A DNA stretch of 64,000 nucleotides from Syntrophorhabdaceae bacterium (lineage in GTDB: Bacteria; Desulfobacterota; Syntrophorhabdia; Syntrophorhabdales; Syntrophorhabdaceae): positions 608,001 to 672,000 of the forward strand of contig OY762209.1 in the NCBI GenBank assembly GCA_963665295.1, given 5' to 3'. A model generated the notes under the pieces. It saw nothing but the letters and a program-made list of their open reading frames with translations, was not told the DNA's origin and ran no database searches. Below are positions 1 through 64,000 of the stretch, one piece after another. The translations under genes and the position numbers were made by a program. Numbering within the stretch: the stretch's first letter is position 1; each line of letters opens with the position of its first letter.

Positions 1-261
1 CAGTATGTCCGCGTCCCCTGTCCTGATGTTATACTTGTCGAAATCAAACTGGATGTCGCTCAATGCGGCGGCGGGCGGTGGGGGCGGTGGGGGCGGCTGA
101 ACGGGCATCTCTTTCGGAGGTTCCGGAGCAGGCGCCTTCACTTCAGGTGCGGGCGGGGGCGCCGTCTCACCCTTCTGGGCCTGCATGAAGCATCCACAAC
201 CACTGAGAAACAATGCAAATACAACGAGCACACAAAAGCAGACTACCGACCTTGTTTTCAT
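1..261 (-). CDS. pal: Peptidoglycan-associated lipoprotein / OmpA-family lipoprotein (3' end outside window)
   Basis: Own translation: MKTRSVVCFCVLVVFALFLSGC lipobox, Pro-rich linker, then LSDIQFDFDKYNIR (start of OmpA-like domain); GGAGG RBS upstream; not in supplied ORF track. Confidence 0.75.
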   Translation of the reverse strand, partial: MKTRSVVCFCVLVVFALFLSGCGCFMQAQKGETAPPPAPEVKAPAPEPPKEMPVQPPPPPPPPAAALSDIQFDFDKYNIRTGDADIL

Positions 262-525
262 AAAGTCCTCCTCCTTCTCTTTTTTTGAAAGGCATACGAG
301 AAACCCGATATGCCCCCGACTGCAGCGACGTCTCTTCCTTTTAATAATATTATCCTCTCTTTGCAGGTTTGCAATATCTTTTTGACAAGAATTTACAGGG
401 GTTTAAGGGTTATTAGAGGAAAAGAGGCGCGTAAGGTCAGGGAGGGTTCCGGTTTGAAGCCTTTTGAGCCCGCGGAGGGCTGCGCCGCCTCGGAGATGCG
501 AGACGCCGCAGCCGGGGACCCCCGT

Positions 526-1914
526 TCACAGCCAGTGAGATGCGAGACGAGCGATCAGCTCTTTCAGCCGGACCCAGAGCGGCCGTTCGGCCCACTCCTT
601 CGGCGTGATTGCCTTTGATGCAGCCACATCCCTTTGGAACAGGTCCTCCATCTGGTTCGCGAAATCCACCCCGAGAATGACGGCGTTTATCTCGTTGTTC
701 CGAAGGAAGCTCCAAAGGTCAAAGTTGGTGGAGCCTACCGTGGACCAGACACCGTCGATAACCGCCGTCTTCGCATGGAGCATTCTGTCGCCGCGTTCGT
801 ACAGCTTTACCCCCGCTTCGAGAAGGTCTTCGTAATGAGACCGGCCTGAGAGAAGGGCCGGTTCGGAATCGCTCACGCCGGGAAGGACAAGGGTTACGTC
901 AACCCCACGCCGCGCTGCGCCGGTGAGGGCTTCCATCATCTGCTCGTCCGGCACAAAATAGGCGTTGGTCAAATGAACGAACCGCCTCGCGCTCTTTATG
1001 GCCGAGACGTACATAACGTAGGTGAGCCGCTTTGAATCACCGGGCGTGCTCCCCACTGCCGTGATCAACTCCTTTCCCTCGGACCGGGCGGCCGGGAAAT
1101 AGTCCCTGCCTGTGAGGGGAGGTCCTTTTTGCGCGCGCCATGTCCTGAGGAACAGTTCCTGGAACTGAGCAACGGCGGGCCCTTCGATCATGACGTGCGT
1201 ATCCCTCCACCCGAAGGTCTCCCCGTCGTTCGGGCGCGCTCGCGAAGGACTCGCGGAGAAGACACTGCTGATATTCACCCCTCCCGTGAAGGCTGTCCTC
1301 CCGTCGATGACTACCACCTTCCGGTGGTCCCGGTGGGTGATCAAGTCCCGCCGCCTCGCCTGCAAAGGGTTGATGGGATTGAATTCGAGGGTCTTCACTC
1401 CTCCTGCCCGCAACTTCCCGAAGAAGGCGGCAGGCGTATTCTTGCAGCCTACACTGTCGTAAATCAGGTTCACCTGAACACCCTCGGCCTGTTTTTGAAG
1501 GAGGAGCTCCGCAAACCGTCGGCCCACGTCGTCGTCATCGAATACGAAGGTTTCAAGATTGATGTGGTCCCTTGCCGCCGCAATGGCTTTTGACATGGCG
1601 GCGTACGTGGCGGGGCCGTCCACGAGAAGGGTGGCGCGGTTTCCCGTGGTGAGCGAGTGTCCGCTCAAGGACTGCATAAGCACGATATTGGCCTGGAGCA
1701 AATCCGTGGGGCCGGCCTGCCGTTCAAGGCGGGTGAGTATACGGTCGCTCGCCCTGCGCGGCAATCTTCCTCGGACGCCTGCGATTTCCGGCGATTCGAC
1801 GCTTTCCGAGCTTTCCTCCATGAGGCGCGAAACGTCCGGAAGGGTGGCGGTACATCCCGCGAGGAACAGGATGCACAAAGACAGGAGGAACACTACAACT
1901 CTTGAACGCGACAT
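526..1914 (-). CDS. cls: Cardiolipin synthase (phospholipase D family)
   Basis: Two HKD motifs (HRKVVVID, HAKTAVID), WRDTH motif, N-terminal LAGC lipobox. Confidence 0.85.
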   Translation of the reverse strand: MSRSRVVVFLLSLCILFLAGCTATLPDVSRLMEESSESVESPEIAGVRGRLPRRASDRILTRLERQAGPTDLLQANIVLMQSLSGHSLTTGNRATLLVDGPATYAAMSKAIAAARDHINLETFVFDDDDVGRRFAELLLQKQAEGVQVNLIYDSVGCKNTPAAFFGKLRAGGVKTLEFNPINPLQARRRDLITHRDHRKVVVIDGRTAFTGGVNISSVFSASPSRARPNDGETFGWRDTHVMIEGPAVAQFQELFLRTWRAQKGPPLTGRDYFPAARSEGKELITAVGSTPGDSKRLTYVMYVSAIKSARRFVHLTNAYFVPDEQMMEALTGAARRGVDVTLVLPGVSDSEPALLSGRSHYEDLLEAGVKLYERGDRMLHAKTAVIDGVWSTVGSTNFDLWSFLRNNEINAVILGVDFANQMEDLFQRDVAASKAITPKEWAERPLWVRLKELIARLASHWL

Positions 1915-2097
1915 ATACGCCCCTCACAACAGCCCGCCATATACCCCCCTTAATGAAGAAGGTAATGGCTGGACAGGGGCAAAGTCAACGGTTCCATCAG
2001 GGCCGGATTCCCCCGGGTCGCACGGGCGGACAGACCTCTGGGCGAGGCGGACCTACTGCAATTGTCATGGGAGGAAAGGCGAGCCGGTGAAGCAGGT

Positions 2098-3393
2098 TCA
2101 GCTGCCGAAGACCCGTTTGAAGATCGTGTCCACGTGCTGGAAATAATGCTCGTTGTTGGTGGTGCCCTCGATCTCGTCCGCGGTCAGGTACCTGCCTATC
2201 TCTTCGTCCTTCTTCAACTCAACGGTAAAATCGAGGCCCTGCTCGTAGCACATCATGGCTACCCTCTGGGTAAGTTTGTAGGCGTCCTGTCTTGTAAGGC
2301 CCTTTTTGATAAGGCTCAGGAGTATCGCTTCCGAATGGTGGAGCCCTTTCGACAGGCCCATGTTCGCCGCCATCCTTTCAGGGTAGACTATGAGGTTCTT
2401 GTACATGTTCTTCAGGCGTTCGAGCATGTAATCGAGGAGGATCGTCGCATCGGGGCCTATTACCCTCTCCACGGAAGAATGGCTGATATCCCTTTCGTGC
2501 CAGAGCGGTATGTTTTCGAGGGCGGAGAGCGCATATCCCCGGATCAGGCGGGCGAGACCGCACAGGTTCTCCGAGGCTATGGGGTTCCTCTTGTGAGGCA
2601 TGGCCGATGAACCGGTCTGCCCTTTCTGAAAGAACTCCTCCGCTTCGCCCACTTCCGTTCTCTGGAGGTGCCTCACTTCCAGGGACATCTTCTCTACCGA
2701 CGACGCGATAATGGCCAGGGTGGTGAAAAACTCCGCATGGTAATCCCTGGGCACGATCTGTGTGGAGATGGGCGCGGGTTTCAAGCCCATTTTCTTGCAT
2801 ACATATTCTTCCACAAAGGGAGGTACATGGGCGAAGGTGCCCACGGCGCCGGAAATCTTGGCAAAGGCGATGCGCTCACGCGCCGCTTTCAACCGTTCCA
2901 GATTCCTTCTCATTTCATCGTAAAAATGAGCCATCTTGAGACCGAAGGTGATGGGCTCCGCGTGTATGCCGTGACTCCTCCCGATCATGGGGGTGTCCTT
3001 GTACTTATAGGCCTGCTCTTTCAGAACGGACATGAGGTTCTGTACGTCCTGCACCAGTATGTCGGAGGCTTCCTTCAGAAGGCACGCGAAGGACGTATCG
3101 AGTATGTCCGACGAGGTGATGCCCATATGGATAAACTTCGACGAGGGGCCCACGAACTCCGAGACGCATTCTATAAAGGCCACCACATCGTGTCTGGTTC
3201 TCTTCTCTATCTCAAAGATCCGATCCACGTCGAAGCGGGCCTTCTCGATGATGTTCTCCATGTCCTGACGCGGTATGAGGTTCAATTCCCCGTATGCCTC
3301 ACAGATGTTTACCTCGATCTCGAGCCATTTCCGGAACCTGTTCGCATCATTCCATATCTTTGTCATGCGCGGCAGCGTATACCTGTCTATCAT
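2098..3393 (-). CDS. purB: Adenylosuccinate lyase
   Basis: MIDRY start, HDVVAF, GRSHGIHAEP, signature GSSAMPHKRNP. Confidence 0.95.
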   Translation of the reverse strand: MIDRYTLPRMTKIWNDANRFRKWLEIEVNICEAYGELNLIPRQDMENIIEKARFDVDRIFEIEKRTRHDVVAFIECVSEFVGPSSKFIHMGITSSDILDTSFACLLKEASDILVQDVQNLMSVLKEQAYKYKDTPMIGRSHGIHAEPITFGLKMAHFYDEMRRNLERLKAARERIAFAKISGAVGTFAHVPPFVEEYVCKKMGLKPAPISTQIVPRDYHAEFFTTLAIIASSVEKMSLEVRHLQRTEVGEAEEFFQKGQTGSSAMPHKRNPIASENLCGLARLIRGYALSALENIPLWHERDISHSSVERVIGPDATILLDYMLERLKNMYKNLIVYPERMAANMGLSKGLHHSEAILLSLIKKGLTRQDAYKLTQRVAMMCYEQGLDFTVELKKDEEIGRYLTADEIEGTTNNEHYFQHVDTIFKRVFGS

Positions 3394-3509
3394 GGCTCTA
3401 TGATACCTTAAGCGCCCGGCCCTTGTCAATTTGGAATCGTGGGAAAATGATCATGAGTGCCCGCGTTGCCCGCGCCCACGGTGGTAAGCGGGAGTCGAAA
3501 ACCCTGCGG

Positions 3510-4346
3510 TTATTGTGAGGGGACGGTGTGGAAGAGAAACCCCCGCCACGCGTTCTTCTGCTCCATCCTGAGGAGGTGAAGGGAATTGAAGAGAGCGACG
3601 AGGCGCGTCCTGTCCCTGCCCAGGATGCCCGACACGACGATCTTTCCTCCCGGCGCGGCAAAGGACTTCACCTTCTCCGAACAAGCAGTAAAGGTCCTTA
3701 TATCGAGGTTCGCGAGGACCACGTCGTAGACGCCCCCCACGTGGGTGAGGTCGGCGCAGATTACTTCTATGTTTGTCGCCTTGTTCAGGCTTATGTTCTT
3801 TCGCGCATTGAGGACCGTGTCGAGGTCATTATCCACGGACACCACGCTTTCGGCGCCCCTTTGACGGGCGTAAAGGGAGAGTATGGCGGAACCGCATCCC
3901 AGGTCGAGAACGCGTGCGCCCGTAAGGTCCATCGCCTTCATGATCTTTATCATGAGCCGTGTCGATTCGTGCCTCCCCGTTCCGAAGGCCATGCCGGGTT
4001 CGATGATGAGAGAAGGGCCTTTCGCGCGGGTTTTGTTCCACGGGGCCAGAACGGTAAGGTCCTCTATTTTTATGGGACGGAAATACTGCATCGTAAGGGT
4101 GCTGTAGTCCCTGAGTTCTTCCTGTTCTATCTTGATGTCACGCAGGGGCACGGGTGAGGCGTCTACCGCTTTGAGGAAGGCTTCCCGGTCGTCGGGATAG
4201 AACTTCACGAGTACGGTCTCGCCCTTCTCTTCCGTCCAGACTCCTGTTTTGGAGAGGAGATAAAGCTCCTCGGGGAGCAACTCTTCCATGCCCTTGTCCA
4301 CAAGCAGTTCTATACGGGTCTTGTACTGCGGTTCAGGATTTTTCAT
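3510..4346 (-). CDS. prmA: Ribosomal protein L11 methyltransferase
   Basis: IEPGMAFGTGRHEST motif and SAM-binding VLDLGCGSAIL. Confidence 0.88.
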   Translation of the reverse strand: MKNPEPQYKTRIELLVDKGMEELLPEELYLLSKTGVWTEEKGETVLVKFYPDDREAFLKAVDASPVPLRDIKIEQEELRDYSTLTMQYFRPIKIEDLTVLAPWNKTRAKGPSLIIEPGMAFGTGRHESTRLMIKIMKAMDLTGARVLDLGCGSAILSLYARQRGAESVVSVDNDLDTVLNARKNISLNKATNIEVICADLTHVGGVYDVVLANLDIRTFTACSEKVKSFAAPGGKIVVSGILGRDRTRLVALFNSLHLLRMEQKNAWRGFLFHTVPSQ

Positions 4347-4376
4347 CGATGAGAGAACCGGTTCCTTGTCAATCTC

Positions 4377-5249
4377 CTATGCACGGGGGAATACAACCCT
4401 GCCCATTCTCTCCGTGTCATATCCCGTGAAATCTCTCACCCGGTGCAGGAGCCGCGACTGTTCGAAAAAAGCGAGGAACTCTTTTACAGGGGCGCTGTAG
4501 AAGTGCTCGGTAGAGACGACCAGTTCGAAGTTCTCCCTGAAGAGGGGAACAAAATCGAGGCCGAGTATATGGGCGATATACCGGATACCGAAGGCCGCAT
4601 CCCCGTCGCCTCTGAGTACGCTCTGCCCCGCTTCGAGGTGCGAGCCGGCTTCCAGGCTGTACCCCTTGATGCTGGCCGGGTCTATCCGTTTCTCCTGAAC
4701 GAGAAAATCGAAGAGGAGCCGCGTCCCGGAACCCTGGTTTCTGTTGATGAAGGAGATCCCTTTGCCGGGAAGATCACCAAGAGAACCGATCTCCAGGGGA
4801 TTGCCTTTCTGAAGATAAAGGCCCTGTTCCCTCATAAAGAGGTGGACCACCACGTAATCGTCCGTGCCGAGGTACTTGTCCACGTAGGAGAGATTATACT
4901 CCTTCTTTTCTGTGTCGAAGATATGAACGCATGCAATGGTGGCGCTGCTCTGTTTCAGGGCCTTGAGACCGTTTATACTCCCCACCGGGGCGTAGTAGAC
5001 GAGCCCATCCCTCCCCTTGTTGTATGCGTCGATAATATTCCTCAGGAGTACATCATCGCTGCCGGCGATATAGACCTGCTGCTCCCTCTCCGTATTCTCC
5101 AGTATCCACTTGTCGATCAGTTCCTTTACGAACGCTACGGTCCCGCCGATCTTCATCGATGGTATGCGCGATTCCTGGGCAAGCTTGTATATCTTCTTTT
5201 CGTTTATCTTGAGATACTTCGAGAGATCTCTCGCGGACATGATTTCCAT
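4377..5249 (-). CDS. Transcriptional regulator: excisionase-like HTH + molybdate/tungstate-binding PBP domain
   Basis: N-terminal MSARDLSKYLKINEKKIYKLA HTH; GSINGL, REQGL, FINRNQGSGTR PBP motifs; divergent from tupABC. Confidence 0.85.
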   Translation of the reverse strand: MEIMSARDLSKYLKINEKKIYKLAQESRIPSMKIGGTVAFVKELIDKWILENTEREQQVYIAGSDDVLLRNIIDAYNKGRDGLVYYAPVGSINGLKALKQSSATIACVHIFDTEKKEYNLSYVDKYLGTDDYVVVHLFMREQGLYLQKGNPLEIGSLGDLPGKGISFINRNQGSGTRLLFDFLVQEKRIDPASIKGYSLEAGSHLEAGQSVLRGDGDAAFGIRYIAHILGLDFVPLFRENFELVVSTEHFYSAPVKEFLAFFEQSRLLHRVRDFTGYDTERMGRVVFPRA

Positions 5250-5311
5250 GGTGACAATTATAACTCAAAAAAAGATTCTTTGCAACGGTAGTGAAATTGT
5301 AAGTTTTGGTT

Positions 5312-5333
5312 ATTACCGGGCGCGCGTGGTAAT
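5312..5333. promoter_or_regulatory. Candidate operator ATTACC-N10-GGTAAT between regulator and tupA
   Basis: 6-bp inverted repeat in the divergent intergenic region. Confidence 0.3.
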
Positions 5334-5410
5334 CATGATTGCCGTAACGTGTTGAAGCTTCTGTGTTTTTTTGATATAGTGATCGTAGAATACGCATAAG
5401 GAGGCCTGTC

Positions 5411-6268
5411 GTGCAAAAGATTTTGACAAAATGGAGTTTTATCGTCTTTCTCGGGCTGGCCCTGACTATGCCTTCCCTCCTCTATGCTGAGCCGCCGGAG
5501 TCCATCCTCTGGGCCTGCACCATCGGTCCTATCGATTCGGGCGTCGTGGCTGCCCTGGAGAAGGGCTACGAATCGGAATCGGGGGTAAGGGTGCGCCACG
5601 TCGGAGCAGGCACCGGTGCGACCCTCGACCTTGCAAAAAAAGGGAATATCGACCTCGTCATGGTCCATGCCAGGGCCCTCGAGGAAAAGTTCATAAAGGA
5701 AGGCTTCGGCACGGAAAGGATCGACCTCATGTATAACGATTTCGTCATCGTTGGGCCCCCGGAAGACCCCGCGGGTGTAAAAGGCACGAGGAAGGCGGTG
5801 GACGCCCTCCGCAAGATCGCCGAAAAAGGGGCCCTCTTTGTGACGAGAGGCGACAAATCCGGGACCCACGTGGCTGAAACGGCCCTCTGGGACAAAGCGG
5901 GCCTGAAACCGGCGGGCGCCTGGTACAAGACCTATGAGAAAGGGTCCGAAGGCAATGTGCCCACCCTCCGTTACACGGACCTTTCAAAGGCCTACACCGT
6001 TATCGACCGGGCAACATTCCTCACCCTGAAGAAGGAGATCAACCTCGCCATACTGGTGGAAGGAGACGAGGCGCTTCTCAACTACATCAGTATCATCCCC
6101 GTTAATCCCCGGACGGTAAAGAGGGTAGACCCTGAAGGCGCCATGGCCTTCGCGAAATGGCTCACCTCGCCGGAGAAAGGGCAAAAGGTCATCAGGGATT
6201 TCGGCAAAGACCAATATGGGAGTCCGCTCTTTTTCCCCAATTCCAGGGAATGGCGGGCCATTCACTAA
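5411..6268 (+). CDS. tupA: Tungstate ABC transporter substrate-binding protein, paralog 1
   Basis: Signal peptide; GAGTG, VMVHA, MYNDFVIVGP, TRGDKSGTH motifs; ACTIGPIDSG replaces the canonical TTTS motif. Confidence 0.85.
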   Translation: MQKILTKWSFIVFLGLALTMPSLLYAEPPESILWACTIGPIDSGVVAALEKGYESESGVRVRHVGAGTGATLDLAKKGNIDLVMVHARALEEKFIKEGFGTERIDLMYNDFVIVGPPEDPAGVKGTRKAVDALRKIAEKGALFVTRGDKSGTHVAETALWDKAGLKPAGAWYKTYEKGSEGNVPTLRYTDLSKAYTVIDRATFLTLKKEINLAILVEGDEALLNYISIIPVNPRTVKRVDPEGAMAFAKWLTSPEKGQKVIRDFGKDQYGSPLFFPNSREWRAIH

Positions 6269-6316
6269 AATGTGCCCTTTTCTGAGGATCGGAAAAAACA
6301 CAAAGGAGGAAACTTT

Positions 6317-7171
6317 ATGAAACGTGTTCCGGCAATATGCTCAATCGCATGGATGGCCTTCATGCTTCTCTGCGCATTCGGCCCATCTCCCGCTCTTGCG
6401 GAGAAAAATATTATCCTCGCCACAACCACAAGCACCCAGGATTCCGGCCTTCTCGACGTTCTCATTCCTGTCTTTGAAAAGAAGACGGGGTATTTCGTGA
6501 AAACCATAGCGGTAGGCTCGGGTCAGGCCATGGCCATGGGTCAGAAGGGAGAAGCCGACGTGCTCCTCGTCCATTCCCCCCAGGCGGAGATGAAGTTTAT
6601 GACCGAGGGCTTCGGCGCGACCCGGCGACTCGTCATGCACAATGACTTCATAATAGTAGGACCCGCTTCCGACCCCGCAAAGCTCCGGGGCGCGAAGACA
6701 TCGTCGGAGGCGATGAAAAAGATCGCCGCATCGAAGAGCATCTTTCTGTCGAGAGGAGACAACTCGGGGACCCATTCGAAAGAGCAGGCCCTATGGAAAG
6801 CCGCAGGCGTGAAATACGACGGCGAGAAGTGGTACCAGCAGACAGGCCTCGGCATGGGGCAGACCCTGAACGTGGCATCCGAGAAACAGGCATATACCCT
6901 GGCCGACCGCGGCACGTACCTGGCCCTCAAGAAAAGGCTCTCCCTCGATATACTGGTCCAGGGAGATGCGAGCCTTCTCAACATCTACCATGTGATCGAG
7001 ATGAACCGCGCCAAGTTTCCCAGGCTGAACGCGGCGGGCGGCAAAGCTTTCGCCGATTTCATAGTTTCCCCGGAGACCCAGAACATAATCAAGACCTTCG
7101 GCGTGGACAAATTCGGGTCGCCCCTCTTTTTCCCTGACGCAGGCAAAAAGGTGGAGGACCTGGGGAAATAG
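6317..7171 (+). CDS. tupA: Tungstate ABC transporter substrate-binding protein, paralog 2
   Basis: ATTTSTQDSGLL, VGSGQA, MHNDFIIVGP, SRGDNSGTH; AGGAGG RBS before ATG 6317. Confidence 0.92.
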   Translation: MKRVPAICSIAWMAFMLLCAFGPSPALAEKNIILATTTSTQDSGLLDVLIPVFEKKTGYFVKTIAVGSGQAMAMGQKGEADVLLVHSPQAEMKFMTEGFGATRRLVMHNDFIIVGPASDPAKLRGAKTSSEAMKKIAASKSIFLSRGDNSGTHSKEQALWKAAGVKYDGEKWYQQTGLGMGQTLNVASEKQAYTLADRGTYLALKKRLSLDILVQGDASLLNIYHVIEMNRAKFPRLNAAGGKAFADFIVSPETQNIIKTFGVDKFGSPLFFPDAGKKVEDLGK

Positions 7172-7175
7172 ATAG

Positions 7176-7874
7176 ATGGAACTGATTCTTGAGGGTGTAA
7201 AGAAGGCATTTTTCCTTCTCTTCACCCTCGACCCGGAAGTGCTGCGCATTACCCTTCTTTCCCTTGAGGTCTCGGGGGTCGCGACCTTGCTGAGCCTCAT
7301 AATAGGGGTGCCTTTGGGGGCAATGATCGGCCTTTCCAATTTTCCCGGAAAACGCCTGACCGTGGGCCTCATCAACACGGGTATGGGATTGCCCCCTGTG
7401 GTGGTCGGCCTCTTTGTTACCATATTCCTCTGGCGAAGCGGCCCTCTCGGGTTTTTGGGCATGCTCTTCACCCCCTCCGCCATGATCCTCGCCCAGGCGG
7501 TCATCGCCACCCCCATCGTCATGGGCATTACCGTGGCCGCCATGCAGCAGTTACCGAGGGACTTGAGGCTCCAGGTACTCTCCCTCGGAGCGAGCAAGCT
7601 CCAGATGTTCCTCACGCTCCTCAAGGAGGCGCGTCTTTCCCTTCTCGCCGCGGTCATGGCAGGCTTCGGCGGCGTGATCTCCGAAATAGGCGCGTCCATC
7701 ATGGTGGGCGGCAACATAAAAGGATATACCAGGGTCCTCACTACTGCGACGGTTATGGAAACGAGCAAGGGAAACTTCGATGTGGCCATCGCCCTCAGCA
7801 TTATCCTCCTCGTCCTCGCATACTGTATCAACCTCATACTGACCCACGTGCAACAGAGGGAGCGGCCGCGATGA
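7176..7874 (+). CDS. tupB: Tungstate ABC transporter permease
   Basis: Hydrophobic; MGLPPVVVGL, GGNIKGYTRVLTTA. Confidence 0.9.
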   Translation: MELILEGVKKAFFLLFTLDPEVLRITLLSLEVSGVATLLSLIIGVPLGAMIGLSNFPGKRLTVGLINTGMGLPPVVVGLFVTIFLWRSGPLGFLGMLFTPSAMILAQAVIATPIVMGITVAAMQQLPRDLRLQVLSLGASKLQMFLTLLKEARLSLLAAVMAGFGGVISEIGASIMVGGNIKGYTRVLTTATVMETSKGNFDVAIALSIILLVLAYCINLILTHVQQRERPR

Positions 7875-8959
7875 CCTCCGTACCCATACTCGACGTAAAG
7901 GGGGTCAAGGTCGTCCTCGCGGGAATACGCGTTCTCGACATCCCGTCCCTCTCCCTTGCAGAAAGAGAGGTACTTTCCCTCATAGGGCCCAACGGCGCGG
8001 GGAAATCGACCCTTCTCAAGGCCTTAAGCTCCCTCATCAGGATCAGCGCGGGCGCGATCCTGTTCCATGGTCTCGAAGTAGGCTCCGACTGCCCCCTGCC
8101 CCAGTACAGGAAGCGGGTTACCATGGTCTTCCAGGACCCCCTCCTCTTCGACACCACCGTCTTCGGAAACGTGGCGGCAGGCCTCCGGTTCCGGGGCATC
8201 AGGGGCCGGGAGATGGAGACCGCCGTTGCCGAGGCCATGAATCTTTTCGGCATCGACCACCTCGCGGGCCGGGCGGCGAGAAAGATATCAGGCGGAGAGG
8301 CCCAGAGGGTGAGCCTTGCGAGGGCCTTCGCCACCAAACCGGAGGTCCTCCTCCTCGACGAACCCTTTTCCGCCCTCGACCCCCCCACACGGGAAACGCT
8401 CGTCACGGACCTCGAATCCGTGCTGCGCCTCTCCAACATCACCGCGGTTTTCGCGACCCATGACCGGACAGAGGCCCTGCGCCTCTCTCACAGGATCGCC
8501 GTCATGCACGAAGGGCGCATCCTTCAGATAGGCTCCCCCCACGAGATCATGAACTATCCCATCGACCCCTTCGTCGCGTCCTTCGTCGGCGTGGACACCT
8601 TTGTAAGCTGTCTGGTCGCTTCGGTCGGGCAGAGCACCTTCACCGCAACAGTGGGCGACCTCAGGATCGAGGCCCCGGGAGGGCACAAAGTGGGCGACAG
8701 GCTTTTCCTCTGCATCCGCCCCGAGGATGTAATCCTTCGCGCAGCGAACGGGAGCGCTCCGGGCGACCCCAACACCTTCCGCTGCACAGTCCGGAAGGTC
8801 ACCTCCATGGGCCCCTACCACAAGGTCCTGGTGGACTGCGGATTCCCCCTCACCGCCTACGTGACCCGCCCCCACGCCCAGGACCTGGCCCTGCAGGAAG
8901 GCCAACCCCTCACCGCAACCATCCCCCCCACCGCCATCCACGTAGTAAAAGAAGGGTAA
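7871..8959 (+). CDS. tupC: Tungstate ABC transporter ATPase with TOBE domain
   Basis: Walker A GPNGAGKS, ISGGEAQR, LLLDEP; ATGA overlap with tupB. Confidence 0.9.
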   Translation: MTSVPILDVKGVKVVLAGIRVLDIPSLSLAEREVLSLIGPNGAGKSTLLKALSSLIRISAGAILFHGLEVGSDCPLPQYRKRVTMVFQDPLLFDTTVFGNVAAGLRFRGIRGREMETAVAEAMNLFGIDHLAGRAARKISGGEAQRVSLARAFATKPEVLLLDEPFSALDPPTRETLVTDLESVLRLSNITAVFATHDRTEALRLSHRIAVMHEGRILQIGSPHEIMNYPIDPFVASFVGVDTFVSCLVASVGQSTFTATVGDLRIEAPGGHKVGDRLFLCIRPEDVILRAANGSAPGDPNTFRCTVRKVTSMGPYHKVLVDCGFPLTAYVTRPHAQDLALQEGQPLTATIPPTAIHVVKEG

Positions 8960-8981
8960 GCTGTTGATAAAATAAGAGCGT

Positions 8982-9641
8982 CACTACCAGAGGGAATGCA
9001 GGTCCGTTCTTGGTTTCCGGTCTGAATAGGCCTGTCTATGGAAGTATCTGAATTGAAGCATGGAACAGTGCAATGTTTGCCCCCGGCGACCTTTGTTCTT
9101 CTTAATGAAATCAATTGGAGCCGGGCGGAATGGATGGAAGATACCGGGAGGCACTACCAGAGGGAATGCAGGTCCGTTCTTGGTTTCCGGTCTGAATAGG
9201 CCTGTCTATGGAAGTATCTGAATTGAAGCATGGAACAGTGCAATGTTTGCCCCCGGCGACCTTTGTTCTTCTTAATGAAATCAATTGGAGCCGGGCGGAA
9301 TGGATGGAAGATACCGGGAGGCACTACCAGAGGGAATGCAGGTCCGTTCTTGGTTTCCGGTCTGAATAGGCCTGTCTATGGAAGTATCTGAATTGAAGCA
9401 TGGAACAGTGCAATGTTTGCCCCCGGCGACCTTTGTTCTTCTTAATGAAATCAATTGGAGCCGGGCGGAATGGATGGAAGATACCGGGAGGCACTACCAG
9501 AGGGAATGCAGGTCCGTTCTTGGTTTCCGGTCTGAATAGGCCTGTCTATGGAAGTATCTGAATTGAAGCATGGAACAGTGCAATGTTTGCCCCCGGCGAC
9601 CTTTGTTCTTCTTAATGAAATCAATTGGAGCCGGGCGGAAT
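8982..9641. repeat. Perfect 170-bp tandem repeat, about 3.9 copies
   Basis: CACTACCAGAGGGAATGCAGG... recurs at 8982, 9152, 9322, 9492; copies appear identical; the fourth ends at 9641. Confidence 0.97.
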
Positions 9642-9779
9642 AGGCGGCCGCACGGGACGGACACTTCAGATAGGTCAGGCTGTGAAGGGAGGCTGGGCGT
9701 CGTCGTACTCAAGTACGACAGAGCACGCCTCCCTTTGCAGAGTGGCCTATATGGAGCGTTCGTTCTGTGCGGCCGCCTA
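9641..9779. repeat. 139-bp long imperfect palindrome (MITE/REP-like or structured RNA)
   Basis: Terminal TAGGCGGCCGCAC...GTGCGGCCGCCTA; inner arms CTGTGAAGGGAGGC/GCCTCCCTTTGCAG; apical GTCGTACT-CA-AGTACGAC. Confidence 0.85.
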
Positions 9780-9980
9780 AGGACTTGCATTACGGAAGCA
9801 ACCTGCCCCATTTTAGCCCCCAACCCGCATTGCAGTTCCCCCTGCCGGGGACGGGCAAAAGACCACAACAAAACCCTTGATAATCTTGACGTTCTGAAGT
9901 AACTTTTCAAGGAGGTGTCACGTGCCGGGAGGTGCGCCGACACAATTATCTTAGCCGAAAGCGCACGCAGGGGGTTATCG

Positions 9981-11690
9981 ATGTTATTCTCCAAGATGTT
10001 TATTCCTACAATGAAAGAAGTCCCGAAAGAGGCCGAGGTAGTGAGCCACAAACTCATGCTCCGGGCCGGTTTCATCCGGCGCCTCGCATCGGGCATCTAC
10101 ACATGGCTGCCCCTGGGGCTCAGGTCCTTGCGAAAGGTCGAGAAGATCATACGGGAAGAGATGGACAAAAAGGGCGCCCAGGAGATCCTCATGCCCCTGG
10201 TCCAGCCCAAGGAACTCTGGGTCGAAAGCACGCGTTGGGAAAAGTACGGAAAGGAACTTCTCAGGTTCGTGGACAGGAACAACCGGGACATCTGCCTTGC
10301 CCCGACCCACGAAGAGGTCGTCACCGACCTCGTGAGACGGGAGGTGCGTTCATACAAGGAGCTTCCCTTGATCCTCTACCAGATACAGACAAAATTCCGG
10401 GATGAAATAAGGCCGCGCTTCGGCGTCATGCGGGGCAGGGAATTCACCATGAAGGACGCCTACAGCTTCGATATGGACGAGTCAGGGGCCGAGGCGAGCT
10501 ATCTCAACATGTACGACGCGTACATGAACATCTTCAAGCGCTGCGGCTTCAGCTTCAGGGCAGTGGAAGCCGACACGGGCCAGATCGGAGGGAGCTTCTC
10601 CCACGAATTCATGGTCCTCGCCGATACGGGAGAGGACATCATCATCTCCTGCAGCAACTGCGGCTATGCGGCAAACCTCGAAAGGGCCGAGATAGGGTTC
10701 GTGGAGCGTGAAACCTCACGGAAAAAAGGCGCCTTCAAGAGGGTCGAAACCCCCGGGAAGAAGAAGATCGACGACGTGGCGCAATTCCTCGGCGTTGCCC
10801 CGGACAAACTCGTGAAGACCCTCATCTACAATACGGACCAGGGCGTCCTGGGAGTGCTCGTCAAGGGCGACAGGGAGGTAAACGAGACGAAGCTCAGAAA
10901 CCTCATGGGTCTCGAATACATGGAACTGGCGGATGAAGAGACCATAGAGAAGGTCACGGGCGGTCCCCTCGGCTTCTCCGGGCCCATCGGCCTCAAGATC
11001 CCCCTCGTAGCGGATATGGACATCCTCTTCATGGAAGACTTCGTGGCAGGCGGAAACGAGAGGGACGTGCACGTAGTGGAGGTGAACGTGGAAGACTTCG
11101 CCGTGAAGGGCTTTTACGACCTCAAGACCGCCCAGCCGGGTGACCTCTGCCCGCGGTGCCGCGATAAGCACACTGCCACAAAGGGCATCGAGGTGGGCCA
11201 CATATTCAAACTGGGCCTCAAATACAGCAAGGCCATGAACGCCACCTTCCTCGACAACGGCGGGAAAGAACAATACATGGTAATGGGCTGTTACGGCATC
11301 GGCGTAAGCAGGACCGTGGCCGCGGCAATCGAGCAGGGACATGACGAGAACGGCATGGTCCTCCCCATCGCCATCGCCCCCTTCGAGGTAGACGTCCTGC
11401 CCGTGAACACATCCCATGCCGAGAGCATGGAACTGGCGAACCAGGTGTACAAAGCGCTCCTTGACAAGGGGATCGATGTGATCCTCGACGACAGGGACGA
11501 GAGGACGGGGGTCAAATTCAAGGACTGCGACCTCATAGGCATACCTGTCCGCGTCACCATAGGGGAACGGAACTTGAAGGACGGTTACGTGGAGATAAAA
11601 CTCCGGCGTGAAAAAGAGTCGGAGAGGGTAAAGAAGGAAGACGTAATAGAAAGGATTATTGCCCATGTTGAAGAGCTTAAACGCGTGTGA
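9981..11690 (+). CDS. proS: Proline--tRNA ligase (bacterial type with INS editing domain)
   Basis: SHKLMLRAG, LAPTHEE, FRDEIRPRFGVMRGREF, GIEVGHIF, MGCYGIG. Confidence 0.97.
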   Translation: MLFSKMFIPTMKEVPKEAEVVSHKLMLRAGFIRRLASGIYTWLPLGLRSLRKVEKIIREEMDKKGAQEILMPLVQPKELWVESTRWEKYGKELLRFVDRNNRDICLAPTHEEVVTDLVRREVRSYKELPLILYQIQTKFRDEIRPRFGVMRGREFTMKDAYSFDMDESGAEASYLNMYDAYMNIFKRCGFSFRAVEADTGQIGGSFSHEFMVLADTGEDIIISCSNCGYAANLERAEIGFVERETSRKKGAFKRVETPGKKKIDDVAQFLGVAPDKLVKTLIYNTDQGVLGVLVKGDREVNETKLRNLMGLEYMELADEETIEKVTGGPLGFSGPIGLKIPLVADMDILFMEDFVAGGNERDVHVVEVNVEDFAVKGFYDLKTAQPGDLCPRCRDKHTATKGIEVGHIFKLGLKYSKAMNATFLDNGGKEQYMVMGCYGIGVSRTVAAAIEQGHDENGMVLPIAIAPFEVDVLPVNTSHAESMELANQVYKALLDKGIDVILDDRDERTGVKFKDCDLIGIPVRVTIGERNLKDGYVEIKLRREKESERVKKEDVIERIIAHVEELKRV

Positions 11691-12867
11691 CCTCACCCCG
11701 GCGGAGGAGATAAAAGGCAGGATAGACCGGCTCAAGGGCAGAATGGCAAAAGAGGGTATCTCTTTTGCGGTCATCCTCCAGAACGTGGACCTCTTTTATT
11801 TCACCGGCACCCTGCAAAAAGGGGTGCTTGTCGTGGCCCTCGACGAAGATCCCCTCTTTTTCGTGGAAAAGAGCATGGTAAGGGCCCGCATCGAAACACC
11901 CCTCGACATTATCCCCATCAAAAAGGACAAGGACGTAAAGGAGGTCCTCGCGGCAAAAGGGCTCCTTAAGGGAGCATGCGGCATGGAGTTCGACGTCTTG
12001 CCCGTTCAAGTCTACGAGCGGTGGAAAAATATTCTCGGTCACGACACGTTCAAGGACCTTTCGTCCCTGGTCCGGGACGTACGCCTCGTCAAGAGCCCCT
12101 TTGAGATCGACCAGTTGCGAAAGTCAGGCGAAATCATCTCGAAGGTCTTCACCAAGGCCCGGGAGGTGGTGAGAGAGAACGCCCGGGAAGTTGACATAGC
12201 GGCGGTTCTCGAAGCGGAAGGGAAGATATACGGCCACCAGGGTTTCTTGAGGATGCGCGGACTCAACCAGGAGATGATGAACTGTTATGTGACCCACGGC
12301 CCGTCCGCAACCTTCCCTTCAGGAGCGGATGTCCCCATATCGGGAGTAGGTGTGACCCACGCTATCGGACAGGGGCCTTCCATCAACAGGGTCGTCAAGG
12401 GTGTTCCCCTCCTCATCGATTACGGTGGAGGATATAACGGCTATATCACGGACGAAACGCGGGTTTTCGTGGTGGGAGACCTTAAGGAAACCTTTAAGAC
12501 CGCCTACGCAACAGCGCGGGAGATCATAGAGGACGCCACTGTCTTCGGAAAGGAAGGAGTGGATGCCACGGAGCTATTCAACCGGGCGGCCCGGGTGGTG
12601 GAAAAAGAGAAGCTGTCGGACTATTTCATGGGACACGGCGAAGGAAAGGTGGCTTTCATAGGGCACGGCCTCGGCCTCGAGATCAACGAACTTCCCGTGA
12701 TCACCCCCAGGCACCATATCACCCTGGAAGAGGGCATGGTCTTTGCCTTTGAGCCCAAATTCATCTTCCCCGGTGAAGGCGCGGTGGGGATCGAGGTGGA
12801 CTATGTGGTGAGGAAAGACCGCCTGGAGCGGATAAACGATTTTCCTATCGACATAGTGTGGCTCTGA
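11665..12867 (+). CDS. Xaa-Pro aminopeptidase (M24 family)
   Basis: Creatinase-like N-domain, RLVKSPFEI, GYITDETR, GHGLGLE, FEPK, GIE. Confidence 0.88.
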   Translation: MLKSLNACDLTPAEEIKGRIDRLKGRMAKEGISFAVILQNVDLFYFTGTLQKGVLVVALDEDPLFFVEKSMVRARIETPLDIIPIKKDKDVKEVLAAKGLLKGACGMEFDVLPVQVYERWKNILGHDTFKDLSSLVRDVRLVKSPFEIDQLRKSGEIISKVFTKAREVVRENAREVDIAAVLEAEGKIYGHQGFLRMRGLNQEMMNCYVTHGPSATFPSGADVPISGVGVTHAIGQGPSINRVVKGVPLLIDYGGGYNGYITDETRVFVVGDLKETFKTAYATAREIIEDATVFGKEGVDATELFNRAARVVEKEKLSDYFMGHGEGKVAFIGHGLGLEINELPVITPRHHITLEEGMVFAFEPKFIFPGEGAVGIEVDYVVRKDRLERINDFPIDIVWL

Positions 12868-13023
12868 AGAGGCCCGCAAAGTACCCGAAGTGTGACAAAT
12901 GTCACAGTATTCAGTGGTGAAAAGGATCATATCTGAGCATAGAACAAACCTGTATTTTTCGAAGCGCTGAAGCGGCGAGCCGCCGCGCGCGCTCAGGATA
13001 CCGAAAAAAGGAGGACACTCAAG

Positions 13024-14238
13024 ATGACCGGGAAAACAAAGAACAGATTGTCGGGGTTGATGTTGTGGTTATTGGCGGTCTCATGCGCTGCATTCATATC
13101 AGTTTCCGGCCATGGGTCGGTCTACGCATGGGAATGCACGGGAACCCCGTCTCAATGCGCGGATTACCTCGAAGCGGTGACAAGCGCCCAGGGGGACCTG
13201 ACTCCGGATAAGGTATACACGAATCTCACCCCCGTTACGACTACCAATCCGAACCTTATATGGAAGGACGGCGTGCCGGGATCGAGACTGCTCGTGGCGG
13301 CGTACAAGTACGGCACGGATGCGAATCCTCCCTTCTTCGCATGTCAGCCCGGCGTGCCCTTCCCCAAAGACTGCGCCGTATTGGGAAGCCCGTGGGTAAC
13401 CATGGTCCCGGAACTCCTCAATTTCTTCCAAAAAAATACCTATTCCACCCTCAGGATCGAACAACTCCTCGGGTTGCCGCCAAACTACGGCAATGACTGG
13501 ATCGTCGAATACTGGGCCAATCCCGCGGACCTTTTCCGTCCCGGCATGGACCCACAGACCTCGTACCGGGAGGGGACAGTCCAGTTCCCGTGGAATTCAA
13601 ACGCCTTTCTGACCATGAACTCAGGCGACAACGCCAAGGTGTGGGACGACTACTGCACCATTTCCACGGACCCCTCGTGCACCTGCGTCGCAGGCGCCCA
13701 GTACACGGACTACCAGTGCTGGTTTCAGAACAGGAGGACGTGGGTATACTCCTATGATCTCTCCGGAGCGCCCTATCCCTGGACAGGACTGGGGTATACC
13801 TATGACTGGGGGAACTCGAAGACGGTGGTGGGTCTGAGCGAATTCGTACTTAACAAAGCCCCGGACCACGATCCGTTTATCGTCACCATCCAGTCCGTAA
13901 CCAAGGCAAGTGAGTATCTTGCACGAAACCAGAAGGTCACCCTTACCGTTAACAAGAGCGGTCTCGGCAAGGGTTCCGTAAAAAGTACCCCTTCAGGCAT
14001 CAGTTGCAGCAAGAATTGCACGAGCACATCGAAGAAGTTCAACAAGTATGCCGATGTGACCCTCACCGCCAAAGCCGAGAAGGGCTCGATCTTTACCGGA
14101 TGGGGCGAGGCATGTTCGGGTATCGCCTTGACGTGCACCATACCGCTCACATCCGACCTCACCGTTACGGCCGGCTTCGCCGCAGACACGGACGCCGCCA
14201 AGACAGGGGAAGCGCCGAAGACGGGAGAAGCGAAGTAG
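13024..14238 (+). CDS. Secreted protein: uncharacterised N-terminal domain + C-terminal InlB B-repeat-like domain
   Basis: Signal peptide; RIEQLLGLPP, DLFRP, YPWTGLGYTYDW; C-terminal LTVNKSGLGKGSV...FTGWGEAC. Confidence 0.75.
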   Translation: MTGKTKNRLSGLMLWLLAVSCAAFISVSGHGSVYAWECTGTPSQCADYLEAVTSAQGDLTPDKVYTNLTPVTTTNPNLIWKDGVPGSRLLVAAYKYGTDANPPFFACQPGVPFPKDCAVLGSPWVTMVPELLNFFQKNTYSTLRIEQLLGLPPNYGNDWIVEYWANPADLFRPGMDPQTSYREGTVQFPWNSNAFLTMNSGDNAKVWDDYCTISTDPSCTCVAGAQYTDYQCWFQNRRTWVYSYDLSGAPYPWTGLGYTYDWGNSKTVVGLSEFVLNKAPDHDPFIVTIQSVTKASEYLARNQKVTLTVNKSGLGKGSVKSTPSGISCSKNCTSTSKKFNKYADVTLTAKAEKGSIFTGWGEACSGIALTCTIPLTSDLTVTAGFAADTDAAKTGEAPKTGEAK

Positions 14239-14240
14239 CG

Positions 14241-14762
14241 ATGCTCTACTCCTTTGACGGAAAATCGCCCCGGATCGGCGACGACACCTACGTAAGCGAG
14301 CACGCCCTCGTTATAGGGGATGTGATCATCGGGGACAAGTGCTACATCGGTCACGGCGCCATACTCCGCGGGGACTATGGCGCGATAACCATCGGCCCGG
14401 GCACCGCGGTGGAGGAAGGGGTGATCATCCATGCGCCACCGAATGACCTCTGCCGCATAGAAGAGAGGGTCACCATGGGCCACGGCGCAATCATCCACGC
14501 GGCCCTCGTGGGGAGCCGCTCGGTAATAGGGATGGGCGCGGTCCTCAGCATCCGCTCGGAAGTGGGCGAAAACACGATCGTTGCCGAAGGCGCGGTGGTG
14601 CGCATGAACCAAGTCATCCCCTCCGATGTGGTAACGGGAGGAAACCCCGCGAAGACAATCCGGAACATGACCCCCAAAGATGTGGAATACTGGGCCATGG
14701 CAAAAGAGCTTTACATCAACCTTGCGAAGAAGTATTGCGTCGAGGGGATGCATCCCCTCTGA
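14241..14762 (+). CDS. Gamma carbonic anhydrase family (hexapeptide repeat) protein
   Basis: IGDVIIG, ILRGD, VIIH, TMGHGAIIH. Confidence 0.9.
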   Translation: MLYSFDGKSPRIGDDTYVSEHALVIGDVIIGDKCYIGHGAILRGDYGAITIGPGTAVEEGVIIHAPPNDLCRIEERVTMGHGAIIHAALVGSRSVIGMGAVLSIRSEVGENTIVAEGAVVRMNQVIPSDVVTGGNPAKTIRNMTPKDVEYWAMAKELYINLAKKYCVEGMHPL

Positions 14763-14827
14763 GAGATGATGTTTCGGCCCCGGCCTTCCCGGCCGCGGGC
14801 TCGCGGGCCGCGACGTGTGGGTTCGCC

Positions 14828-15235
14828 CTACCTGCCGTGCTCTCCCTTCTTCTCCGACCTGAAGCGGGCAAGCTCGTCCGCAAGCCACCGGGCCGTAGGT
14901 ATTTCCGGGCCGTTGTTGCACTGGACCAGATAGGTCTTGCCGGAGATCTCGCTTTTCGTGGCCGCCAACTTGATGAAGTCTTCCGTTGATTTTATCCGCC
15001 CCTTTTTCATGAAGTAATCGTACTTCAATTTCACGTGGTCCAAGGGACCTTTCACGTCTTCGTACCATGAACCGTTTCGATAGAAGCGGCAGCCGGACTT
15101 TTCGATATAACCGAGAAGGTGGGCAATTTCCGACCGGCTCTCGGGAGACATCTCCTGGGGAATTCCCGGCAAAGGGACGGTGAGAAACACGATCAAAAGG
15201 AGGATGGCGGGAATTGCTCTCAGGGTATGTCTCAT
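14828..15235 (-). CDS. DUF5329/YfeK-like exported protein
   Basis: EIAHLL...SGCRFYRNG...TEDFI...ATKSEISGKTY pattern; start uncertain (15235 or 15262). Confidence 0.75.
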   Translation of the reverse strand: MRHTLRAIPAILLLIVFLTVPLPGIPQEMSPESRSEIAHLLGYIEKSGCRFYRNGSWYEDVKGPLDHVKLKYDYFMKKGRIKSTEDFIKLAATKSEISGKTYLVQCNNGPEIPTARWLADELARFRSEKKGEHGR

Positions 15236-15358
15236 TTGCGGGCTTGTCCTTGTCCCGCCCATCAGGGCGGCACGGAATGATTATAAACCGGCGCGCCCCT
15301 TTATTTCAAGGCCCTCTTCCACCCAGGGGCTAATGCCCGGCATTGCCCCGTGACAGTC

Positions 15359-15395
15359 ACCGAAAACGGGGACCGGCACGGCCCTCGTTTTCGGT
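15359..15395. terminator. Stem-loop downstream of the 15410 gene (possible terminator)
   Basis: ACCGAAAACG...CGTTTTCGGT inverted repeat; no clear U-tract. Confidence 0.4.
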
Positions 15396-15409
15396 CGGTT
15401 AAGACAGCC

Positions 15410-16315
15410 TTACTTTTTCGCGTTGGGCACCATTACTACCATGCTGGTGCTTGCCTCGAACCATTCGCCTGTTGTCTTGAGCTGGGCCATCACGGTAAGT
15501 GTCGCTGTATAAGTGGCCTTCTGCTTGCCTGGGGCAGGCAAAATACTCGTAAACTCGCCTGCCAGGGACTGGGGGTTGGTGGGATTGCTCTTGTCATAGC
15601 GCAGGAACTTCACGTTGAGGGAGCTTCCGTCCGCGCTCGAAGGCGAACCCGGAGCCCTGAAGATCGCCACGGTCTGATCGATGGGGGAACCGCCCGTAAC
15701 CGGTACCTGTATCCTTACGATCTTTACCGAATCAGGATCGATATCCTTTTCGGAGTAGCCGTCAGGGAGCCTGACCTTGCAGCTCGCCCAATTTCCCTTG
15801 CTGTCGAGGTTGAGCGTTTTCGGCTCGAAGCCGACGAGCATGGTGTCGTTTATTTCGTGTCCACCCAGGATATACTGGGCGCCGCTTGCGGCTTCAAAGA
15901 GGACATAGAGTTTCCCTCCGTCGCCGTAGGCGATATGCGTATATGTACCGACTATGCCGGTGGGGATTTTCGGTTGCGCGGCAAGAACGGTCAAGCCCGA
16001 TATCTCGTTCCACGCGGCGACTGCTGTATCCGTGACTGCAAACAGGGTCCCCTTGGGCCCCACTGCGAAGTCACGGACTATGGTGTCCGGACCCGCAACG
16101 GCCGCCGTACCCGCTATGGCGGCTAAGGGGGTGATGATGGCAACGGCGCCCGCTTCGCTGATCCCGTACAAGACGTCGTCGGCTGCAACCTCGATCACCT
16201 TTGGCGCGGCGAGAGGGAGTGGGTCATCCCACGTTACATCCTGGGCGAAGGCGCCGGCGAGGCCCCACCCGAAAATCATACTCAATGCGATTATTGCCAT
16301 GATTGTTTTCTTCAC
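15410..16315 (-). CDS. Secreted hypothetical protein
   Basis: AAGGAGG RBS before GTG; signal peptide ending AFA; C-terminal PKTLNLDSKGNW...DIDPDSV...VKF beta-rich domain. Confidence 0.7.
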   Translation of the reverse strand: MKKTIMAIIALSMIFGWGLAGAFAQDVTWDDPLPLAAPKVIEVAADDVLYGISEAGAVAIITPLAAIAGTAAVAGPDTIVRDFAVGPKGTLFAVTDTAVAAWNEISGLTVLAAQPKIPTGIVGTYTHIAYGDGGKLYVLFEAASGAQYILGGHEINDTMLVGFEPKTLNLDSKGNWASCKVRLPDGYSEKDIDPDSVKIVRIQVPVTGGSPIDQTVAIFRAPGSPSSADGSSLNVKFLRYDKSNPTNPQSLAGEFTSILPAPGKQKATYTATLTVMAQLKTTGEWFEASTSMVVMVPNAKK

Positions 16316-16767
16316 TTCGGTAACCTCCTTGTTCTTAAGACTCCTGTGTTGCAATCAGATTCTGTGGAGCCTTCACACCCCGTTCCGGTAACGGCCCGGC
16401 TCCTCTGTGTAAAATATGAATTAACTCGGCGGGTGCTGTTCTGCCTGAACCTCTAATCTTGAAATATGACCAATCATCCTGCCACGGCAGGAAGGCCGGT
16501 TGCCCCGACTGTTCCATCCGGTCCTGTCATTCACCTCCTTTCCCGAGGCAACGGTAATGCGAGTCCGGAAGGCCTTCCCCAGCACCCGAAGGTTCTTGTA
16601 TCACTATGGGACACCATTCTCCATGACCCACGTCACATTGCATATGCTCCCGCAACAGCCGAAAATCTGCGTAAAGCCCGGACCGGCCCGATTTTATGAT
16701 AATCCCACGCGCTTTTTTTCTAGTCATTTTTGTTGGAAATATTTGACTTCTTTTCGATCGATGCGGA

Positions 16768-17604
16768 TCAGGAAGCAGCCCGGTCCCGTGTCTCCCCGAA
16801 ATCGATGCCCATGTGGCGGCCCATGAGGGTAAACTGGCCCAGGGTCATTTCATACCCCGTCTGGACAGGGCAGCCACGGGCCAGCGCTGCCGTGAGCCAG
16901 GGCGTAATATCCGGATCGGTCACCACGTCGGCCACAAAGGTGCGGGCATCGAGACTGTGCGGGGGAAAAGGCATCCGGGGGTCGCCGTTCATGCCGAGGG
17001 GGGTGGCGTTTACCGCGAGGTCGACCCCGGCAAGGGTGTCGAGGCGGTGCGAGAGTTTGACGGAAGGGTATCGCACCGCGAGGAGGTCGAGAAGCCGGTT
17101 CCTCCTGCCGGGATCCGTCTCTATCACCGCGAGCTCCGCTGCTCCGGCCTGGGCTGCAGCATAGGCTATGGCGCCGCCCGCGCCGCCCGCGCCAAAGACC
17201 GCCACGCGCCGCTCTTTCACCTCGAAACCGTGGCGCCTGAGCGCCTCAAGGAAGCCCAGGCCGTCCACCATATCCCCTACGAGCCGCCCATCCCCCGTCC
17301 TCCTGATGACGTTGACCGCGCCCAAGTCCCGGGCCCGGTCGGAAAGTTCGTCCACGCAGCGCGCCGCTTCCTGTTTGTGCGGTATGGTGACCACGCAGCC
17401 GGGGCAATTCCGCCAGCCCCTGAGGAGGGAGAAGAAATGGCCCACCCTCTCCGGGCGAACGTCAATGGCGATCATCACCCGGTCCATGCGCTTTCCGTTA
17501 AAATAACGGTTGAAGGTGGTGGGTGATTTCACCTGTGTCGTCGGATGGCCGATCATGGGGTACACAAGGGTTGTCCCGGACGGGACCATGAAGTCGGTAG
17601 TCAT
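16768..17604 (-). CDS. aroE: Shikimate dehydrogenase family protein
   Basis: IGHP, VTIPHK, GAVN, GDMVDG, GAGGAG, VNATPLGM. Confidence 0.85.
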   Translation of the reverse strand: MTTDFMVPSGTTLVYPMIGHPTTQVKSPTTFNRYFNGKRMDRVMIAIDVRPERVGHFFSLLRGWRNCPGCVVTIPHKQEAARCVDELSDRARDLGAVNVIRRTGDGRLVGDMVDGLGFLEALRRHGFEVKERRVAVFGAGGAGGAIAYAAAQAGAAELAVIETDPGRRNRLLDLLAVRYPSVKLSHRLDTLAGVDLAVNATPLGMNGDPRMPFPPHSLDARTFVADVVTDPDITPWLTAALARGCPVQTGYEMTLGQFTLMGRHMGIDFGETRDRAAS

Positions 17605-17649
17605 ACTTTGTTCTTCCTTTTTGATACGGCAACGGTCGTCAGACGACGA

Positions 17650-18060
17650 TCAGGGGTTGCCGGGCACCCATACCTTGTGGGACGGGACCCATCTGCCGTT
17701 TATGGATTGGCCGGGCACCTCGACCCATTGCCCTGATTTGGACCCTCCGTCACTTCCGGAAGAGGGTTTCGAGCCCTGACGGGACGTGAGTGCCGGGTCG
17801 GGATAAGCATAGGCCTGATTCGGAAAATAGACAGGTGGAGGAGGAGGATAGACATAGACGGGCCGTGGATAAACGTACACGGGTGGCGGCGGCGCGTAAT
17901 ACCAGGGCCGGGCGATGACCGCGCCGAGAACGACGCCCCCCGCGAAGACCCCGGGTCCATACCAGCCCCACCCCCCATACCATCTCCCGTGGCCCGTGGC
18001 AGGAAGGGCCAGGGATATGCCCAGAAGGGCGGTAACGATGATCAGGGAATTCCTTCTCAT
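17650..18060 (-). CDS. Pro/Tyr-rich exported hypothetical protein
   Basis: Signal peptide, GW-rich then PPPPVYVYP repeats; AAGGAG RBS. Confidence 0.65.
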   Translation of the reverse strand: MRRNSLIIVTALLGISLALPATGHGRWYGGWGWYGPGVFAGGVVLGAVIARPWYYAPPPPVYVYPRPVYVYPPPPPVYFPNQAYAYPDPALTSRQGSKPSSGSDGGSKSGQWVEVPGQSINGRWVPSHKVWVPGNP

Positions 18061-18176
18061 AGATGTCTCCTTTTCCCGAAAATACCTATAAGAAGATATG
18101 ATGTTTTACAGGAGAATTGCAAGTACCCGCGGCGGGTATCCGTATCCGACATGGACTGCGGCAGGCGCGCTACGCG

Positions 18177-18211
18177 GCCCTCAAGGCAAGGGCTCTCGCT
18201 GCCTTGAGGGC
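18177..18211. terminator. Hairpin downstream of sigma factor gene
   Basis: GCCCTCAAGGCA-N11-TGCCTTGAGGGC. Confidence 0.45.
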
Positions 18212-18242
18212 AAAATCAGCGGTTAAATCACTTCTATCCGGT

Positions 18243-19757
18243 CTATTCCTGGAAGCTCTCCAGCGTCTTTCGTCTTGAGGGATGCTGCAGCTTTCGTAAG
18301 GCCTTGGCCTCGATCTGGCGGATGCGCTCACGGGTAAGCCCGAAGACATCGCCCACCTCTTCAAGGGTAAAGTCCGTCTTTTCGCCGATGCCGAGTCTCA
18401 TCCTCACAACCTTTTCTTCTCTCGGGGTAAGGGTCGACAAGACTTTGTCTATCTCTTCCTTAAGCGCGGTGCCCACAAACTCCGTGAAAGGCGAAGACGC
18501 CTTGGGGTCCGCGATAAAATCGCCGAGTTTTGACTCATCGTCTCCCACGGGGGTCTCGATGGACACGGTCCCGTTGGAGACCTTCATAACCTTTCTCACC
18601 TTCTCCACGGGAAGTCCCGCTTTAACGGAAATTTCTTCGATGTTCGGCTTTCTCCCCAATTCCTGGAAGAGGGTTACCGTGGCCTTGCTGATCTTGTTCA
18701 TGGTTTCGAGTATATGGACCGGCACTCTGATGGTCCGTGCGTAATCCGCGATTGCCCGCGTTATGGCCTGCCTGATCCACCATGTCGAGTACGTGGAGAA
18801 CTTGTAGCCTTTCTGATAGTCATATTTTTCCGCTGCCTTCATGAGTCCCATGTTGCCTTCCTGAATAAGATCAAGGAACGGCAAACCACGGTTCAGGTAC
18901 TTCTTGGAGATATTGATGACAAGCCTCAGGTTTGCCTGAACAAGCCTGTTCTTCACAATCTTCAGACTGTTGTCGATTTCACTCAAGGCCATCAGTTTCT
19001 GCTTTACCACGCGGGCCGCGCGATCATCCATAAACCTCACCGGCCGCGCGATCTTCCTGATGATTTCCACGATAATCTTCTTGTTGAGCCTGAGATTGAG
19101 CAGGATTTCCTCAGTCTTGTCGTTGACCTTCTTAAGCTCGGCGGCAAGCTCCGCCCTGTCCGTCCCCTGGGTCCCCACCAGCCTTCGCGTTATGTCTTCT
19201 TTCTTGTCGTGAAGGCTTTTTATGCTGTTGATGGCGGATATGGTCTTCTTCTTGTATTTGTCCTCATCCTTCTGGGTGTAGTTCATCTCATCGATATTGT
19301 TGATCACATCCAGAATGTTTACCGTGTCGTCCTTCAATTGCCGGGCTATTTCAAGAAGCTCGTCCACTGCCTCCGGCAGTTCGAAGAGGATGTTCTTTGC
19401 CCTTCTTTCGCCTTCTTCAATCTTTTTCGCTATCTGGTATTCCTCGTCGGATGTAAGAAGCGAGACATGTCCTATATCCTTCAGGTACGTCCAGATGATG
19501 TTGTCGCCTCTCTCCGGGGACAGCTTCTCGGCCTCTCCCCAGTCCGCGCTCTCTTCCTCGCCCACCTCAACCTTTTCCTGGATCGTTTCGACTACGTCGA
19601 TATTCGATTCGGAAAAAAAGTCGAACACGTCTTCAATATCCTCAGGGGAGAAAACGCTCCGGGGGAGAAAATCGTTGATCTCATCGGAGGTAAGGAAGCC
19701 CTTCTCCGTTCCCAGGTCCATAAGGTGTTTTACTTCTGCAGATTTATTTATCGTCAT
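18243..19757 (-). CDS. rpoD: RpoD-like sigma-70 factor (divergent; regions 1.1-4 present)
   Basis: ANLRLV, DLIQEGN, WWIRQAITRAIAD, TLEEVG...TRERIRQIEAKALRKL. Confidence 0.85.
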   Translation of the reverse strand: MTINKSAEVKHLMDLGTEKGFLTSDEINDFLPRSVFSPEDIEDVFDFFSESNIDVVETIQEKVEVGEEESADWGEAEKLSPERGDNIIWTYLKDIGHVSLLTSDEEYQIAKKIEEGERRAKNILFELPEAVDELLEIARQLKDDTVNILDVINNIDEMNYTQKDEDKYKKKTISAINSIKSLHDKKEDITRRLVGTQGTDRAELAAELKKVNDKTEEILLNLRLNKKIIVEIIRKIARPVRFMDDRAARVVKQKLMALSEIDNSLKIVKNRLVQANLRLVINISKKYLNRGLPFLDLIQEGNMGLMKAAEKYDYQKGYKFSTYSTWWIRQAITRAIADYARTIRVPVHILETMNKISKATVTLFQELGRKPNIEEISVKAGLPVEKVRKVMKVSNGTVSIETPVGDDESKLGDFIADPKASSPFTEFVGTALKEEIDKVLSTLTPREEKVVRMRLGIGEKTDFTLEEVGDVFGLTRERIRQIEAKALRKLQHPSRRKTLESFQE

Positions 19758-19935
19758 TATCACTCCGAAATGAAAATGCCCTTTTTTGTGGAAAAGGGCA
19801 TTCAGATTTATGTCCCTAATTTATGACAACTTATAGTATAAACCTATTTTCGTCCCACGTCAACATCGTTTAACAAATCGAACGGATTCATCGATCCCTC
19901 AAACGCCGTGGACCGTTGCGGGCAAAGGGCCTGCC

Positions 19936-20424
19936 TCAGTATTCCTTCACCGGGTTCAGGTTGAGCACTCGTCTGAGGATGATCAACTCCGAAAGGTGAA
20001 ACACGTTATGGTCCGCGGCGAGGAGGACCTCCCGGAATACGGTGTACCCCTTTGCATGGGGGATGGGGTTGAAAAGATCGGTCTCCGGGTCGTTAACCAA
20101 CCCTTCCAGGGCCTCCGTATCAGCCCTGATCCTTTCAACGGTCTTTTTCCATTGGGCAGGCGTGGTCGCAGCGCCCGGTTCCGGCCAGTAACCGTCGGGA
20201 AAATCGGGAGAAACGTGCTGCGGGTCTATCACGAACCGGAGGATGTCCCACTGGGCGATCCGCATGTGTTCAAGGAGATGCCCTATGGTATAATTACCGT
20301 TCGGCACCCTCCTGTTGATCTCCTCCAGAGGAAAACCCGAGACAGCCTCGTCAAAGGTCATGTGGGCGTTGCCGCCCCTCAGAAGGGCCATCAGCTCTTC
20401 GCGGATTACCTGGTCTTTATTCAT
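19936..20424 (-). CDS. DinB family protein
   Basis: GGNAHM, LLEHMRIAQWDIL, YWP, ADHNVFH. Confidence 0.85.
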   Translation of the reverse strand: MNKDQVIREELMALLRGGNAHMTFDEAVSGFPLEEINRRVPNGNYTIGHLLEHMRIAQWDILRFVIDPQHVSPDFPDGYWPEPGAATTPAQWKKTVERIRADTEALEGLVNDPETDLFNPIPHAKGYTVFREVLLAADHNVFHLSELIILRRVLNLNPVKEY

Positions 20425-20506
20425 GTTCCACCTTCCTCCGGACATTTTGAGGAATAATAATCATTCCTCTTCGCAACGGCAACAGGACGGGGGAGGCTTC
20501 TCTCCC

Positions 20507-21550
20507 TCACCTCCGGACCTGCCAGAGGGAGTCCGCAAAAAACCGGCGACGGTCGTAAAAAGTCGCTCGCACCTCAAAGCCGTTTCGTGCGGCGAGGTGG
20601 GCAAGATCGCTTTCGCTGAACTTACAGGAGGACTCGGTGTGAATGGGCTCCCATTCGTCGAAGGTGAAGGTGCGCCGGCAAGCGTCAACGCATACTTCCT
20701 GCTTCTTCCGGCTGATGAGGAAGCTTTCCACAGCCCCTGCCTTCGGGTTGTAATTGCTGTAATATTCAAACGCTTCCAGGCGGAAATTTCCTCCCAGCTC
20801 ATTATTGATCCGGCGCAGGATGTTCATATTGAATTGCGCAGTCACACCCTGGGAATCATTATACGCCCTGTTGATCGTTTCCGTGTCTTTCTTGAGGTCA
20901 AAACCGATGAATGCGAAATCGCCGTCCTTCATGGAGTCATGCAGCCCGCCGAGGAAAATCCCGGTTTCCGAGGGATTGAAGTTCCCTATATTGGAGCCGA
21001 GAAAAAGCACCACGTTGCGCCGCCGGTTCATCCGCGACAGCCATTCGAGACCCGTGAAATAATCAGTGGCCAGCCCCTCCACGGTCAGTCCCGGGAAAAC
21101 GGTCCCTACCTCCTTCGTCAGTTCAACCAGTGCCGACCCGGAAATATCTATGGGCACATAGTGGAACCGGAAGCCCTTGTCGAGAAACGAATCGAGGAGG
21201 ATCTTCGTTTTCAGGCCGTCGCCCGCCCCCAATTCCACCAGGGTGAAACCGTGCTCCCCCACAAGGGCGGCAATCTCTTCCTTGTGGACCTCGAGGATTT
21301 CCAATTCGCATCGCGTGGGGTAATATTCCTCAAGCTCCATGATCCGCTTGAAGAGCCTGCTCCCCTCTTCGTCGTAAAGGTATTTGCAGCACAGGGACTT
21401 GGGAGTTACCGTAAGCCCCTGTGACACATGGTCGGCAAATTCCAGAAGATTCCCGTCGCCATGGATGTCTGCGGGTTCCACCGTCCTGACTGCCTCGCCC
21501 GCGGTCCTTTCCGTCAATACCTTTGGAGCAGAGAAGTTTTTCGCGTCCAT
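20507..21550 (-). CDS. egtD: L-histidine N(alpha)-trimethyltransferase (hercynine synthase)
   Basis: KYLYDEEGSRLF, EYYPTRCE, VELGAGDGLKT, GSNIGNF, AYNDSQGVTAQFN, IHTESSCKF. Confidence 0.93.
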   Translation of the reverse strand: MDAKNFSAPKVLTERTAGEAVRTVEPADIHGDGNLLEFADHVSQGLTVTPKSLCCKYLYDEEGSRLFKRIMELEEYYPTRCELEILEVHKEEIAALVGEHGFTLVELGAGDGLKTKILLDSFLDKGFRFHYVPIDISGSALVELTKEVGTVFPGLTVEGLATDYFTGLEWLSRMNRRRNVVLFLGSNIGNFNPSETGIFLGGLHDSMKDGDFAFIGFDLKKDTETINRAYNDSQGVTAQFNMNILRRINNELGGNFRLEAFEYYSNYNPKAGAVESFLISRKKQEVCVDACRRTFTFDEWEPIHTESSCKFSESDLAHLAARNGFEVRATFYDRRRFFADSLWQVRR

Positions 21551-21554
21551 AATT

Positions 21555-24500
21555 TCACCTGCAAGGGACAAAATGAACCACCCTTTTGGAATCATCAATA
21601 GTCTTCTTCAGGAGGTCCAGGGCCCTGGTGATGTCCTCCTCGGTATTTTCATACCCTAGTGAGAAGCGCAATGCGCAGTGGGCGTCCTCGCGGGAAAGGC
21701 CCATGGCGAGAAGGGCATGAGACGGGTCAGGGGACCCCGAACTGCAGGCGGAACCGGAGGATAGGTAGACGCCGTGCCGGCTCATGGCCATGACCACCGA
21801 TTCGCCGCGAAAACCGGGCAACGTCATGTTCAGGGTATTGGGGAGACGCTTCTCAGGGTGACCGTTGAGCCGCGCCCCTGTCACCAGCGTCCTGATCCCC
21901 TTCTCCAGGACGTCTCTCAGTCTCCTTACACCTTCCCCTTGCGCAAGAAGGCCCGGGACCATTTCCGCTGCCCTGCCGAACCCCGCGATGCCGATGGTGT
22001 TTTCAGTGCCCGCCCGGAGCCCCCCTTCGTGCTCACCGCCGCTCACCAGGCTTTCCAGTTCTACACCCTTGCGCACATAGAGAAGGCCCACGCCTTTTGG
22101 CCCATAGACCTTGTGGGCCGAAAGGGTGAGCATGTCGATACCCGAATCCTCCACGTCAACAGGGACCTTGCCGAGGGCTTGCGTGGCGTCCGAATGGAAG
22201 AGGATGCCACGCCCGCGGGCCAGATCCGCAATCTCCCCGACCGGCTGAAGGGAGCCCGTTTCATTGTTGGCCCACATAATGCTTATAAGAAAAGTCTCCC
22301 CCGTAATGGCTCGCTCCACCTCGGCCGGATCGACTATGCCATGTTCATCCACCCCAACAAAGGTCACATCATAGCCCATTTGGGCCAGCCACCCGCAGGT
22401 GTTCAAAACAGCGGGGTGCTCGATGCGGGAAGTGATAAGATGACGCTTTCCGTCCTTCCGGGCAAAGGCGGCGCCTTTGATGGCAAGGTTGTCCGACTCC
22501 GAGCCGCAGCCGGTGAAAATGATCCTCCGGGCCGTGCAGTTGATGGCGGACGCCACCTTGCGACGCGCTTCTTCGATTAGAATCCTGGACCTCTTTCCCG
22601 CCTCGTGGACGCTGGAGGGGTTCCCATACAGGTCCATCGCCTCCTTCATGGTCTGGGCCACTTCAGGCGCGAGGGGAGTGGTGGCGTTGTGGTCCATATA
22701 CACGGGGTCGGGCGCGTGGGCGTCGCTTTGAGGAGACCCGTAGTCTTCAGGCCCTTCGCCGGTCCCGATGACCACCCGGTCTCCCTCGTCCCCTGCCTTG
22801 ATCACGTCGCACAGGAGACACTTGTACACGGGGAAGCCCGAAATGGGGTCAGATTGGCTAAGATCGGTCAACTCGTTGATATTGCATTCCCGCCACGCCT
22901 TGGGAGCCACGGGACTCCCGCCCGCGTGGTCGGCGTCGATGAAACCCCGGGCGATGTCGTCGGTCACCAGGGCACGCATGCTCACCATGCCCCTGGGTGT
23001 GGCGACATGAACCTTGTCGCCGTCCTCGATGCCCCGATCCAGGGCATCTGCCGTATTGAGGGTAACCGCAGGCTCCGGGCGCTCCCTGACCAACGCGGGA
23101 ATGCCCCGGTGCTGGGTATGGAAGGCGGTTCTCACCCTTGCCCCGGAGTTGAAGACCAGCGGGTATTTGTCGAGGAGGTCCGGCCGTGACAGGGGCCCCT
23201 CCCTCGGCTCGGTATACACAGGGAGCGGGTCGTATCCGTATTCCTTGAGCATTGTGGAGGCAATTTCGAACTTGCCCGAAGGAGTGTCGAAACCGGGCGC
23301 TCCGTCCGGTCTCAGCAGGCCCTTTTCCCATTTGCGGTACTGCATCATGGGGGTCTCGATGGAGACCGATCCACCCGCGCTTCTCACGTCTTCAGGGGTA
23401 AAACCGGAACCCTTCAATACGTAGCGGAGCAGCTCCCCCTCGTTCTGGGGGTAGAGGTGGCCGTAACCCAGCCGTTGCGCAAGCTCCGCAAGGATGAAGA
23501 AATCGTTCCGTGCTTCACCGAGAGGCTCTATCATCCGTTCCCTGATCCTGAAAAGGGGTCCGTAGATCATGTACGATTCGATCTCATAGTATGTGGCAGC
23601 GGGCAGGACAATGTCCGCATAGGCGGCGTCGGCGGTGAACTGCCGGTCGATGCATACCTGAAAATCAAGGGCCCCGAGGGTCTTCTTCCAGAGTTCAGGG
23701 TTGGGCCACGACGTGATAAGGGAGCCTCCGAGTATGATAAGGGAGCGGATCTTATAGGGTGTCTCCTTGAGCACCGCGTCCGGCAGGGCGATGGCATGGG
23801 CCTCGTCGCGGTAGTGGACGTAAAGAGGATAGCGGTCCCTTCCCGGGCGGGGGTTGGCCACGGGGTTCTTGATCAGGCCCTCGCGGTTCACGGGAAAGCG
23901 GCTCCCGGACATGGAGAAACAAAGCCCGCCGGGAACATCTATCTGCCCTGCAAGGGCCCAGAGCACGAGGGTCGCCCGAATCCCCTGGACGCCGGTGGCA
24001 CTGAATTCCATACCCGTGTACATGAGCTGTGATACGCCCCGGGCGCCCGCTATCTCCCGGGCAAGGGAAACCACCGTGTCGGCGGGCACTCCCGTGATAT
24101 GCTCCACCACCTCCGGCCGGAAATGCTGCACATACCGGGAGAACTCTTCGAAGCCCACGGTCCAGTTCTCCACAAAGTGTTCGTCGTAAAGGTCTTCCTC
24201 GATCAGGACATTGCACATGCCCAGGGCCAACGCCCCGTCCGTGCCCGGCCGTATGGGGACCCACGTCGCGCCGGCCAGTTTGGCGGTCATAGTCTTCCGG
24301 GGATCGATCACCACGACCCTGGCGCCCCGTTCTTTCGCGGCGAGTATCCTCTTCATCTCGACTGGGGGAGAATCGGTGGCGGGGTTCGTGCCCCACACAA
24401 TCACCATCTCGGAGTTCTCCACGTCATTGAACATATTGATGAGCATGCGGCCGCACGTGAGATGGGGTGCGATCACACCGTAGGAAACATAACACAGGGC

Positions 24501-24947
24501 GCCTACCCCCATGGTGTTGGGCGACCCGTAGGGGAAAAGGACGCTGCTCGCCGACGAAACGGCTACTCCCGCGGGTTGGAAGACATCGCAGAGGGAAAGT
24601 TCGAAACTCCCCACGCCCGTATAGATGGCGGCTGCCTCGGGACCATACTCCTTCTTGATAAAGCTCAGCTTGTCTACAATGATCCCGTAGGCGTCGTCCC
24701 AACTTATGGGTTCAAAATCGTAGTCACCTTTATCTCCCTTCCTTCTCAAGGGATGGAGGAGGCGGCGCTCCGAATAGATGATGTCGGGAGAGTGTTCCCC
24801 CATGGGGCAGGTTATCCCCATGCCTGACCCTTCGTCGGGCCGGACATGAACGATCTTGCCGTCCCGGTCATACCCGGCGACAATCCAGCATCCCGCGCTG
24901 CATATGCCGCATATGCCTCTCTTCTCCCGCGCCCATGTTCCCGTCAT
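21555..24947 (-). CDS. Metallopterin oxidoreductase-cysteine desulfurase fusion (MES-type anaerobic ergothioneine synthase)
   Basis: N-terminal CGICSAGC Fe-S motif, WGTNP, IRPGTDGA, ADIVLPA; C-terminal YMDHNATT, SAHKVYGPKG (PLP Lys), SSGSACSSG; 4 bp upstream of egtD. Confidence 0.88.
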   Translation of the reverse strand: MTGTWAREKRGICGICSAGCWIVAGYDRDGKIVHVRPDEGSGMGITCPMGEHSPDIIYSERRLLHPLRRKGDKGDYDFEPISWDDAYGIIVDKLSFIKKEYGPEAAAIYTGVGSFELSLCDVFQPAGVAVSSASSVLFPYGSPNTMGVGALCYVSYGVIAPHLTCGRMLINMFNDVENSEMVIVWGTNPATDSPPVEMKRILAAKERGARVVVIDPRKTMTAKLAGATWVPIRPGTDGALALGMCNVLIEEDLYDEHFVENWTVGFEEFSRYVQHFRPEVVEHITGVPADTVVSLAREIAGARGVSQLMYTGMEFSATGVQGIRATLVLWALAGQIDVPGGLCFSMSGSRFPVNREGLIKNPVANPRPGRDRYPLYVHYRDEAHAIALPDAVLKETPYKIRSLIILGGSLITSWPNPELWKKTLGALDFQVCIDRQFTADAAYADIVLPAATYYEIESYMIYGPLFRIRERMIEPLGEARNDFFILAELAQRLGYGHLYPQNEGELLRYVLKGSGFTPEDVRSAGGSVSIETPMMQYRKWEKGLLRPDGAPGFDTPSGKFEIASTMLKEYGYDPLPVYTEPREGPLSRPDLLDKYPLVFNSGARVRTAFHTQHRGIPALVRERPEPAVTLNTADALDRGIEDGDKVHVATPRGMVSMRALVTDDIARGFIDADHAGGSPVAPKAWRECNINELTDLSQSDPISGFPVYKCLLCDVIKAGDEGDRVVIGTGEGPEDYGSPQSDAHAPDPVYMDHNATTPLAPEVAQTMKEAMDLYGNPSSVHEAGKRSRILIEEARRKVASAINCTARRIIFTGCGSESDNLAIKGAAFARKDGKRHLITSRIEHPAVLNTCGWLAQMGYDVTFVGVDEHGIVDPAEVERAITGETFLISIMWANNETGSLQPVGEIADLARGRGILFHSDATQALGKVPVDVEDSGIDMLTLSAHKVYGPKGVGLLYVRKGVELESLVSGGEHEGGLRAGTENTIGIAGFGRAAEMVPGLLAQGEGVRRLRDVLEKGIRTLVTGARLNGHPEKRLPNTLNMTLPGFRGESVVMAMSRHGVYLSSGSACSSGSPDPSHALLAMGLSREDAHCALRFSLGYENTEEDITRALDLLKKTIDDSKRVVHFVPCR

Positions 24948-25166
24948 TCAGAAACCCTTATTCCCACGCCGTATTCGACGCAAATTTCGCCCGCTGTCAT
25001 CGTAGTCTATCCCTTTCGCCCATGCCCCGGCGCTGTCAACAATCCCGACCGGTCCCATGCCGGTTTCTCCATTTTTCCCCATGTTCCCTTCAGTTGTCAA
25101 GGGTAAAGCAGCGGATACCCGCGGCGGATACTGCGATAGTGCGCGATCCATAAGGACCATCCATTG

Positions 25167-25340
25167 CTATGGGCGACAGTCGTAATCGGGCCGGTTGCTG
25201 AAGTATCCCTCGGGATAGCCGCGGGGACACCGGTAATCCCGCTCACCATACCCCCGGTCGCCGTCGGCTTGCGGGAGTACCGCGCACGATGATGCGGCGA
25301 GAAGGATCGCAACCAATAATGCAGCCATCCACCTCTTCAT
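25167..25340 (-). CDS. Small putative lipoprotein
   Basis: GGGAGG RBS; MKRWMAALLVAILLAASSC lipobox-like. Confidence 0.55.
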   Translation of the reverse strand: MKRWMAALLVAILLAASSCAVLPQADGDRGYGERDYRCPRGYPEGYFSNRPDYDCRP

Positions 25341-25371
25341 AATCAGACTTTCCTCCCTTTCCCGACCCCAT

Positions 25372-25641
25372 CTACGAACCGGATTTGAGGTGGGCCCGTG
25401 CATGGGCCCTGGCGGATTCGACGTCACGGTTCTTAGGGGGAGCAGAGGTCACCAGGGAACCGAGCAGCCCGGCGGAGGCCTTCGCGATTTCCTCGACCGC
25501 CCTGTCGAAGGCTTCTCTATTCGCGGCGGAAGGCTTCGTAAATCCGCTGATCTTCCTCACAAACTGCAGGGCCGCCGCGCGGACCTCATCGGCCGTGGCC
25601 GGTGGTTCAAAATTATAGAGGGGCCTGATGTTCCTGCACAT
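25372..25641 (-). CDS. DUF2277 family protein
   Basis: MCRNIRPLYNFEPPAT...AALQFVRKISG. Confidence 0.88.
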   Translation of the reverse strand: MCRNIRPLYNFEPPATADEVRAAALQFVRKISGFTKPSAANREAFDRAVEEIAKASAGLLGSLVTSAPPKNRDVESARAHARAHLKSGS

Positions 25642-25700
25642 CTTGTCAACCCCCGTGATCGGCCGTATTCGGACAGCCCTGTGCGCCTATGGGGCGCTGC

Positions 25701-26066
25701 CTATGTTTTTCGTCCCTCTTTTTCACCTTCCATATCCTCCATTATCACAAGGAGTTGCTTGTCGCCCAGCGCAAAGGCTTCCCTGACCGTCCCTTTCACG
25801 GTGATGGTAGACCCGGCCTTGGGCAATACCTTCTCGGTCACCACGGTTATCTCGCCCGTCTTGTCCCGAATGACGAAGTACTTGATCATAAAGAAACCGA
25901 ATACCTCCGTTACCTCGCCCGAGACGGTCACGGTCTTGTCCGCGTACTTCCGCGGATCATCGATGATCTTCCCGATGGGCGTGGATGTTATCCCCTGACA
26001 GCCCGAAAGGACGAGAACTGTAATAAGGGCGGCGGAAAAGGCATATAACCATGGGCGCTTGATCAT
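25701..26066 (-). CDS. OB-fold lipoprotein
   Basis: LSGC lipobox; VTVSGEV, FVIRDKTGEITV, ITVKGTV. Confidence 0.7.
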   Translation of the reverse strand: MIKRPWLYAFSAALITVLVLSGCQGITSTPIGKIIDDPRKYADKTVTVSGEVTEVFGFFMIKYFVIRDKTGEITVVTEKVLPKAGSTITVKGTVREAFALGDKQLLVIMEDMEGEKEGRKT

Positions 26067-26422
26067 GTCGGGCCTCGCGTATGATATTAGATTCATCTGG
26101 TTAAACAATAATACTCCCTCCGGAAAACGTCCAGTGCAGCCGGGAGGCGAATATGGCGTCGGCATTCCCCCCGTTGACGCACCATATCAGGCGGACCGTC
26201 ACAGAAGCGACAGTCTCCGATAATCCCGTTTCATCGTAAACCTTTACGTCGCATAGAGATTCATCCAGGTGAAAAGATGACAGATTTCTTGCATTATTCG
26301 GCAAAGGGGGATACGCTCATATTACCGTTGAGGTTCGGCGGAACTGCGCGGCCCTGCCCCCCCCGGGATATCCCCGTCGAACCCCGGACACCAAAGAAGA
26401 AGGAGGAGGAGGAGGAAGCCCC

Positions 26423-27793
26423 GTGATACGCAAAGACACTGCAAGAAGTGAAAGCAACCCGTTTCATGAGCATTTCAAATACGGGATCATCACCACCCTT
26501 GTGGCTCTGTGCGCCTTCTTTGCAACGGGTTGGTGCGCGCCCGCATGGTGCGGGGAAACGGCCGTTCTGGAAGTTACCGATGCAGGGGACCACTTGTCGC
26601 CCACGCCCTGGACCAAGGATTATATCCGCAAAAAACCTTACGTCATTTACAGCGGAAAGCTCAACACCATGACCATTCTATGGCAGACTTACCAGACACC
26701 GGCCAAATCAACCATAGTGTGGGGAACTACCACGAGTTACGGCAAAGGCCCGGTCACTGTGCATGAGAACGGCAGCCTGGCGAACGAACACCAGTTCTCC
26801 CATACAACCTCAGGCCTCCAACCGGCCACGAAGTACTATTTTCAGGTCACCAACGACGGCTACTCCCACGGCGGCTCTTTTACGACTGCCCCGGCTCCTT
26901 CCACAACCGGCGTCTCCTTCTATGGATATGGAGACAGCAGGGCCACATGGCTCGATCCGCCGGTGGAACATAACGCCGTTCTCACCCAGCTCCTCGCGGA
27001 CATGAACCAGGACCCGGTCCGGCGTCAAACCGTGCTGGTCCATCTTGGCGACTATGTCTACAACGGGCTGAACGAATACCTGTGGGATCTGCAACAGTTT
27101 AATCCGGAAGCCCAATACGAGTCCATGCACTCGACCTTTTCAAAGATGCCCTTCATGGGGGTTCTGGGAAATCATGAAGGGTACGATGCCTATGCCCGGA
27201 GAGAAACCGTATTCAACTTTCAGAACCTGGGCGAGCTTTTCCGGAAATACTATCCCTATAAATACGCCAACAACAAACGCTTTTACCACTCTTTCGATTA
27301 TGGACCCGTCCATTTTGTGGTGATCGATACGTGGTCATACAAGGATCAGATAATCGACACACAACAGGCGAACTGGCTGCAGCACGATCTCAAAACCTCC
27401 AAGAAGCCCTGGAAGGTCGCCATGATCCATACGCCCATATGGGATTGCCTGGCCGGTAACACCGCCATCCAGAACCAGCTCACGCCTATCCTGAAGGCCG
27501 GAGGGGTCCAACTGGTCCTCCAGGGGCATCAGCATTATTACAGCCACGTAACCTATAACGACATGACGTATCTTGTCCTGGGGGGCGGCGGCGCCACTCT
27601 TCTCGATCCCGCCACGACGACATGCGTTGAGGAAGCGAACAAAACGATAGTCAAAACCGCCTTTGTGTATCATTTTGCGAGGTTTGATGTTTTAGGGGAT
27701 ACTATGACCGTGAGCGTGATAAACAGCGATGGAGGGGCGGTAGAGCCACCCTTCACCATAACGAATGGGAGCGCACCGGCCAAGTCCAGGTAA
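26423..27793 (+). CDS. Secreted metallophosphoesterase (purple acid phosphatase-like, FN3 domain)
   Basis: YGDSR, HLGDYV, GNHE, IHTP, GHQHYY; GLQPATKYYF FN3 motif. Confidence 0.88.
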   Translation: MIRKDTARSESNPFHEHFKYGIITTLVALCAFFATGWCAPAWCGETAVLEVTDAGDHLSPTPWTKDYIRKKPYVIYSGKLNTMTILWQTYQTPAKSTIVWGTTTSYGKGPVTVHENGSLANEHQFSHTTSGLQPATKYYFQVTNDGYSHGGSFTTAPAPSTTGVSFYGYGDSRATWLDPPVEHNAVLTQLLADMNQDPVRRQTVLVHLGDYVYNGLNEYLWDLQQFNPEAQYESMHSTFSKMPFMGVLGNHEGYDAYARRETVFNFQNLGELFRKYYPYKYANNKRFYHSFDYGPVHFVVIDTWSYKDQIIDTQQANWLQHDLKTSKKPWKVAMIHTPIWDCLAGNTAIQNQLTPILKAGGVQLVLQGHQHYYSHVTYNDMTYLVLGGGGATLLDPATTTCVEEANKTIVKTAFVYHFARFDVLGDTMTVSVINSDGGAVEPPFTITNGSAPAKSR

Positions 27794-27895
27794 AAGTTCC
27801 ATGCCAACCTTTACCTGATGGGCGCCTCCGCCTGCTCCCGCGAAGGGGCAGGCGGAGGCGCCGTTTACAGAAGGCTCACCTGTTGTCCCTCGCCT

Positions 27896-28360
27896 TTATT
27901 CGCTCTTATCGGAAGTATCCGCCTTGTCTACTACGGCAAGGTTCTCGATATCGTGTGCGCCGAACTCCTCTTCATACCAGCTGACGTACTCGTCCGCACG
28001 CTGGAACCGCTCATCGATGGACATCCTTCCGATGGTCCCCGTTCCATGAGCCCTTATGAAATCCCGTTCGGCCATGCGGTGGACCAACTCATACCAGAAA
28101 ACATCGTCATCGTATGCGTTTATTATCTGTACGACGCCTGAGTTCTTCTCGAATTCAGGCGCGTAGGAGTAGGTCTTCGTATCTCCATCATAGACGACGC
28201 GGTCTTCCAAGGCGAAATCTTTTGCATAAGAAAACACCTGTTGCTCCAGGTCACTGAATTCACCCGACCATTCACCTTCGAATGCGTCCGTCGTCCATGT
28301 ACCGAGGTAGAGAACCTTCAGCAGTTTGACGTACTGTTCCTCTGTAAGGTCAATCTTCAT
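27896..28360 (-). CDS. Hypothetical acidic protein
   Basis: AGGAGG RBS before MKIDL; open frame. Confidence 0.65.
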   Translation of the reverse strand: MKIDLTEEQYVKLLKVLYLGTWTTDAFEGEWSGEFSDLEQQVFSYAKDFALEDRVVYDGDTKTYSYAPEFEKNSGVVQIINAYDDDVFWYELVHRMAERDFIRAHGTGTIGRMSIDERFQRADEYVSWYEEEFGAHDIENLAVVDKADTSDKSE

Positions 28361-28527
28361 ACTCCTCCTTTTTAGGACCATATTAATAGCGTTAGGGGGC
28401 TTAGTCCGTCCCTTCCGGCATCACCCGATAGATTATTACAGGTTTCATCAGGCACAGTCAAAGGAAAGAAAGAAAGATGAAGTTAAGGATTGACATCTCT
28501 CTTCAATACTGATAAAAGCAGTGTTCT

Positions 28528-29151
28528 ATGGAGCTATCGTTCCAGCATTACTTCCTGGGATTGTTTGCCGTGGCAAACAACATTCCCGCCATTCCGCTCT
28601 ATTACTCAATTTGTCAGGGGTTGACCGGTGCGGAGCAGCACAAGCTGTGCCTGACCGCCACCTGTGCCTCCTTCATTACCATGTCGGCTGCCATGTTATG
28701 CGGCGCCGCCATTCTGGGTTTTTTTGATATCAGCGTTCACGCCTTTCGTGTCGCAGGGGGACTCCTTCTCCTTTCCTCGGGATTCAATATGATCAGATCG
28801 AAGGAAGACGTGGTGATTTCCCACGACGAGAACCACATGTCCGAAGTCATTTCCGTGGCGGTCATCCCCATAGCCATTCCCCTGACCACCGGGGCGGGCA
28901 CCATATCCACCATAATCGTATTCGCCGAAAAACTTCAGGTGTGGGCGGTCACGGTAAAGTTGATTGTCGCCATATGTCTCATGTCAGTGGTCATATACCT
29001 GTCCTTCCGGTATTCCGTGACCATCCTTCGCCTGTTGGGCCACACCGGCATGAGTGTGGTGACCAAGATCTTCGGCATCATCACCCTCGCCCTGGGGGTG
29101 CAGTTCATCATCTCCGGCCTGCGGGAAGCCTTTCCCGTCCTTCTAAAGTAA
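28528..29151 (+). CDS. MarC family membrane protein
   Basis: AFRVAGGLLL, VIPIAIPLTTGAGTI; six hydrophobic segments. Confidence 0.9.
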   Translation: MELSFQHYFLGLFAVANNIPAIPLYYSICQGLTGAEQHKLCLTATCASFITMSAAMLCGAAILGFFDISVHAFRVAGGLLLLSSGFNMIRSKEDVVISHDENHMSEVISVAVIPIAIPLTTGAGTISTIIVFAEKLQVWAVTVKLIVAICLMSVVIYLSFRYSVTILRLLGHTGMSVVTKIFGIITLALGVQFIISGLREAFPVLLK

Positions 29152-29242
29152 CTGGGGAGACGTCCGGTCGAAAGGCTGCAATCGCGACACGGTGATTGAA
29201 GCTTTTGCTGCAAAGCAAGGCGGCGCTCCTTTTATGTCCCTG

Positions 29243-30268
29243 TCATCCCTGAATGCCTGCTTTCCCGCATGCCCACCTTGCCATATTTCTCACATTTTCG
29301 TGACGGTCCCGGCATGCCCGCTTGATGGGCGCATGATACTTTTCGTCACCGCTGTTCGCCATGACCCTTATGGCGTTACTCTTCCAAAGCCAGGCGCTCT
29401 CCTTGCCGATATACCAGAACCGGGGCTGTATCTTCTCAAGATAGGTCTCTTCGTCCATTTCCAGAATCTTCTCCGGACCCAGGAGGTCTGCAATCGAATC
29501 CAGGCCGGGGAACTCCTCCTGTCCGGTCCACGTGTTCCTGTTTTTGGGGCACACGTCCTGACACACGTCGCATCCGTATAGCCAGGAGCCCATCCGGTCC
29601 TTCAGGTCGTCCGACGGAAGGTCTGAGGAGAAAAAGGACAAATGGGCGATGCAAATCCCTCTGTCCATTGCAAAGGGTTCGGATAATGCTCCCGTGGGGC
29701 AGGCGTCGATGCACTTCGTGCAATTCTCCGGACACGCCTGGGTTGCCGCAACAGGACCGTCATATTCCAGCTCCATGTTCACGGTCCATGTATCTATCCA
29801 GACAAAGGACCCCTGTTCCGTATAGAGGAAATTGTTCTTGCCGAACCGTCCCAGACCCGCTCCGGCCGCCGCCCACCTGGCTGCCACGGAGTCCTTGAAA
29901 AAGGAAAATCCCGATTTTCGGAGGTACTCTTCGAAGAGGCCGACGTTCTTGTATTCTTCCGAGTACGGGAGTCTGCCGTCGCACAAATATACCTTGCCGA
30001 AATAGTTGCTCACTCCGGGAGGGATCCGGTACCTGTCGTATCTTCTCACGCACACCACGATTGATTTCGCCCAATCTTCCTTCTTGTCGGGCGAGCTCAT
30101 GGGATACAGGCTTTCATAGAGGTGACGTGATTTCGGGAACCTTTCCACGCGCTTATCGAGGAGCGCGGCGTATTCCTTCAAAGAATCCGCCGGAATAATT
30201 CCGCACAAGTCATAACCGAGTTCATATGCTTTTGCCTTGATGTCCTTTGCGATGCCTTTCTTTCCCAT
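29243..30268 (-). CDS. Epoxyqueuosine reductase QueG-like 4Fe-4S protein
   Basis: AGLGRFGKN, CPENCTKCIDACP, GCDVCQDVCP, HEAT-like tail. Confidence 0.75.
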   Translation of the reverse strand: MGKKGIAKDIKAKAYELGYDLCGIIPADSLKEYAALLDKRVERFPKSRHLYESLYPMSSPDKKEDWAKSIVVCVRRYDRYRIPPGVSNYFGKVYLCDGRLPYSEEYKNVGLFEEYLRKSGFSFFKDSVAARWAAAGAGLGRFGKNNFLYTEQGSFVWIDTWTVNMELEYDGPVAATQACPENCTKCIDACPTGALSEPFAMDRGICIAHLSFFSSDLPSDDLKDRMGSWLYGCDVCQDVCPKNRNTWTGQEEFPGLDSIADLLGPEKILEMDEETYLEKIQPRFWYIGKESAWLWKSNAIRVMANSGDEKYHAPIKRACRDRHENVRNMARWACGKAGIQG

Positions 30269-30593
30269 CGATCATCTCCCTGGAGCAGGTTTTATCACCA
30301 TCAGAATCGTGAAATTTCTGCCGGGTGCAGCATAGCGAACTTTCATCCTTTCAAATCATTATATCATAGCGAAGCCGAATCACCTATTAAAATAGGCAGT
30401 TATCCTTACATCCCCGGAGCGGGGCCAGGCGGGATCAAGGGCGCCTCTGTCATGGGGTGGCGGTGTCGCCCCTCTTCTTCCTTAAGTACCTCACATATAA
30501 TCCGATAAATACAAATAAGGCGTTATGGGTTCGGAGAATCCGGACAAGATAAGACGCCGATCGCAATGAAGACGGAGAGGAGGGGTATTTCTT

Positions 30594-31259
30594 ATGATCA
30601 GGAATAATAACGCAGTATACCATTCCCCCTTTGACACGCTTCAGCCGCGCGATGCAAGGGAAACACGGGAAAAGAGCGCCTTTGCCGACTCTAATAGGAT
30701 GGTTACCCTCAAGCCGGGGGATTATCATGTGTCCGCCGACCAGGTGGTTATCTCCACCATACTGGGATCCTGCATTGCCGCCTGTCTCTATGATCCCGTA
30801 AACCATGTGGTCGGAATGAACCATTTTCTGCTGAGCGAAACGCGATATACCAAGTCAACGCCCTTATGGATGACTGAAGCGGGGCGCTACGGCGTCCACG
30901 CCATGGAACTCATCATCAACGGCATGCTCAAACTCGGAGCGGAAAAGAGGAACTTCCGCGCAAAGGTCTTTGGAGGCGCTTCTCAATTTTCAAGCGATTC
31001 CGGTACACGCAATTTTAACTGCGTGGGAGAGGTAAACTCACGATTCGTTATCGACTTCCTGCAGACCGAGGGCATCAGGCTTGTTGCGTCGGACCTCGGC
31101 GGCGAGGAAGGAAGGGTGATCCACTTTCATGCGAAGGATTTTGCGGTGTACCAGAGGAGATTGAAGAAAACCGTTATGCCTGACCTTGTGAAGACGGAAA
31201 AACGCTTCTGGGAGCAGGAAGCGGTGAAAAAATACCCTGAGCCGGAACTGTGGGGATAA
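30594..31259 (+). CDS. cheD: Chemoreceptor glutamine deamidase
   Basis: TILGSCIAAC, GMNHFLL, AKVFGGA, DLGG. Confidence 0.9.
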   Translation: MIRNNNAVYHSPFDTLQPRDARETREKSAFADSNRMVTLKPGDYHVSADQVVISTILGSCIAACLYDPVNHVVGMNHFLLSETRYTKSTPLWMTEAGRYGVHAMELIINGMLKLGAEKRNFRAKVFGGASQFSSDSGTRNFNCVGEVNSRFVIDFLQTEGIRLVASDLGGEEGRVIHFHAKDFAVYQRRLKKTVMPDLVKTEKRFWEQEAVKKYPEPELWG

Positions 31260-31766
31260 AACCGCAGATGGGCGGAAGGGACTTCGAGAGGGAGTTGAAC
31301 CAAAATACGGGTGAGAAATCCCGGTTACCCTCTTGTCAGGACTCGCGTTACCTGTAAATGTGCCGTGGTGATTGCCTGCTGAAGCGAGCACAGTCACGCC
31401 GCCGGCTCACGAACTACCCGAAAGAATTCCACCGAAGCGAGCACCCATGCAATTACGTTTCCACCATTCGCCGCGTACCCCGGGGATTTGACTTTCATTC
31501 CACTTTCATGTATACAGATATGCAGCAAGAGAATATCAATGTGGACCTTGAAGGTGAAAGATGTTCTGCATACGCAGGTGACATGATATAGGTGCGCCGG
31601 ATGGCGCACTCCGTTCCAACTCCATACGCCCGGTAATGGAGCAGATCCTCCCCGAGGACTTATAGGCCTTCCGGACTTCTCCTCACCCTGCCGGCGTATG
31701 CCGGCATTCTTTGTCTTTCGGTCATTTCTCTTCGGCCCGGGTAAAATCGATGGTGAAAGGAGAAAC

Positions 31767-32792
31767 GTGGATATACAACTTACACATCATGTCCGCTTCG
31801 GCGGATGCGCGGCAAAGATAGGTCCCGATGACCTGTCCAGTGTACTCTGCGGCATAAATATCCCTGAGAATCCCAACGTGATCGTCGGCCTCAAGGGGTT
31901 CGAGGATGCGGGGGTATACAGGCTCAGTAATGATCTCGCCCTTGTTCAGACCCTCGATTTCTTCACCCCTGTGGTAAACGATCCCTACTGCTTCGGCCGG
32001 ATAGCCGCTGCAAACGCCTTGAGCGACATCTATGCCATGGGCGCCGTACCCGTAACAGCCCTCAATATCGTCTGTTTTTCCCCACAGAAATTCGACCTCT
32101 CCGTATTACGGGAGATTCTGCGGGGAGGAATCGACAAGATAGAAGAATCGGGAACAAGCCTCCTTGGCGGGCACAGCGTTGTGGACGAAGAGATCAAATA
32201 CGGCCTTTCCGTAACAGGCCTCGTCCATCCGGACAGGATTGTGAGGAATGAGGGCGCGCAACCGGGTGATGTCCTTGTCCTCACCAAGCCTCTCGGTACG
32301 GGCATTTTGACGACGGCCATGAAAAGCAATCTGGTTTCGCCCGGGGCGGAGCGGCGTTTGATCACGGTTATGGCCGCCCTCAATCGCCGGGCGTCGGAAA
32401 TCATGCTCTCCGTCGGCGCCCACGCCGCAACCGATGTCACCGGGTTCGGCCTGGCAGGTCATCTCAAGGAAATGATAAAGGAAGACCTCGGGGTAGAGAT
32501 CTACGCCTCCGGACTCCCCTATTTCCCTGAGGCAAGAGAACTGGCTGCCAAAGGGATTCTCCCGAGTGGCTTTTACAGAAACAGGGATTTCTATGGTCCC
32601 TTTGTAGAGGCGGAAATAGAGGGGTTTCCCTTCGACGTCATCTTTGATCCCCAATCGTCAGGCGGCTTATTGATCGCCCTGAAGGAAGAGGACATGGGCT
32701 GCTTCAGGGAAGAGGCATGGCGGGCCTCTCTGGACCATTGGTTGATAGGGCGCTTTGTTGACGAACCAAGGGGGAAGATATGCGTCAAATAA
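31767..32792 (+). CDS. selD: Selenide, water dikinase (Cys form)
   Basis: GGCAAKIG, EDAGVY, TLDFFTP, AANALSDIYAMG, TDVTGFGL, DPQSSGGLL; AAGGAG RBS before GTG. Confidence 0.93.
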   Translation: MDIQLTHHVRFGGCAAKIGPDDLSSVLCGINIPENPNVIVGLKGFEDAGVYRLSNDLALVQTLDFFTPVVNDPYCFGRIAAANALSDIYAMGAVPVTALNIVCFSPQKFDLSVLREILRGGIDKIEESGTSLLGGHSVVDEEIKYGLSVTGLVHPDRIVRNEGAQPGDVLVLTKPLGTGILTTAMKSNLVSPGAERRLITVMAALNRRASEIMLSVGAHAATDVTGFGLAGHLKEMIKEDLGVEIYASGLPYFPEARELAAKGILPSGFYRNRDFYGPFVEAEIEGFPFDVIFDPQSSGGLLIALKEEDMGCFREEAWRASLDHWLIGRFVDEPRGKICVK

Positions 32793-32859
32793 TGCTGCCC
32801 GCAGTCCCATCCGGGACCCGGGAGCACCGAGGACCCATTGTCGCAAGGGGAAAACAGGC

Positions 32860-33168
32860 ATGAAACCATTTGAGCCCCAAATTATCGTTTTTTTACGGTG
32901 AGTATTGCAGTTATGCAGGCGCCGACGGAGTCTCCGTTTTCGGGTGCCTGGAGGGAAACTGCCATTTCGAGGCAGGCAATCCGAGGGCGAAGAAACGGGT
33001 GGAACACCTCTGCGGGTTGCGGGATGAATCGGAATGGGCGGCGGACGGGTGGGGATGTACAATATGTCCTCTGCCATGGACCTGTTGTCCGCCGAGGCCG
33101 CCCGGGAGATCACGGCAAAGGTGGGAGCCCTGGGGCCCAATCCCGCGAGACCCCACCGGCCCGGGTAG
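32860..33168 (+). pseudogene. mvhD: mvhD/flpD (2Fe-2S hydrogenase delta subunit) pseudogene
   Basis: MKPFEPQIIVF / YCSYAGADGVSVFGCLEGNCHF..GN / GRVGMYNMSSAM...LGPNP lie in successive frames; internal block missing. Confidence 0.8.
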
Positions 33169-33237
33169 AGATGAAAGCTATCCGGCTATGGATGTCCCCG
33201 TCGCCCCCTGCCGGTTCTCCCGTCAAGAACGGATATA

Positions 33238-33537
33238 TCAGTCCGCAACCGGTCTATTGTAGTACTTGTTGCAGGCGGTGCACTCGAAATAATGCATCAT
33301 TCCACCAATATCGCCGAGGATCGGGTCCTTGTCGATCCTGAAGATCCGACCGCTGGGCGTATTACAGCACGGACACGTATCGCCTGTGCCCCTTGCATCT
33401 TCCCGTGCACCGGCTGCCTGTGCCTCAAGGGCGTGAAGTCGTGCTTCCAACTCATTCATCCACTCGGGCGCGCCCGCCGCATCTTTCCATACCGGTACCT
33501 TTTCCATAAGTTCCTTCAATTCCTTCATGTTCACCAT
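33238..33537 (-). CDS. Small zinc-ribbon hypothetical protein
   Basis: CPCC...CTAC; AAGGAGGAG RBS. Confidence 0.65.
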   Translation of the reverse strand: MVNMKELKELMEKVPVWKDAAGAPEWMNELEARLHALEAQAAGAREDARGTGDTCPCCNTPSGRIFRIDKDPILGDIGGMMHYFECTACNKYYNRPVAD

Positions 33538-33727
33538 ACGGCTACCATCTCCTCCTTATTACCAAAAATAGGCAAAACCCCCGCCACTGTGTTAATCTCA
33601 ACCAGGGCAAGCAGATTCTTTCACGGGCGCAGTGTTTTGTCAACCCCTCTTCGCCCGGGTCCTTATCGCTCCCCGCTCGCCGACTCCTTCCGTTCTTCCG
33701 CCGAAAAACCTACGGGAACCCCTTAAA

Positions 33728-34057
33728 TCAAACCTCGTGGAAGGCGACGTTGACTTCGTAGCGATAGATTTTCCCCAGTTCGTCAACCTTGTAGCGTGAA
33801 TCGGAACGGCGATTCAACGTATCCTTTGCCTGGAGAGCCTCCTTCAGTTCGCTTATCCCCTTGCCTTTCTCGATCGCCGCGTCCTGCATCTCGACTAACC
33901 GCATCCCGGCATCGACCAAAGAAGTCACCAAATCTTCGAGTTTCAGGTCCAGCTCTGCTCCCGAAAGGGATGGCCGGCTTTCCTTTAATGATTTTGCAAT
34001 GTCCGCAGCAGCTTTTATGCTCCCCCGGGCTGTCGTGATCGTGGCCAATTCAGACAT
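33728..34057 (-). CDS. Hypothetical coiled-coil protein
   Basis: AGGAGG RBS; helical SIKAAADIAKSL N-terminus. Confidence 0.6.
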   Translation of the reverse strand: MSELATITTARGSIKAAADIAKSLKESRPSLSGAELDLKLEDLVTSLVDAGMRLVEMQDAAIEKGKGISELKEALQAKDTLNRRSDSRYKVDELGKIYRYEVNVAFHEV

Positions 34058-34335
34058 TCTACCTCCTGGAAATTAAAAGTCTTTACGTGCTATGCCTTTG
34101 TTAACGCATTAGTATACCATGGGGCGGCAAAACCGGGCGTACCATAATAATGAGTATTTAATGCGTAGACCATGTACGTACTAACCGTTTACTAAGTTCC
34201 CGACAAGGGCTTCGAGGCCAAGGTCTTCCCATCGGCAAGAAAGGTTGGACTCCTCCCGGGTGGACCGCCCGCGTCAATCCGGGGGCCCGGACAAATCCAG
34301 TCGCTTCATGGAAGCATACCGATGAAGGCTCCTCC

Positions 34336-35403
34336 TCAATATGTATGGAACATCCTCTGAATTTCTTTGGTATTCCTTGTTTTCGTGAGGGCCAGCATGA
34401 GGAGGACGCGCGCCTTTTGAGGGTTCAGCGTATCGGACGCGATAAAATCCAACTCGTCGTCATTGACCTCCCCGTTGCGGGCAACGATGCCCTGTCCGAC
34501 GCGACTCGAACGGACGATCACGGCGCCCTGCTGTCGGGCTTGTGCCAATGCCCGTTTCACCGTACCCGACAGGCTGCCGTCTCCCACACCCCCAAAGACA
34601 ATTCCTTGCGCTTTTCCGGCTACAAAAGCATCGATGGCAAGGCGGTTCATGTTTACATAGCCGTAAGCGATGTCAACCTGCGGCAAGATGTCCAGTTGCA
34701 TGATGTCGAATTCGGAATCCGTGGTATGTGCCCGCGTAGACTGTCGATAGAAGACGGGCTTGCCTCCCTGTATGTAGCCAAGCAGCCCGAGTTCTGCCGC
34801 CTTGAACGTGTCCGGCGTTGATGTATTTGTCTTCGTCACATCCCGGGCGCTATTGATCTGATCGTTAAGCACGACCAGTACCCCCTTACCCGCCGCCTCG
34901 CGGCTGCCTGCCACTGCGACGGCATTGTACAGGTTCATGGGCCCGTCCGCGGACATGGCCGTGGAGGGGCGCATGGCCCCGACAATGACTACCGGTTTCC
35001 TGCTTTTAACCACCAGATTGAGAAAATACGCAGTCTCCTCCAGAGTGTCCGTGCCGTGAGTGATGACCACACCATCGACGTCATGGCGGGCAAGGAGCAT
35101 ATTCACCCGTTTGGCAAGTATGAGCCAATAACGGTTGTCCATATTCTCGCTTCCGATCTGAAAGATTTGTTCACCTTTCACAAGGGCTGCCTTTTTCAAT
35201 TCCGGGACTGCGGCGATGAGCCGTTCTATGGACTCCGTCGCTGAGGTGTACCCTATCGTCGTCGCAGGCGTTGCCCCGGAACCCGCAATCGTTCCGCCGG
35301 TCGCCACGATTACCACATTAGGCAAGCATTGGGCACGCGCGAATGAAACGGCAAAGGCAAAAAGGAGTATGACGAAAAGTCTGACACGTAATGGACGTTG
35401 CAT
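34336..35403 (-). CDS. ansB: L-asparaginase type II (periplasmic)
   Basis: ATGGTIAG, HGTDTLEETA, GAMRP, LNPQKAR; signal peptide. Confidence 0.92.
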   Translation of the reverse strand: MQRPLRVRLFVILLFAFAVSFARAQCLPNVVIVATGGTIAGSGATPATTIGYTSATESIERLIAAVPELKKAALVKGEQIFQIGSENMDNRYWLILAKRVNMLLARHDVDGVVITHGTDTLEETAYFLNLVVKSRKPVVIVGAMRPSTAMSADGPMNLYNAVAVAGSREAAGKGVLVVLNDQINSARDVTKTNTSTPDTFKAAELGLLGYIQGGKPVFYRQSTRAHTTDSEFDIMQLDILPQVDIAYGYVNMNRLAIDAFVAGKAQGIVFGGVGDGSLSGTVKRALAQARQQGAVIVRSSRVGQGIVARNGEVNDDELDFIASDTLNPQKARVLLMLALTKTRNTKEIQRMFHTY

Positions 35404-35509
35404 GCCGCCTCTCCTGGAAGGTTTTGTACTACTCTACATGGCGATTATTGTGGTGTCAAGCAAAACGCATGGGTCAAGGCATGGGATGAATTGTGAATGG
35501 CCGCCTGTT

Positions 35510-36493
35510 CTAGAAGGACGCGGTCAGGACGAGGCCCATCAAGGGGGCGGCGCTGAAACCCGTGCTGTCAATTCTTTCACCTGTTCTGTCCTCTATTCTT
35601 ACGGAACCCGCGAAAACAGCGCCTCCGTACACGCTCACAAGGAGGTGTTTTCCCAACCGGCGGGTAAGATTGAGATATCCTGTCACCGCGTTGACCTGAC
35701 CGACGCCCCCTGGTACCGGGCCGCCCTGGGAGAGACGAAAACGGCTTGACCTGTACCCCCCGCCAAGGGCGATCACCCAGCTACTTCCCATCGTGTATCC
35801 CAGTTCAAGTCCGGCAGATCCCACAGGACCTGTGCTCAGGGGGCTTGCAAGGCGAAGCCGGTCGTTGATCCTCCAGTCCATAAAGAGAGCGGGAAACGGG
35901 ACGGTTTCCTCCAGACGGTAAAGGAGGCCGACGCCAAAACCGACGGCGAGCCTTGGGTTTGGCGTGTACGTCGCTCCCAGGGCCCCGCCGTAAATGATCG
36001 ATCTGCCGAAATCAGCCCCTTCTTCCGCAGAGTACTGGACCACAGGGGCGGCGAAGAGTCCCCACTTCGGAGCAAAGCCGTATCGCATCTTTCCGTTCAC
36101 CCCTACCCTGTGCACCTTGTTCCATGGATCGGCGACTGCAAAACCGGCAAGGGGCGTAAAGTTATAGTCGTCGGATCCATGGAAGAAACCAAGGCCTATA
36201 TCGGTGTTCCCGCTTACTTTTACCGACGTCTCCGCCCCTGCCGTGCAGCTGGTAAAGGTGACATTTCCACCGCCCCTTACATGGGCTTTCGGCATGTAAA
36301 GGGACGATGCGTCGAAGGAAAACCTGAGCTTCTCCCATGTCTTCACATCGGAAGCCTTGTCGGGAACCTGTCCATAGAGGACGTTGAACCCGCCAAGACA
36401 GAGGAAGAAAACCATCGTTCCCAGGCAACGGATGCTCGGAACCCATGCTCGCGGTCTGTGCGCAGACTCCACTCGTATCTCCATTCGCGACAT
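35510..36493 (-). CDS. Putative outer-membrane beta-barrel protein
   Basis: Alternating amphipathic strands, terminal Phe (LTASF); start uncertain. Confidence 0.65.
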   Translation of the reverse strand: MSRMEIRVESAHRPRAWVPSIRCLGTMVFFLCLGGFNVLYGQVPDKASDVKTWEKLRFSFDASSLYMPKAHVRGGGNVTFTSCTAGAETSVKVSGNTDIGLGFFHGSDDYNFTPLAGFAVADPWNKVHRVGVNGKMRYGFAPKWGLFAAPVVQYSAEEGADFGRSIIYGGALGATYTPNPRLAVGFGVGLLYRLEETVPFPALFMDWRINDRLRLASPLSTGPVGSAGLELGYTMGSSWVIALGGGYRSSRFRLSQGGPVPGGVGQVNAVTGYLNLTRRLGKHLLVSVYGGAVFAGSVRIEDRTGERIDSTGFSAAPLMGLVLTASF

Positions 36494-36532
36494 TCCCGGT
36501 TTTCCCTTGTCTTCTCCCCTTGAGGGGCACGC

Positions 36533-37102
36533 CTATTCCACGGTCCTGATATCCAGGCTTGCGCCCAGACCATCCGGGGCAGTTGCCAGTATTGTGAAAG
36601 ATAACTGTCCGGTCTTGAAACCCAGTACTTCCTTGTATGCCCGACTACCTGAAAGGGGCGCCCACCTTCTGGCGTCTCTACTTATGTAGAGGGTATAATT
36701 CCTGAGGAAATCCGCCTTTTCCTCTTTGCTCATTTTGGAAAAGCTCCGGGCGTCGAGCTTGTTGAGTCTCGATAATTCGTCCGATGAAAGATTCTCAGCC
36801 ATCCTGACGAGGAAGTAGAGCTTCTGTTTGGCAACAATTTCGATTTGCTCCTCTTTGAAAGCCATGAAATCTGTCTCCATGGAAAGCTTCACAGGAATGG
36901 TCTCCCCTTCATTGACGTAGAAAACGCAATCCTTCAGATTCCCCGGTTCAGGGTAACTCCTTAACCGGCTGTAATGCGCCGTTGTTTCGGGTGAATACGC
37001 TTTCATATACACTCCGTTGCCTGCACAACCTGTAAACGATAAGACGAAGAGGGCAAAGGCCGCTACATGAATGCATACCTGTCCACACTTGATTGATTTC
37101 AT
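36533..37102 (-). CDS. Hypothetical lipoprotein
   Basis: FTGC lipobox; AAGGAG RBS. Confidence 0.65.
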   Translation of the reverse strand: MKSIKCGQVCIHVAAFALFVLSFTGCAGNGVYMKAYSPETTAHYSRLRSYPEPGNLKDCVFYVNEGETIPVKLSMETDFMAFKEEQIEIVAKQKLYFLVRMAENLSSDELSRLNKLDARSFSKMSKEEKADFLRNYTLYISRDARRWAPLSGSRAYKEVLGFKTGQLSFTILATAPDGLGASLDIRTVE

Positions 37103-37598
37103 TGTTTTTCTCCTTTTTGGTATTGGTCAATACTTTGCTCTGCCGGAATCACCCGATCCCGAAACGGTCCGGAGACAATCGACCGGCCACTCATGTCCTA
37201 CTTTTGGGCATGTCCTCCTTCCGACATTCGGTTCATACCTCTAAAGGTATAGTTTATTATACTTCTTGTCAAGTCTAATTATCGTCCAGAGGACAAAGTG
37301 GTCATGCATGGCGTTTTTGGCAAGGGCATGAGGCGTGAGAGCGACAAGGGGTATTGTTACGGACTCACTGACCCGGTGACGATGCAGACACCCTCGTCAT
37401 GTCATTCCCTATGGTGGGAAGATGATCTCCGGTTGGCGGCCTGTTGCAACATAGGGTATTATGGGTTTTTTGAGACGTAACCCGGCCGGTCCGTTGCGAA
37501 GAAGCATGTCGGGTTGGTTCCCTATTTCCCGGTTTGAGGCGGTATTATGGGTCTTCTGTCGATAATGAGGGTTTTACCCCCGGACGGACCCCGGACTC

Positions 37599-38303
37599 CT
37601 ACCCGCCCAGATAGGCGTGGATGACTTTCTCATCATGGAGCAGGTTCAAAGATGTGTCTGCCAAGGCGATGCGCCCCGTTTCGATTACATACCCACGTTG
37701 GCTGATTTCGAGGGCCATTTGCGCGTTTTGCTCCACGAGGAGGACACTCGTGCCCTGTTTGTTTATTTCCGCAATAATGTGGAAAATCTCGCGGACCAGA
37801 ATGGGAGAGAGCCCCATCGATGGTTCATCCATCAACAGAAGCTTCGGTCTCGCCATCAACGCCCGTCCCAGAGCCAGCATTTGCTGTTCGCCTCCGGACA
37901 GGTTTCCCGCGGGAAGCTCCGACTTCTTGCGCAGCACGGGAAAGCGGGTGAAGACGGCTTCCATATCGTCTTTCAAGGTGTGGCTTTTTCCGGTAAAAGC
38001 TCCCATTTCGAGGTTTTCCCTCACTTTCAAGGTAGTGAGAATGGCCCGTCCCTCCGGAACCTGAATTATGCCGCTTCGGACAATCGTCTGCGGGGATTGG
38101 CCGGTAATATCCTTCCCTTGGTAAATGATGTTTCCCCGGGCAACCTTCAGTAAACCGGAAATCGCATTGAGGGCCGTGCTCTTACCCGCCCCGTTAGCGC
38201 CGATGAGGGCTACGATTTCACCCTCGCCTACATTGAGGGATATCCCCTGAAGCGCCTTGATGTGGCCGTAATTCACGTAAACGTCGTTAAGTTCCAGGAT
38301 CAT
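37599..38303 (-). CDS. livF: Branched-chain amino acid ABC transporter ATPase
   Basis: GANGAGKS, VPEGR, LSGGEQQM, DEPSMGL. Confidence 0.92.
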   Translation of the reverse strand: MILELNDVYVNYGHIKALQGISLNVGEGEIVALIGANGAGKSTALNAISGLLKVARGNIIYQGKDITGQSPQTIVRSGIIQVPEGRAILTTLKVRENLEMGAFTGKSHTLKDDMEAVFTRFPVLRKKSELPAGNLSGGEQQMLALGRALMARPKLLLMDEPSMGLSPILVREIFHIIAEINKQGTSVLLVEQNAQMALEISQRGYVIETGRIALADTSLNLLHDEKVIHAYLGG

Positions 38304-39061
38304 CGGTGCTCTTCCTTTCCCAGATAAGCCTCTATGACGAGAGGGTTGGACTTCACCTCATCCGGGGGACCAAGGGCGATCAATTCTCCAAAATTGAGTA
38401 CCGCCACCTGCACGCACACGCCCATAACGAACTTCATGTCATGCTCAATCAGGCAGATCGTATAACCACGGTTGTTGATCTGCATGATTTCGCCCATAAG
38501 TTCTTCCGTTTCCGCAGGATTCATTCCGGCCACCGGTTCGTCTACCAGAAGCAGCTTTGGTGAAGTAGCCAGCGCCCGGGCCAGTTCCAGCTTCCTTTGC
38601 TCCCCATAGGAAAGGCTGTCCGCCTGGCGCTTCGCCTTATCGGCCAGATGAAAAAGATCGAGTATCTCCATGGCCTTTTCGCGCATGGCCTTTTCTTCGC
38701 GCCCCTGTATGGGAAGGTTCAGCAACATTGCCACAGGAGAATAGGTATAAAGGCGATGCATGCCTGCGAGCACATTCTCCAGAAGAGACAGCTCCTTGAA
38801 AACCCTGATGTTCTGGAAGGTGCGCCCCATTCCCCGGGCGGCTATGGATGAAGGGGAAAGGTGGGTTATGTCGTTGCCGTTAAAGATAATCCGCCCCGCA
38901 GTAGGACGGGAAAGCCCGCTGATGATATTGAATAGCGTGGTTTTTCCGGCGCCGTTCGGGCCTATCAGGCCGAAGATCAGCCCTTCCCCGACTTGCAGGG
39001 ATAGAGAATCGAGGACCCGTAGTCCGCCGAAGTCTTTGGTTATGTTTTCCAGTCGCAGCAT
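38300..39061 (-). CDS. livG: Branched-chain amino acid ABC transporter ATPase
   Basis: GPNGAGKT, RTFQN, LSYGEQR, IEHDM. Confidence 0.92.
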   Translation of the reverse strand: MLRLENITKDFGGLRVLDSLSLQVGEGLIFGLIGPNGAGKTTLFNIISGLSRPTAGRIIFNGNDITHLSPSSIAARGMGRTFQNIRVFKELSLLENVLAGMHRLYTYSPVAMLLNLPIQGREEKAMREKAMEILDLFHLADKAKRQADSLSYGEQRKLELARALATSPKLLLVDEPVAGMNPAETEELMGEIMQINNRGYTICLIEHDMKFVMGVCVQVAVLNFGELIALGPPDEVKSNPLVIEAYLGKEEHR

Positions 39062-39072
39062 TTATTCTTACG

Positions 39073-39906
39073 TTAATCCTTCTTCTTTACTGTGGTGATT
39101 CCGTTTGGCAGATAAATCACTACGAGAACCAAAATAAGGCCGTTGAGAGCCAGCCGGTAAGGCCCTATAAACCTGAGCATTTCCGGCAGAATGGTCAGGA
39201 TGGTGCTGCCGACCAGGGGCCCCCAGAACGCTCCGGTGCCGCCCAGGATGGCAAAGGTCAGTATATCTACGGCAAAGTCGAATCCATACTCCCGGGGCGA
39301 AAGAAAAAAGGTGAAATGCGCATTCAGGCCGCCGGCCACGCCTGCGATAAAAGCCCCGATAGCAAAGGCCCATACTTTGAACGAGGTCGTCTTGATGCCC
39401 ATTACCGTTGCAGCCACTTCATCTTCCCGAATGGCCTCCAGAGCCCGGCCGAAACGGGACTTCCTGAGCTTCAGGAAGAAATAGATGAGCACCCCCATTA
39501 CCGCAAGAAGATGCCAGAGCTCAGTCTTGGGCGGTACGCCGTTTAAGCCTACCGAGCCGCCGGTAATGGTCATATTCAGGAAGGCTACCCTGACCACTTC
39601 ACCAAAGCCAAGGGTGGCCATGGCCAGGTAAACGCCCGACAGCCGCAAGGTAGGCAAGCCGATGATCAGGGCTACCAGAGCCGGCAAAATGCCGCCGGCA
39701 AGCAGGGCGAGGCCGAAGGGCGCACTCAACTTCATGGTAAAGAGGGCGGCAGTGTACGCGCCAATCCCCATAAAAGCGGCATTCCCGAGCGACAACTGGC
39801 CGCAGGCGAGGGTAATGTATATGGAAAGGGCCAACATGCCATGCACAAGGATGGTATAGAAGAGGGTATTGTATGTTTGCCAGAAGGATGACAGAAATTC
39901 GCTCAT
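39073..39906 (-). CDS. livM: Branched-chain amino acid ABC transporter permease
   Basis: GQLSLGNAAF, RLSGVYLAMATLGFGE, AIREDE. Confidence 0.9.
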   Translation of the reverse strand: MSEFLSSFWQTYNTLFYTILVHGMLALSIYITLACGQLSLGNAAFMGIGAYTAALFTMKLSAPFGLALLAGGILPALVALIIGLPTLRLSGVYLAMATLGFGEVVRVAFLNMTITGGSVGLNGVPPKTELWHLLAVMGVLIYFFLKLRKSRFGRALEAIREDEVAATVMGIKTTSFKVWAFAIGAFIAGVAGGLNAHFTFFLSPREYGFDFAVDILTFAILGGTGAFWGPLVGSTILTILPEMLRFIGPYRLALNGLILVLVVIYLPNGITTVKKKD

Positions 39907-39916
39907 GCCGTCTCCT

Positions 39917-40798
39917 TCATCCTTTCCGTTCCATGTTTGAGCCGAATATGCCGGAAGGCCTGACAAGGAGAATGATAAACAGGAGGCCGAAGGAAATGGC
40001 GTCGCGAAAATCGGAAGACAGGTAGGCGACGCTCATTATCTCCGCGAAACCCAGAATCAATCCACCCAGTACGGCGCCCCTGATATCTCCCATGCCGCCC
40101 AGAATGATGACGGCTATTCCACGGTGCATTATCGGACCACCCATGAAGGTGTGAACGGCATTGAAATTGATCCCTGTCAGCACCCCGGCAGCCCCGCCCA
40201 GAGCCGAAGCCACAAAAGCGGTAAGCTGGAAGGTGCGCTCTACGGGAATACCGAGCAAGGCGGCAGTGCGAGGGCTTTCCGCAACGGCACGGACCGCTTT
40301 GCCCCACTTCGTTCTATTCAACAGGAAGATGATGACCAGCATTAAACCGAGGGCGACGCCGATGATGATGAGCTGCAGCGAGGTGAGTTGTATCGCCCAA
40401 AAGCTGTAGGAGGTGACCGGCATGAAGTCGAAAGGAAAGCGATAGACCTCAGCGCCGAAAATGCCCTGGGAAATGTTGACGACGATGGTGGCGCACCCGA
40501 TGGTGGCAATCATCGGCGCCAGATGATGAAACGGCCTTTTTCTTAGAGGACGCACGGCAGCCAGATCTATCAGCCAGCCGAGCACGCCTGAGGCCATCAT
40601 TCCCACCAGGATCGCGGTGATCGGGCTTACGTTGAATTTTGTCACAACAATAAGACCGGCAAAAGCGCCGATCATAAAAACGGCACCGTGGGCCAGAGTT
40701 ATGACTTCCAGAACACCAAAGATCAATGTAAAGCCGAGGGCGAAAAGGGCGTACACCGCGCCCAGGCCCAAGGCATTCGCAAATTGTTGTAAAAACAC
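39917..40798 (-). CDS. livH: Branched-chain amino acid ABC transporter permease
   Basis: YALFALGFTLIFG, GKAVRAVAE, ILGGMG, RPSGIFG. Confidence 0.9.
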   Translation of the reverse strand: MFLQQFANALGLGAVYALFALGFTLIFGVLEVITLAHGAVFMIGAFAGLIVVTKFNVSPITAILVGMMASGVLGWLIDLAAVRPLRKRPFHHLAPMIATIGCATIVVNISQGIFGAEVYRFPFDFMPVTSYSFWAIQLTSLQLIIIGVALGLMLVIIFLLNRTKWGKAVRAVAESPRTAALLGIPVERTFQLTAFVASALGGAAGVLTGINFNAVHTFMGGPIMHRGIAVIILGGMGDIRGAVLGGLILGFAEIMSVAYLSSDFRDAISFGLLFIILLVRPSGIFGSNMERKG

Positions 40799-40853
40799 TC
40801 TTTCCGCCTCGCTAAGCCAGAATAGTCGGGAATACCACGCTTATCAAATGGAA

Positions 40854-41990
40854 CTACTCGGCAAAAATGGCAAACTTGCCTTTATCTATGGTCAGCACGC
40901 GTCCCTTCTGTTCGGCGTCGCGGTGTTCGTTGAAGGAGAAGGGACCGCCTACGCCTTTAAAATTCTTCACCTTAGCCAGGGCATCACGGAGGGCCGTTCT
41001 GTCTTTTTCCAGATTGCCGGACATCTTTACAGCCTTGATCCCTTCCGCCATGATATAGAGGGCATCATAGGACTGAGCGGCGAACTGATCCGGAGCCACG
41101 CCGTATTTCTTGGTATAGGCTTTGACAAAAGCCTTGTTTTTGGGACTTGGATCATCCAGGAACCACGGACTGCCGCTCAAGGAACCTTCCGCGGCCTTGC
41201 CGGCAATTTGGATAAGCTTTGCCGTGTTAAAACCATTGCCGCCGATAAATCTCACCTTCTCCGGCAGCCCCAGTTTTCTGGCCTGCAGGATGATATTCGA
41301 AGCCTCTTCTACAAGGGCCGCGCAGACAACGGCATCGGGGTTGAGGCTTTTGATCTTGGTAAGCTGGGCCGAAAAATCGATGTCTCCCTTGGCAAAGGTC
41401 TGTATTGTCACTACCTGCAACTTTTCCGCATTGACGGCTCTTAAGAAGATTTCATGGCTTGACTTGGTCATGGAATCGTCATTGCCATAGATAAGGGCGA
41501 CTTTCTTCAGTCCCAGTTTTTTTGTCGCCACCTTGATGACTATGGGAAGAATGTCCGCTTCCGCTATGGAATTACGGAAAACATAAGGGCCGATGGCGGT
41601 AATGCCCTCCGCCGTGTTGGAGGTGCCGAAGACGACTGTCTTCTGGGCATTGGCAAATGGATCGGAGGCAAAAGCCGAGTTGGAAAGAGTCGGGCCGAAG
41701 ATGGCCAGTACTTTGTCCTGGAAGATGAATTTTTTGAAGACGTTGATCGCTTCTTCCTTCTTTGCCTGTTCATCCTCTATAACGAGGGCGATCTTGTTCC
41801 CGTTTATACCGCCCGCCGCATTGATCTCATCGGCGGCGAGGACAAAACCGTTTTTAATGGGCACGCCATACTTGGCGACAGGCCCTGTCAAAGCCTCGGC
41901 AACGCCGATCTTGATTTCCGCAGCCTGGACCGTGAAAGCCAGAGATACTACGAGCGCAACAAAAAGAGTGATTTTTACAAGTGACTTCAT
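40854..41990 (-). CDS. livK: Branched-chain amino acid ABC transporter substrate-binding protein
   Basis: IKIG..LTG, EINAAGGING, DFSAQL, YDA. Confidence 0.88.
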   Translation of the reverse strand: MKSLVKITLFVALVVSLAFTVQAAEIKIGVAEALTGPVAKYGVPIKNGFVLAADEINAAGGINGNKIALVIEDEQAKKEEAINVFKKFIFQDKVLAIFGPTLSNSAFASDPFANAQKTVVFGTSNTAEGITAIGPYVFRNSIAEADILPIVIKVATKKLGLKKVALIYGNDDSMTKSSHEIFLRAVNAEKLQVVTIQTFAKGDIDFSAQLTKIKSLNPDAVVCAALVEEASNIILQARKLGLPEKVRFIGGNGFNTAKLIQIAGKAAEGSLSGSPWFLDDPSPKNKAFVKAYTKKYGVAPDQFAAQSYDALYIMAEGIKAVKMSGNLEKDRTALRDALAKVKNFKGVGGPFSFNEHRDAEQKGRVLTIDKGKFAIFAE

Positions 41991-42298
41991 CCGTTCCCTC
42001 CTGGGTACTTATTTAGAATGTTGTTAACCCGAATGAGTCGGCAAGTCAAGGATTTTTTGTGACTTTTTTCACTGCCGACGGATTACGATAACCATTCCCC
42101 TCCGCCATTTATAAGTCCCGTGCCCGGGGAAGAGGATCTCCAATCAACGCGCATGGTTCCAATGCCGCGTCCCCGCTCCATCCTGTCCTGGTTTTCATAC
42201 GTTCCCCGGCCCTCATAAGGCTAAGGAAGCCGCCGGAATCGCCCCATGACCCCGCGGGGACGCTCCGCTCGACCACGACTTCCCGACAACATTTTCTT

Positions 42299-42326
42299 TT
42301 GACGGAAGTGGGTGCCGGGGTATAAT
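42299..42326 (+). promoter_or_regulatory. Near-consensus sigma-70 promoter for the decarboxylase gene
   Basis: TTGACG-N16-TATAAT. Confidence 0.6.
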
Positions 42327-42366
42327 AGAAAGACAGAAATTGAACAAAAGCGGGAGGTGGTGGACC

Positions 42367-44226
42367 ATGGACGACCGGATAGACGTGAATGCCCTTTTTC
42401 TCGGGCCCAAATCCGAGAATTATCAATTTTTTAAGGAGATGCTCAATTTTCTCATGGACGACCATGCGGAGTGGCGACGCTATTTTCATCCGGAAGATCA
42501 GCCTATTGTGACCCGCGAGGCACAGGAGGAAGCCGGTTTTCTCTCCACCCTGCAGAGGACCCGCGAGGCCCTCGTCGAATTGGCGGGCAACCTGCAGCTC
42601 TCGTCCACTCCGTGGTTCTCTCCGCGCTACCTTGGCCACATGACCACCGACACCCTGATGGCCGCCAATCTTGGCTATATGCTGACTCTTCTTTATAACC
42701 CCAATAACTGCGCCTTCGAGGGCTCTCCCGCAACCACTGCCCTGGAAATAGAGGTAGGTCGGCAACTGGCGGAACTCATGGGTTATGACCCGCAAAAGGC
42801 CTGGGGACATATTACATCAGGCGGGACCGTGGCGAACTACGAGGCCCTCTGGATGGCCCGCAACCTGAAATCGATTCCCGCCGCGGTGAGGGCGGTGCAG
42901 CCCGAACTTGTCACCGGTCTGGATGATTGGCAACTGTCGAACCTTCCCACTGCCCGGGTCCTCGACCTGCTCGATGCAATCAAGGCATCGGGGCGCTTTG
43001 AGGAGGTGCGGCAAAATTGCGTACGGGGCGTGGGCATGAAAGGTAATGGAATGGGCAAGGTTCTCGTCCCCCAATCAAAACACTATTCCTGGACAAAGGC
43101 CGCCGATATCCTGGGTATCGGGCAGGAGAACCTTATCTCCATTCCCGTGGGACCGAACTACCGTATGGACACGAAAGCCCTGAAGCGTCGCATCGACTCA
43201 CTTATCGCAGAAAAGACACCCGTACTCGCGGTGGTGGCTGTCGTGGGCACCACAGAAGAAGGCGCGGTGGACGAAGTCCATGAGATCGTGAGACTCAGAG
43301 ACCGGTATGAGGATCAGGGGGTATCGTTCTATCTGCACGTTGACGCAGCCTACGGGGGCTATGCGCGGGCCCTGTTCCTGGACGAGGGCATGCGGTTCAT
43401 GGAATATGCCGAAGTCGGCAGGCAACATGCCCGGCAAGGCGTGCTGCACCACGATACCGACTGGCTGAATGTGAGCGTATATGAGGCCTTCAAGGCCACG
43501 AGCGAGGCGGATTCCATCACGGTAGATCCCCACAAGCTGGGTTACGTCCCCTATGCGGCGGGAGCCATCGTGGCCAAGGACCGCCGTGTAATAGACATAA
43601 TCTCCTATTTCGCCTCCTATGTCTTTGAAAAGGACGAGGTGAGCCCCATGTTGCTGGGAAGCTACATCATGGAGGGTTCGAAGGCCGGTGCGACTGTGGC
43701 CGCCGTCTGGATGGCCCACCGTGTCGTCCCCCTCAACATCAAGGGCTACGGACGTATTATAGGGCACAGCATCGAAGGTGCTTTCCGCTTCTATCGCTCC
43801 CTTGAATCCCACGGTACATTTGCCGTCCATGGCAGAGAGTTCGAAATCGTCACCCTCACCGCTCCGGACATCAATGTTGTGGACTATGCCGTCCACGAAA
43901 AAGGCAACGGAAGCCTGGAGGAGATGAACAGGCTGAACCGGATGATCTATGAGCAGTGTTCGTATAAATCCGGTCCGTTATACACAAATGAGTTCATCAC
44001 CTCCAAGACCTCCCTGACCAGGGAAGAATATGACGACGCACCCTTCTCTTTCCTTGAGAAACTGGGAATAGGCAGAGACGAATGGGAGGCAACGGGAAGC
44101 GTGTATGTCCTCCGTTCCTGCGTCGTCACCCCCTACCTCGTTCACAACACTTACGAGGCATACTGGAACAGCTTCATAGAGGCCATGAAAACAGCCGTGG
44201 CCCGCGTCCATCAAGCGCAGCCTTGA
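42367..44226 (+). CDS. PLP-dependent group II decarboxylase (tyrosine decarboxylase-like)
   Basis: FLGPKSEN, RYLGHM, GGTVAN, HYSW, GTTEEGAVD, HVDAAYGGY, DPHK, EGSK. Confidence 0.88.
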   Translation: MDDRIDVNALFLGPKSENYQFFKEMLNFLMDDHAEWRRYFHPEDQPIVTREAQEEAGFLSTLQRTREALVELAGNLQLSSTPWFSPRYLGHMTTDTLMAANLGYMLTLLYNPNNCAFEGSPATTALEIEVGRQLAELMGYDPQKAWGHITSGGTVANYEALWMARNLKSIPAAVRAVQPELVTGLDDWQLSNLPTARVLDLLDAIKASGRFEEVRQNCVRGVGMKGNGMGKVLVPQSKHYSWTKAADILGIGQENLISIPVGPNYRMDTKALKRRIDSLIAEKTPVLAVVAVVGTTEEGAVDEVHEIVRLRDRYEDQGVSFYLHVDAAYGGYARALFLDEGMRFMEYAEVGRQHARQGVLHHDTDWLNVSVYEAFKATSEADSITVDPHKLGYVPYAAGAIVAKDRRVIDIISYFASYVFEKDEVSPMLLGSYIMEGSKAGATVAAVWMAHRVVPLNIKGYGRIIGHSIEGAFRFYRSLESHGTFAVHGREFEIVTLTAPDINVVDYAVHEKGNGSLEEMNRLNRMIYEQCSYKSGPLYTNEFITSKTSLTREEYDDAPFSFLEKLGIGRDEWEATGSVYVLRSCVVTPYLVHNTYEAYWNSFIEAMKTAVARVHQAQP

Positions 44227-44306
44227 CGGATGACTGATAAGGCATGCCATCATGAAGGCGGCGACCGGCCAAAAAGGACAGGGAGTTTCTCGCCTTCGAC
44301 GTAAGC

Positions 44307-46229
44307 CTATGGTTGCTGTGTCACGGTAAAGGTCTTATTCTTTGATGGGTTGCCGGCAATATATACTTTTATCTTTCCGTTTCTCTGCTTTCCGGTCGCG
44401 TTCTGTGTGACCCAATAATTGACCCTGTCCGCCGTCATGGAAGAGACGCTTAACCATGGGGCCCCGGAGCTCACCTCCGCGTTCCATGCGCAACCTGCGG
44501 GAACGGTCACGGCAAAGGATGTGGACTGGGGCGAGGACGTGGGGGTGGCGCTCGTGGGCCAAAAGGCGGTGACGGCGCACGGCATGCCTGCCTGGGCGAC
44601 GCCGAAAGTCTCGCCGCCTATGGCGACGGTGCCGCTTCTGGCGATAGCCGTGGCGTTCGCGCTTGCGGTAATCCTCACTGAACCTTTGTTATTCTTGAAC
44701 GAAACGAGGTCGGCGCTGAACCATGTGTCCGAGGCGGCGATATAGGGACTGCTGCAACTCTTCGCCCCTTTGGCGGCAACCGTGACATTTGCGTATCCTT
44801 CCTTATAGGAGAAAGATTTCTTCCTGGGAGAAACGGGGTAGCTGCATGTCACTTTGTCGAAGGCGGCCCATACGGACCTGTTTGCCTTCATGGAGACCTT
44901 GCATGTCCCCGTGCCGGTGCAGTCACCGGACCATCCCGCAAAGACGCAATCCGTGTCGGGTTGGGCAGTGAGGGACACGGAAGCGCCTTTCCCGTAACTC
45001 GCACTGCAGGCAACGCCACAGGCGATGCCTGAAGAGTTGGAGGTGACCGTACCTGTGCCGGTCCCTGATTTGGCGACCACAAGCGTGGGGAGATCGGGAA
45101 GAGGTTCAAACACGCCTGTGTGCGTAAGGTCATGATGGAACATGGGCCACGGTGACGAGGCAAGGCCCGCGGACGAACTGTGGATGGCATAGAGCTTATG
45201 GTCCTCCGACCCCACATAGATGGTCTTGTCCGCGCCGATGACGGGGGAAGAGGTGACCGGGCCTCCCGTGGCATAGGACCACTTGAGGCTGCCTTTTGGA
45301 TCGACGGCATAAAGGCTGGAGTTATCCGAACCCACATAGATGATCCCGTCGGCCCCGATGGCAGGAGAGACAATGCCTCCCGCGGCATAAGACCACTTGA
45401 GGCTGCCGTTGGGACTGACCGCATAGAGGCTGTCCGATTCCACATAGATGGTTTGGTCGGCTCCGATGGAGGGAGAAGAGGTAACCGGGCCTCCCGTGAC
45501 ATAGGACCACTTGAGGCTGCCGTCGGAATTGACGGCCCAAAGATTGAAGCCCTGCGATCCCACATAGATGGTCCCGTCGGCTCCGATAGACGGGGAAGAG
45601 GTGATCGAATTTCCCGTGGCGAAGGACCACCTGAGGCTACCGAGGGAATTGATGGCATAGAGCCTGGTGTCCGTCCCGGCAACGCCCGACCCCACATATA
45701 TGGCCCCGTCGGCTCCGATGGCGGGGGAAGAGATGATCCCGTCTCCCGTGGCATAGGCCCATTTAAGGGTACCGTTGGGATTGACGGCATAGAGATTGCT
45801 GTCCAGGGACCCCACATAGATGGTCCCGTCGGCCCCGATGGCGGGGGAAGAGGTGACGGCCGTCCCCGAGGTCGTGTTTCCCGTGTCGTAAGACCACTTA
45901 GGCCAACCATTCGTGGTGAAGGCGTAGAGATTGCCGTCGTCCGACACCACATAGATGGTTCCGTCGGCCCCGATGGCGGGGGAAGAGGTGATCGGGCCTC
46001 CCACGGCATAGGCCCATTTAAGGGTACCGTTGGGATTGACGGCATAGAGTCTGTAGTCCTCCGACCCTACGTAGATGGTCCCGTCGGCCCCGATGGCGGG
46101 GGAAGAGATGATCGGTCCTCCCGTGGTATAGGACCACTTGAGGGTGCCCGGCGTTCCCGAGCCATGGACCATGCCGGACGAAATGATAAGGAATACACCT
46201 GCGAACAATCCGTAAACGCATCTTCTCAT
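44307..46229 (-). CDS. Secreted PQQ-like beta-propeller repeat protein with InlB B-repeat and BACON-like domains
   Basis: About 8 repeats of LKWSY..GG..TSSPAIGADGTIYVGS; WPMFHHD; C-terminal Ig-like modules. Confidence 0.85.
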   Translation of the reverse strand: MRRCVYGLFAGVFLIISSGMVHGSGTPGTLKWSYTTGGPIISSPAIGADGTIYVGSEDYRLYAVNPNGTLKWAYAVGGPITSSPAIGADGTIYVVSDDGNLYAFTTNGWPKWSYDTGNTTSGTAVTSSPAIGADGTIYVGSLDSNLYAVNPNGTLKWAYATGDGIISSPAIGADGAIYVGSGVAGTDTRLYAINSLGSLRWSFATGNSITSSPSIGADGTIYVGSQGFNLWAVNSDGSLKWSYVTGGPVTSSPSIGADQTIYVESDSLYAVSPNGSLKWSYAAGGIVSPAIGADGIIYVGSDNSSLYAVDPKGSLKWSYATGGPVTSSPVIGADKTIYVGSEDHKLYAIHSSSAGLASSPWPMFHHDLTHTGVFEPLPDLPTLVVAKSGTGTGTVTSNSSGIACGVACSASYGKGASVSLTAQPDTDCVFAGWSGDCTGTGTCKVSMKANRSVWAAFDKVTCSYPVSPRKKSFSYKEGYANVTVAAKGAKSCSSPYIAASDTWFSADLVSFKNNKGSVRITASANATAIARSGTVAIGGETFGVAQAGMPCAVTAFWPTSATPTSSPQSTSFAVTVPAGCAWNAEVSSGAPWLSVSSMTADRVNYWVTQNATGKQRNGKIKVYIAGNPSKNKTFTVTQQP

Positions 46230-46509
46230 GCCGTATCTCCTTAAGGCCGACCCGCACTCAAGCGCCGGACCGCGCTGCCGGCAACGGAGGGTATGGGCAA
46301 TGCAATGGGGTGGACGCGCCGTGGGGCAATCGCTTTCAGACGGTTTTCTCTCCCGGTCTTACCGGCACGGCGTTCAAGGATATCCCCATTTCATATGGTA
46401 CTGAATGAACGGTTTTGGTGTCAATGTTTTTTGAAAAAAGAGCATAGTTCCGACAGAAGGGACTGCTTCGCCGTTGCGGCGCTGCCTTGGGACAACGATG
46501 GCAATCAGG

Positions 46510-46743
46510 TTATTTCAACAGGGTTCGTTCCCATCCCGGGTGATACTTGAATGAAACGCTGATTCTTACCCTGTAGCCGACCGGCTTCCCGTTTTCCAGC
46601 ACTACATCCTGTCTCACCACCTCACCGACACGGAGGTCCATGACGCTCTTCGCGGCAGTCTCTACGGCCTGTCGTGCTGCGTCTTCCCATGAGACTGCGC
46701 TGGTTCCTACAATCTCATTAATGACATACACACTTTCCGCCAT
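46510..46743 (-). CDS. Dodecin family protein
   Basis: SVY...EIVGTS..SWEDAA...YRVRISVSFKY; AAGGAGG RBS. Confidence 0.88.
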   Translation of the reverse strand: MAESVYVINEIVGTSAVSWEDAARQAVETAAKSVMDLRVGEVVRQDVVLENGKPVGYRVRISVSFKYHPGWERTLLK

Positions 46744-46980
46744 AACAGCCTCCTTATGTATTTGCGTCTTTGAGGATGCCTATGTTGTTAATAGGCATCC
46801 ATAAGAGACATGTCAAGGCAGCGTCCATCACGAAAAGGAACGCCGGGAGGCCGGGGTTGACGGCGATGGAACCCCGTGGAGAAACCCGGCGATCCGCGCC
46901 GCGGGAGGTGGGACGGGCAAAGGCCGTTACCCGGCTTGACATGGGGTCGATTGGCGGCTATGTTTAGGTGTAGAGACTTT

Positions 46981-47490
46981 ATGAACGTTAAAGACGATAT
47001 ACTGAAAGACAAGACGATACTGATTGTGGACGATGAACCGGACGTCCTGGATACCCTCGGGGAACTCCTTTCCCCGTGCACGGTGGTGAAAGCGGGAACC
47101 TTCGAGGAGGCAAAGGGACAATTGCAAAGCCGACCCTTTGATGCGGCCATCCTGGATATCATGGGGGTCGATGGGTACAAACTCCTGGGAATAGCCGTCG
47201 AAAGAGAGGTCACTGCCGTGATGTTTACCGCCCACAGTCTCAGCCCCGAGAATGTGATGATATCCTACAGGCACGGTGCCGCCTACTTTGTGCCGAAAGA
47301 CAAGATGGATGAGATGCCGGAAATCCTCGGGAACATTTTCGAGGCAAAGCAAAAGGGCCGGAACACGTGGGTGACTTTTTCGGATTGGGCCGAACCGTAT
47401 TACAGGTTCAAGTTCGGGCCCGGGTGGCAAAGGACGAAAGTGGAGTTGGAGGAGGAGTTGGAGACGGTCAAGATCGATAGGATCGCGTAG
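46981..47490 (+). CDS. Single-domain response regulator
   Basis: ILIVDDE, ILDIMGVDG, FTAH, VPK. Confidence 0.85.
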   Translation: MNVKDDILKDKTILIVDDEPDVLDTLGELLSPCTVVKAGTFEEAKGQLQSRPFDAAILDIMGVDGYKLLGIAVEREVTAVMFTAHSLSPENVMISYRHGAAYFVPKDKMDEMPEILGNIFEAKQKGRNTWVTFSDWAEPYYRFKFGPGWQRTKVELEEELETVKIDRIA

Positions 47491-47577
47491 GGACCGTTTT
47501 ATGGAGCGAAGTCCGCACAAGATTGCAGTCTTCGCTCCATGCGGCTAATTTTCCCGTCTCAATGATGCAGGCAGGTC

Positions 47578-48168
47578 CTATTTCCCCGGTTTGTACTTCT
47601 CATTACATTTTGCGTCGTTGAAGTCACATACGTTTATGGGACATGTCTTTATATTCTTTCTCGTGGCGAAGTCATAGCACTTTACCTGCAAATTACATCC
47701 CGGCTCACTCTTCGGGCAGGTCAATACCGCGTCTGAACAGCTTGTGCCATGCCATTTGCCGAAATTGTACGTAAAACCGTCGGGGGTCTGGCGCATGTTG
47801 GAGTATCTCCCCTTAAGGTAGTTAATCCATTCCTGTTTCGCAAGGTAGCGCCCGGTGCCCCGTTTGAGGGTAGTAGTTTCCAGCGCAGCCTTTGCTTTGA
47901 GGTAATCCTCATGGGTGAATTGCGTGCATGTGTTCGCGTCCTGCTGGTCGGGCGACAGGCTTGGGGCGGCAGCCTTGATTGGTTCAGGCGCCTGGACTGC
48001 CTGTCCGCCCGTTACCGCATCTTTCGCAGCGGCGGCGTCAGGCACTGCCGGTTTTGGCGCAGCTTGTCCCACAGCGTCCTTTGCGGCGCCCTGTATCGCA
48101 TCCATCAACCCCGCATTGGCCGTTGCAGCAAACCCTATGATAATCAGTACCAGAAACAATTTCCTCAT
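47578..48168 (-). CDS. Secreted Cys-rich hypothetical protein
   Basis: Signal peptide, Ala/Pro linker, 8 Cys; GGAGGAGG RBS. Confidence 0.7.
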   Translation of the reverse strand: MRKLFLVLIIIGFAATANAGLMDAIQGAAKDAVGQAAPKPAVPDAAAAKDAVTGGQAVQAPEPIKAAAPSLSPDQQDANTCTQFTHEDYLKAKAALETTTLKRGTGRYLAKQEWINYLKGRYSNMRQTPDGFTYNFGKWHGTSCSDAVLTCPKSEPGCNLQVKCYDFATRKNIKTCPINVCDFNDAKCNEKYKPGK

Positions 48169-48481
48169 AACCCCCTCCTCCTTTTCGTTAATTTATTCTC
48201 ACAGTGTGAATCCTATCCGAGGTAACCGCTCTCTGTCAAGACCAAAACCAGTGTATACCCTATATCAGGGGCGGCGAACCCGGTTTCCCGCTGGGCCGGT
48301 TATATACTTCCACTTCGCGTATCGTGCCTGCAAAACGTGAGGGGCCCCGCTCCAGGACGCATGGTCTCTACTTTTCAAGCCTTTCGGCTGCCGTTCGAAT
48401 CGCGGGAGGCAGGTTCCCTGACAGAAGTTCCATTGCAGTGATGATTGTTGTGGAGAGCAACGTATCGAACCGCGGGAGATT

Positions 48482-48973
48482 TCATTGTCCTAAAACAATG
48501 TTTGGTATGTGTTTCGCCTGCCACTCTTTGCCTTCACTGGAAATATTCGTGATAACGACGCCCGCCTGTGTTTCAAAGGTAATCCTGGGTTTCGCCTGGT
48601 CCCGGAAATCGATGGTACCGGAGGCTATTGCCCCATACTGGTTCTTTCCTTTGATAAGATGGACCCCTTTTGAAACGACCGTTCTTTCGACAAGAAGGTA
48701 GACTTCGGCTTGCGTATATATGCCCGTTCCTGCACCGCCCTCAAAGATGCTCACCACATCTATCGAATACCCGGTATATCTTAAATGACCGACGATTGGA
48801 GGTCTGTAGGATTTGCCGTTTACCATAAATTCCACGGCAATGTTTGTTCCGTAGCCGGAATCAGGGTCAATGGGAAAACAGATTGAATGTGCGAATATTA
48901 TGGAAAGGCACAAGAAGACCGCCCCCATCCTGTGCGCCCCCTCCAACGACCACCGCAGTCCCCGATTCTTCAT
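48482..48973 (-). CDS. Hypothetical exported protein
   Basis: Open frame with a hydrophobic segment; start uncertain. Confidence 0.45.
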   Translation of the reverse strand: MKNRGLRWSLEGAHRMGAVFLCLSIIFAHSICFPIDPDSGYGTNIAVEFMVNGKSYRPPIVGHLRYTGYSIDVVSIFEGGAGTGIYTQAEVYLLVERTVVSKGVHLIKGKNQYGAIASGTIDFRDQAKPRITFETQAGVVITNISSEGKEWQAKHIPNIVLGQ

Positions 48974-49243
48974 GCGCCACCATCCCTCAAAGAGCATGAC
49001 CGTCGACTCCATGAACCAGGCCTCTCCATATAATATAATCATTCGCGCCCCCTTACTCCATTTCGAAACCGGCGGGAACATACTTTCGGCCTTGACGTAA
49101 GGCCGGACACTTTTATAAAGTAGAGACGGCAGGAAAGAGATTATCGAGAAGCCTTTCGGATAAAACCGGATTGGGCGTTCGGGTCGAAGGGACAACATGA
49201 ACGCAGCCGGTACTGATAAATTATTGAATCAGGAGGCAGGGCC

Positions 49244-49537
49244 ATGACCGAAACAGAAATAGATATCCTCATGAAATGTTTCATGGATGTGATGACAAAG
49301 GAGTATGGACTCGTGAACGGCACGAGCAAGGAAGTGGTTGCTCAACTCAAGGCAATGAACATCACGGTAGGCGACAACACGGACACTGAGCCTGATCCGG
49401 CCCGGCAAGGGTTGCATGTGGTTCAGAACGTGGACGGCAAACGGGTCCTCCTGTTCTTTATCGGACGGCCTCACCCGGAGGAAGGGGCCATGGTTGTCCG
49501 ATACGGTGTGCCGGTGAAGGGATCAGACTGTAATTAG
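49244..49537 (+). CDS. Hypothetical protein
   Basis: AGGAGG RBS; open frame. Confidence 0.6.
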   Translation: MTETEIDILMKCFMDVMTKEYGLVNGTSKEVVAQLKAMNITVGDNTDTEPDPARQGLHVVQNVDGKRVLLFFIGRPHPEEGAMVVRYGVPVKGSDCN

Positions 49538-49596
49538 GGAGTCCGCACCCTGGACAAGGTACTGCGTGGGGCATGTCGGCTGCTGGCGGTAATCAT

Positions 49597-50550
49597 ATGA
49601 AAAAGCTGCTGGAAGATCACGGGTTCATACTGATGGAGGCCTCTATCGTCGAACGGTTGCGCCGGTCGGGTCATGTGCGGCTGCATCCGAGTCTTGCCCA
49701 TGCACCTCTTATCTATGACGATGCAGGCAGGGAAGCCCTCCGGAATATCTATGAAGAGTATATCGATGTTGCTTTCGATGCAGGCGTGCCCTTTCTCATG
49801 TATACGCCCACGTGGCGGGCCAACCGGTCCCGGGCTCTCGAAACGGAACCTTGTCATGCTGTTAATGGCGATGCAGTGCGTTTCATGAGCCGGATCCGTG
49901 AGACCCATCGGTCTGGCGGCGGGCTCATAAAGATCGGCGGGATGATCGGTTGCAAGAATGACTGCTACAACCCGGCGGAAGGCCTCTCCGCCTGTGAATC
50001 CGAAGTATTTCATGCCTGGCAGGTTGAAGAACTGGCGCAGGCGGGTGTGGACTACCTGATCGCCGCGACACTTCCAAACGTTGAAGAAGCAATCGGTATT
50101 GCAAAGGCAATGGAAAAGACAGGTTTACCTTATATCATCAGTTTCGTGATATCCCGGGACGGCTGTGTTCTGGACGGAACGAGTCTCAGCGCCGCCATAG
50201 ACCTCGTTGATTCCAATACCCGTCAAAAACCGGTAGGATTCATGGCGAACTGCTCTTATCCGTCGTTTCTTTGCGCCGCCGATCAACCGGTCTCACTCTT
50301 TACACGGTTCATCGGCTGTCAGGCAAATGCCTCCGCAATGGACCATTGCGATCTCGACAACGCGGATCAATTGGAAGCGGAACCGATATCGGATTGGGGA
50401 AAAGAGATGTTGACCCTCAATCGATCATATGGAGTGAAAATACTGGGCGGTTGTTGCGGAACATCCGCCGGGCACTTGCGCTACCTCGTCGAGCATATAA
50501 ATGGTTCACAACTCCCGGCACGGGAAGATGGTGCTCCCCCACAACGCTGA
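49597..50550 (+). CDS. Homocysteine S-methyltransferase family protein
   Basis: TPTWRAN, GVDYL, ANC, GGCCG Zn ligands. Confidence 0.85.
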   Translation: MKKLLEDHGFILMEASIVERLRRSGHVRLHPSLAHAPLIYDDAGREALRNIYEEYIDVAFDAGVPFLMYTPTWRANRSRALETEPCHAVNGDAVRFMSRIRETHRSGGGLIKIGGMIGCKNDCYNPAEGLSACESEVFHAWQVEELAQAGVDYLIAATLPNVEEAIGIAKAMEKTGLPYIISFVISRDGCVLDGTSLSAAIDLVDSNTRQKPVGFMANCSYPSFLCAADQPVSLFTRFIGCQANASAMDHCDLDNADQLEAEPISDWGKEMLTLNRSYGVKILGGCCGTSAGHLRYLVEHINGSQLPAREDGAPPQR

Positions 50551-50822
50551 AGCGGCACTGTTCCGTCCCTTCTCCGCGTCCGCCTCTTCCCTGTCTTACC
50601 CATGTCCAATGAAAGCTGAAGGCGGGCAATCCTCAAATATCCCTTGACAACCTCATCGATATGGCAAGAGAATATTGAAAGACAGATTATGGTGAACTTC
50701 GAGGCGCCGAAATGCACGGAGGCGAGTCGGAAGCGGGGAAGTCATAGAGATTTCAATAACCTCCTCCGCCTCCAAACGGCAGGCCGGCAGCGGTAAGGTT
50801 CGCGATGGGGTGGGATTTCAGT

Positions 50823-52049
50823 ATGAATATAGACATACGCCGGATGGTCCTGGTGATCGGCAGCGCGATTGATCTCGTGGGGGTGGACGACGCACTCCAT
50901 GGGCGGCGCGTCGGAGTGATCGCCTATGAATGCGCCAAGCACCTCGGCTGGGACCAGAAGGCCCGGAATATGCTCTTTGACGCCGGGCTCCTGCATGACT
51001 GCGGCGTGTCATCAACCCGCGAGCACCATACCATCGTAAGTGAGCTTGATTGGCAGGGCTCTCAGGCCCACTGCCGGAAGGGGTACGAGTTGCTCAAAGA
51101 CTTCAGGCCTCTCGCGCACCTTGCCCCCATCATATTATACCACCATACCCATTGGGAGGACTTGCCGACTCAGAAGTTGTCTCCCCTCGTCTCCCGCTTC
51201 GCGAACCTCATTTACCTCGCGGATCGGATAGACGCACAGGCCATGCCCTATTACACGGATAATTCACTTCTTCTCCACGTGGAAGAGCTTCGGACTCTCA
51301 TGAGCCGATATAGTGGAACGTTTTTTGCGCCCGAGTTAGTCGATGCCTTTCTTTATGCCTCCCAGACCGAAGCATTCTGGTTGGCCCTGGACGCGGATCT
51401 GGTCCACCGTTATATAAGCGAAGTCGGAGGCGACCACAAGAAGCAGCGCATCAGCATAAAGGAGTTGAAACAGTTCGCTCTCATCGTGGCGGATATCGTG
51501 GACGCCAAGTCCCATTTTACTACCGCCCATTCACTGGGCGTGGGCCGGGTTGCCCGACTGTTGGCCGGCAAGATGGGCATCACCGGTAAGCACCTGGACC
51601 TCATTGAGATTGCCGCCCTTCTCCACGACATCGGCAAGCTCCAGATTCCGGACGAAGTGCTGGAAAGCAAGGCAAAGCTCACCATAGAAGAACGGGCGTT
51701 GATAAAAAAACACAGTTATGTCACCTACCAGATATTGCAACGGGTCGGAGGGTTTGAGGAGTTGGTCGATTGGGCTTCCCAACACCATGAATCACTCAGG
51801 GGCGACGGATACCCATTTCACCTGTCGGGCGGCGAAATACCCATCGAGTCCCGGATCATCAAGGTGGCGGATATATATCAGGCCCTCGCCCAGAACCGTC
51901 CCTACAGATCGCCCATGGCTCCCGCCGATATCCTTCGTTTGTTGCGCTCCATGCAGACGGACAGCGAACTCGACCCGACGGTTGTTGATTTCGTTGAACG
52001 TAACCTCGACGAATGCCACAAAGCAGCCATAGGCCCGGAGGTCGAATGA
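50823..52049 (+). CDS. Tandem HD / HD-GYP phosphohydrolase
   Basis: LLHDCG and LLHDIGK; HHESLRGDGYP; VADIYQAL...RPYR. Confidence 0.88.
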   Translation: MNIDIRRMVLVIGSAIDLVGVDDALHGRRVGVIAYECAKHLGWDQKARNMLFDAGLLHDCGVSSTREHHTIVSELDWQGSQAHCRKGYELLKDFRPLAHLAPIILYHHTHWEDLPTQKLSPLVSRFANLIYLADRIDAQAMPYYTDNSLLLHVEELRTLMSRYSGTFFAPELVDAFLYASQTEAFWLALDADLVHRYISEVGGDHKKQRISIKELKQFALIVADIVDAKSHFTTAHSLGVGRVARLLAGKMGITGKHLDLIEIAALLHDIGKLQIPDEVLESKAKLTIEERALIKKHSYVTYQILQRVGGFEELVDWASQHHESLRGDGYPFHLSGGEIPIESRIIKVADIYQALAQNRPYRSPMAPADILRLLRSMQTDSELDPTVVDFVERNLDECHKAAIGPEVE

Positions 52050-52111
52050 TTTCGACAACCCCATGAAAGGTTCACCCCCCGCCAAAGCCATCTCACCGGT
52101 GCCCCCGCCTT

Positions 52112-53257
52112 TCACTCCTGACTCTGACTTCTGACTTCTGACTCCTGACTGTTCTTCTTAATCGCGTCTGCCCTCGCATGGGCGACCTGGCAGAAATATT
52201 CCACCGGCGCATCCATCTCCCCCGTCTCCAGCCAGGAATGGGCGGGACACCAGAGGCACATGTTTGTCAGGGCGCATTTACGACAGGTTTCGCGGAACTC
52301 GCGGCGCGACGAGCGCTTATCCCGCACCTTGGAGACAAGCTGCTCCCATGCCTCGCGGAGCGTCCCCCGGCGCAGATCGTACATGGTTTCCGGCGCCCAC
52401 AGGGAAGAACAGAGGCGGAACCTGCCGTCGTAACCGACGTTGAAACTCCCCGTCCCCGCCCCGCAATGGAAAAGGTGGTCGCAGCCACGACGGGTGAAAC
52501 CCGCATCGATAAGATCGTCGCACCCGGCCCGCAAAGCGCTGATGCGCCTTTCGTCCGCCCCCTCCAGGGCAACGATCTCCTCGGGCGTGAGGCGTTCAGC
52601 CCGGATCTCTGCGTTGCGCCCTTCATTCCGGTCAAAGCGCAGATGCAACTGGGGGTCAAAGCGGAAATAGTCCTTCGTGCGAGGGCGGCAGAAGGCGGCA
52701 ATAGCAGGCATTTCGTGGAAGTTGGATCGCATGGCCATGGCCTTCAGGCGAACCTTCACGTCGCTCTTCAGCAGCCGGTTGAGACCCTTTGTAAAAGCGG
52801 CAAAGGACCCGGGCCGGCGGGTAACACGCTCGTAAATTTCCTGAGACGCGCCATAGACAGTGACTTCCATATCCCGAGGCGGGTATTTCCTGAACAGGGC
52901 GATATGCTCGTCCCTCAGGAGCGTCGCGTTTGTAAAGACTGAAACGAGGAGGCCCTTGCGCTTGAGATTGAGGTAAATCTCCGGGAAGTCCTCGCGCAGG
53001 AGGGGCTCTCCGCCGGAAATGAGGACCCACATCGCGCCAAGGGCAACCGCCTGATCGGCAATACCGCTGATCTCCGGCAGAGACAGCTCCGTTGACTGGG
53101 CTTCCCTGTCATTGACGGGAAGATTGATATAACAGTGGCGGCAATTATTGTTGCAGCGCGCCGTAATCTCCAGGTCAAAGGAAAGGACGGCGTGACGCTC
53201 CTTGAGTCTATTCCAAAGGGGGAGGTCCTGGATTTCCTTTGCTGCAAAGGGGCGCAT
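52112..53257 (-). CDS. Radical SAM/SPASM peptide maturase 3
   Basis: CNNNCRHC, SGGEPLLR, CGAG...C, CRKC..TNMCLWC. Confidence 0.9.
   Translation of the reverse strand: MRPFAAKEIQDLPLWNRLKERHAVLSFDLEITARCNNNCRHCYINLPVNDREAQSTELSLPEISGIADQAVALGAMWVLISGGEPLLREDFPEIYLNLKRKGLLVSVFTNATLLRDEHIALFRKYPPRDMEVTVYGASQEIYERVTRRPGSFAAFTKGLNRLLKSDVKVRLKAMAMRSNFHEMPAIAAFCRPRTKDYFRFDPQLHLRFDRNEGRNAEIRAERLTPEEIVALEGADERRISALRAGCDDLIDAGFTRRGCDHLFHCGAGTGSFNVGYDGRFRLCSSLWAPETMYDLRRGTLREAWEQLVSKVRDKRSSRREFRETCRKCALTNMCLWCPAHSWLETGEMDAPVEYFCQVAHARADAIKKNSQESEVRSQSQE
52116..52150. repeat. Short heptamer tandem repeat (CTGACTY)n at the 3' end of rSAM 3
   Basis: ctgactctgacttctgacttctgactcctgact. Confidence 0.7.
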
Positions 53258-54214
53258 TTATACTACCGGGCCGGTCGTCATGCCGCTGCGCGCCAGAATA
53301 TCACGCGTCTTGCCGATAAGGGCCTTATCGAGTCCCGCACCGCGATAACGGGCCCGCACCCGCAGGTTCACACTGTGCCAGCCTGCCCCTTGAGGACATC
53401 TGTCAGGGCTCCGGACCATGGTTACCTGCGCCGCAGGGGTGCGCGCAGCGTTCAGAGTCATGGCCAGCGTCCATTCCATAACCGGTCCTTCCTGCTGCAA
53501 GGACGCGTTTATATTGAATTGATCCGGAGGAAAAACACGGCAAAGGTCGTGAGTCTGCCCCGGCTTCAAGGGCACCCTCACCTCGTAACGCGTCGAAGGG
53601 TGCAAAGCCTTTAGCCAAAGCCGTGCGACGGCTTGATATATGCCTGTGCCCTGAACCCGCTCCAGTCCCTTGATCGATCGTGCCCGGACGGCCCGGTTCC
53701 ACCATTCCCGAAACGATATCCGCACTTTTGCACAGCCTTTGAGCGGTTTCCGCGCGGTCGGCGTTGGCTTGCCTTCCCGTTCAATCTTTGTAACGACGCC
53801 GAGGACATCGTTTCCGCGGGTGGGGCCGTCATTGCCGTTATCGCTTCTATCAGGTCGGGTGATAATATAATGTCCTCCCCTGTCCGTACCCTTCGCGATA
53901 GTCCTATGCCCGAAGAGCCGTCCGTCACGGCGGGTAACGGCAATATCACCGACCTTAATATCATCGATAAGGCGCGATTCAATGTGGAGCATATCGCCGG
54001 AACGGATGCAGGGGTACATGCATGATCCCCGGGCAAGAAATGTCGCCTTGCCGCAGTCCGCCAACACACGTCCTATTTCCAATGACTCGACGATCAGGCT
54101 TCCCTGCAACCTTTCTCCCCCCATACCTCCTGTCTTTTCGGGAAGTCCGCATGACAGGGCACATTCCCTTTTGTCTTTTGACCGGAACGGACAGGAATAA
54201 AGATTACAGTCCAT
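53258..54214 (-). CDS. S24/S26 peptidase-like protein with C-terminal GNAT-like motif
   Basis: GSCMYP..RSGD, IKVGDI, HR, TRPD, DVLGVV; C-terminal LRVRARYRGAGL. Confidence 0.75.
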   Translation of the reverse strand: MDCNLYSCPFRSKDKRECALSCGLPEKTGGMGGERLQGSLIVESLEIGRVLADCGKATFLARGSCMYPCIRSGDMLHIESRLIDDIKVGDIAVTRRDGRLFGHRTIAKGTDRGGHYIITRPDRSDNGNDGPTRGNDVLGVVTKIEREGKPTPTARKPLKGCAKVRISFREWWNRAVRARSIKGLERVQGTGIYQAVARLWLKALHPSTRYEVRVPLKPGQTHDLCRVFPPDQFNINASLQQEGPVMEWTLAMTLNAARTPAAQVTMVRSPDRCPQGAGWHSVNLRVRARYRGAGLDKALIGKTRDILARSGMTTGPVV

Positions 54215-54258
54215 CTCTTTGTGGTGAATTTTCAGACAATGTGATAGAGGCCCTCATG

Positions 54259-54567
54259 TCACGTTGCGCGAACGACAACCATCTTCCTTTGCGCCAGCTC
54301 CCTTATCAGTCCCATCACGTCCTTCTCAATTTCTTCCAGAGACGCGGCATACTCCAGCCCTAATTCCGACGTCACAGCCCGGAGGGTCTTTTGTCCGTCA
54401 AGGCGCATCCAGATCGCCTTGCCTGTCTCGTTCAACGTGTAAAGCTCATCGTCGGCATCGCCGATACCGGCGACGAGGGGAATAATGATCACTTCGTCCT
54501 CGATCACACGGGCAACTATATCTTCAGACGGCATATAAATGCCGTCGAGTTCGATTTCCGTGTTCAT
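54259..54567 (-). CDS. PqqD family RiPP recognition element
   Basis: IVARVIEDEVIIIP, LYTLNETGKAIW..LDG, DV..LI.EL. Confidence 0.9.
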   Translation of the reverse strand: MNTEIELDGIYMPSEDIVARVIEDEVIIIPLVAGIGDADDELYTLNETGKAIWMRLDGQKTLRAVTSELGLEYAASLEEIEKDVMGLIRELAQRKMVVVRAT

Positions 54568-54652
54568 AACGCCTTTTCGTGCTCCTTCCGCACTTTCATT
54601 TTCAGTCTGCGTATCTTTCCCGTTCGTAAGGGTCACCGGGGATAGGCAGCGC

Positions 54653-54838
54653 CTAACTCTCTATCTGATCGCTGCACAGATTGGTGCAACCAGTGTCGGA
54701 ATGGCAATTAAGGAAATGGGATAGAAAATTGCTGGTTGACCCGCCACCCTTACAGGCTCCCAGCACCGCCTCTTCCGGCCTGCCCCGCACAAGGACAATC
54801 AGTTCCGGTTTGCAGTATGACTTCTTGGTCTGTTGCAT
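54653..54838 (-). CDS. RiPP precursor peptide 2 (61 aa)
   Basis: MQQTKKSYCKPELIVLVRGRPEEAVLGACKGGGSTSNFLSHFLNCHSDTGCTNLCSDQIES; leader shared with precursor 1. Confidence 0.85.
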   Translation of the reverse strand: MQQTKKSYCKPELIVLVRGRPEEAVLGACKGGGSTSNFLSHFLNCHSDTGCTNLCSDQIES

Positions 54839-54908
54839 TCTTGTCTCTCTTTTCAAACACCCATATTTGTGTTTCGAATACTACCAGATAAACGACCTTT
54901 TGGCAATA

Positions 54909-56069
54909 TTAACGGCAAAACCCTTCGATACGCTCCCGCCATCCCGTTACCTCCCATGCATTCTCGTTCATTGTGATCAGCCCCAGATATCGCGCCTGGC
55001 CGTGGGCCACCTCGCACAGATATTCCACCGGAGTGTCCAGTGTGCCATGTTCCATCCAGGATTTGGCGGGGCATTGTCCGCAGAGCCCTTTGAGGAAGCA
55101 CCGGCCGCAGCGGCGCAGGTAATCCGGGTTGGCGGATCTGATTTCCCGCAAAGGGGGGAATGATTTCTCCAGGGCGGATTTCAAGGTCGTTTCGCGCAGA
55201 TCAACCGCCATATCCGGGGCGCGCAGGCCCATGCACATCTGCGCCTTCCCGTAAGCGTCGATGCAGGCCCCGTGTCCGGCGCCACAGGAGAAGAGTTTGT
55301 CTCCCGGCGGTCCCATGAACCTTCCGCAGAACTGCTTCATCTCTTTCAGATAAAGGGGGTTGCGTGACACCATGCCTACGGTCTCCTCGGGTGTTGCCCG
55401 GAGCTTTATGATGCGCGCGTTTTTCGCCGGATCGTCCCGCCGGGAACGGAGGTCGAAATTCATGGAGTAATCGGGCATTTTATCCATCCGGGGAATCGTC
55501 CGCGCCCATGATTCAAATGCTGTCAGGTCGTTTTTCAGCAAGGGCAGCAGGGCCGCCTTCACAATGAAAGGGACCTGATGTTTCTCCAGAAGTCCGACGC
55601 CGCGGCGAAACTCCGCGAAGGCGCCCTTCCTGCCCACGGCCCGATCATAGGACTCCGGCCGCATTCCATAAACCGTGACCTCCACCACCCGCCCCGGCGG
55701 CATTTTCGCCAGCAGCGTAGCCAGTTCCGGGGTGATAAGGCAGGCATTGGTGAAGAGAATGACCCGTATCCCCCGACGGCGGGTGAATTCATACAACTCT
55801 GCAAAATCTTCACGCAGGAGGGGCTCGCCGCCGGTGAGCCGGACAGTCAGGCACCCGAGGTTGGCGGCCTGGGCCATGACATCCTTGACAAAATCCGTAC
55901 TCATTTCCCGGTTGCGGGCGTCGGCGTCGCCTTCCGGAAGATTGATGCAGCAGTGGATGCAGTTGTTATTGCACCTCTCCGTCAACTCCATGTCGAGTTG
56001 GCCCAAAAGTGGCCGCGTGCCGTGTCCGATAGTGAATTCATGGGGCTTTAACGTTCTTATATAAGTCAT
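54909..56069 (-). CDS. Radical SAM/SPASM peptide maturase 2
   Basis: GGGGAG RBS before MTYIR; CNNNCIHC, TGGEPLLR, CGAG...C, CGRC..KGLCGQC. Confidence 0.9.
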   Translation of the reverse strand: MTYIRTLKPHEFTIGHGTRPLLGQLDMELTERCNNNCIHCCINLPEGDADARNREMSTDFVKDVMAQAANLGCLTVRLTGGEPLLREDFAELYEFTRRRGIRVILFTNACLITPELATLLAKMPPGRVVEVTVYGMRPESYDRAVGRKGAFAEFRRGVGLLEKHQVPFIVKAALLPLLKNDLTAFESWARTIPRMDKMPDYSMNFDLRSRRDDPAKNARIIKLRATPEETVGMVSRNPLYLKEMKQFCGRFMGPPGDKLFSCGAGHGACIDAYGKAQMCMGLRAPDMAVDLRETTLKSALEKSFPPLREIRSANPDYLRRCGRCFLKGLCGQCPAKSWMEHGTLDTPVEYLCEVAHGQARYLGLITMNENAWEVTGWRERIEGFCR

Positions 56070-56238
56070 GTATACTCCCCCATCATCAACGCCGCCCACG
56101 CCTGGTTGATCCCCCCTTGCACACCGCGGCAGGTCCGGGACCCCTCCGCCTGCGTTGAGCCTGTCACACAGTTCCCATGGTTCGACTTCGCCCGCCGTGG
56201 GCGGGCCAAAACCCATAAGGGCCGGGAAGCAAAGGGGG

Positions 56239-56412
56239 CTAGCTTGATGTGATCTCGTTGCACCCGCCCCAACCTTGTTCATCGCAATAGGATAGGAATT
56301 CCCAGGGGCCGGCTGCAAAACTTGATTTACACGCGCTTAAGACAGCCTCCTCCGGCTTGTTCCGCACCAGGACGATCAGTTGTCTCACCCACGCCTTCTT
56401 GCTTTCTGTCAT
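56239..56412 (-). CDS. RiPP precursor peptide 1 (57 aa)
   Basis: GGGGAGG RBS; MTESKKAWVRQLIVLVRNKPEEAVLSACKSSFAAGPWEFLSYCDEQGWGGCNEITSS. Confidence 0.85.
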   Translation of the reverse strand: MTESKKAWVRQLIVLVRNKPEEAVLSACKSSFAAGPWEFLSYCDEQGWGGCNEITSS

Positions 56413-56429
56413 CTTTCCATCCTCCCCTA

Positions 56430-58436
56430 TCAAGGACCGGGTTTGCGTTCCAATTGTTGAGCCCCTGAACCTATAAACCTCTTTATCTCCCCCGCTATCT
56501 CTCCGCTCTTGTCGAACCGCATCACGTAACATGGCGCTTCATTGCTCAGCTCTCCGATCAGATCGAGGGTCTTCTCCCACCAGTCGGCAGTGACGAAGGG
56601 TTTGATGACGCAGGCGAGCAGACGGCGCACGACCTCCTTGCGGTCGGTGAGGGGCGTGATGGTATTCGCCTTCGCCTTTTCGATAAAACAGATGGCCCGA
56701 AGCGGCGCATCATTGCCGGAGACGACGGGCACGTCGCCGTGGCTCCAGGTGCCGTATATCCGCCAGCCGTCGCCCGTGCGCCGGACGATGTTCCGGTCGT
56801 CGCATAGGATTTCGACATTCATCTCACCCCTTGTCCCAGCCTCGATCAGCATATTGGTCGCAGTGGATTTCCCCGCCTCGGAGTGGCCTACAAAGAGCAC
56901 GCCCGCGCCGTTCAGGATTGCCCCTGCCGAGTGGAGGTAGCAGCCCCGGCGATCTGCCAGCAGGCGGGCGATGAGTATCTGATCGGAGGGGAACATGGTC
57001 AGGGAATGGAGGCCGCCCTTCCGCCAGGTATCGCTCCGGATATGGTCGTTGTAGATACGGGCGCGGGTATGATCGGCGTTGAAGGTCGCCACGCGGTGCA
57101 GCGACGGGTCGTCCGCCTCGGGGGAGATGCCGAGATAGATGTAGGAGCCGTTCTGCCGGGAGATTGCCCAGGGCGGTTTGCGGTAGAGTACCCTACCCAG
57201 ATCCTTGCCCGTGAGATCGGGAAGTTCGAAGTGGTGGCGGATCGTAACCGTGTCCGCTCCGGGTCCGTCGGCGCGAAAGGAGTCAAACTTCAGGTGAAAG
57301 GTCTGATCGTCTATGGTGAGGTCGCTGTCCACCCGGATCGTGATCCCGGCAATCCGGTAATAGCGGCGGTGGTCGGCCCGCCACTCTTCCCTGAACCCTT
57401 CGTCCTCCTGCGCCACATCGCATAAATGTTCCACGGGTGCCGAAAAGCGGCCATGCTCCAGCCAGCCGTACACGGGGCACCAGCGGCAGTCTTTGCGCTT
57501 GTCACAGGGGCCGCAATTTTCCCCGTACTCCGCGCCGCCGAGCACCCTGTCCGCCAGGGTGGGGATGAACGTCTCCCACGCTTCCCGGACCGTCCCCTTG
57601 CGCAGGTCATAGCGCATGGCGGGATCTTTGAGGAAGGAGCAGAAGGTCATGCCGCCGTAAGGATCAATATGGAAATCCCTCTTTCCGGCAATGCAGCGGG
57701 CAAAGAGGCGGTCGTCGCCGTCAGTCTGTCCGCACAGGCGGGCGTGCGCCTCTTCGCAGGAGAGATCGGGCGGGTCCAGTTCCACTACATCCCGGGGGTC
57801 GAGGCGCTGACGGACGATCTCGGCGTTGCGCTCCGGATCACGGCACGAGGAAAGATACAACCACGGGGCACCGACGCGCCAATGTTTGCTCAGAGACTTC
57901 GCTAGATCCTGCATCTTTTCCCATTCATGCCGGTTGTCCCGCATGGGGATCAACTGGATGATGAAGCCCGCCCCCGCCTCCTTAAGATAACGGAGGCCTT
58001 CCATGACCTTTTCGAAGCCGCCGGGGTGGCGGGTCACATGGTCATAGGTTTCTCTTGTCGCGCCATAAAGGGCAATCATCTTACTCCCCTTGCGTTTGAG
58101 GAGACGGGCTATTTCCGGCGTGATGAGGGTTCCGTTCGTATTAAGGGTATAGGAGACGGCTTTCCCGGTCACGTACTCGAATATTTCAGGAAAGTCGGGG
58201 CGCACCATGGGTTCGCCGCCCGAGATGGACCAGCGGCGCGTGCCCAGGGCACGGGCCTGATCGACCACGTTCTTGATCTCGTCAAAAGTGAATTCCTCTT
58301 CTTGTTCTTCGGGATGTTCGGGCAGCCACAGCCAACAATGACGGCAGCGGTTATTGCACCGGTAAGTCAGGTCGATCCGGCCTTCCAGAGGCAATCGCAC
58401 ATCGTGCAACTTCTCGTACGTGAGCAGACTTTTCAT
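56430..58436 (-). CDS. Radical SAM/SPASM maturase 1 fused to HPr-kinase-like P-loop domain
   Basis: CNNRCRHC, SGGEP, CGPC..RKDCRWC; C-terminal LHSAG, GHSEAGKST, LCDDR. Confidence 0.88.
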   Translation of the reverse strand: MKSLLTYEKLHDVRLPLEGRIDLTYRCNNRCRHCWLWLPEHPEEQEEEFTFDEIKNVVDQARALGTRRWSISGGEPMVRPDFPEIFEYVTGKAVSYTLNTNGTLITPEIARLLKRKGSKMIALYGATRETYDHVTRHPGGFEKVMEGLRYLKEAGAGFIIQLIPMRDNRHEWEKMQDLAKSLSKHWRVGAPWLYLSSCRDPERNAEIVRQRLDPRDVVELDPPDLSCEEAHARLCGQTDGDDRLFARCIAGKRDFHIDPYGGMTFCSFLKDPAMRYDLRKGTVREAWETFIPTLADRVLGGAEYGENCGPCDKRKDCRWCPVYGWLEHGRFSAPVEHLCDVAQEDEGFREEWRADHRRYYRIAGITIRVDSDLTIDDQTFHLKFDSFRADGPGADTVTIRHHFELPDLTGKDLGRVLYRKPPWAISRQNGSYIYLGISPEADDPSLHRVATFNADHTRARIYNDHIRSDTWRKGGLHSLTMFPSDQILIARLLADRRGCYLHSAGAILNGAGVLFVGHSEAGKSTATNMLIEAGTRGEMNVEILCDDRNIVRRTGDGWRIYGTWSHGDVPVVSGNDAPLRAICFIEKAKANTITPLTDRKEVVRRLLACVIKPFVTADWWEKTLDLIGELSNEAPCYVMRFDKSGEIAGEIKRFIGSGAQQLERKPGP

Positions 58437-58479
58437 GGTTCAGTGAGACTATGGTACCGAAACCCTCCACATTAAGCAA

Positions 58480-58500
58480 TACCTTTCAATTTGAAAGGTA
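58480..58500. promoter_or_regulatory. Perfect inverted repeat upstream of the RiPP operon (candidate operator)
   Basis: TACCTTTCAA-T-TTGAAAGGTA, about 44 bp upstream of ATG 58436. Confidence 0.5.
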
Positions 58501-58505
58501 AACAC

Positions 58506-58525
58506 GCCCCCGGGGCCCCGGGGGC
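58506..58525 (-). terminator. GC hairpin after the small MerR-effector-like gene
   Basis: Perfect palindrome GCCCCCGGGGCCCCGGGGGC followed by GTGTTT on the minus strand. Confidence 0.5.
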
Positions 58526-58539
58526 AAAACAATTAAGAT

Positions 58540-58719
58540 CTACCTCCGCCGGATTTCCTCTATCTTTTCCGCCGGCAATCCCAGCCATTCCAGGAAACTC
58601 TGATGGCCGTCCGGGTTCTCGGCCTCGAACAGCCCGTGCCAATTCTCCATCGCCTTATCGTCAAGACCGATCGCCCGGAACCGCCTGACCCATTCGTCCA
58701 CCGTTACCATCTGATTCAT
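58540..58719 (-). CDS. Small protein resembling a MerR-family C-terminal effector domain
   Basis: W...FRAIGL...AM..WH..FE..NPDGHQSFLEWLGL; no HTH; GGGAG RBS. Confidence 0.7.
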   Translation of the reverse strand: MNQMVTVDEWVRRFRAIGLDDKAMENWHGLFEAENPDGHQSFLEWLGLPAEKIEEIRRR

Positions 58720-58768
58720 CGTCTTCTCCCTTGTCTCGAATGATTTTACCATAGCTATGATAGAGATA

Positions 58769-58799
58769 AGGCTACAGTGTGAACCGGTAGACAGGTCAA
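58769..58799 (-). promoter_or_regulatory. MerR-type promoter (19-bp spacer with dyad)
   Basis: TTGACC-N19-TAGCCT; the spacer contains TGT-CT-ACCGGT-TC-ACA. Confidence 0.65.
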
Positions 58800-58831
58800 G
58801 AAAAAAATAATGGGGCTCAGATTCCTTTACC

Positions 58832-59578
58832 TTATTTCGATGGACGCCATTCGAGCCTTGCCCGGCAAAGCTCCTTGCCGTCCCCGGCGCGCCTCACGGA
58901 GCATAGTTCCCGGTCATCGGTTTCCTCACACACTACCACGACTTCGTCCTTCGGCAGCGCTTCAGAAAGAAAGCTGAGCTCAATCGACCGGGGCTCCGTC
59001 GCTAAAAGGTGTTCGTAAGAATGACTATCTATCATCCATTGCAGGTATTTGGCCGAGTTCACATGCCGGTTCATGTCGATATCGGAGAAAAGCACCTTGA
59101 ACCGGGCAAGGTCCTTGCCGCTTTTCAATTCCTGCACCTTCTCCAGGCTGGTTTCCATCTCATCCTTTCCCGGTTGCCACGGAAAGCTGTCCAATTTCCG
59201 GTCAAACCTTTGCGGGCGGCCGCTTGTCTTATCCAGTACCATCCATGAAGAAGTGGCGGAGACCAGTCTTTCTCCTGCCGAGGCAATGGTAAAGTCGCGG
59301 AGGGCATAAAACCTTACTGTCTTTTTTCCCCACGTTTCGATTGTGATGTGCTCGCCCCATGCAGGGAGTCGCGTGATGAGCATCTTGACCTTTATCAGCA
59401 CCCACATCAGATTCCGTGCCGACAGTTCGTCCTGCCCGTAATGTGTCCCTTTGGCATGGTTCCAGGCTGAATTCAACAGATAAGCAAATAGTGTCTGTGG
59501 GCGTAACCGGCCCAGGATATCTACATCGAATGACTCGACAAGTCGCTGTTCCTTCCAAACGTCCGGGTTTTGGCCCAT
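58832..59578 (-). CDS. Acyl-ACP thioesterase
   Basis: WVL, LPAWGE.I.IETW, RDF, SDIDMNRHVNSAKY. Confidence 0.88.
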   Translation of the reverse strand: MGQNPDVWKEQRLVESFDVDILGRLRPQTLFAYLLNSAWNHAKGTHYGQDELSARNLMWVLIKVKMLITRLPAWGEHITIETWGKKTVRFYALRDFTIASAGERLVSATSSWMVLDKTSGRPQRFDRKLDSFPWQPGKDEMETSLEKVQELKSGKDLARFKVLFSDIDMNRHVNSAKYLQWMIDSHSYEHLLATEPRSIELSFLSEALPKDEVVVVCEETDDRELCSVRRAGDGKELCRARLEWRPSK

Positions 59579-59905
59579 TTGATCCGGTTTTCCTCCGCTA
59601 TGGTTTTTGTGCATTCCGGCCTGCTTCGAAAGTATTCCCTGTCCCTCCGCGCCCCGAAGGTCCCGGACCCCGGGATATCCCTTCCGATCACATGGAGGGG
59701 CCTCAAGGCGCGCATAGCGAGAGATGGTCAAGGATATCGCGAAGGCCTCACCGGCGTCAACAACAAGTTCGCTCCGAACTTTTTAATGGATACTCCCTAT
59801 GCGAAGGCATTTCCGCCATGTCACATGGCAAATATTGTGGGAAAAGACCGGCTGAGGGTGTACAATGAGTGAGAAAAGGTCAAATCACCGGAGACGTTAT
59901 ATATC

Positions 59906-61093
59906 ATGACAAAGCGCATCGCATGTATTATTATTGCCGGCTTTTTTACGCTTTTCGCCGCATTTGCCATCCGATACTCCTACGGGCTGGTTTTGCCCCA
60001 AATGCTGACGGCCCTCGATATATCCAAGGCGGAGGCCGGAATCATCTTTTCCTCCTACTTCATAGCCGCCGCCCTGCTTTCGCCGCTGGTCGGCATTCTC
60101 GTAGACAGGTTTGATGCGAAGATCATACTCACCGTGTTCGTCGCCATTCTCGGCGCAGGGGCCTGCCTCATGGCAACAGCTTCCTCGGTCGTCGGGGCCT
60201 CCATCTTCTTCGCCATAACAGGGATAGGTCATTCCGCGTGCTGGGCGCCGGTTGTTGCCGTGGTGATGCGATGGGTCAGCCCGGAGAGAAGGGGGATCGC
60301 TATCTCCGTAGTAGACCTCGGGACTACGGCGGGCATCGGCGCATGGAGCATCCTGGTGCCTATCATCATGAGAGGCCACGATTGGAGGACCGTTTGGACG
60401 ACGCTCGGCATAACCGCGCTGGCCGTGGCAGCCATGAATTTCTTCCTCATAAAAAGTCGTCCCGACACGGACGCTCAGAAACCGGGCGGCACGCAAAAGG
60501 TCGAGGCGCCTGCCGGCGGACATTACAAGGTAATTCTCCGGGACAGAAGGTTCTATCTCATCGGCCTTTCCTATCTGTTCATCAGCTTCTCCATAATCAT
60601 CCCCTTCACGTTCCTTACCACCTATGCGACGCAGGTATTGACCATACCCTATGCTTCGGCCACGGGTCTCCTCCTGGTAATGGCTGTCTCGGGCGCAATA
60701 GGCAAACTGGTTCTGGCACATATATCCGACAGGGTGGGAAGGATCAGAATAATGATGCTTTGCGGACTTCTTACGGCTGTGGCCGCGCTGGGCATGGCCT
60801 ATTCCAGGGAATTGACCGGGTTACGCCTCTATTCGGTGCTATTCGGCATCGGCTATGGAACCCTGTGGGCGGTTTATGCCGCCTCAGCACGGGATCTCTT
60901 CCCGGCGAATTATGTCGGCGGCGTAGTCGGGCTCTGGACCCTTTTTCACGGCGTGGGTTCGGTGATTGCCCCGGTTCTGAGCGGTTGGACCATAGACGCC
61001 GGCGGCACCTACTATTGGGCGTTCATCCTTGCCGCATCCGCTTCGGTATTGTCCATGATCCTGTTACTGCCCGTGAGAATAGCCCGATCTTAA
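59906..61093 (+). CDS. MFS transporter
   Basis: About 12 TM segments; GILVDRFD, ISDRVGR motifs. Confidence 0.9.
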   Translation: MTKRIACIIIAGFFTLFAAFAIRYSYGLVLPQMLTALDISKAEAGIIFSSYFIAAALLSPLVGILVDRFDAKIILTVFVAILGAGACLMATASSVVGASIFFAITGIGHSACWAPVVAVVMRWVSPERRGIAISVVDLGTTAGIGAWSILVPIIMRGHDWRTVWTTLGITALAVAAMNFFLIKSRPDTDAQKPGGTQKVEAPAGGHYKVILRDRRFYLIGLSYLFISFSIIIPFTFLTTYATQVLTIPYASATGLLLVMAVSGAIGKLVLAHISDRVGRIRIMMLCGLLTAVAALGMAYSRELTGLRLYSVLFGIGYGTLWAVYAASARDLFPANYVGGVVGLWTLFHGVGSVIAPVLSGWTIDAGGTYYWAFILAASASVLSMILLLPVRIARS

Positions 61094-61124
61094 GGGGACA
61101 GAAAGAAAGCGGACCCGTTCCGCA

Positions 61125-61174
61125 GGTGGCCGGGTTCGATCATAATCGGTGGCCGGGGTGGCGCGGAATACGCA
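61125..61174 (-). mobile_element. Isolated IS21-family-like terminal inverted repeat remnant
   Basis: Minus strand TGCGTATTCCGCGCCACCCCGGCCACCGATT with a second CCCGGCCACC 23 bp inward; no transposase nearby. Confidence 0.5.
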
Positions 61175-61216
61175 CACGGTCCTAAACTCAACCGCTCTGT
61201 CACTCAGTTCCGCAAA

Positions 61217-63163
61217 TTACGTCCTAATTTCCCAATCATCCGGCACAAGCGCTTTGCCATCGGTCCACCGTTCTATCGTGGCTGCCATGTAATGCTTATC
61301 ATCTGAGAAATATGCGTGCTCCAGTACCAGAAATTGCAGGGAGTTTTCTTTGGCGAAACGATACAAAAAATCAAAATACCTTTGCAGGTTTGTAACCTCT
61401 TTTGATTTTTTTAATACTATCTCCTTTTGGGGTTTTCCTGGGTCTGCCGGGTAATATGGTCGGCTTAGCTGATCCAAAATGATAAATCCTGGCACGGGCT
61501 TGGAAATAAGACCAAAATGTTTATGCAAGGCAAGAATCACTGCCAGGTGAAGGCTGAGATAATTCTCGTCGGAGCCAATGTCGCGCATTGGGATTCTGCG
61601 TGTTTCTCCCAGAATACCCGATTCAAGTTTTCTGGGATCAAAAAAGACCGGTCTTCCGTCATATGTCTTGTCAAACGGAAGTTCCTTTAAGATGCTCGTG
61701 GCGGCTTGGGATAATATTACTGATGTGTCCTGTAACCGGTCGAGTTTGGCAGATACATCCAGTTCAGACTCTAATGACGCAATTTCCTCGCGGAGAGCAG
61801 ATAGGCCTTCCTTTGGAAATATTTGTTCGCTCGCTTCAACGCTGGTCTCCAAGAACAGGCTCACCCTTCCGACGATCCTCTGACGTCTCTGATCCAAATC
61901 TACATGCATTTGTATTTGCTTTTCTTCTTGAATTAGCGAGGCTTTACGCTTTCTAAGCTCTGCGAGTTTCTCTGCCACCTTTTCTTTTTGGTTTTCGAGA
62001 TCCAATAAATAATTTCCCAGCTTTGGCCGGTCGCTTCTTACGTGCTCCAATTCAGCTCCGACCTTTCGTAACGCCGTCCTTACTTCATTTGCCAAGTCAT
62101 GGCCTACGGACAATGGCTGCTGGCACAGGGGGCATTTATGATCATCCGTTAAGGGTATCAAATCTACTGCCTTTAACCGCAACTGTTGAAGGTTGGTAGT
62201 ACTTTCATACTCGTCGGTCTGATTCAAAAAAAATTTTGCAGATGAGATTCTGCTCTTAATGCGTCGCAGTTCTGATATAACAGCGTTTTCTTTTTCAGTA
62301 ATCTCATCCAGTTCATCACTACCTTCAAAAGGCGACTTCTCCGTCGTCCACTCGGCCACTGAGCGCAATGCCTCAGAGACTTCCGCAATAGAGACCTCGT
62401 CGGCTGATGGAATGGTACCGTCATATAGTCCAACTTGAGAGGCTTCAGCTAAAAGATTAAGAGATCGTGATACTTCCTCATTCTTAAGGTTCTGAACGCG
62501 CGCATATCGTCTTTCGGCTTCCGCCAGGGCACGCCGCAACCTCGCGAGGCGATTCTCTTTGGCGACGGTTTCTTCATCGGTAATTCCGAGAAAATAGGGC
62601 AACGTGTCGATAATGCTTTGCCGTCTTTGATCGTTTGCTCCACGAAAAAGAGTTGTCTTACTGATAATAACATCATCATCGAGTATCAAATACGGGATTA
62701 AGTTGCGTGCCGAAATTCTTGCTCGGGGCCTCGTTCCCGAATCGAATGTTTCCGATTGGACATCTCCAAGACCTATTATCTGTTCAAATTTCCGCACAGC
62801 CCCGTCCCGATTTGTTATTGTGTGTAAATCGCTAGAAGTAGGTGGTATGTTAATCTTCTCCCCAACGAGAAAGAAAAAATCCTCACTTTTGGTTTTGTTC
62901 GGGTCTGGGGATTTACGACAGACCAGAAAGCGAGTCTGTTGCTGGACCCAGAGTAAACCAAACCATGAACAGGCATTCCTGATTCTATCGGGGATATGGC
63001 ATTTTGATGAGCCCATGACAAAATCAAATATTTCGGAAATGGCTGATTTGCCTGTGTTGGAATCTCCCGTAATGATATTGACTTTCCCTGGCTTTAGTTT
63101 TATTGTTCTCTGCGATTTGTCATGATCCCATAGAATTATCTGTTCAAGATTCCAATATTTCAT
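61217..63163 (-). CDS. lmuB: SMC-like ABC ATPase (DUF3732; Lamassu LmuB / ABC-3C ATPase)
   Basis: Walker A GDSNTGKS, LPYFLG, coiled coils, CPLC zinc hook, GSDENY, ILDQLSRPYY, LEHA. Confidence 0.85.
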   Translation of the reverse strand: MKYWNLEQIILWDHDKSQRTIKLKPGKVNIITGDSNTGKSAISEIFDFVMGSSKCHIPDRIRNACSWFGLLWVQQQTRFLVCRKSPDPNKTKSEDFFFLVGEKINIPPTSSDLHTITNRDGAVRKFEQIIGLGDVQSETFDSGTRPRARISARNLIPYLILDDDVIISKTTLFRGANDQRRQSIIDTLPYFLGITDEETVAKENRLARLRRALAEAERRYARVQNLKNEEVSRSLNLLAEASQVGLYDGTIPSADEVSIAEVSEALRSVAEWTTEKSPFEGSDELDEITEKENAVISELRRIKSRISSAKFFLNQTDEYESTTNLQQLRLKAVDLIPLTDDHKCPLCQQPLSVGHDLANEVRTALRKVGAELEHVRSDRPKLGNYLLDLENQKEKVAEKLAELRKRKASLIQEEKQIQMHVDLDQRRQRIVGRVSLFLETSVEASEQIFPKEGLSALREEIASLESELDVSAKLDRLQDTSVILSQAATSILKELPFDKTYDGRPVFFDPRKLESGILGETRRIPMRDIGSDENYLSLHLAVILALHKHFGLISKPVPGFIILDQLSRPYYPADPGKPQKEIVLKKSKEVTNLQRYFDFLYRFAKENSLQFLVLEHAYFSDDKHYMAATIERWTDGKALVPDDWEIRT

Positions 63164-63645
63164 ACACGCATCCCTAAACAATGGAGAGAGATTTGCATTG
63201 AACCGACCTGCCCAAACCATCTGCCTAAACGCTCGGCCATCTGCAGCGAGGTTTTTAATTGGCTGTTATCTGCAATGACTTTGCTCTTATTTTTTAATTT
63301 TCCGGTAACAACTATCTTATGTTCTGGCCCAAGCCCTATCATTCCGTTCGACAGGGCAAGATGGAGGCCGGATAACGAAAGCCGTTTTGCATCTTGAACG
63401 GAAGTGGCCAGTTCAGTAGGAACCCATGCATTACGATTGAGCCACTCCACCAATCCTGTCTTTGTATTCGTACCGTGTAGGGTCTTGGCATACAGACTGG
63501 AAGATACGATCGGTAAAGGTAGATAGACAAGGGGATACTCACAGCCAGCATCGTCTTCTTTCACATAGCCTTCAACAAATTGCCAAATAATTGAGGCTAC
63601 ATAGGCCGGGTTGGTGGCGGCGAAAATATCAAGCGATTTCTTCAT
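63160..63645 (-). CDS. ABC-three-component middle component (LmuC-like)
   Basis: NPAY...LVYLPLPIV...AERLGRWF...LGM; ATGA overlap with the ATPase. Confidence 0.75.
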   Translation of the reverse strand: MKKSLDIFAATNPAYVASIIWQFVEGYVKEDDAGCEYPLVYLPLPIVSSSLYAKTLHGTNTKTGLVEWLNRNAWVPTELATSVQDAKRLSLSGLHLALSNGMIGLGPEHKIVVTGKLKNKSKVIADNSQLKTSLQMAERLGRWFGQVGSMQISLHCLGMRV

Positions 63646-64000
63646 CGCTATTGTCTCCCTGTTGTTTAAGCCGGGCCTGATAATCTGGATGCCATCCAAC
63701 TCTCAATTCATCGGCAAGTTGCTGATAGATGCCGCTTGTATAGAACGGTTGATTCCAGCTCTTTCGAGGAGGAGGTATTTCCACAGAGGCATTTTGATGG
63801 GACCAGTCGAGCAGCTTTCGGCCCACTTCTTTCTTCGTACCTTCAGGCGAACGGGCATGATCATGCCGCATGGGACCGTGATAGTCTCTCCAGGCTTCTA
63901 CCAGTCTCTCGTCATATTCCGTCAAGGTCGTTGCGAGAGATATGTCGTATTCAAGCCACGCTCGGCGCTGGTTAATAGCCCGATATCTTGCCAAAGCAGC
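63629..64000 (-). CDS. ABC-3C effector C-terminal domain (LmuA-like; 5' part outside window)
   Basis: YRA..QR..W, YDERLVEAW, GIYQQLADELRVGWHPDY; overlaps the middle component. Confidence 0.75.
   Translation of the reverse strand, partial: AALARYRAINQRRAWLEYDISLATTLTEYDERLVEAWRDYHGPMRHDHARSPEGTKKEVGRKLLDWSHQNASVEIPPPRKSWNQPFYTSGIYQQLADELRVGWHPDYQARLKQQGDNSDEEIA

Follow-up and report, generated by a model that had tools for sequence, protein, structure and literature searches.

In the window (the whole stretch of DNA analysed here, 64,000 nucleotides long), a radical SAM/SPASM protein, which we call rSAM1, ends in a kinase-like domain and lies in a cluster with two precursor peptides. From the sequence, the predicted role of the last 317 residues of rSAM1 is to phosphorylate a precursor at the expense of ATP, most likely on the side-chain hydroxyl of its C-terminal Ser, a prediction to which we give about an even chance. 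Genes and motifs are located in Table 1.

Table 1. Features of the cluster, in window coordinates
Feature	Position	Strand	Basis or remark
rSAM3, radical SAM/SPASM	52112..53257	(-)	kept in related loci
S24/S26-like peptidase-like protein, long form	53258..54214	(-)	TIGR02228, Peptidase_S24, BLASTP
PqqD-family recognition element, discrete	54259..54636	(-)	Pfam PqqD E 2e-13; weak matches to lasso PqqD models
Precursor peptide 2, 61 aa, ends CSDQIES	54653..54838	(-)	leader HMM E 2.8e-16
rSAM2, radical SAM/SPASM, start at the ATG following GGGGGAG	54909..56069	(-)	adjoins kinase in related loci too
Precursor peptide 1, 57 aa, ends CNEITSS	56239..56412	(-)	leader HMM E 4e-14
rSAM1 ORF, 668 aa, radical SAM/SPASM protein plus kinase-like domain	56430-58436	(-)	
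Predicted ScmC-family, HprK/PEPCK-fold P-loop domain of rSAM1 (residues 352-668 and stop codon)	56430..57383	(-)	NCBIfam, AF2, VIA-align
CDDR, rSAM1 residues 545-548, Asp546/Asp547	56793..56804	(-)	aligns with HprK Asp-Asp
P-loop GHSEAGKST, rSAM1 residues 517-525, Lys523	56862..56888	(-)	aligns with HprK P-loop
LHSAG, rSAM1 residues 501-505, His502	56922..56936	(-)	aligns with His-Gly before HprK P-loop
Radical SAM/SPASM half of rSAM1	57384..58436	(-)	Pfam Radical_SAM, NCBIfam rSAM/SPASM, motif positions

The first half of rSAM1 is matched by Pfam Radical_SAM over residues 23-178 (E 5.2e-23) and by NCBIfam rSAM/SPASM families up to about residue 333; CNNRCRHC occupies residues 27-34, and a SPASM-like Cys-rich motif residues 308-320. 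For the other half, the sequence-only reading had pointed to LHSAG, a Walker A motif GHSEAGKST and a DD motif in the C-terminal "third-plus" of the protein, over a span (56430-57360) that corresponds to residues 359-668. All three motifs are present; the size was underestimated, the domain making up 47% of the protein. When 32 homologues are aligned, no variation is seen at H151, S152, G166, H167, S168, G171, K172, T174, C194, D195, D196 and R197 (domain numbering), and G166 and K172 of the P-loop remain unchanged even in 56 sequences with identity down to 28%. Given this invariance across homologue alignments, LHSAG, GHSEAGKST and CDDR do not match by chance.

According to its AF2 model (pLDDT 89.5), the C-terminal domain has an HPr-kinase/PEPCK fold. 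Catalytic domains of HprK/P match residues 144-314 of the domain model with Z scores of 11.0-11.2 and an rmsd of 2.9-3.3 Å over 127-132 residues (VIA-align), and PEPCK matches the whole domain model with a Z score up to 12.4 and an rmsd of about 6 Å (VIA-align). For the first 144 residues an HprK counterpart is absent, and the match to PEPCK, at that same rmsd of about 6 Å, is a loose one. Elsewhere in the same genome lie a bona fide hprK (348 bits) and a distinct lasso-type cluster, which has an HprK-like gene of its own. His, P-loop and Asp-Asp of the domain fall in register with those of this canonical HprK, at an hhalign probability of only 21%, and the family profile aligns with the lasso-cluster HprK-like protein over 98 columns (hhalign 94.8%, E 4.9e-8). 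By these probabilities, the domain is closer to the latter protein than to the former. The sequence-only reading had called the domain HPr-kinase-like, and both the fold and the in-register motifs (structure comparison, hhalign) agree with it.

Scores against curated families were all sub-threshold. The best was obtained with ScmC (NCBIfam TIGR04249; E 1.1e-6, 28.2 bits for an equivalog cut-off of 125), followed by HprK_rel_B (E 6.4e-4, below the NCBIfam cut-off), hpr-ser (TIGR00679; E 0.019, 14.2 bits for a cut-off of 240) and Hpr_kinase_C (PF07475; 13.7 bits for a cut-off of 33.3). Among 56 family members, ScmC matched 54, HprK_rel_B 49, hpr-ser 27 and HprK_rel_A 17, all below cut-off, including the best ScmC E-value of the set (1.1e-13). 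A precomputed match to PF27840, which bears the name ScmC in the Atlas, is found on 119 of the 120 homologues listed (57-88% identity). Given 28.2 bits against a cut-off of 125, the domain would be a relative of ScmC rather than ScmC proper. Matches were at the level of the P-loop only when the domain sequence was searched against the PDB, and in a profile search P-loops of ABC transporters ranked above HprK (E 2.1e-4), so that placing the domain takes more than its sequence.

A domain scoring below every curated threshold speaks, on sequence grounds, against a peptide kinase. It might instead bind a nucleotide without phosphorylating the peptide, as an ATP-dependent clamp or chaperone, as a regulator of the radical SAM half, or as a phosphorylase-type enzyme, and the lack of an HprK counterpart for its N-terminal 144 residues (PEPCK alone being matched there, loosely) is compatible with such roles. 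We find this improbable: His, the P-loop Lys and Thr and Asp-Asp vary little or not at all, and the clusters without radical SAM enzymes described below would be left with no modifying enzyme except the NTP-transferase. Moreover, the pairing with NTP_transf_5 mirrors the phosphorylate-then-decorate pathways described in the consulted part of PMC8498205.

The genes that surround the kinase are conserved with it. A cassette of kinase, rSAM2, PqqD, S24/S26-like peptidase and rSAM3 is common to 79 related genome loci, which carry two or three rSAM/SPASM enzymes each, and in 67 of these 79 the kinase is fused to rSAM1. A scan of about 185,000 species genomes found the family in 270 of them, and it comprises more than a thousand protein clusters; its hosts are bacteria and archaea, methanogens included, from many phyla. 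The peptidase-like protein of the window matches TIGR02228, the archaeal-type signal peptidase I (1.1e-7), Peptidase_S24 (0.014) and a short-form homologue (BLASTP 1e-7), and has a Cys in place of the usual nucleophile Ser (GSCMYP). It was considered whether its C-terminal half could be the GNAT protein encoded by a separate gene in some loci; no similarity was seen, and the idea was dropped. Of 148 sources, which include many short contigs, 65 have the S24/S26-like peptidase, 46 have NTP_transf_5 and 39 have an ABC exporter. Neither an NTP-transferase nor an exporter was found near the window cluster, and the sole PF14907 match of the genome lies about 2.2 Mb away from it. Lasso cyclase and B2 peptidase are absent from the window cluster as well as from the conserved cassette. 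The gene set of the family is that of the partners of characterised HprK-like peptide kinases, as these are presented in the portions of PMC8498205 and PMC13381572 that were consulted.

We then consider the substrate. The ATG of precursor 1 follows GGGGAGGA, and both precursors end in Ser (...NEITSS and ...SDQIES), as had been read earlier. Leaders of the family contain the lasso-type W/YxxPxL motif, with a consensus ...PEExVLxxCK after which no Ser is conserved. The core follows the pattern C...C-x2-3-C-x5-S; conservation is limited to its Cys residues and its last Ser/Thr, no other core Ser/Thr position being kept in the family. Complete precursors of the genome set end in Ser or Thr in 110 cases out of 113 (Ser 105, Thr 5), for a background of 15% among 8,958 frames. 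By class of locus, this is the case for 148/151 precursors at fused loci and for 15/17 at loci combining a stand-alone kinase with radical SAM enzymes. A Cys at position -7, which defines the C-x5-S motif, is present in 102 of the 113 precursors. In a sample of 401 genomes of the phylum, the kinase was detected in 10 of the 11 other precursor-bearing genomes, sharing a contig with the precursors in 9 of these 10 and lying on a different contig in the tenth (G276). The eleventh (G400), where the kinase was not found, is 85% complete and has its precursors on a short contig. No kinase-free cluster with the same precursors was found in this 401-genome sample.

The kinase also occurs without radical SAM enzymes. 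In LPP-like clusters free of them, the kinase has full-length relatives at 31-39% identity, of which that of locus L085 is the closest (39% identity over 293 residues, E 1e-75); these clusters hold only peptidase, PqqD, kinase, NTP-transferase, exporter and precursor. Since such clusters keep the kinase, it is a peptide-directed enzyme in its own right rather than an accessory of the radical SAM enzymes. The metagenome scan used a 7-sequence subset of the distant stand-alone members, whose broad alignment is too variable. Precursors of the rSAM-free clusters have a homologous leader, and none of 9 ends in Ser or Thr (last residues G, G, F, D, N, Q, K, P and G). The C-x5-S motif was seen solely where radical SAM enzymes accompany the kinase. 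The terminal Ser therefore tracks the Cys-rich, radical SAM subfamily and not the kinase as such, and the expected co-occurrence of terminal Ser and kinase held for the loci with radical SAM enzymes (110/113) and failed for those without (0/9). The earlier inference of one bifunctional maturase that crosslinks the precursor and phosphorylates its terminal Ser is thus supported in part only.

These observations leave room for a peptide kinase acting on another residue, for example near the leader/core junction, with the terminal Ser/Thr serving some other purpose. In Bacillota, the clusters for linear polyphosphorylated peptides (LPP) have a kinase, LppK, that polyphosphorylates core residue Ser3, behind a FETxxS motif, according to the consulted part of PMC13381572. 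In the rSAM-free precursors, which lack a terminal Ser/Thr, a Ser/Thr is found 2-6 residues past the VL/FL of the leader; judged by eye, its position matches that of the invariant Cys-Lys in the window family. Being part of the radical SAM-associated C-x5-S motif, the terminal Ser could serve these enzymes instead, as an acceptor or anchor for the one acting on the Cys six residues upstream, or it could be recognised by the peptidase or the exporter. Nevertheless, the window family has no conserved Ser/Thr at the junction, where some precursors (that of L025 for instance) are devoid of any Ser/Thr before the first core Cys, and the terminal Ser/Thr is its sole conserved hydroxyl. Moreover, residues accepting a thioether are usually not limited to Ser and Thr. 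Phosphorylation of a different residue thus appears unlikely to us, if less so than a mere nucleotide-binding role. Because of the 0/9 score of the rSAM-free relatives, and because LppK targets Ser3, we consider the terminal Ser as the leading candidate site and nothing firmer, with a probability close to one half.

Could the phosphate be transient? The terminal Ser would then be eliminated to a dehydro residue, to which the Cys at -7 would add, giving a lanthionine-like ring at the C-terminus. Kinase-then-eliminate chemistry is established for lanthipeptide synthetases of classes II to IV, and the spacing is constant here, with Cys at -7 in 102/113 and Ser/Thr at -1 in 110/113. Yet gene clustering brought out no lyase- or cyclase-like gene recurring in the loci, the Cys residues already have the two or three rSAM/SPASM enzymes to account for them, and the presence of NTP_transf_5 in 46 sources points to a phosphate that stays in place as a handle. 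A transient phosphate is, to us, the most far-fetched of the readings discussed.

Coming back to a lasting phosphate on the terminal residue, maturation might proceed as follows. The leader would be held by the PqqD protein, while the two or three rSAM/SPASM enzymes would crosslink the core Cys, with about one enzyme for each. The kinase half of rSAM1 would phosphorylate the terminal Ser/Thr, and the S24/S26-like protein would remove the leader. Relatives equipped with NTP_transf_5 and an ABC exporter would further decorate the phosphate and export the product, in the pseudomycoidin manner. As there is no NTP-transferase or exporter near the window cluster, its own product would be crosslinked and simply phosphorylated. 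More broadly, and somewhat more tentatively than for the kinase itself, we propose a hybrid class, in which a module of LPP/paeninodin type captured two or three rSAM/SPASM enzymes, the kinase being fused to one of them. Products of this class would be thioether-crosslinked and carry a C-terminally phosphorylated Ser, with a decorated phosphate in many relatives.

Few peptide natural products are phosphorylated, and literature searches returned no report of this modification for radical-SAM-modified peptides. Among the papers that they listed, no study of the rSAM-kinase fusion family and no biochemical data for it were found. Searches combining HPr kinase, radical SAM and RiPP retrieved mentions of HPr kinase in lasso clusters only. 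Neither kinase nor phosphorylation is mentioned in the main text of PMC10288494, and PMC13692751 covers an unrelated archaeal rSAM family. If the prediction is right, this chemistry would be new for radical-SAM peptides, in a family that spans bacteria and methanogens of many phyla, and a mass increase of 80 Da would be expected on one defined residue, lost in the Ser-to-Ala and Lys523Ala variants. The family would also be a natural case of an HprK-like peptide kinase whose site of action has moved from close to the leader out to the end of the peptide.

Compared to HprK/P, the rSAM1 domain shares the fold of the catalytic domain, with His, P-loop and Asp-Asp in register, but its HMM scores are far under cut-off, its N-terminal half is different, and its context is a peptide natural-product cluster instead of a phosphotransferase system. 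Three other systems, so far kept apart, are linked by the family: the SCM cassette, paeninodin-type kinases and LPP.

The SynChlorMet (SCM) cassette supplies ScmC, the best-scoring curated family for the domain, and like the window and related loci it associates an ScmC-like protein with a PqqD relative and radical SAM/SPASM proteins; in the window, however, the ScmC-like domain is fused to a third rSAM/SPASM enzyme. No papers on SynChlorMet, or on ScmC with radical SAM, were found, so the ScmC family offers a name and not a function.

Kinases of the paeninodin/pseudomycoidin lasso systems act on the linear precursor, whose C-terminal Ser they recognise and phosphorylate, the rest of the peptide being of little importance, as stated in the consulted part of PMC8498205. 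They share with the window family the HprK superfamily, a discrete PqqD element, the W/YxxPxL leader and precursors ending in Ser, as well as the NTP-transferase partner in relatives of the window cluster. They differ in that the window cassette lacks both lasso cyclase and B2 peptidase, while its cores are Cys-rich and rSAM/SPASM enzymes are present, one of them fused to the kinase.

As for LPP clusters, their SpI-like peptidase, discrete recognition element and HprK-like kinase all have equivalents in the window cluster, and their NTP-transferase and MsbA-like exporter, missing near the window, are often present in relatives. The window family lacks FETxxS; around that place it has an invariant Cys-Lys, and its conserved Ser/Thr is the terminal one. 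LppK rejects Thr, according to the consulted part of PMC13381572, whereas about 9% of the termini of the window family are Thr. Finally, the window family adds two or three rSAM/SPASM enzymes to the LPP set, and the LPP paper (PMC13381572) makes no mention of radical SAM.

The compact gene set from rSAM1 to rSAM3 spans 52112-58436 on the minus strand of the window (see table). All motifs that the sequence-only reading had reported in the C-terminal part of rSAM1 were found within its last 317 residues (LHSAG at 501-505, GHSEAGKST at 517-525, CDDR at 545-548), as was the terminal Ser of both precursors. The small ORF directly upstream of rSAM1 gave no family match and has no counterpart among the 79 related genome loci. 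At 61217-64000, G+C falls to 46%; this stretch is possibly an acquired island, and among its ORFs is one of 667 aa whose P-loop reads GDSNTGKSA.

Features of the window and of the lasso-type locus L189 (G000:C1:378000-392000, window's own genome), each numbered within its own stretch
Feature	Position	Strand	Remarks
70-aa ORF	58540-58752	minus	70 aa
rSAM1	56430-58436	minus	668 aa
Precursor 1	56239-56412	minus	57 aa, C-terminus ...NEITSS
rSAM2	54909-56069	minus	
Precursor 2	54653-54838	minus	61 aa, C-terminus ...SDQIES
PqqD-family protein	54259-54636	minus	
S24/S26-like peptidase-like protein	53258-54214	minus	
rSAM3	52112-53257	minus	
L189 PqqD-like gene	7013-7318		
L189 lasso-cyclase homologue	7322-9289		655 aa
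L189 HprK-like protein	9706-10608		
L189 sulfotransferase-like protein	10605-11465		
L189 radical-SAM-like ORF	11494-12834		

A search limited to the C-terminal part of rSAM1 (hereafter the domain) matched 1395 proteins at E <= 0.001. Among the 120 matches listed (57-88% identical), 107 carried Radical_SAM and PF27840, 12 PF27840 only and 1 Radical_SAM only, PF27840 being 'ScmC' in the ESM Atlas look-up. With cluster representatives, 4125 clusters were matched at E <= 0.001, and these contain both fused proteins of ~650 aa and many stand-alone ones of ~300 aa. The His-Ser, the P-loop residues and the Cys-Asp-Asp-Arg are invariant in an alignment of 32 homologues, and the P-loop Gly and Lys remain so when the set is widened to 56 sequences, the most distant being 28% identical. 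On HMM scoring the isolated window domain reached no curated family threshold: ScmC (TIGR04249) gave an E value of 1.1e-6 and 28.2 bits for a cut-off of 125, and HprK-related kinase B (E 6.4e-4), the HPr(Ser) kinase model (E 0.019) and Pfam Hpr_kinase_C (E 0.045) were likewise below theirs. Over 56 family members, matches were obtained with ScmC in 54, HprK_rel_B in 49, hpr-ser in 27 and HprK_rel_A in 17.

HprK/P and PEP carboxykinase (PEPCK) have a common fold, and an AlphaFold2 model of the domain, built from the 32-sequence alignment (mean pLDDT 89.5), retrieved both with Foldseek, ATP-dependent PEPCKs at the top (E 1.7e-7), then HprK/P 1kkl_C (E 1.1e-4). With VIA-align, five HprK/P structures gave Z scores of 11.0-11.2 and rmsd of 2.9-3.3 Å over 127-132 residues, a match covering residues 144-314 of the model, whereas PEPCK reached Z 12.4 over the whole model, but with an rmsd of about 6 Å. 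The genome also encodes a bona fide HprK (348 bits to TIGR00679). Aligned with it, the family profile placed His, P-loop and Asp-Asp in register, but with a probability of only 21%. The proposal of an HPr-kinase-like domain fused to a radical SAM enzyme is borne out by both fold and motif register. Another HprK-like protein of the same genome, adjoining a lasso-cyclase homologue (NF033535, E 7.4e-19), a PqqD-like gene and a sulfotransferase-like gene, aligned with the profile over 98 columns with a probability of 94.8% (E 4.9e-8). Because of this difference in probability and of the lasso-cyclase neighbourhood, the domain is placed closer to those members of the HprK superfamily that occur in peptide clusters than to HprK/P proper. 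The lasso-type cluster L189 extends over about 7013-12834. In locus L190 (G000:C1:2278000-2292000), the minus strand at 5844-7297 carries a second HprK-like protein (277 aa) together with its partner, a sulfotransferase-like ORF that looks truncated (207 aa); none of the large ORFs nearby looked like a lasso gene.

In a species-genome scan, 270 genomes encode a relative, and 79 loci were retained. Their recurring order is rSAM1-kinase or kinase alone, rSAM2, PqqD, sometimes a peptidase, and rSAM3; the kinase is fused in 67, stand-alone without rSAM1 in 10, and present in both forms in 2. The remaining ORFs were clustered across 148 sources, which include many short contigs. Of these sources, 65 have an S24/S26-like peptidase (sometimes with GNAT), 46 a match to PF14907, an 'uncharacterised nucleotidyltransferase' (E 1e-35 to 1e-55), and 39 an ABC exporter. 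The window has neither the nucleotidyltransferase nor the exporter, and the only PF14907 gene of the genome lies about 2.2 Mb away. The peptidase-like protein of the window has a Cys at the S24/S26 nucleophile Ser position (GSCMYP), and no family match was found for its extra C-terminal half; in related loci this position is Cys in 12 long forms (about 320 aa) and Ser in 48 short forms (about 165 aa). Wzy-like O-antigen ligase and Wzc-like chain-length/tyrosine-kinase genes stand beside the cassette in 7 sources each (e.g. L062, L041, L045, L130). In G212:C172, G126:C25, G276:C182 and G304:C2 the kinase match comes in two pieces (profile about 7-88 and 92-296), the longer one holding one stop codon (TAG, TAA, TAA and TGA, respectively), so the gene may be split or interrupted in these four genomes.

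A census based on stop-to-stop frames, so that start codons are approximate, and on a leader profile built from a regular-expression seed identified 113 complete ORFs of precursor type, from 59 sources in the genome set. Their last residue is Ser in 105, Thr in 5 and another in 3, for a background of 15% Ser/Thr among 8,958 frames from the same loci. The consensus is KKxWxxPELxVLVRxxPEExVLxxCK ... C ... CxxCxxxxxS, with three invariant Cys; a Cys occupies position -7 in 102 of the 113, followed by five variable residues and the terminal one. The WxxPxL of this leader is the motif that lasso-type recognition elements bind, according to excerpts of PMC13381572. In a 401-genome sample of the phylum, strong matches to the precursors were obtained in 11 genomes beyond the window's own. 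The kinase is encoded in ten of these, in nine on the precursor contig and in one (G276) on another contig; the eleventh, 85% complete and with its precursors on a short contig, is uninformative. The 27 hit strings of this sample, some of them sub-strings of one ORF, end in Ser (23), Thr (3) or, for a fragment, Ile (1). A metagenome scan anchored on distant stand-alone kinase-family members returned mostly loci of the window type and added 63 unique precursors, ending in Ser (46), Thr (10) or another residue (7). Sorted by locus, unique precursors ending in Ser/Thr amounted to 148/151 with a fused kinase, 15/17 with a stand-alone kinase and rSAM, and 3/8 where no rSAM was seen, all three from one 2-kb contig whose kinase is 59% identical.

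Where rSAM1-kinase, rSAM2 and rSAM3 occur together, 119 of 151 precursors have three core Cys; where a stand-alone kinase accompanies rSAM2 and rSAM3, 10 of 17 have two. Core Cys number follows the number of rSAM/SPASM genes across the related loci L002-L162, and we therefore propose that the fused rSAM1 would be the enzyme handling the extra Cys. The constant parts are the kinase, rSAM2, rSAM3, the last Cys and the terminal Ser.

A distinct group of the metagenome scan, loci L085-L093, encodes a full-length homologue of the kinase (in L085, 39% identical over 293 residues, E 1e-75, and above the Pfam Hpr_kinase_C cut-off at 40.5 bits). BLAST with three rSAM queries found no radical SAM gene in these loci, nor did Pfam in 33 of the 47 ORFs of at least 110 aa from four 12-kb loci of the group, the other 14 being minus-strand frames overlapping scanned ORFs. 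Neighbours are NTP_transf_5, a sugar transferase, PqqD, an S24/S26-like peptidase and an ABC exporter. The precursors have the KxWxxPxL leader in common and Pro/Gly-rich cores, with no Cys in six of nine and one in three. Their C-terminal residues are G, G, F, D, N, Q, K and P, and the precursor of L137, where one rSAM is present, has G. The predicted co-occurrence of terminal Ser with the kinase thus held in fused loci and failed in L085-L093 and L137 (0/9 Ser/Thr): a terminal Ser is not a property of the whole kinase family, and goes with Cys-rich, rSAM-served cores as part of C-x5-S.

Peptide kinase is the best-supported function predicted for the ScmC-family domain, because of these rSAM-free relatives and of the NTP_transf_5 pairing. 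The relatives show that the family modifies peptides in its own right, since rSAM-free clusters offer no other candidate for this role except the nucleotidyltransferase. This also makes a non-kinase role of the domain quite improbable. The pairing mirrors the pseudomycoidin pathway, in which, according to excerpts of PMC8498205, the phosphate that a kinase has added to the terminal Ser is decorated by a nucleotidyltransferase. The residue acted on is less secure. Paeninodin-type kinases are described in the same source as reading the C-terminal Ser and little else, and in the window family the terminal Ser is the sole conserved hydroxyl of the core; with the 0/9 count on the other side, our confidence that the predicted kinase phosphorylates the terminal Ser/Thr is evenly balanced. 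Action at another site would agree with that count and with LppK, which targets core Ser3 (PMC13381572, in excerpt), but is unlikely given the single conserved hydroxyl. Phosphorylation of the terminal Ser followed by elimination, closing a ring, we consider very improbable.

HprK-like kinases acting on ribosomal peptides are already known (paeninodin, pseudomycoidin, LPP), and the ScmC domain and SCM cassette are already catalogued in Pfam and NCBIfam. New are the architecture, in which kinase and radical SAM/SPASM enzyme form one protein, and the product class that it implies; literature searches found no publication on either. Further additions are the LPP-like relatives that lack rSAM genes and whose precursors have no terminal Ser, and, within one genome, the comparison with a lasso-type cluster. 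The metagenome contigs L085, L089, L092 and L093 bear these LPP-like clusters amid sugar transferases, PEP-CTERM proteins and PilZ genes. Their gene set (NTP_transf_5, HprK-like kinase, PqqD, S24/S26-like peptidase, ABC exporter, precursor) is that reported for linear polyphosphorylated peptides, a family which PMC13381572 describes as Bacillota-restricted and in which, according to excerpts, the HprK-like LppK places several phosphates on core Ser3 and does not accept Ser3Thr; radical SAM enzymes are not mentioned in that paper.
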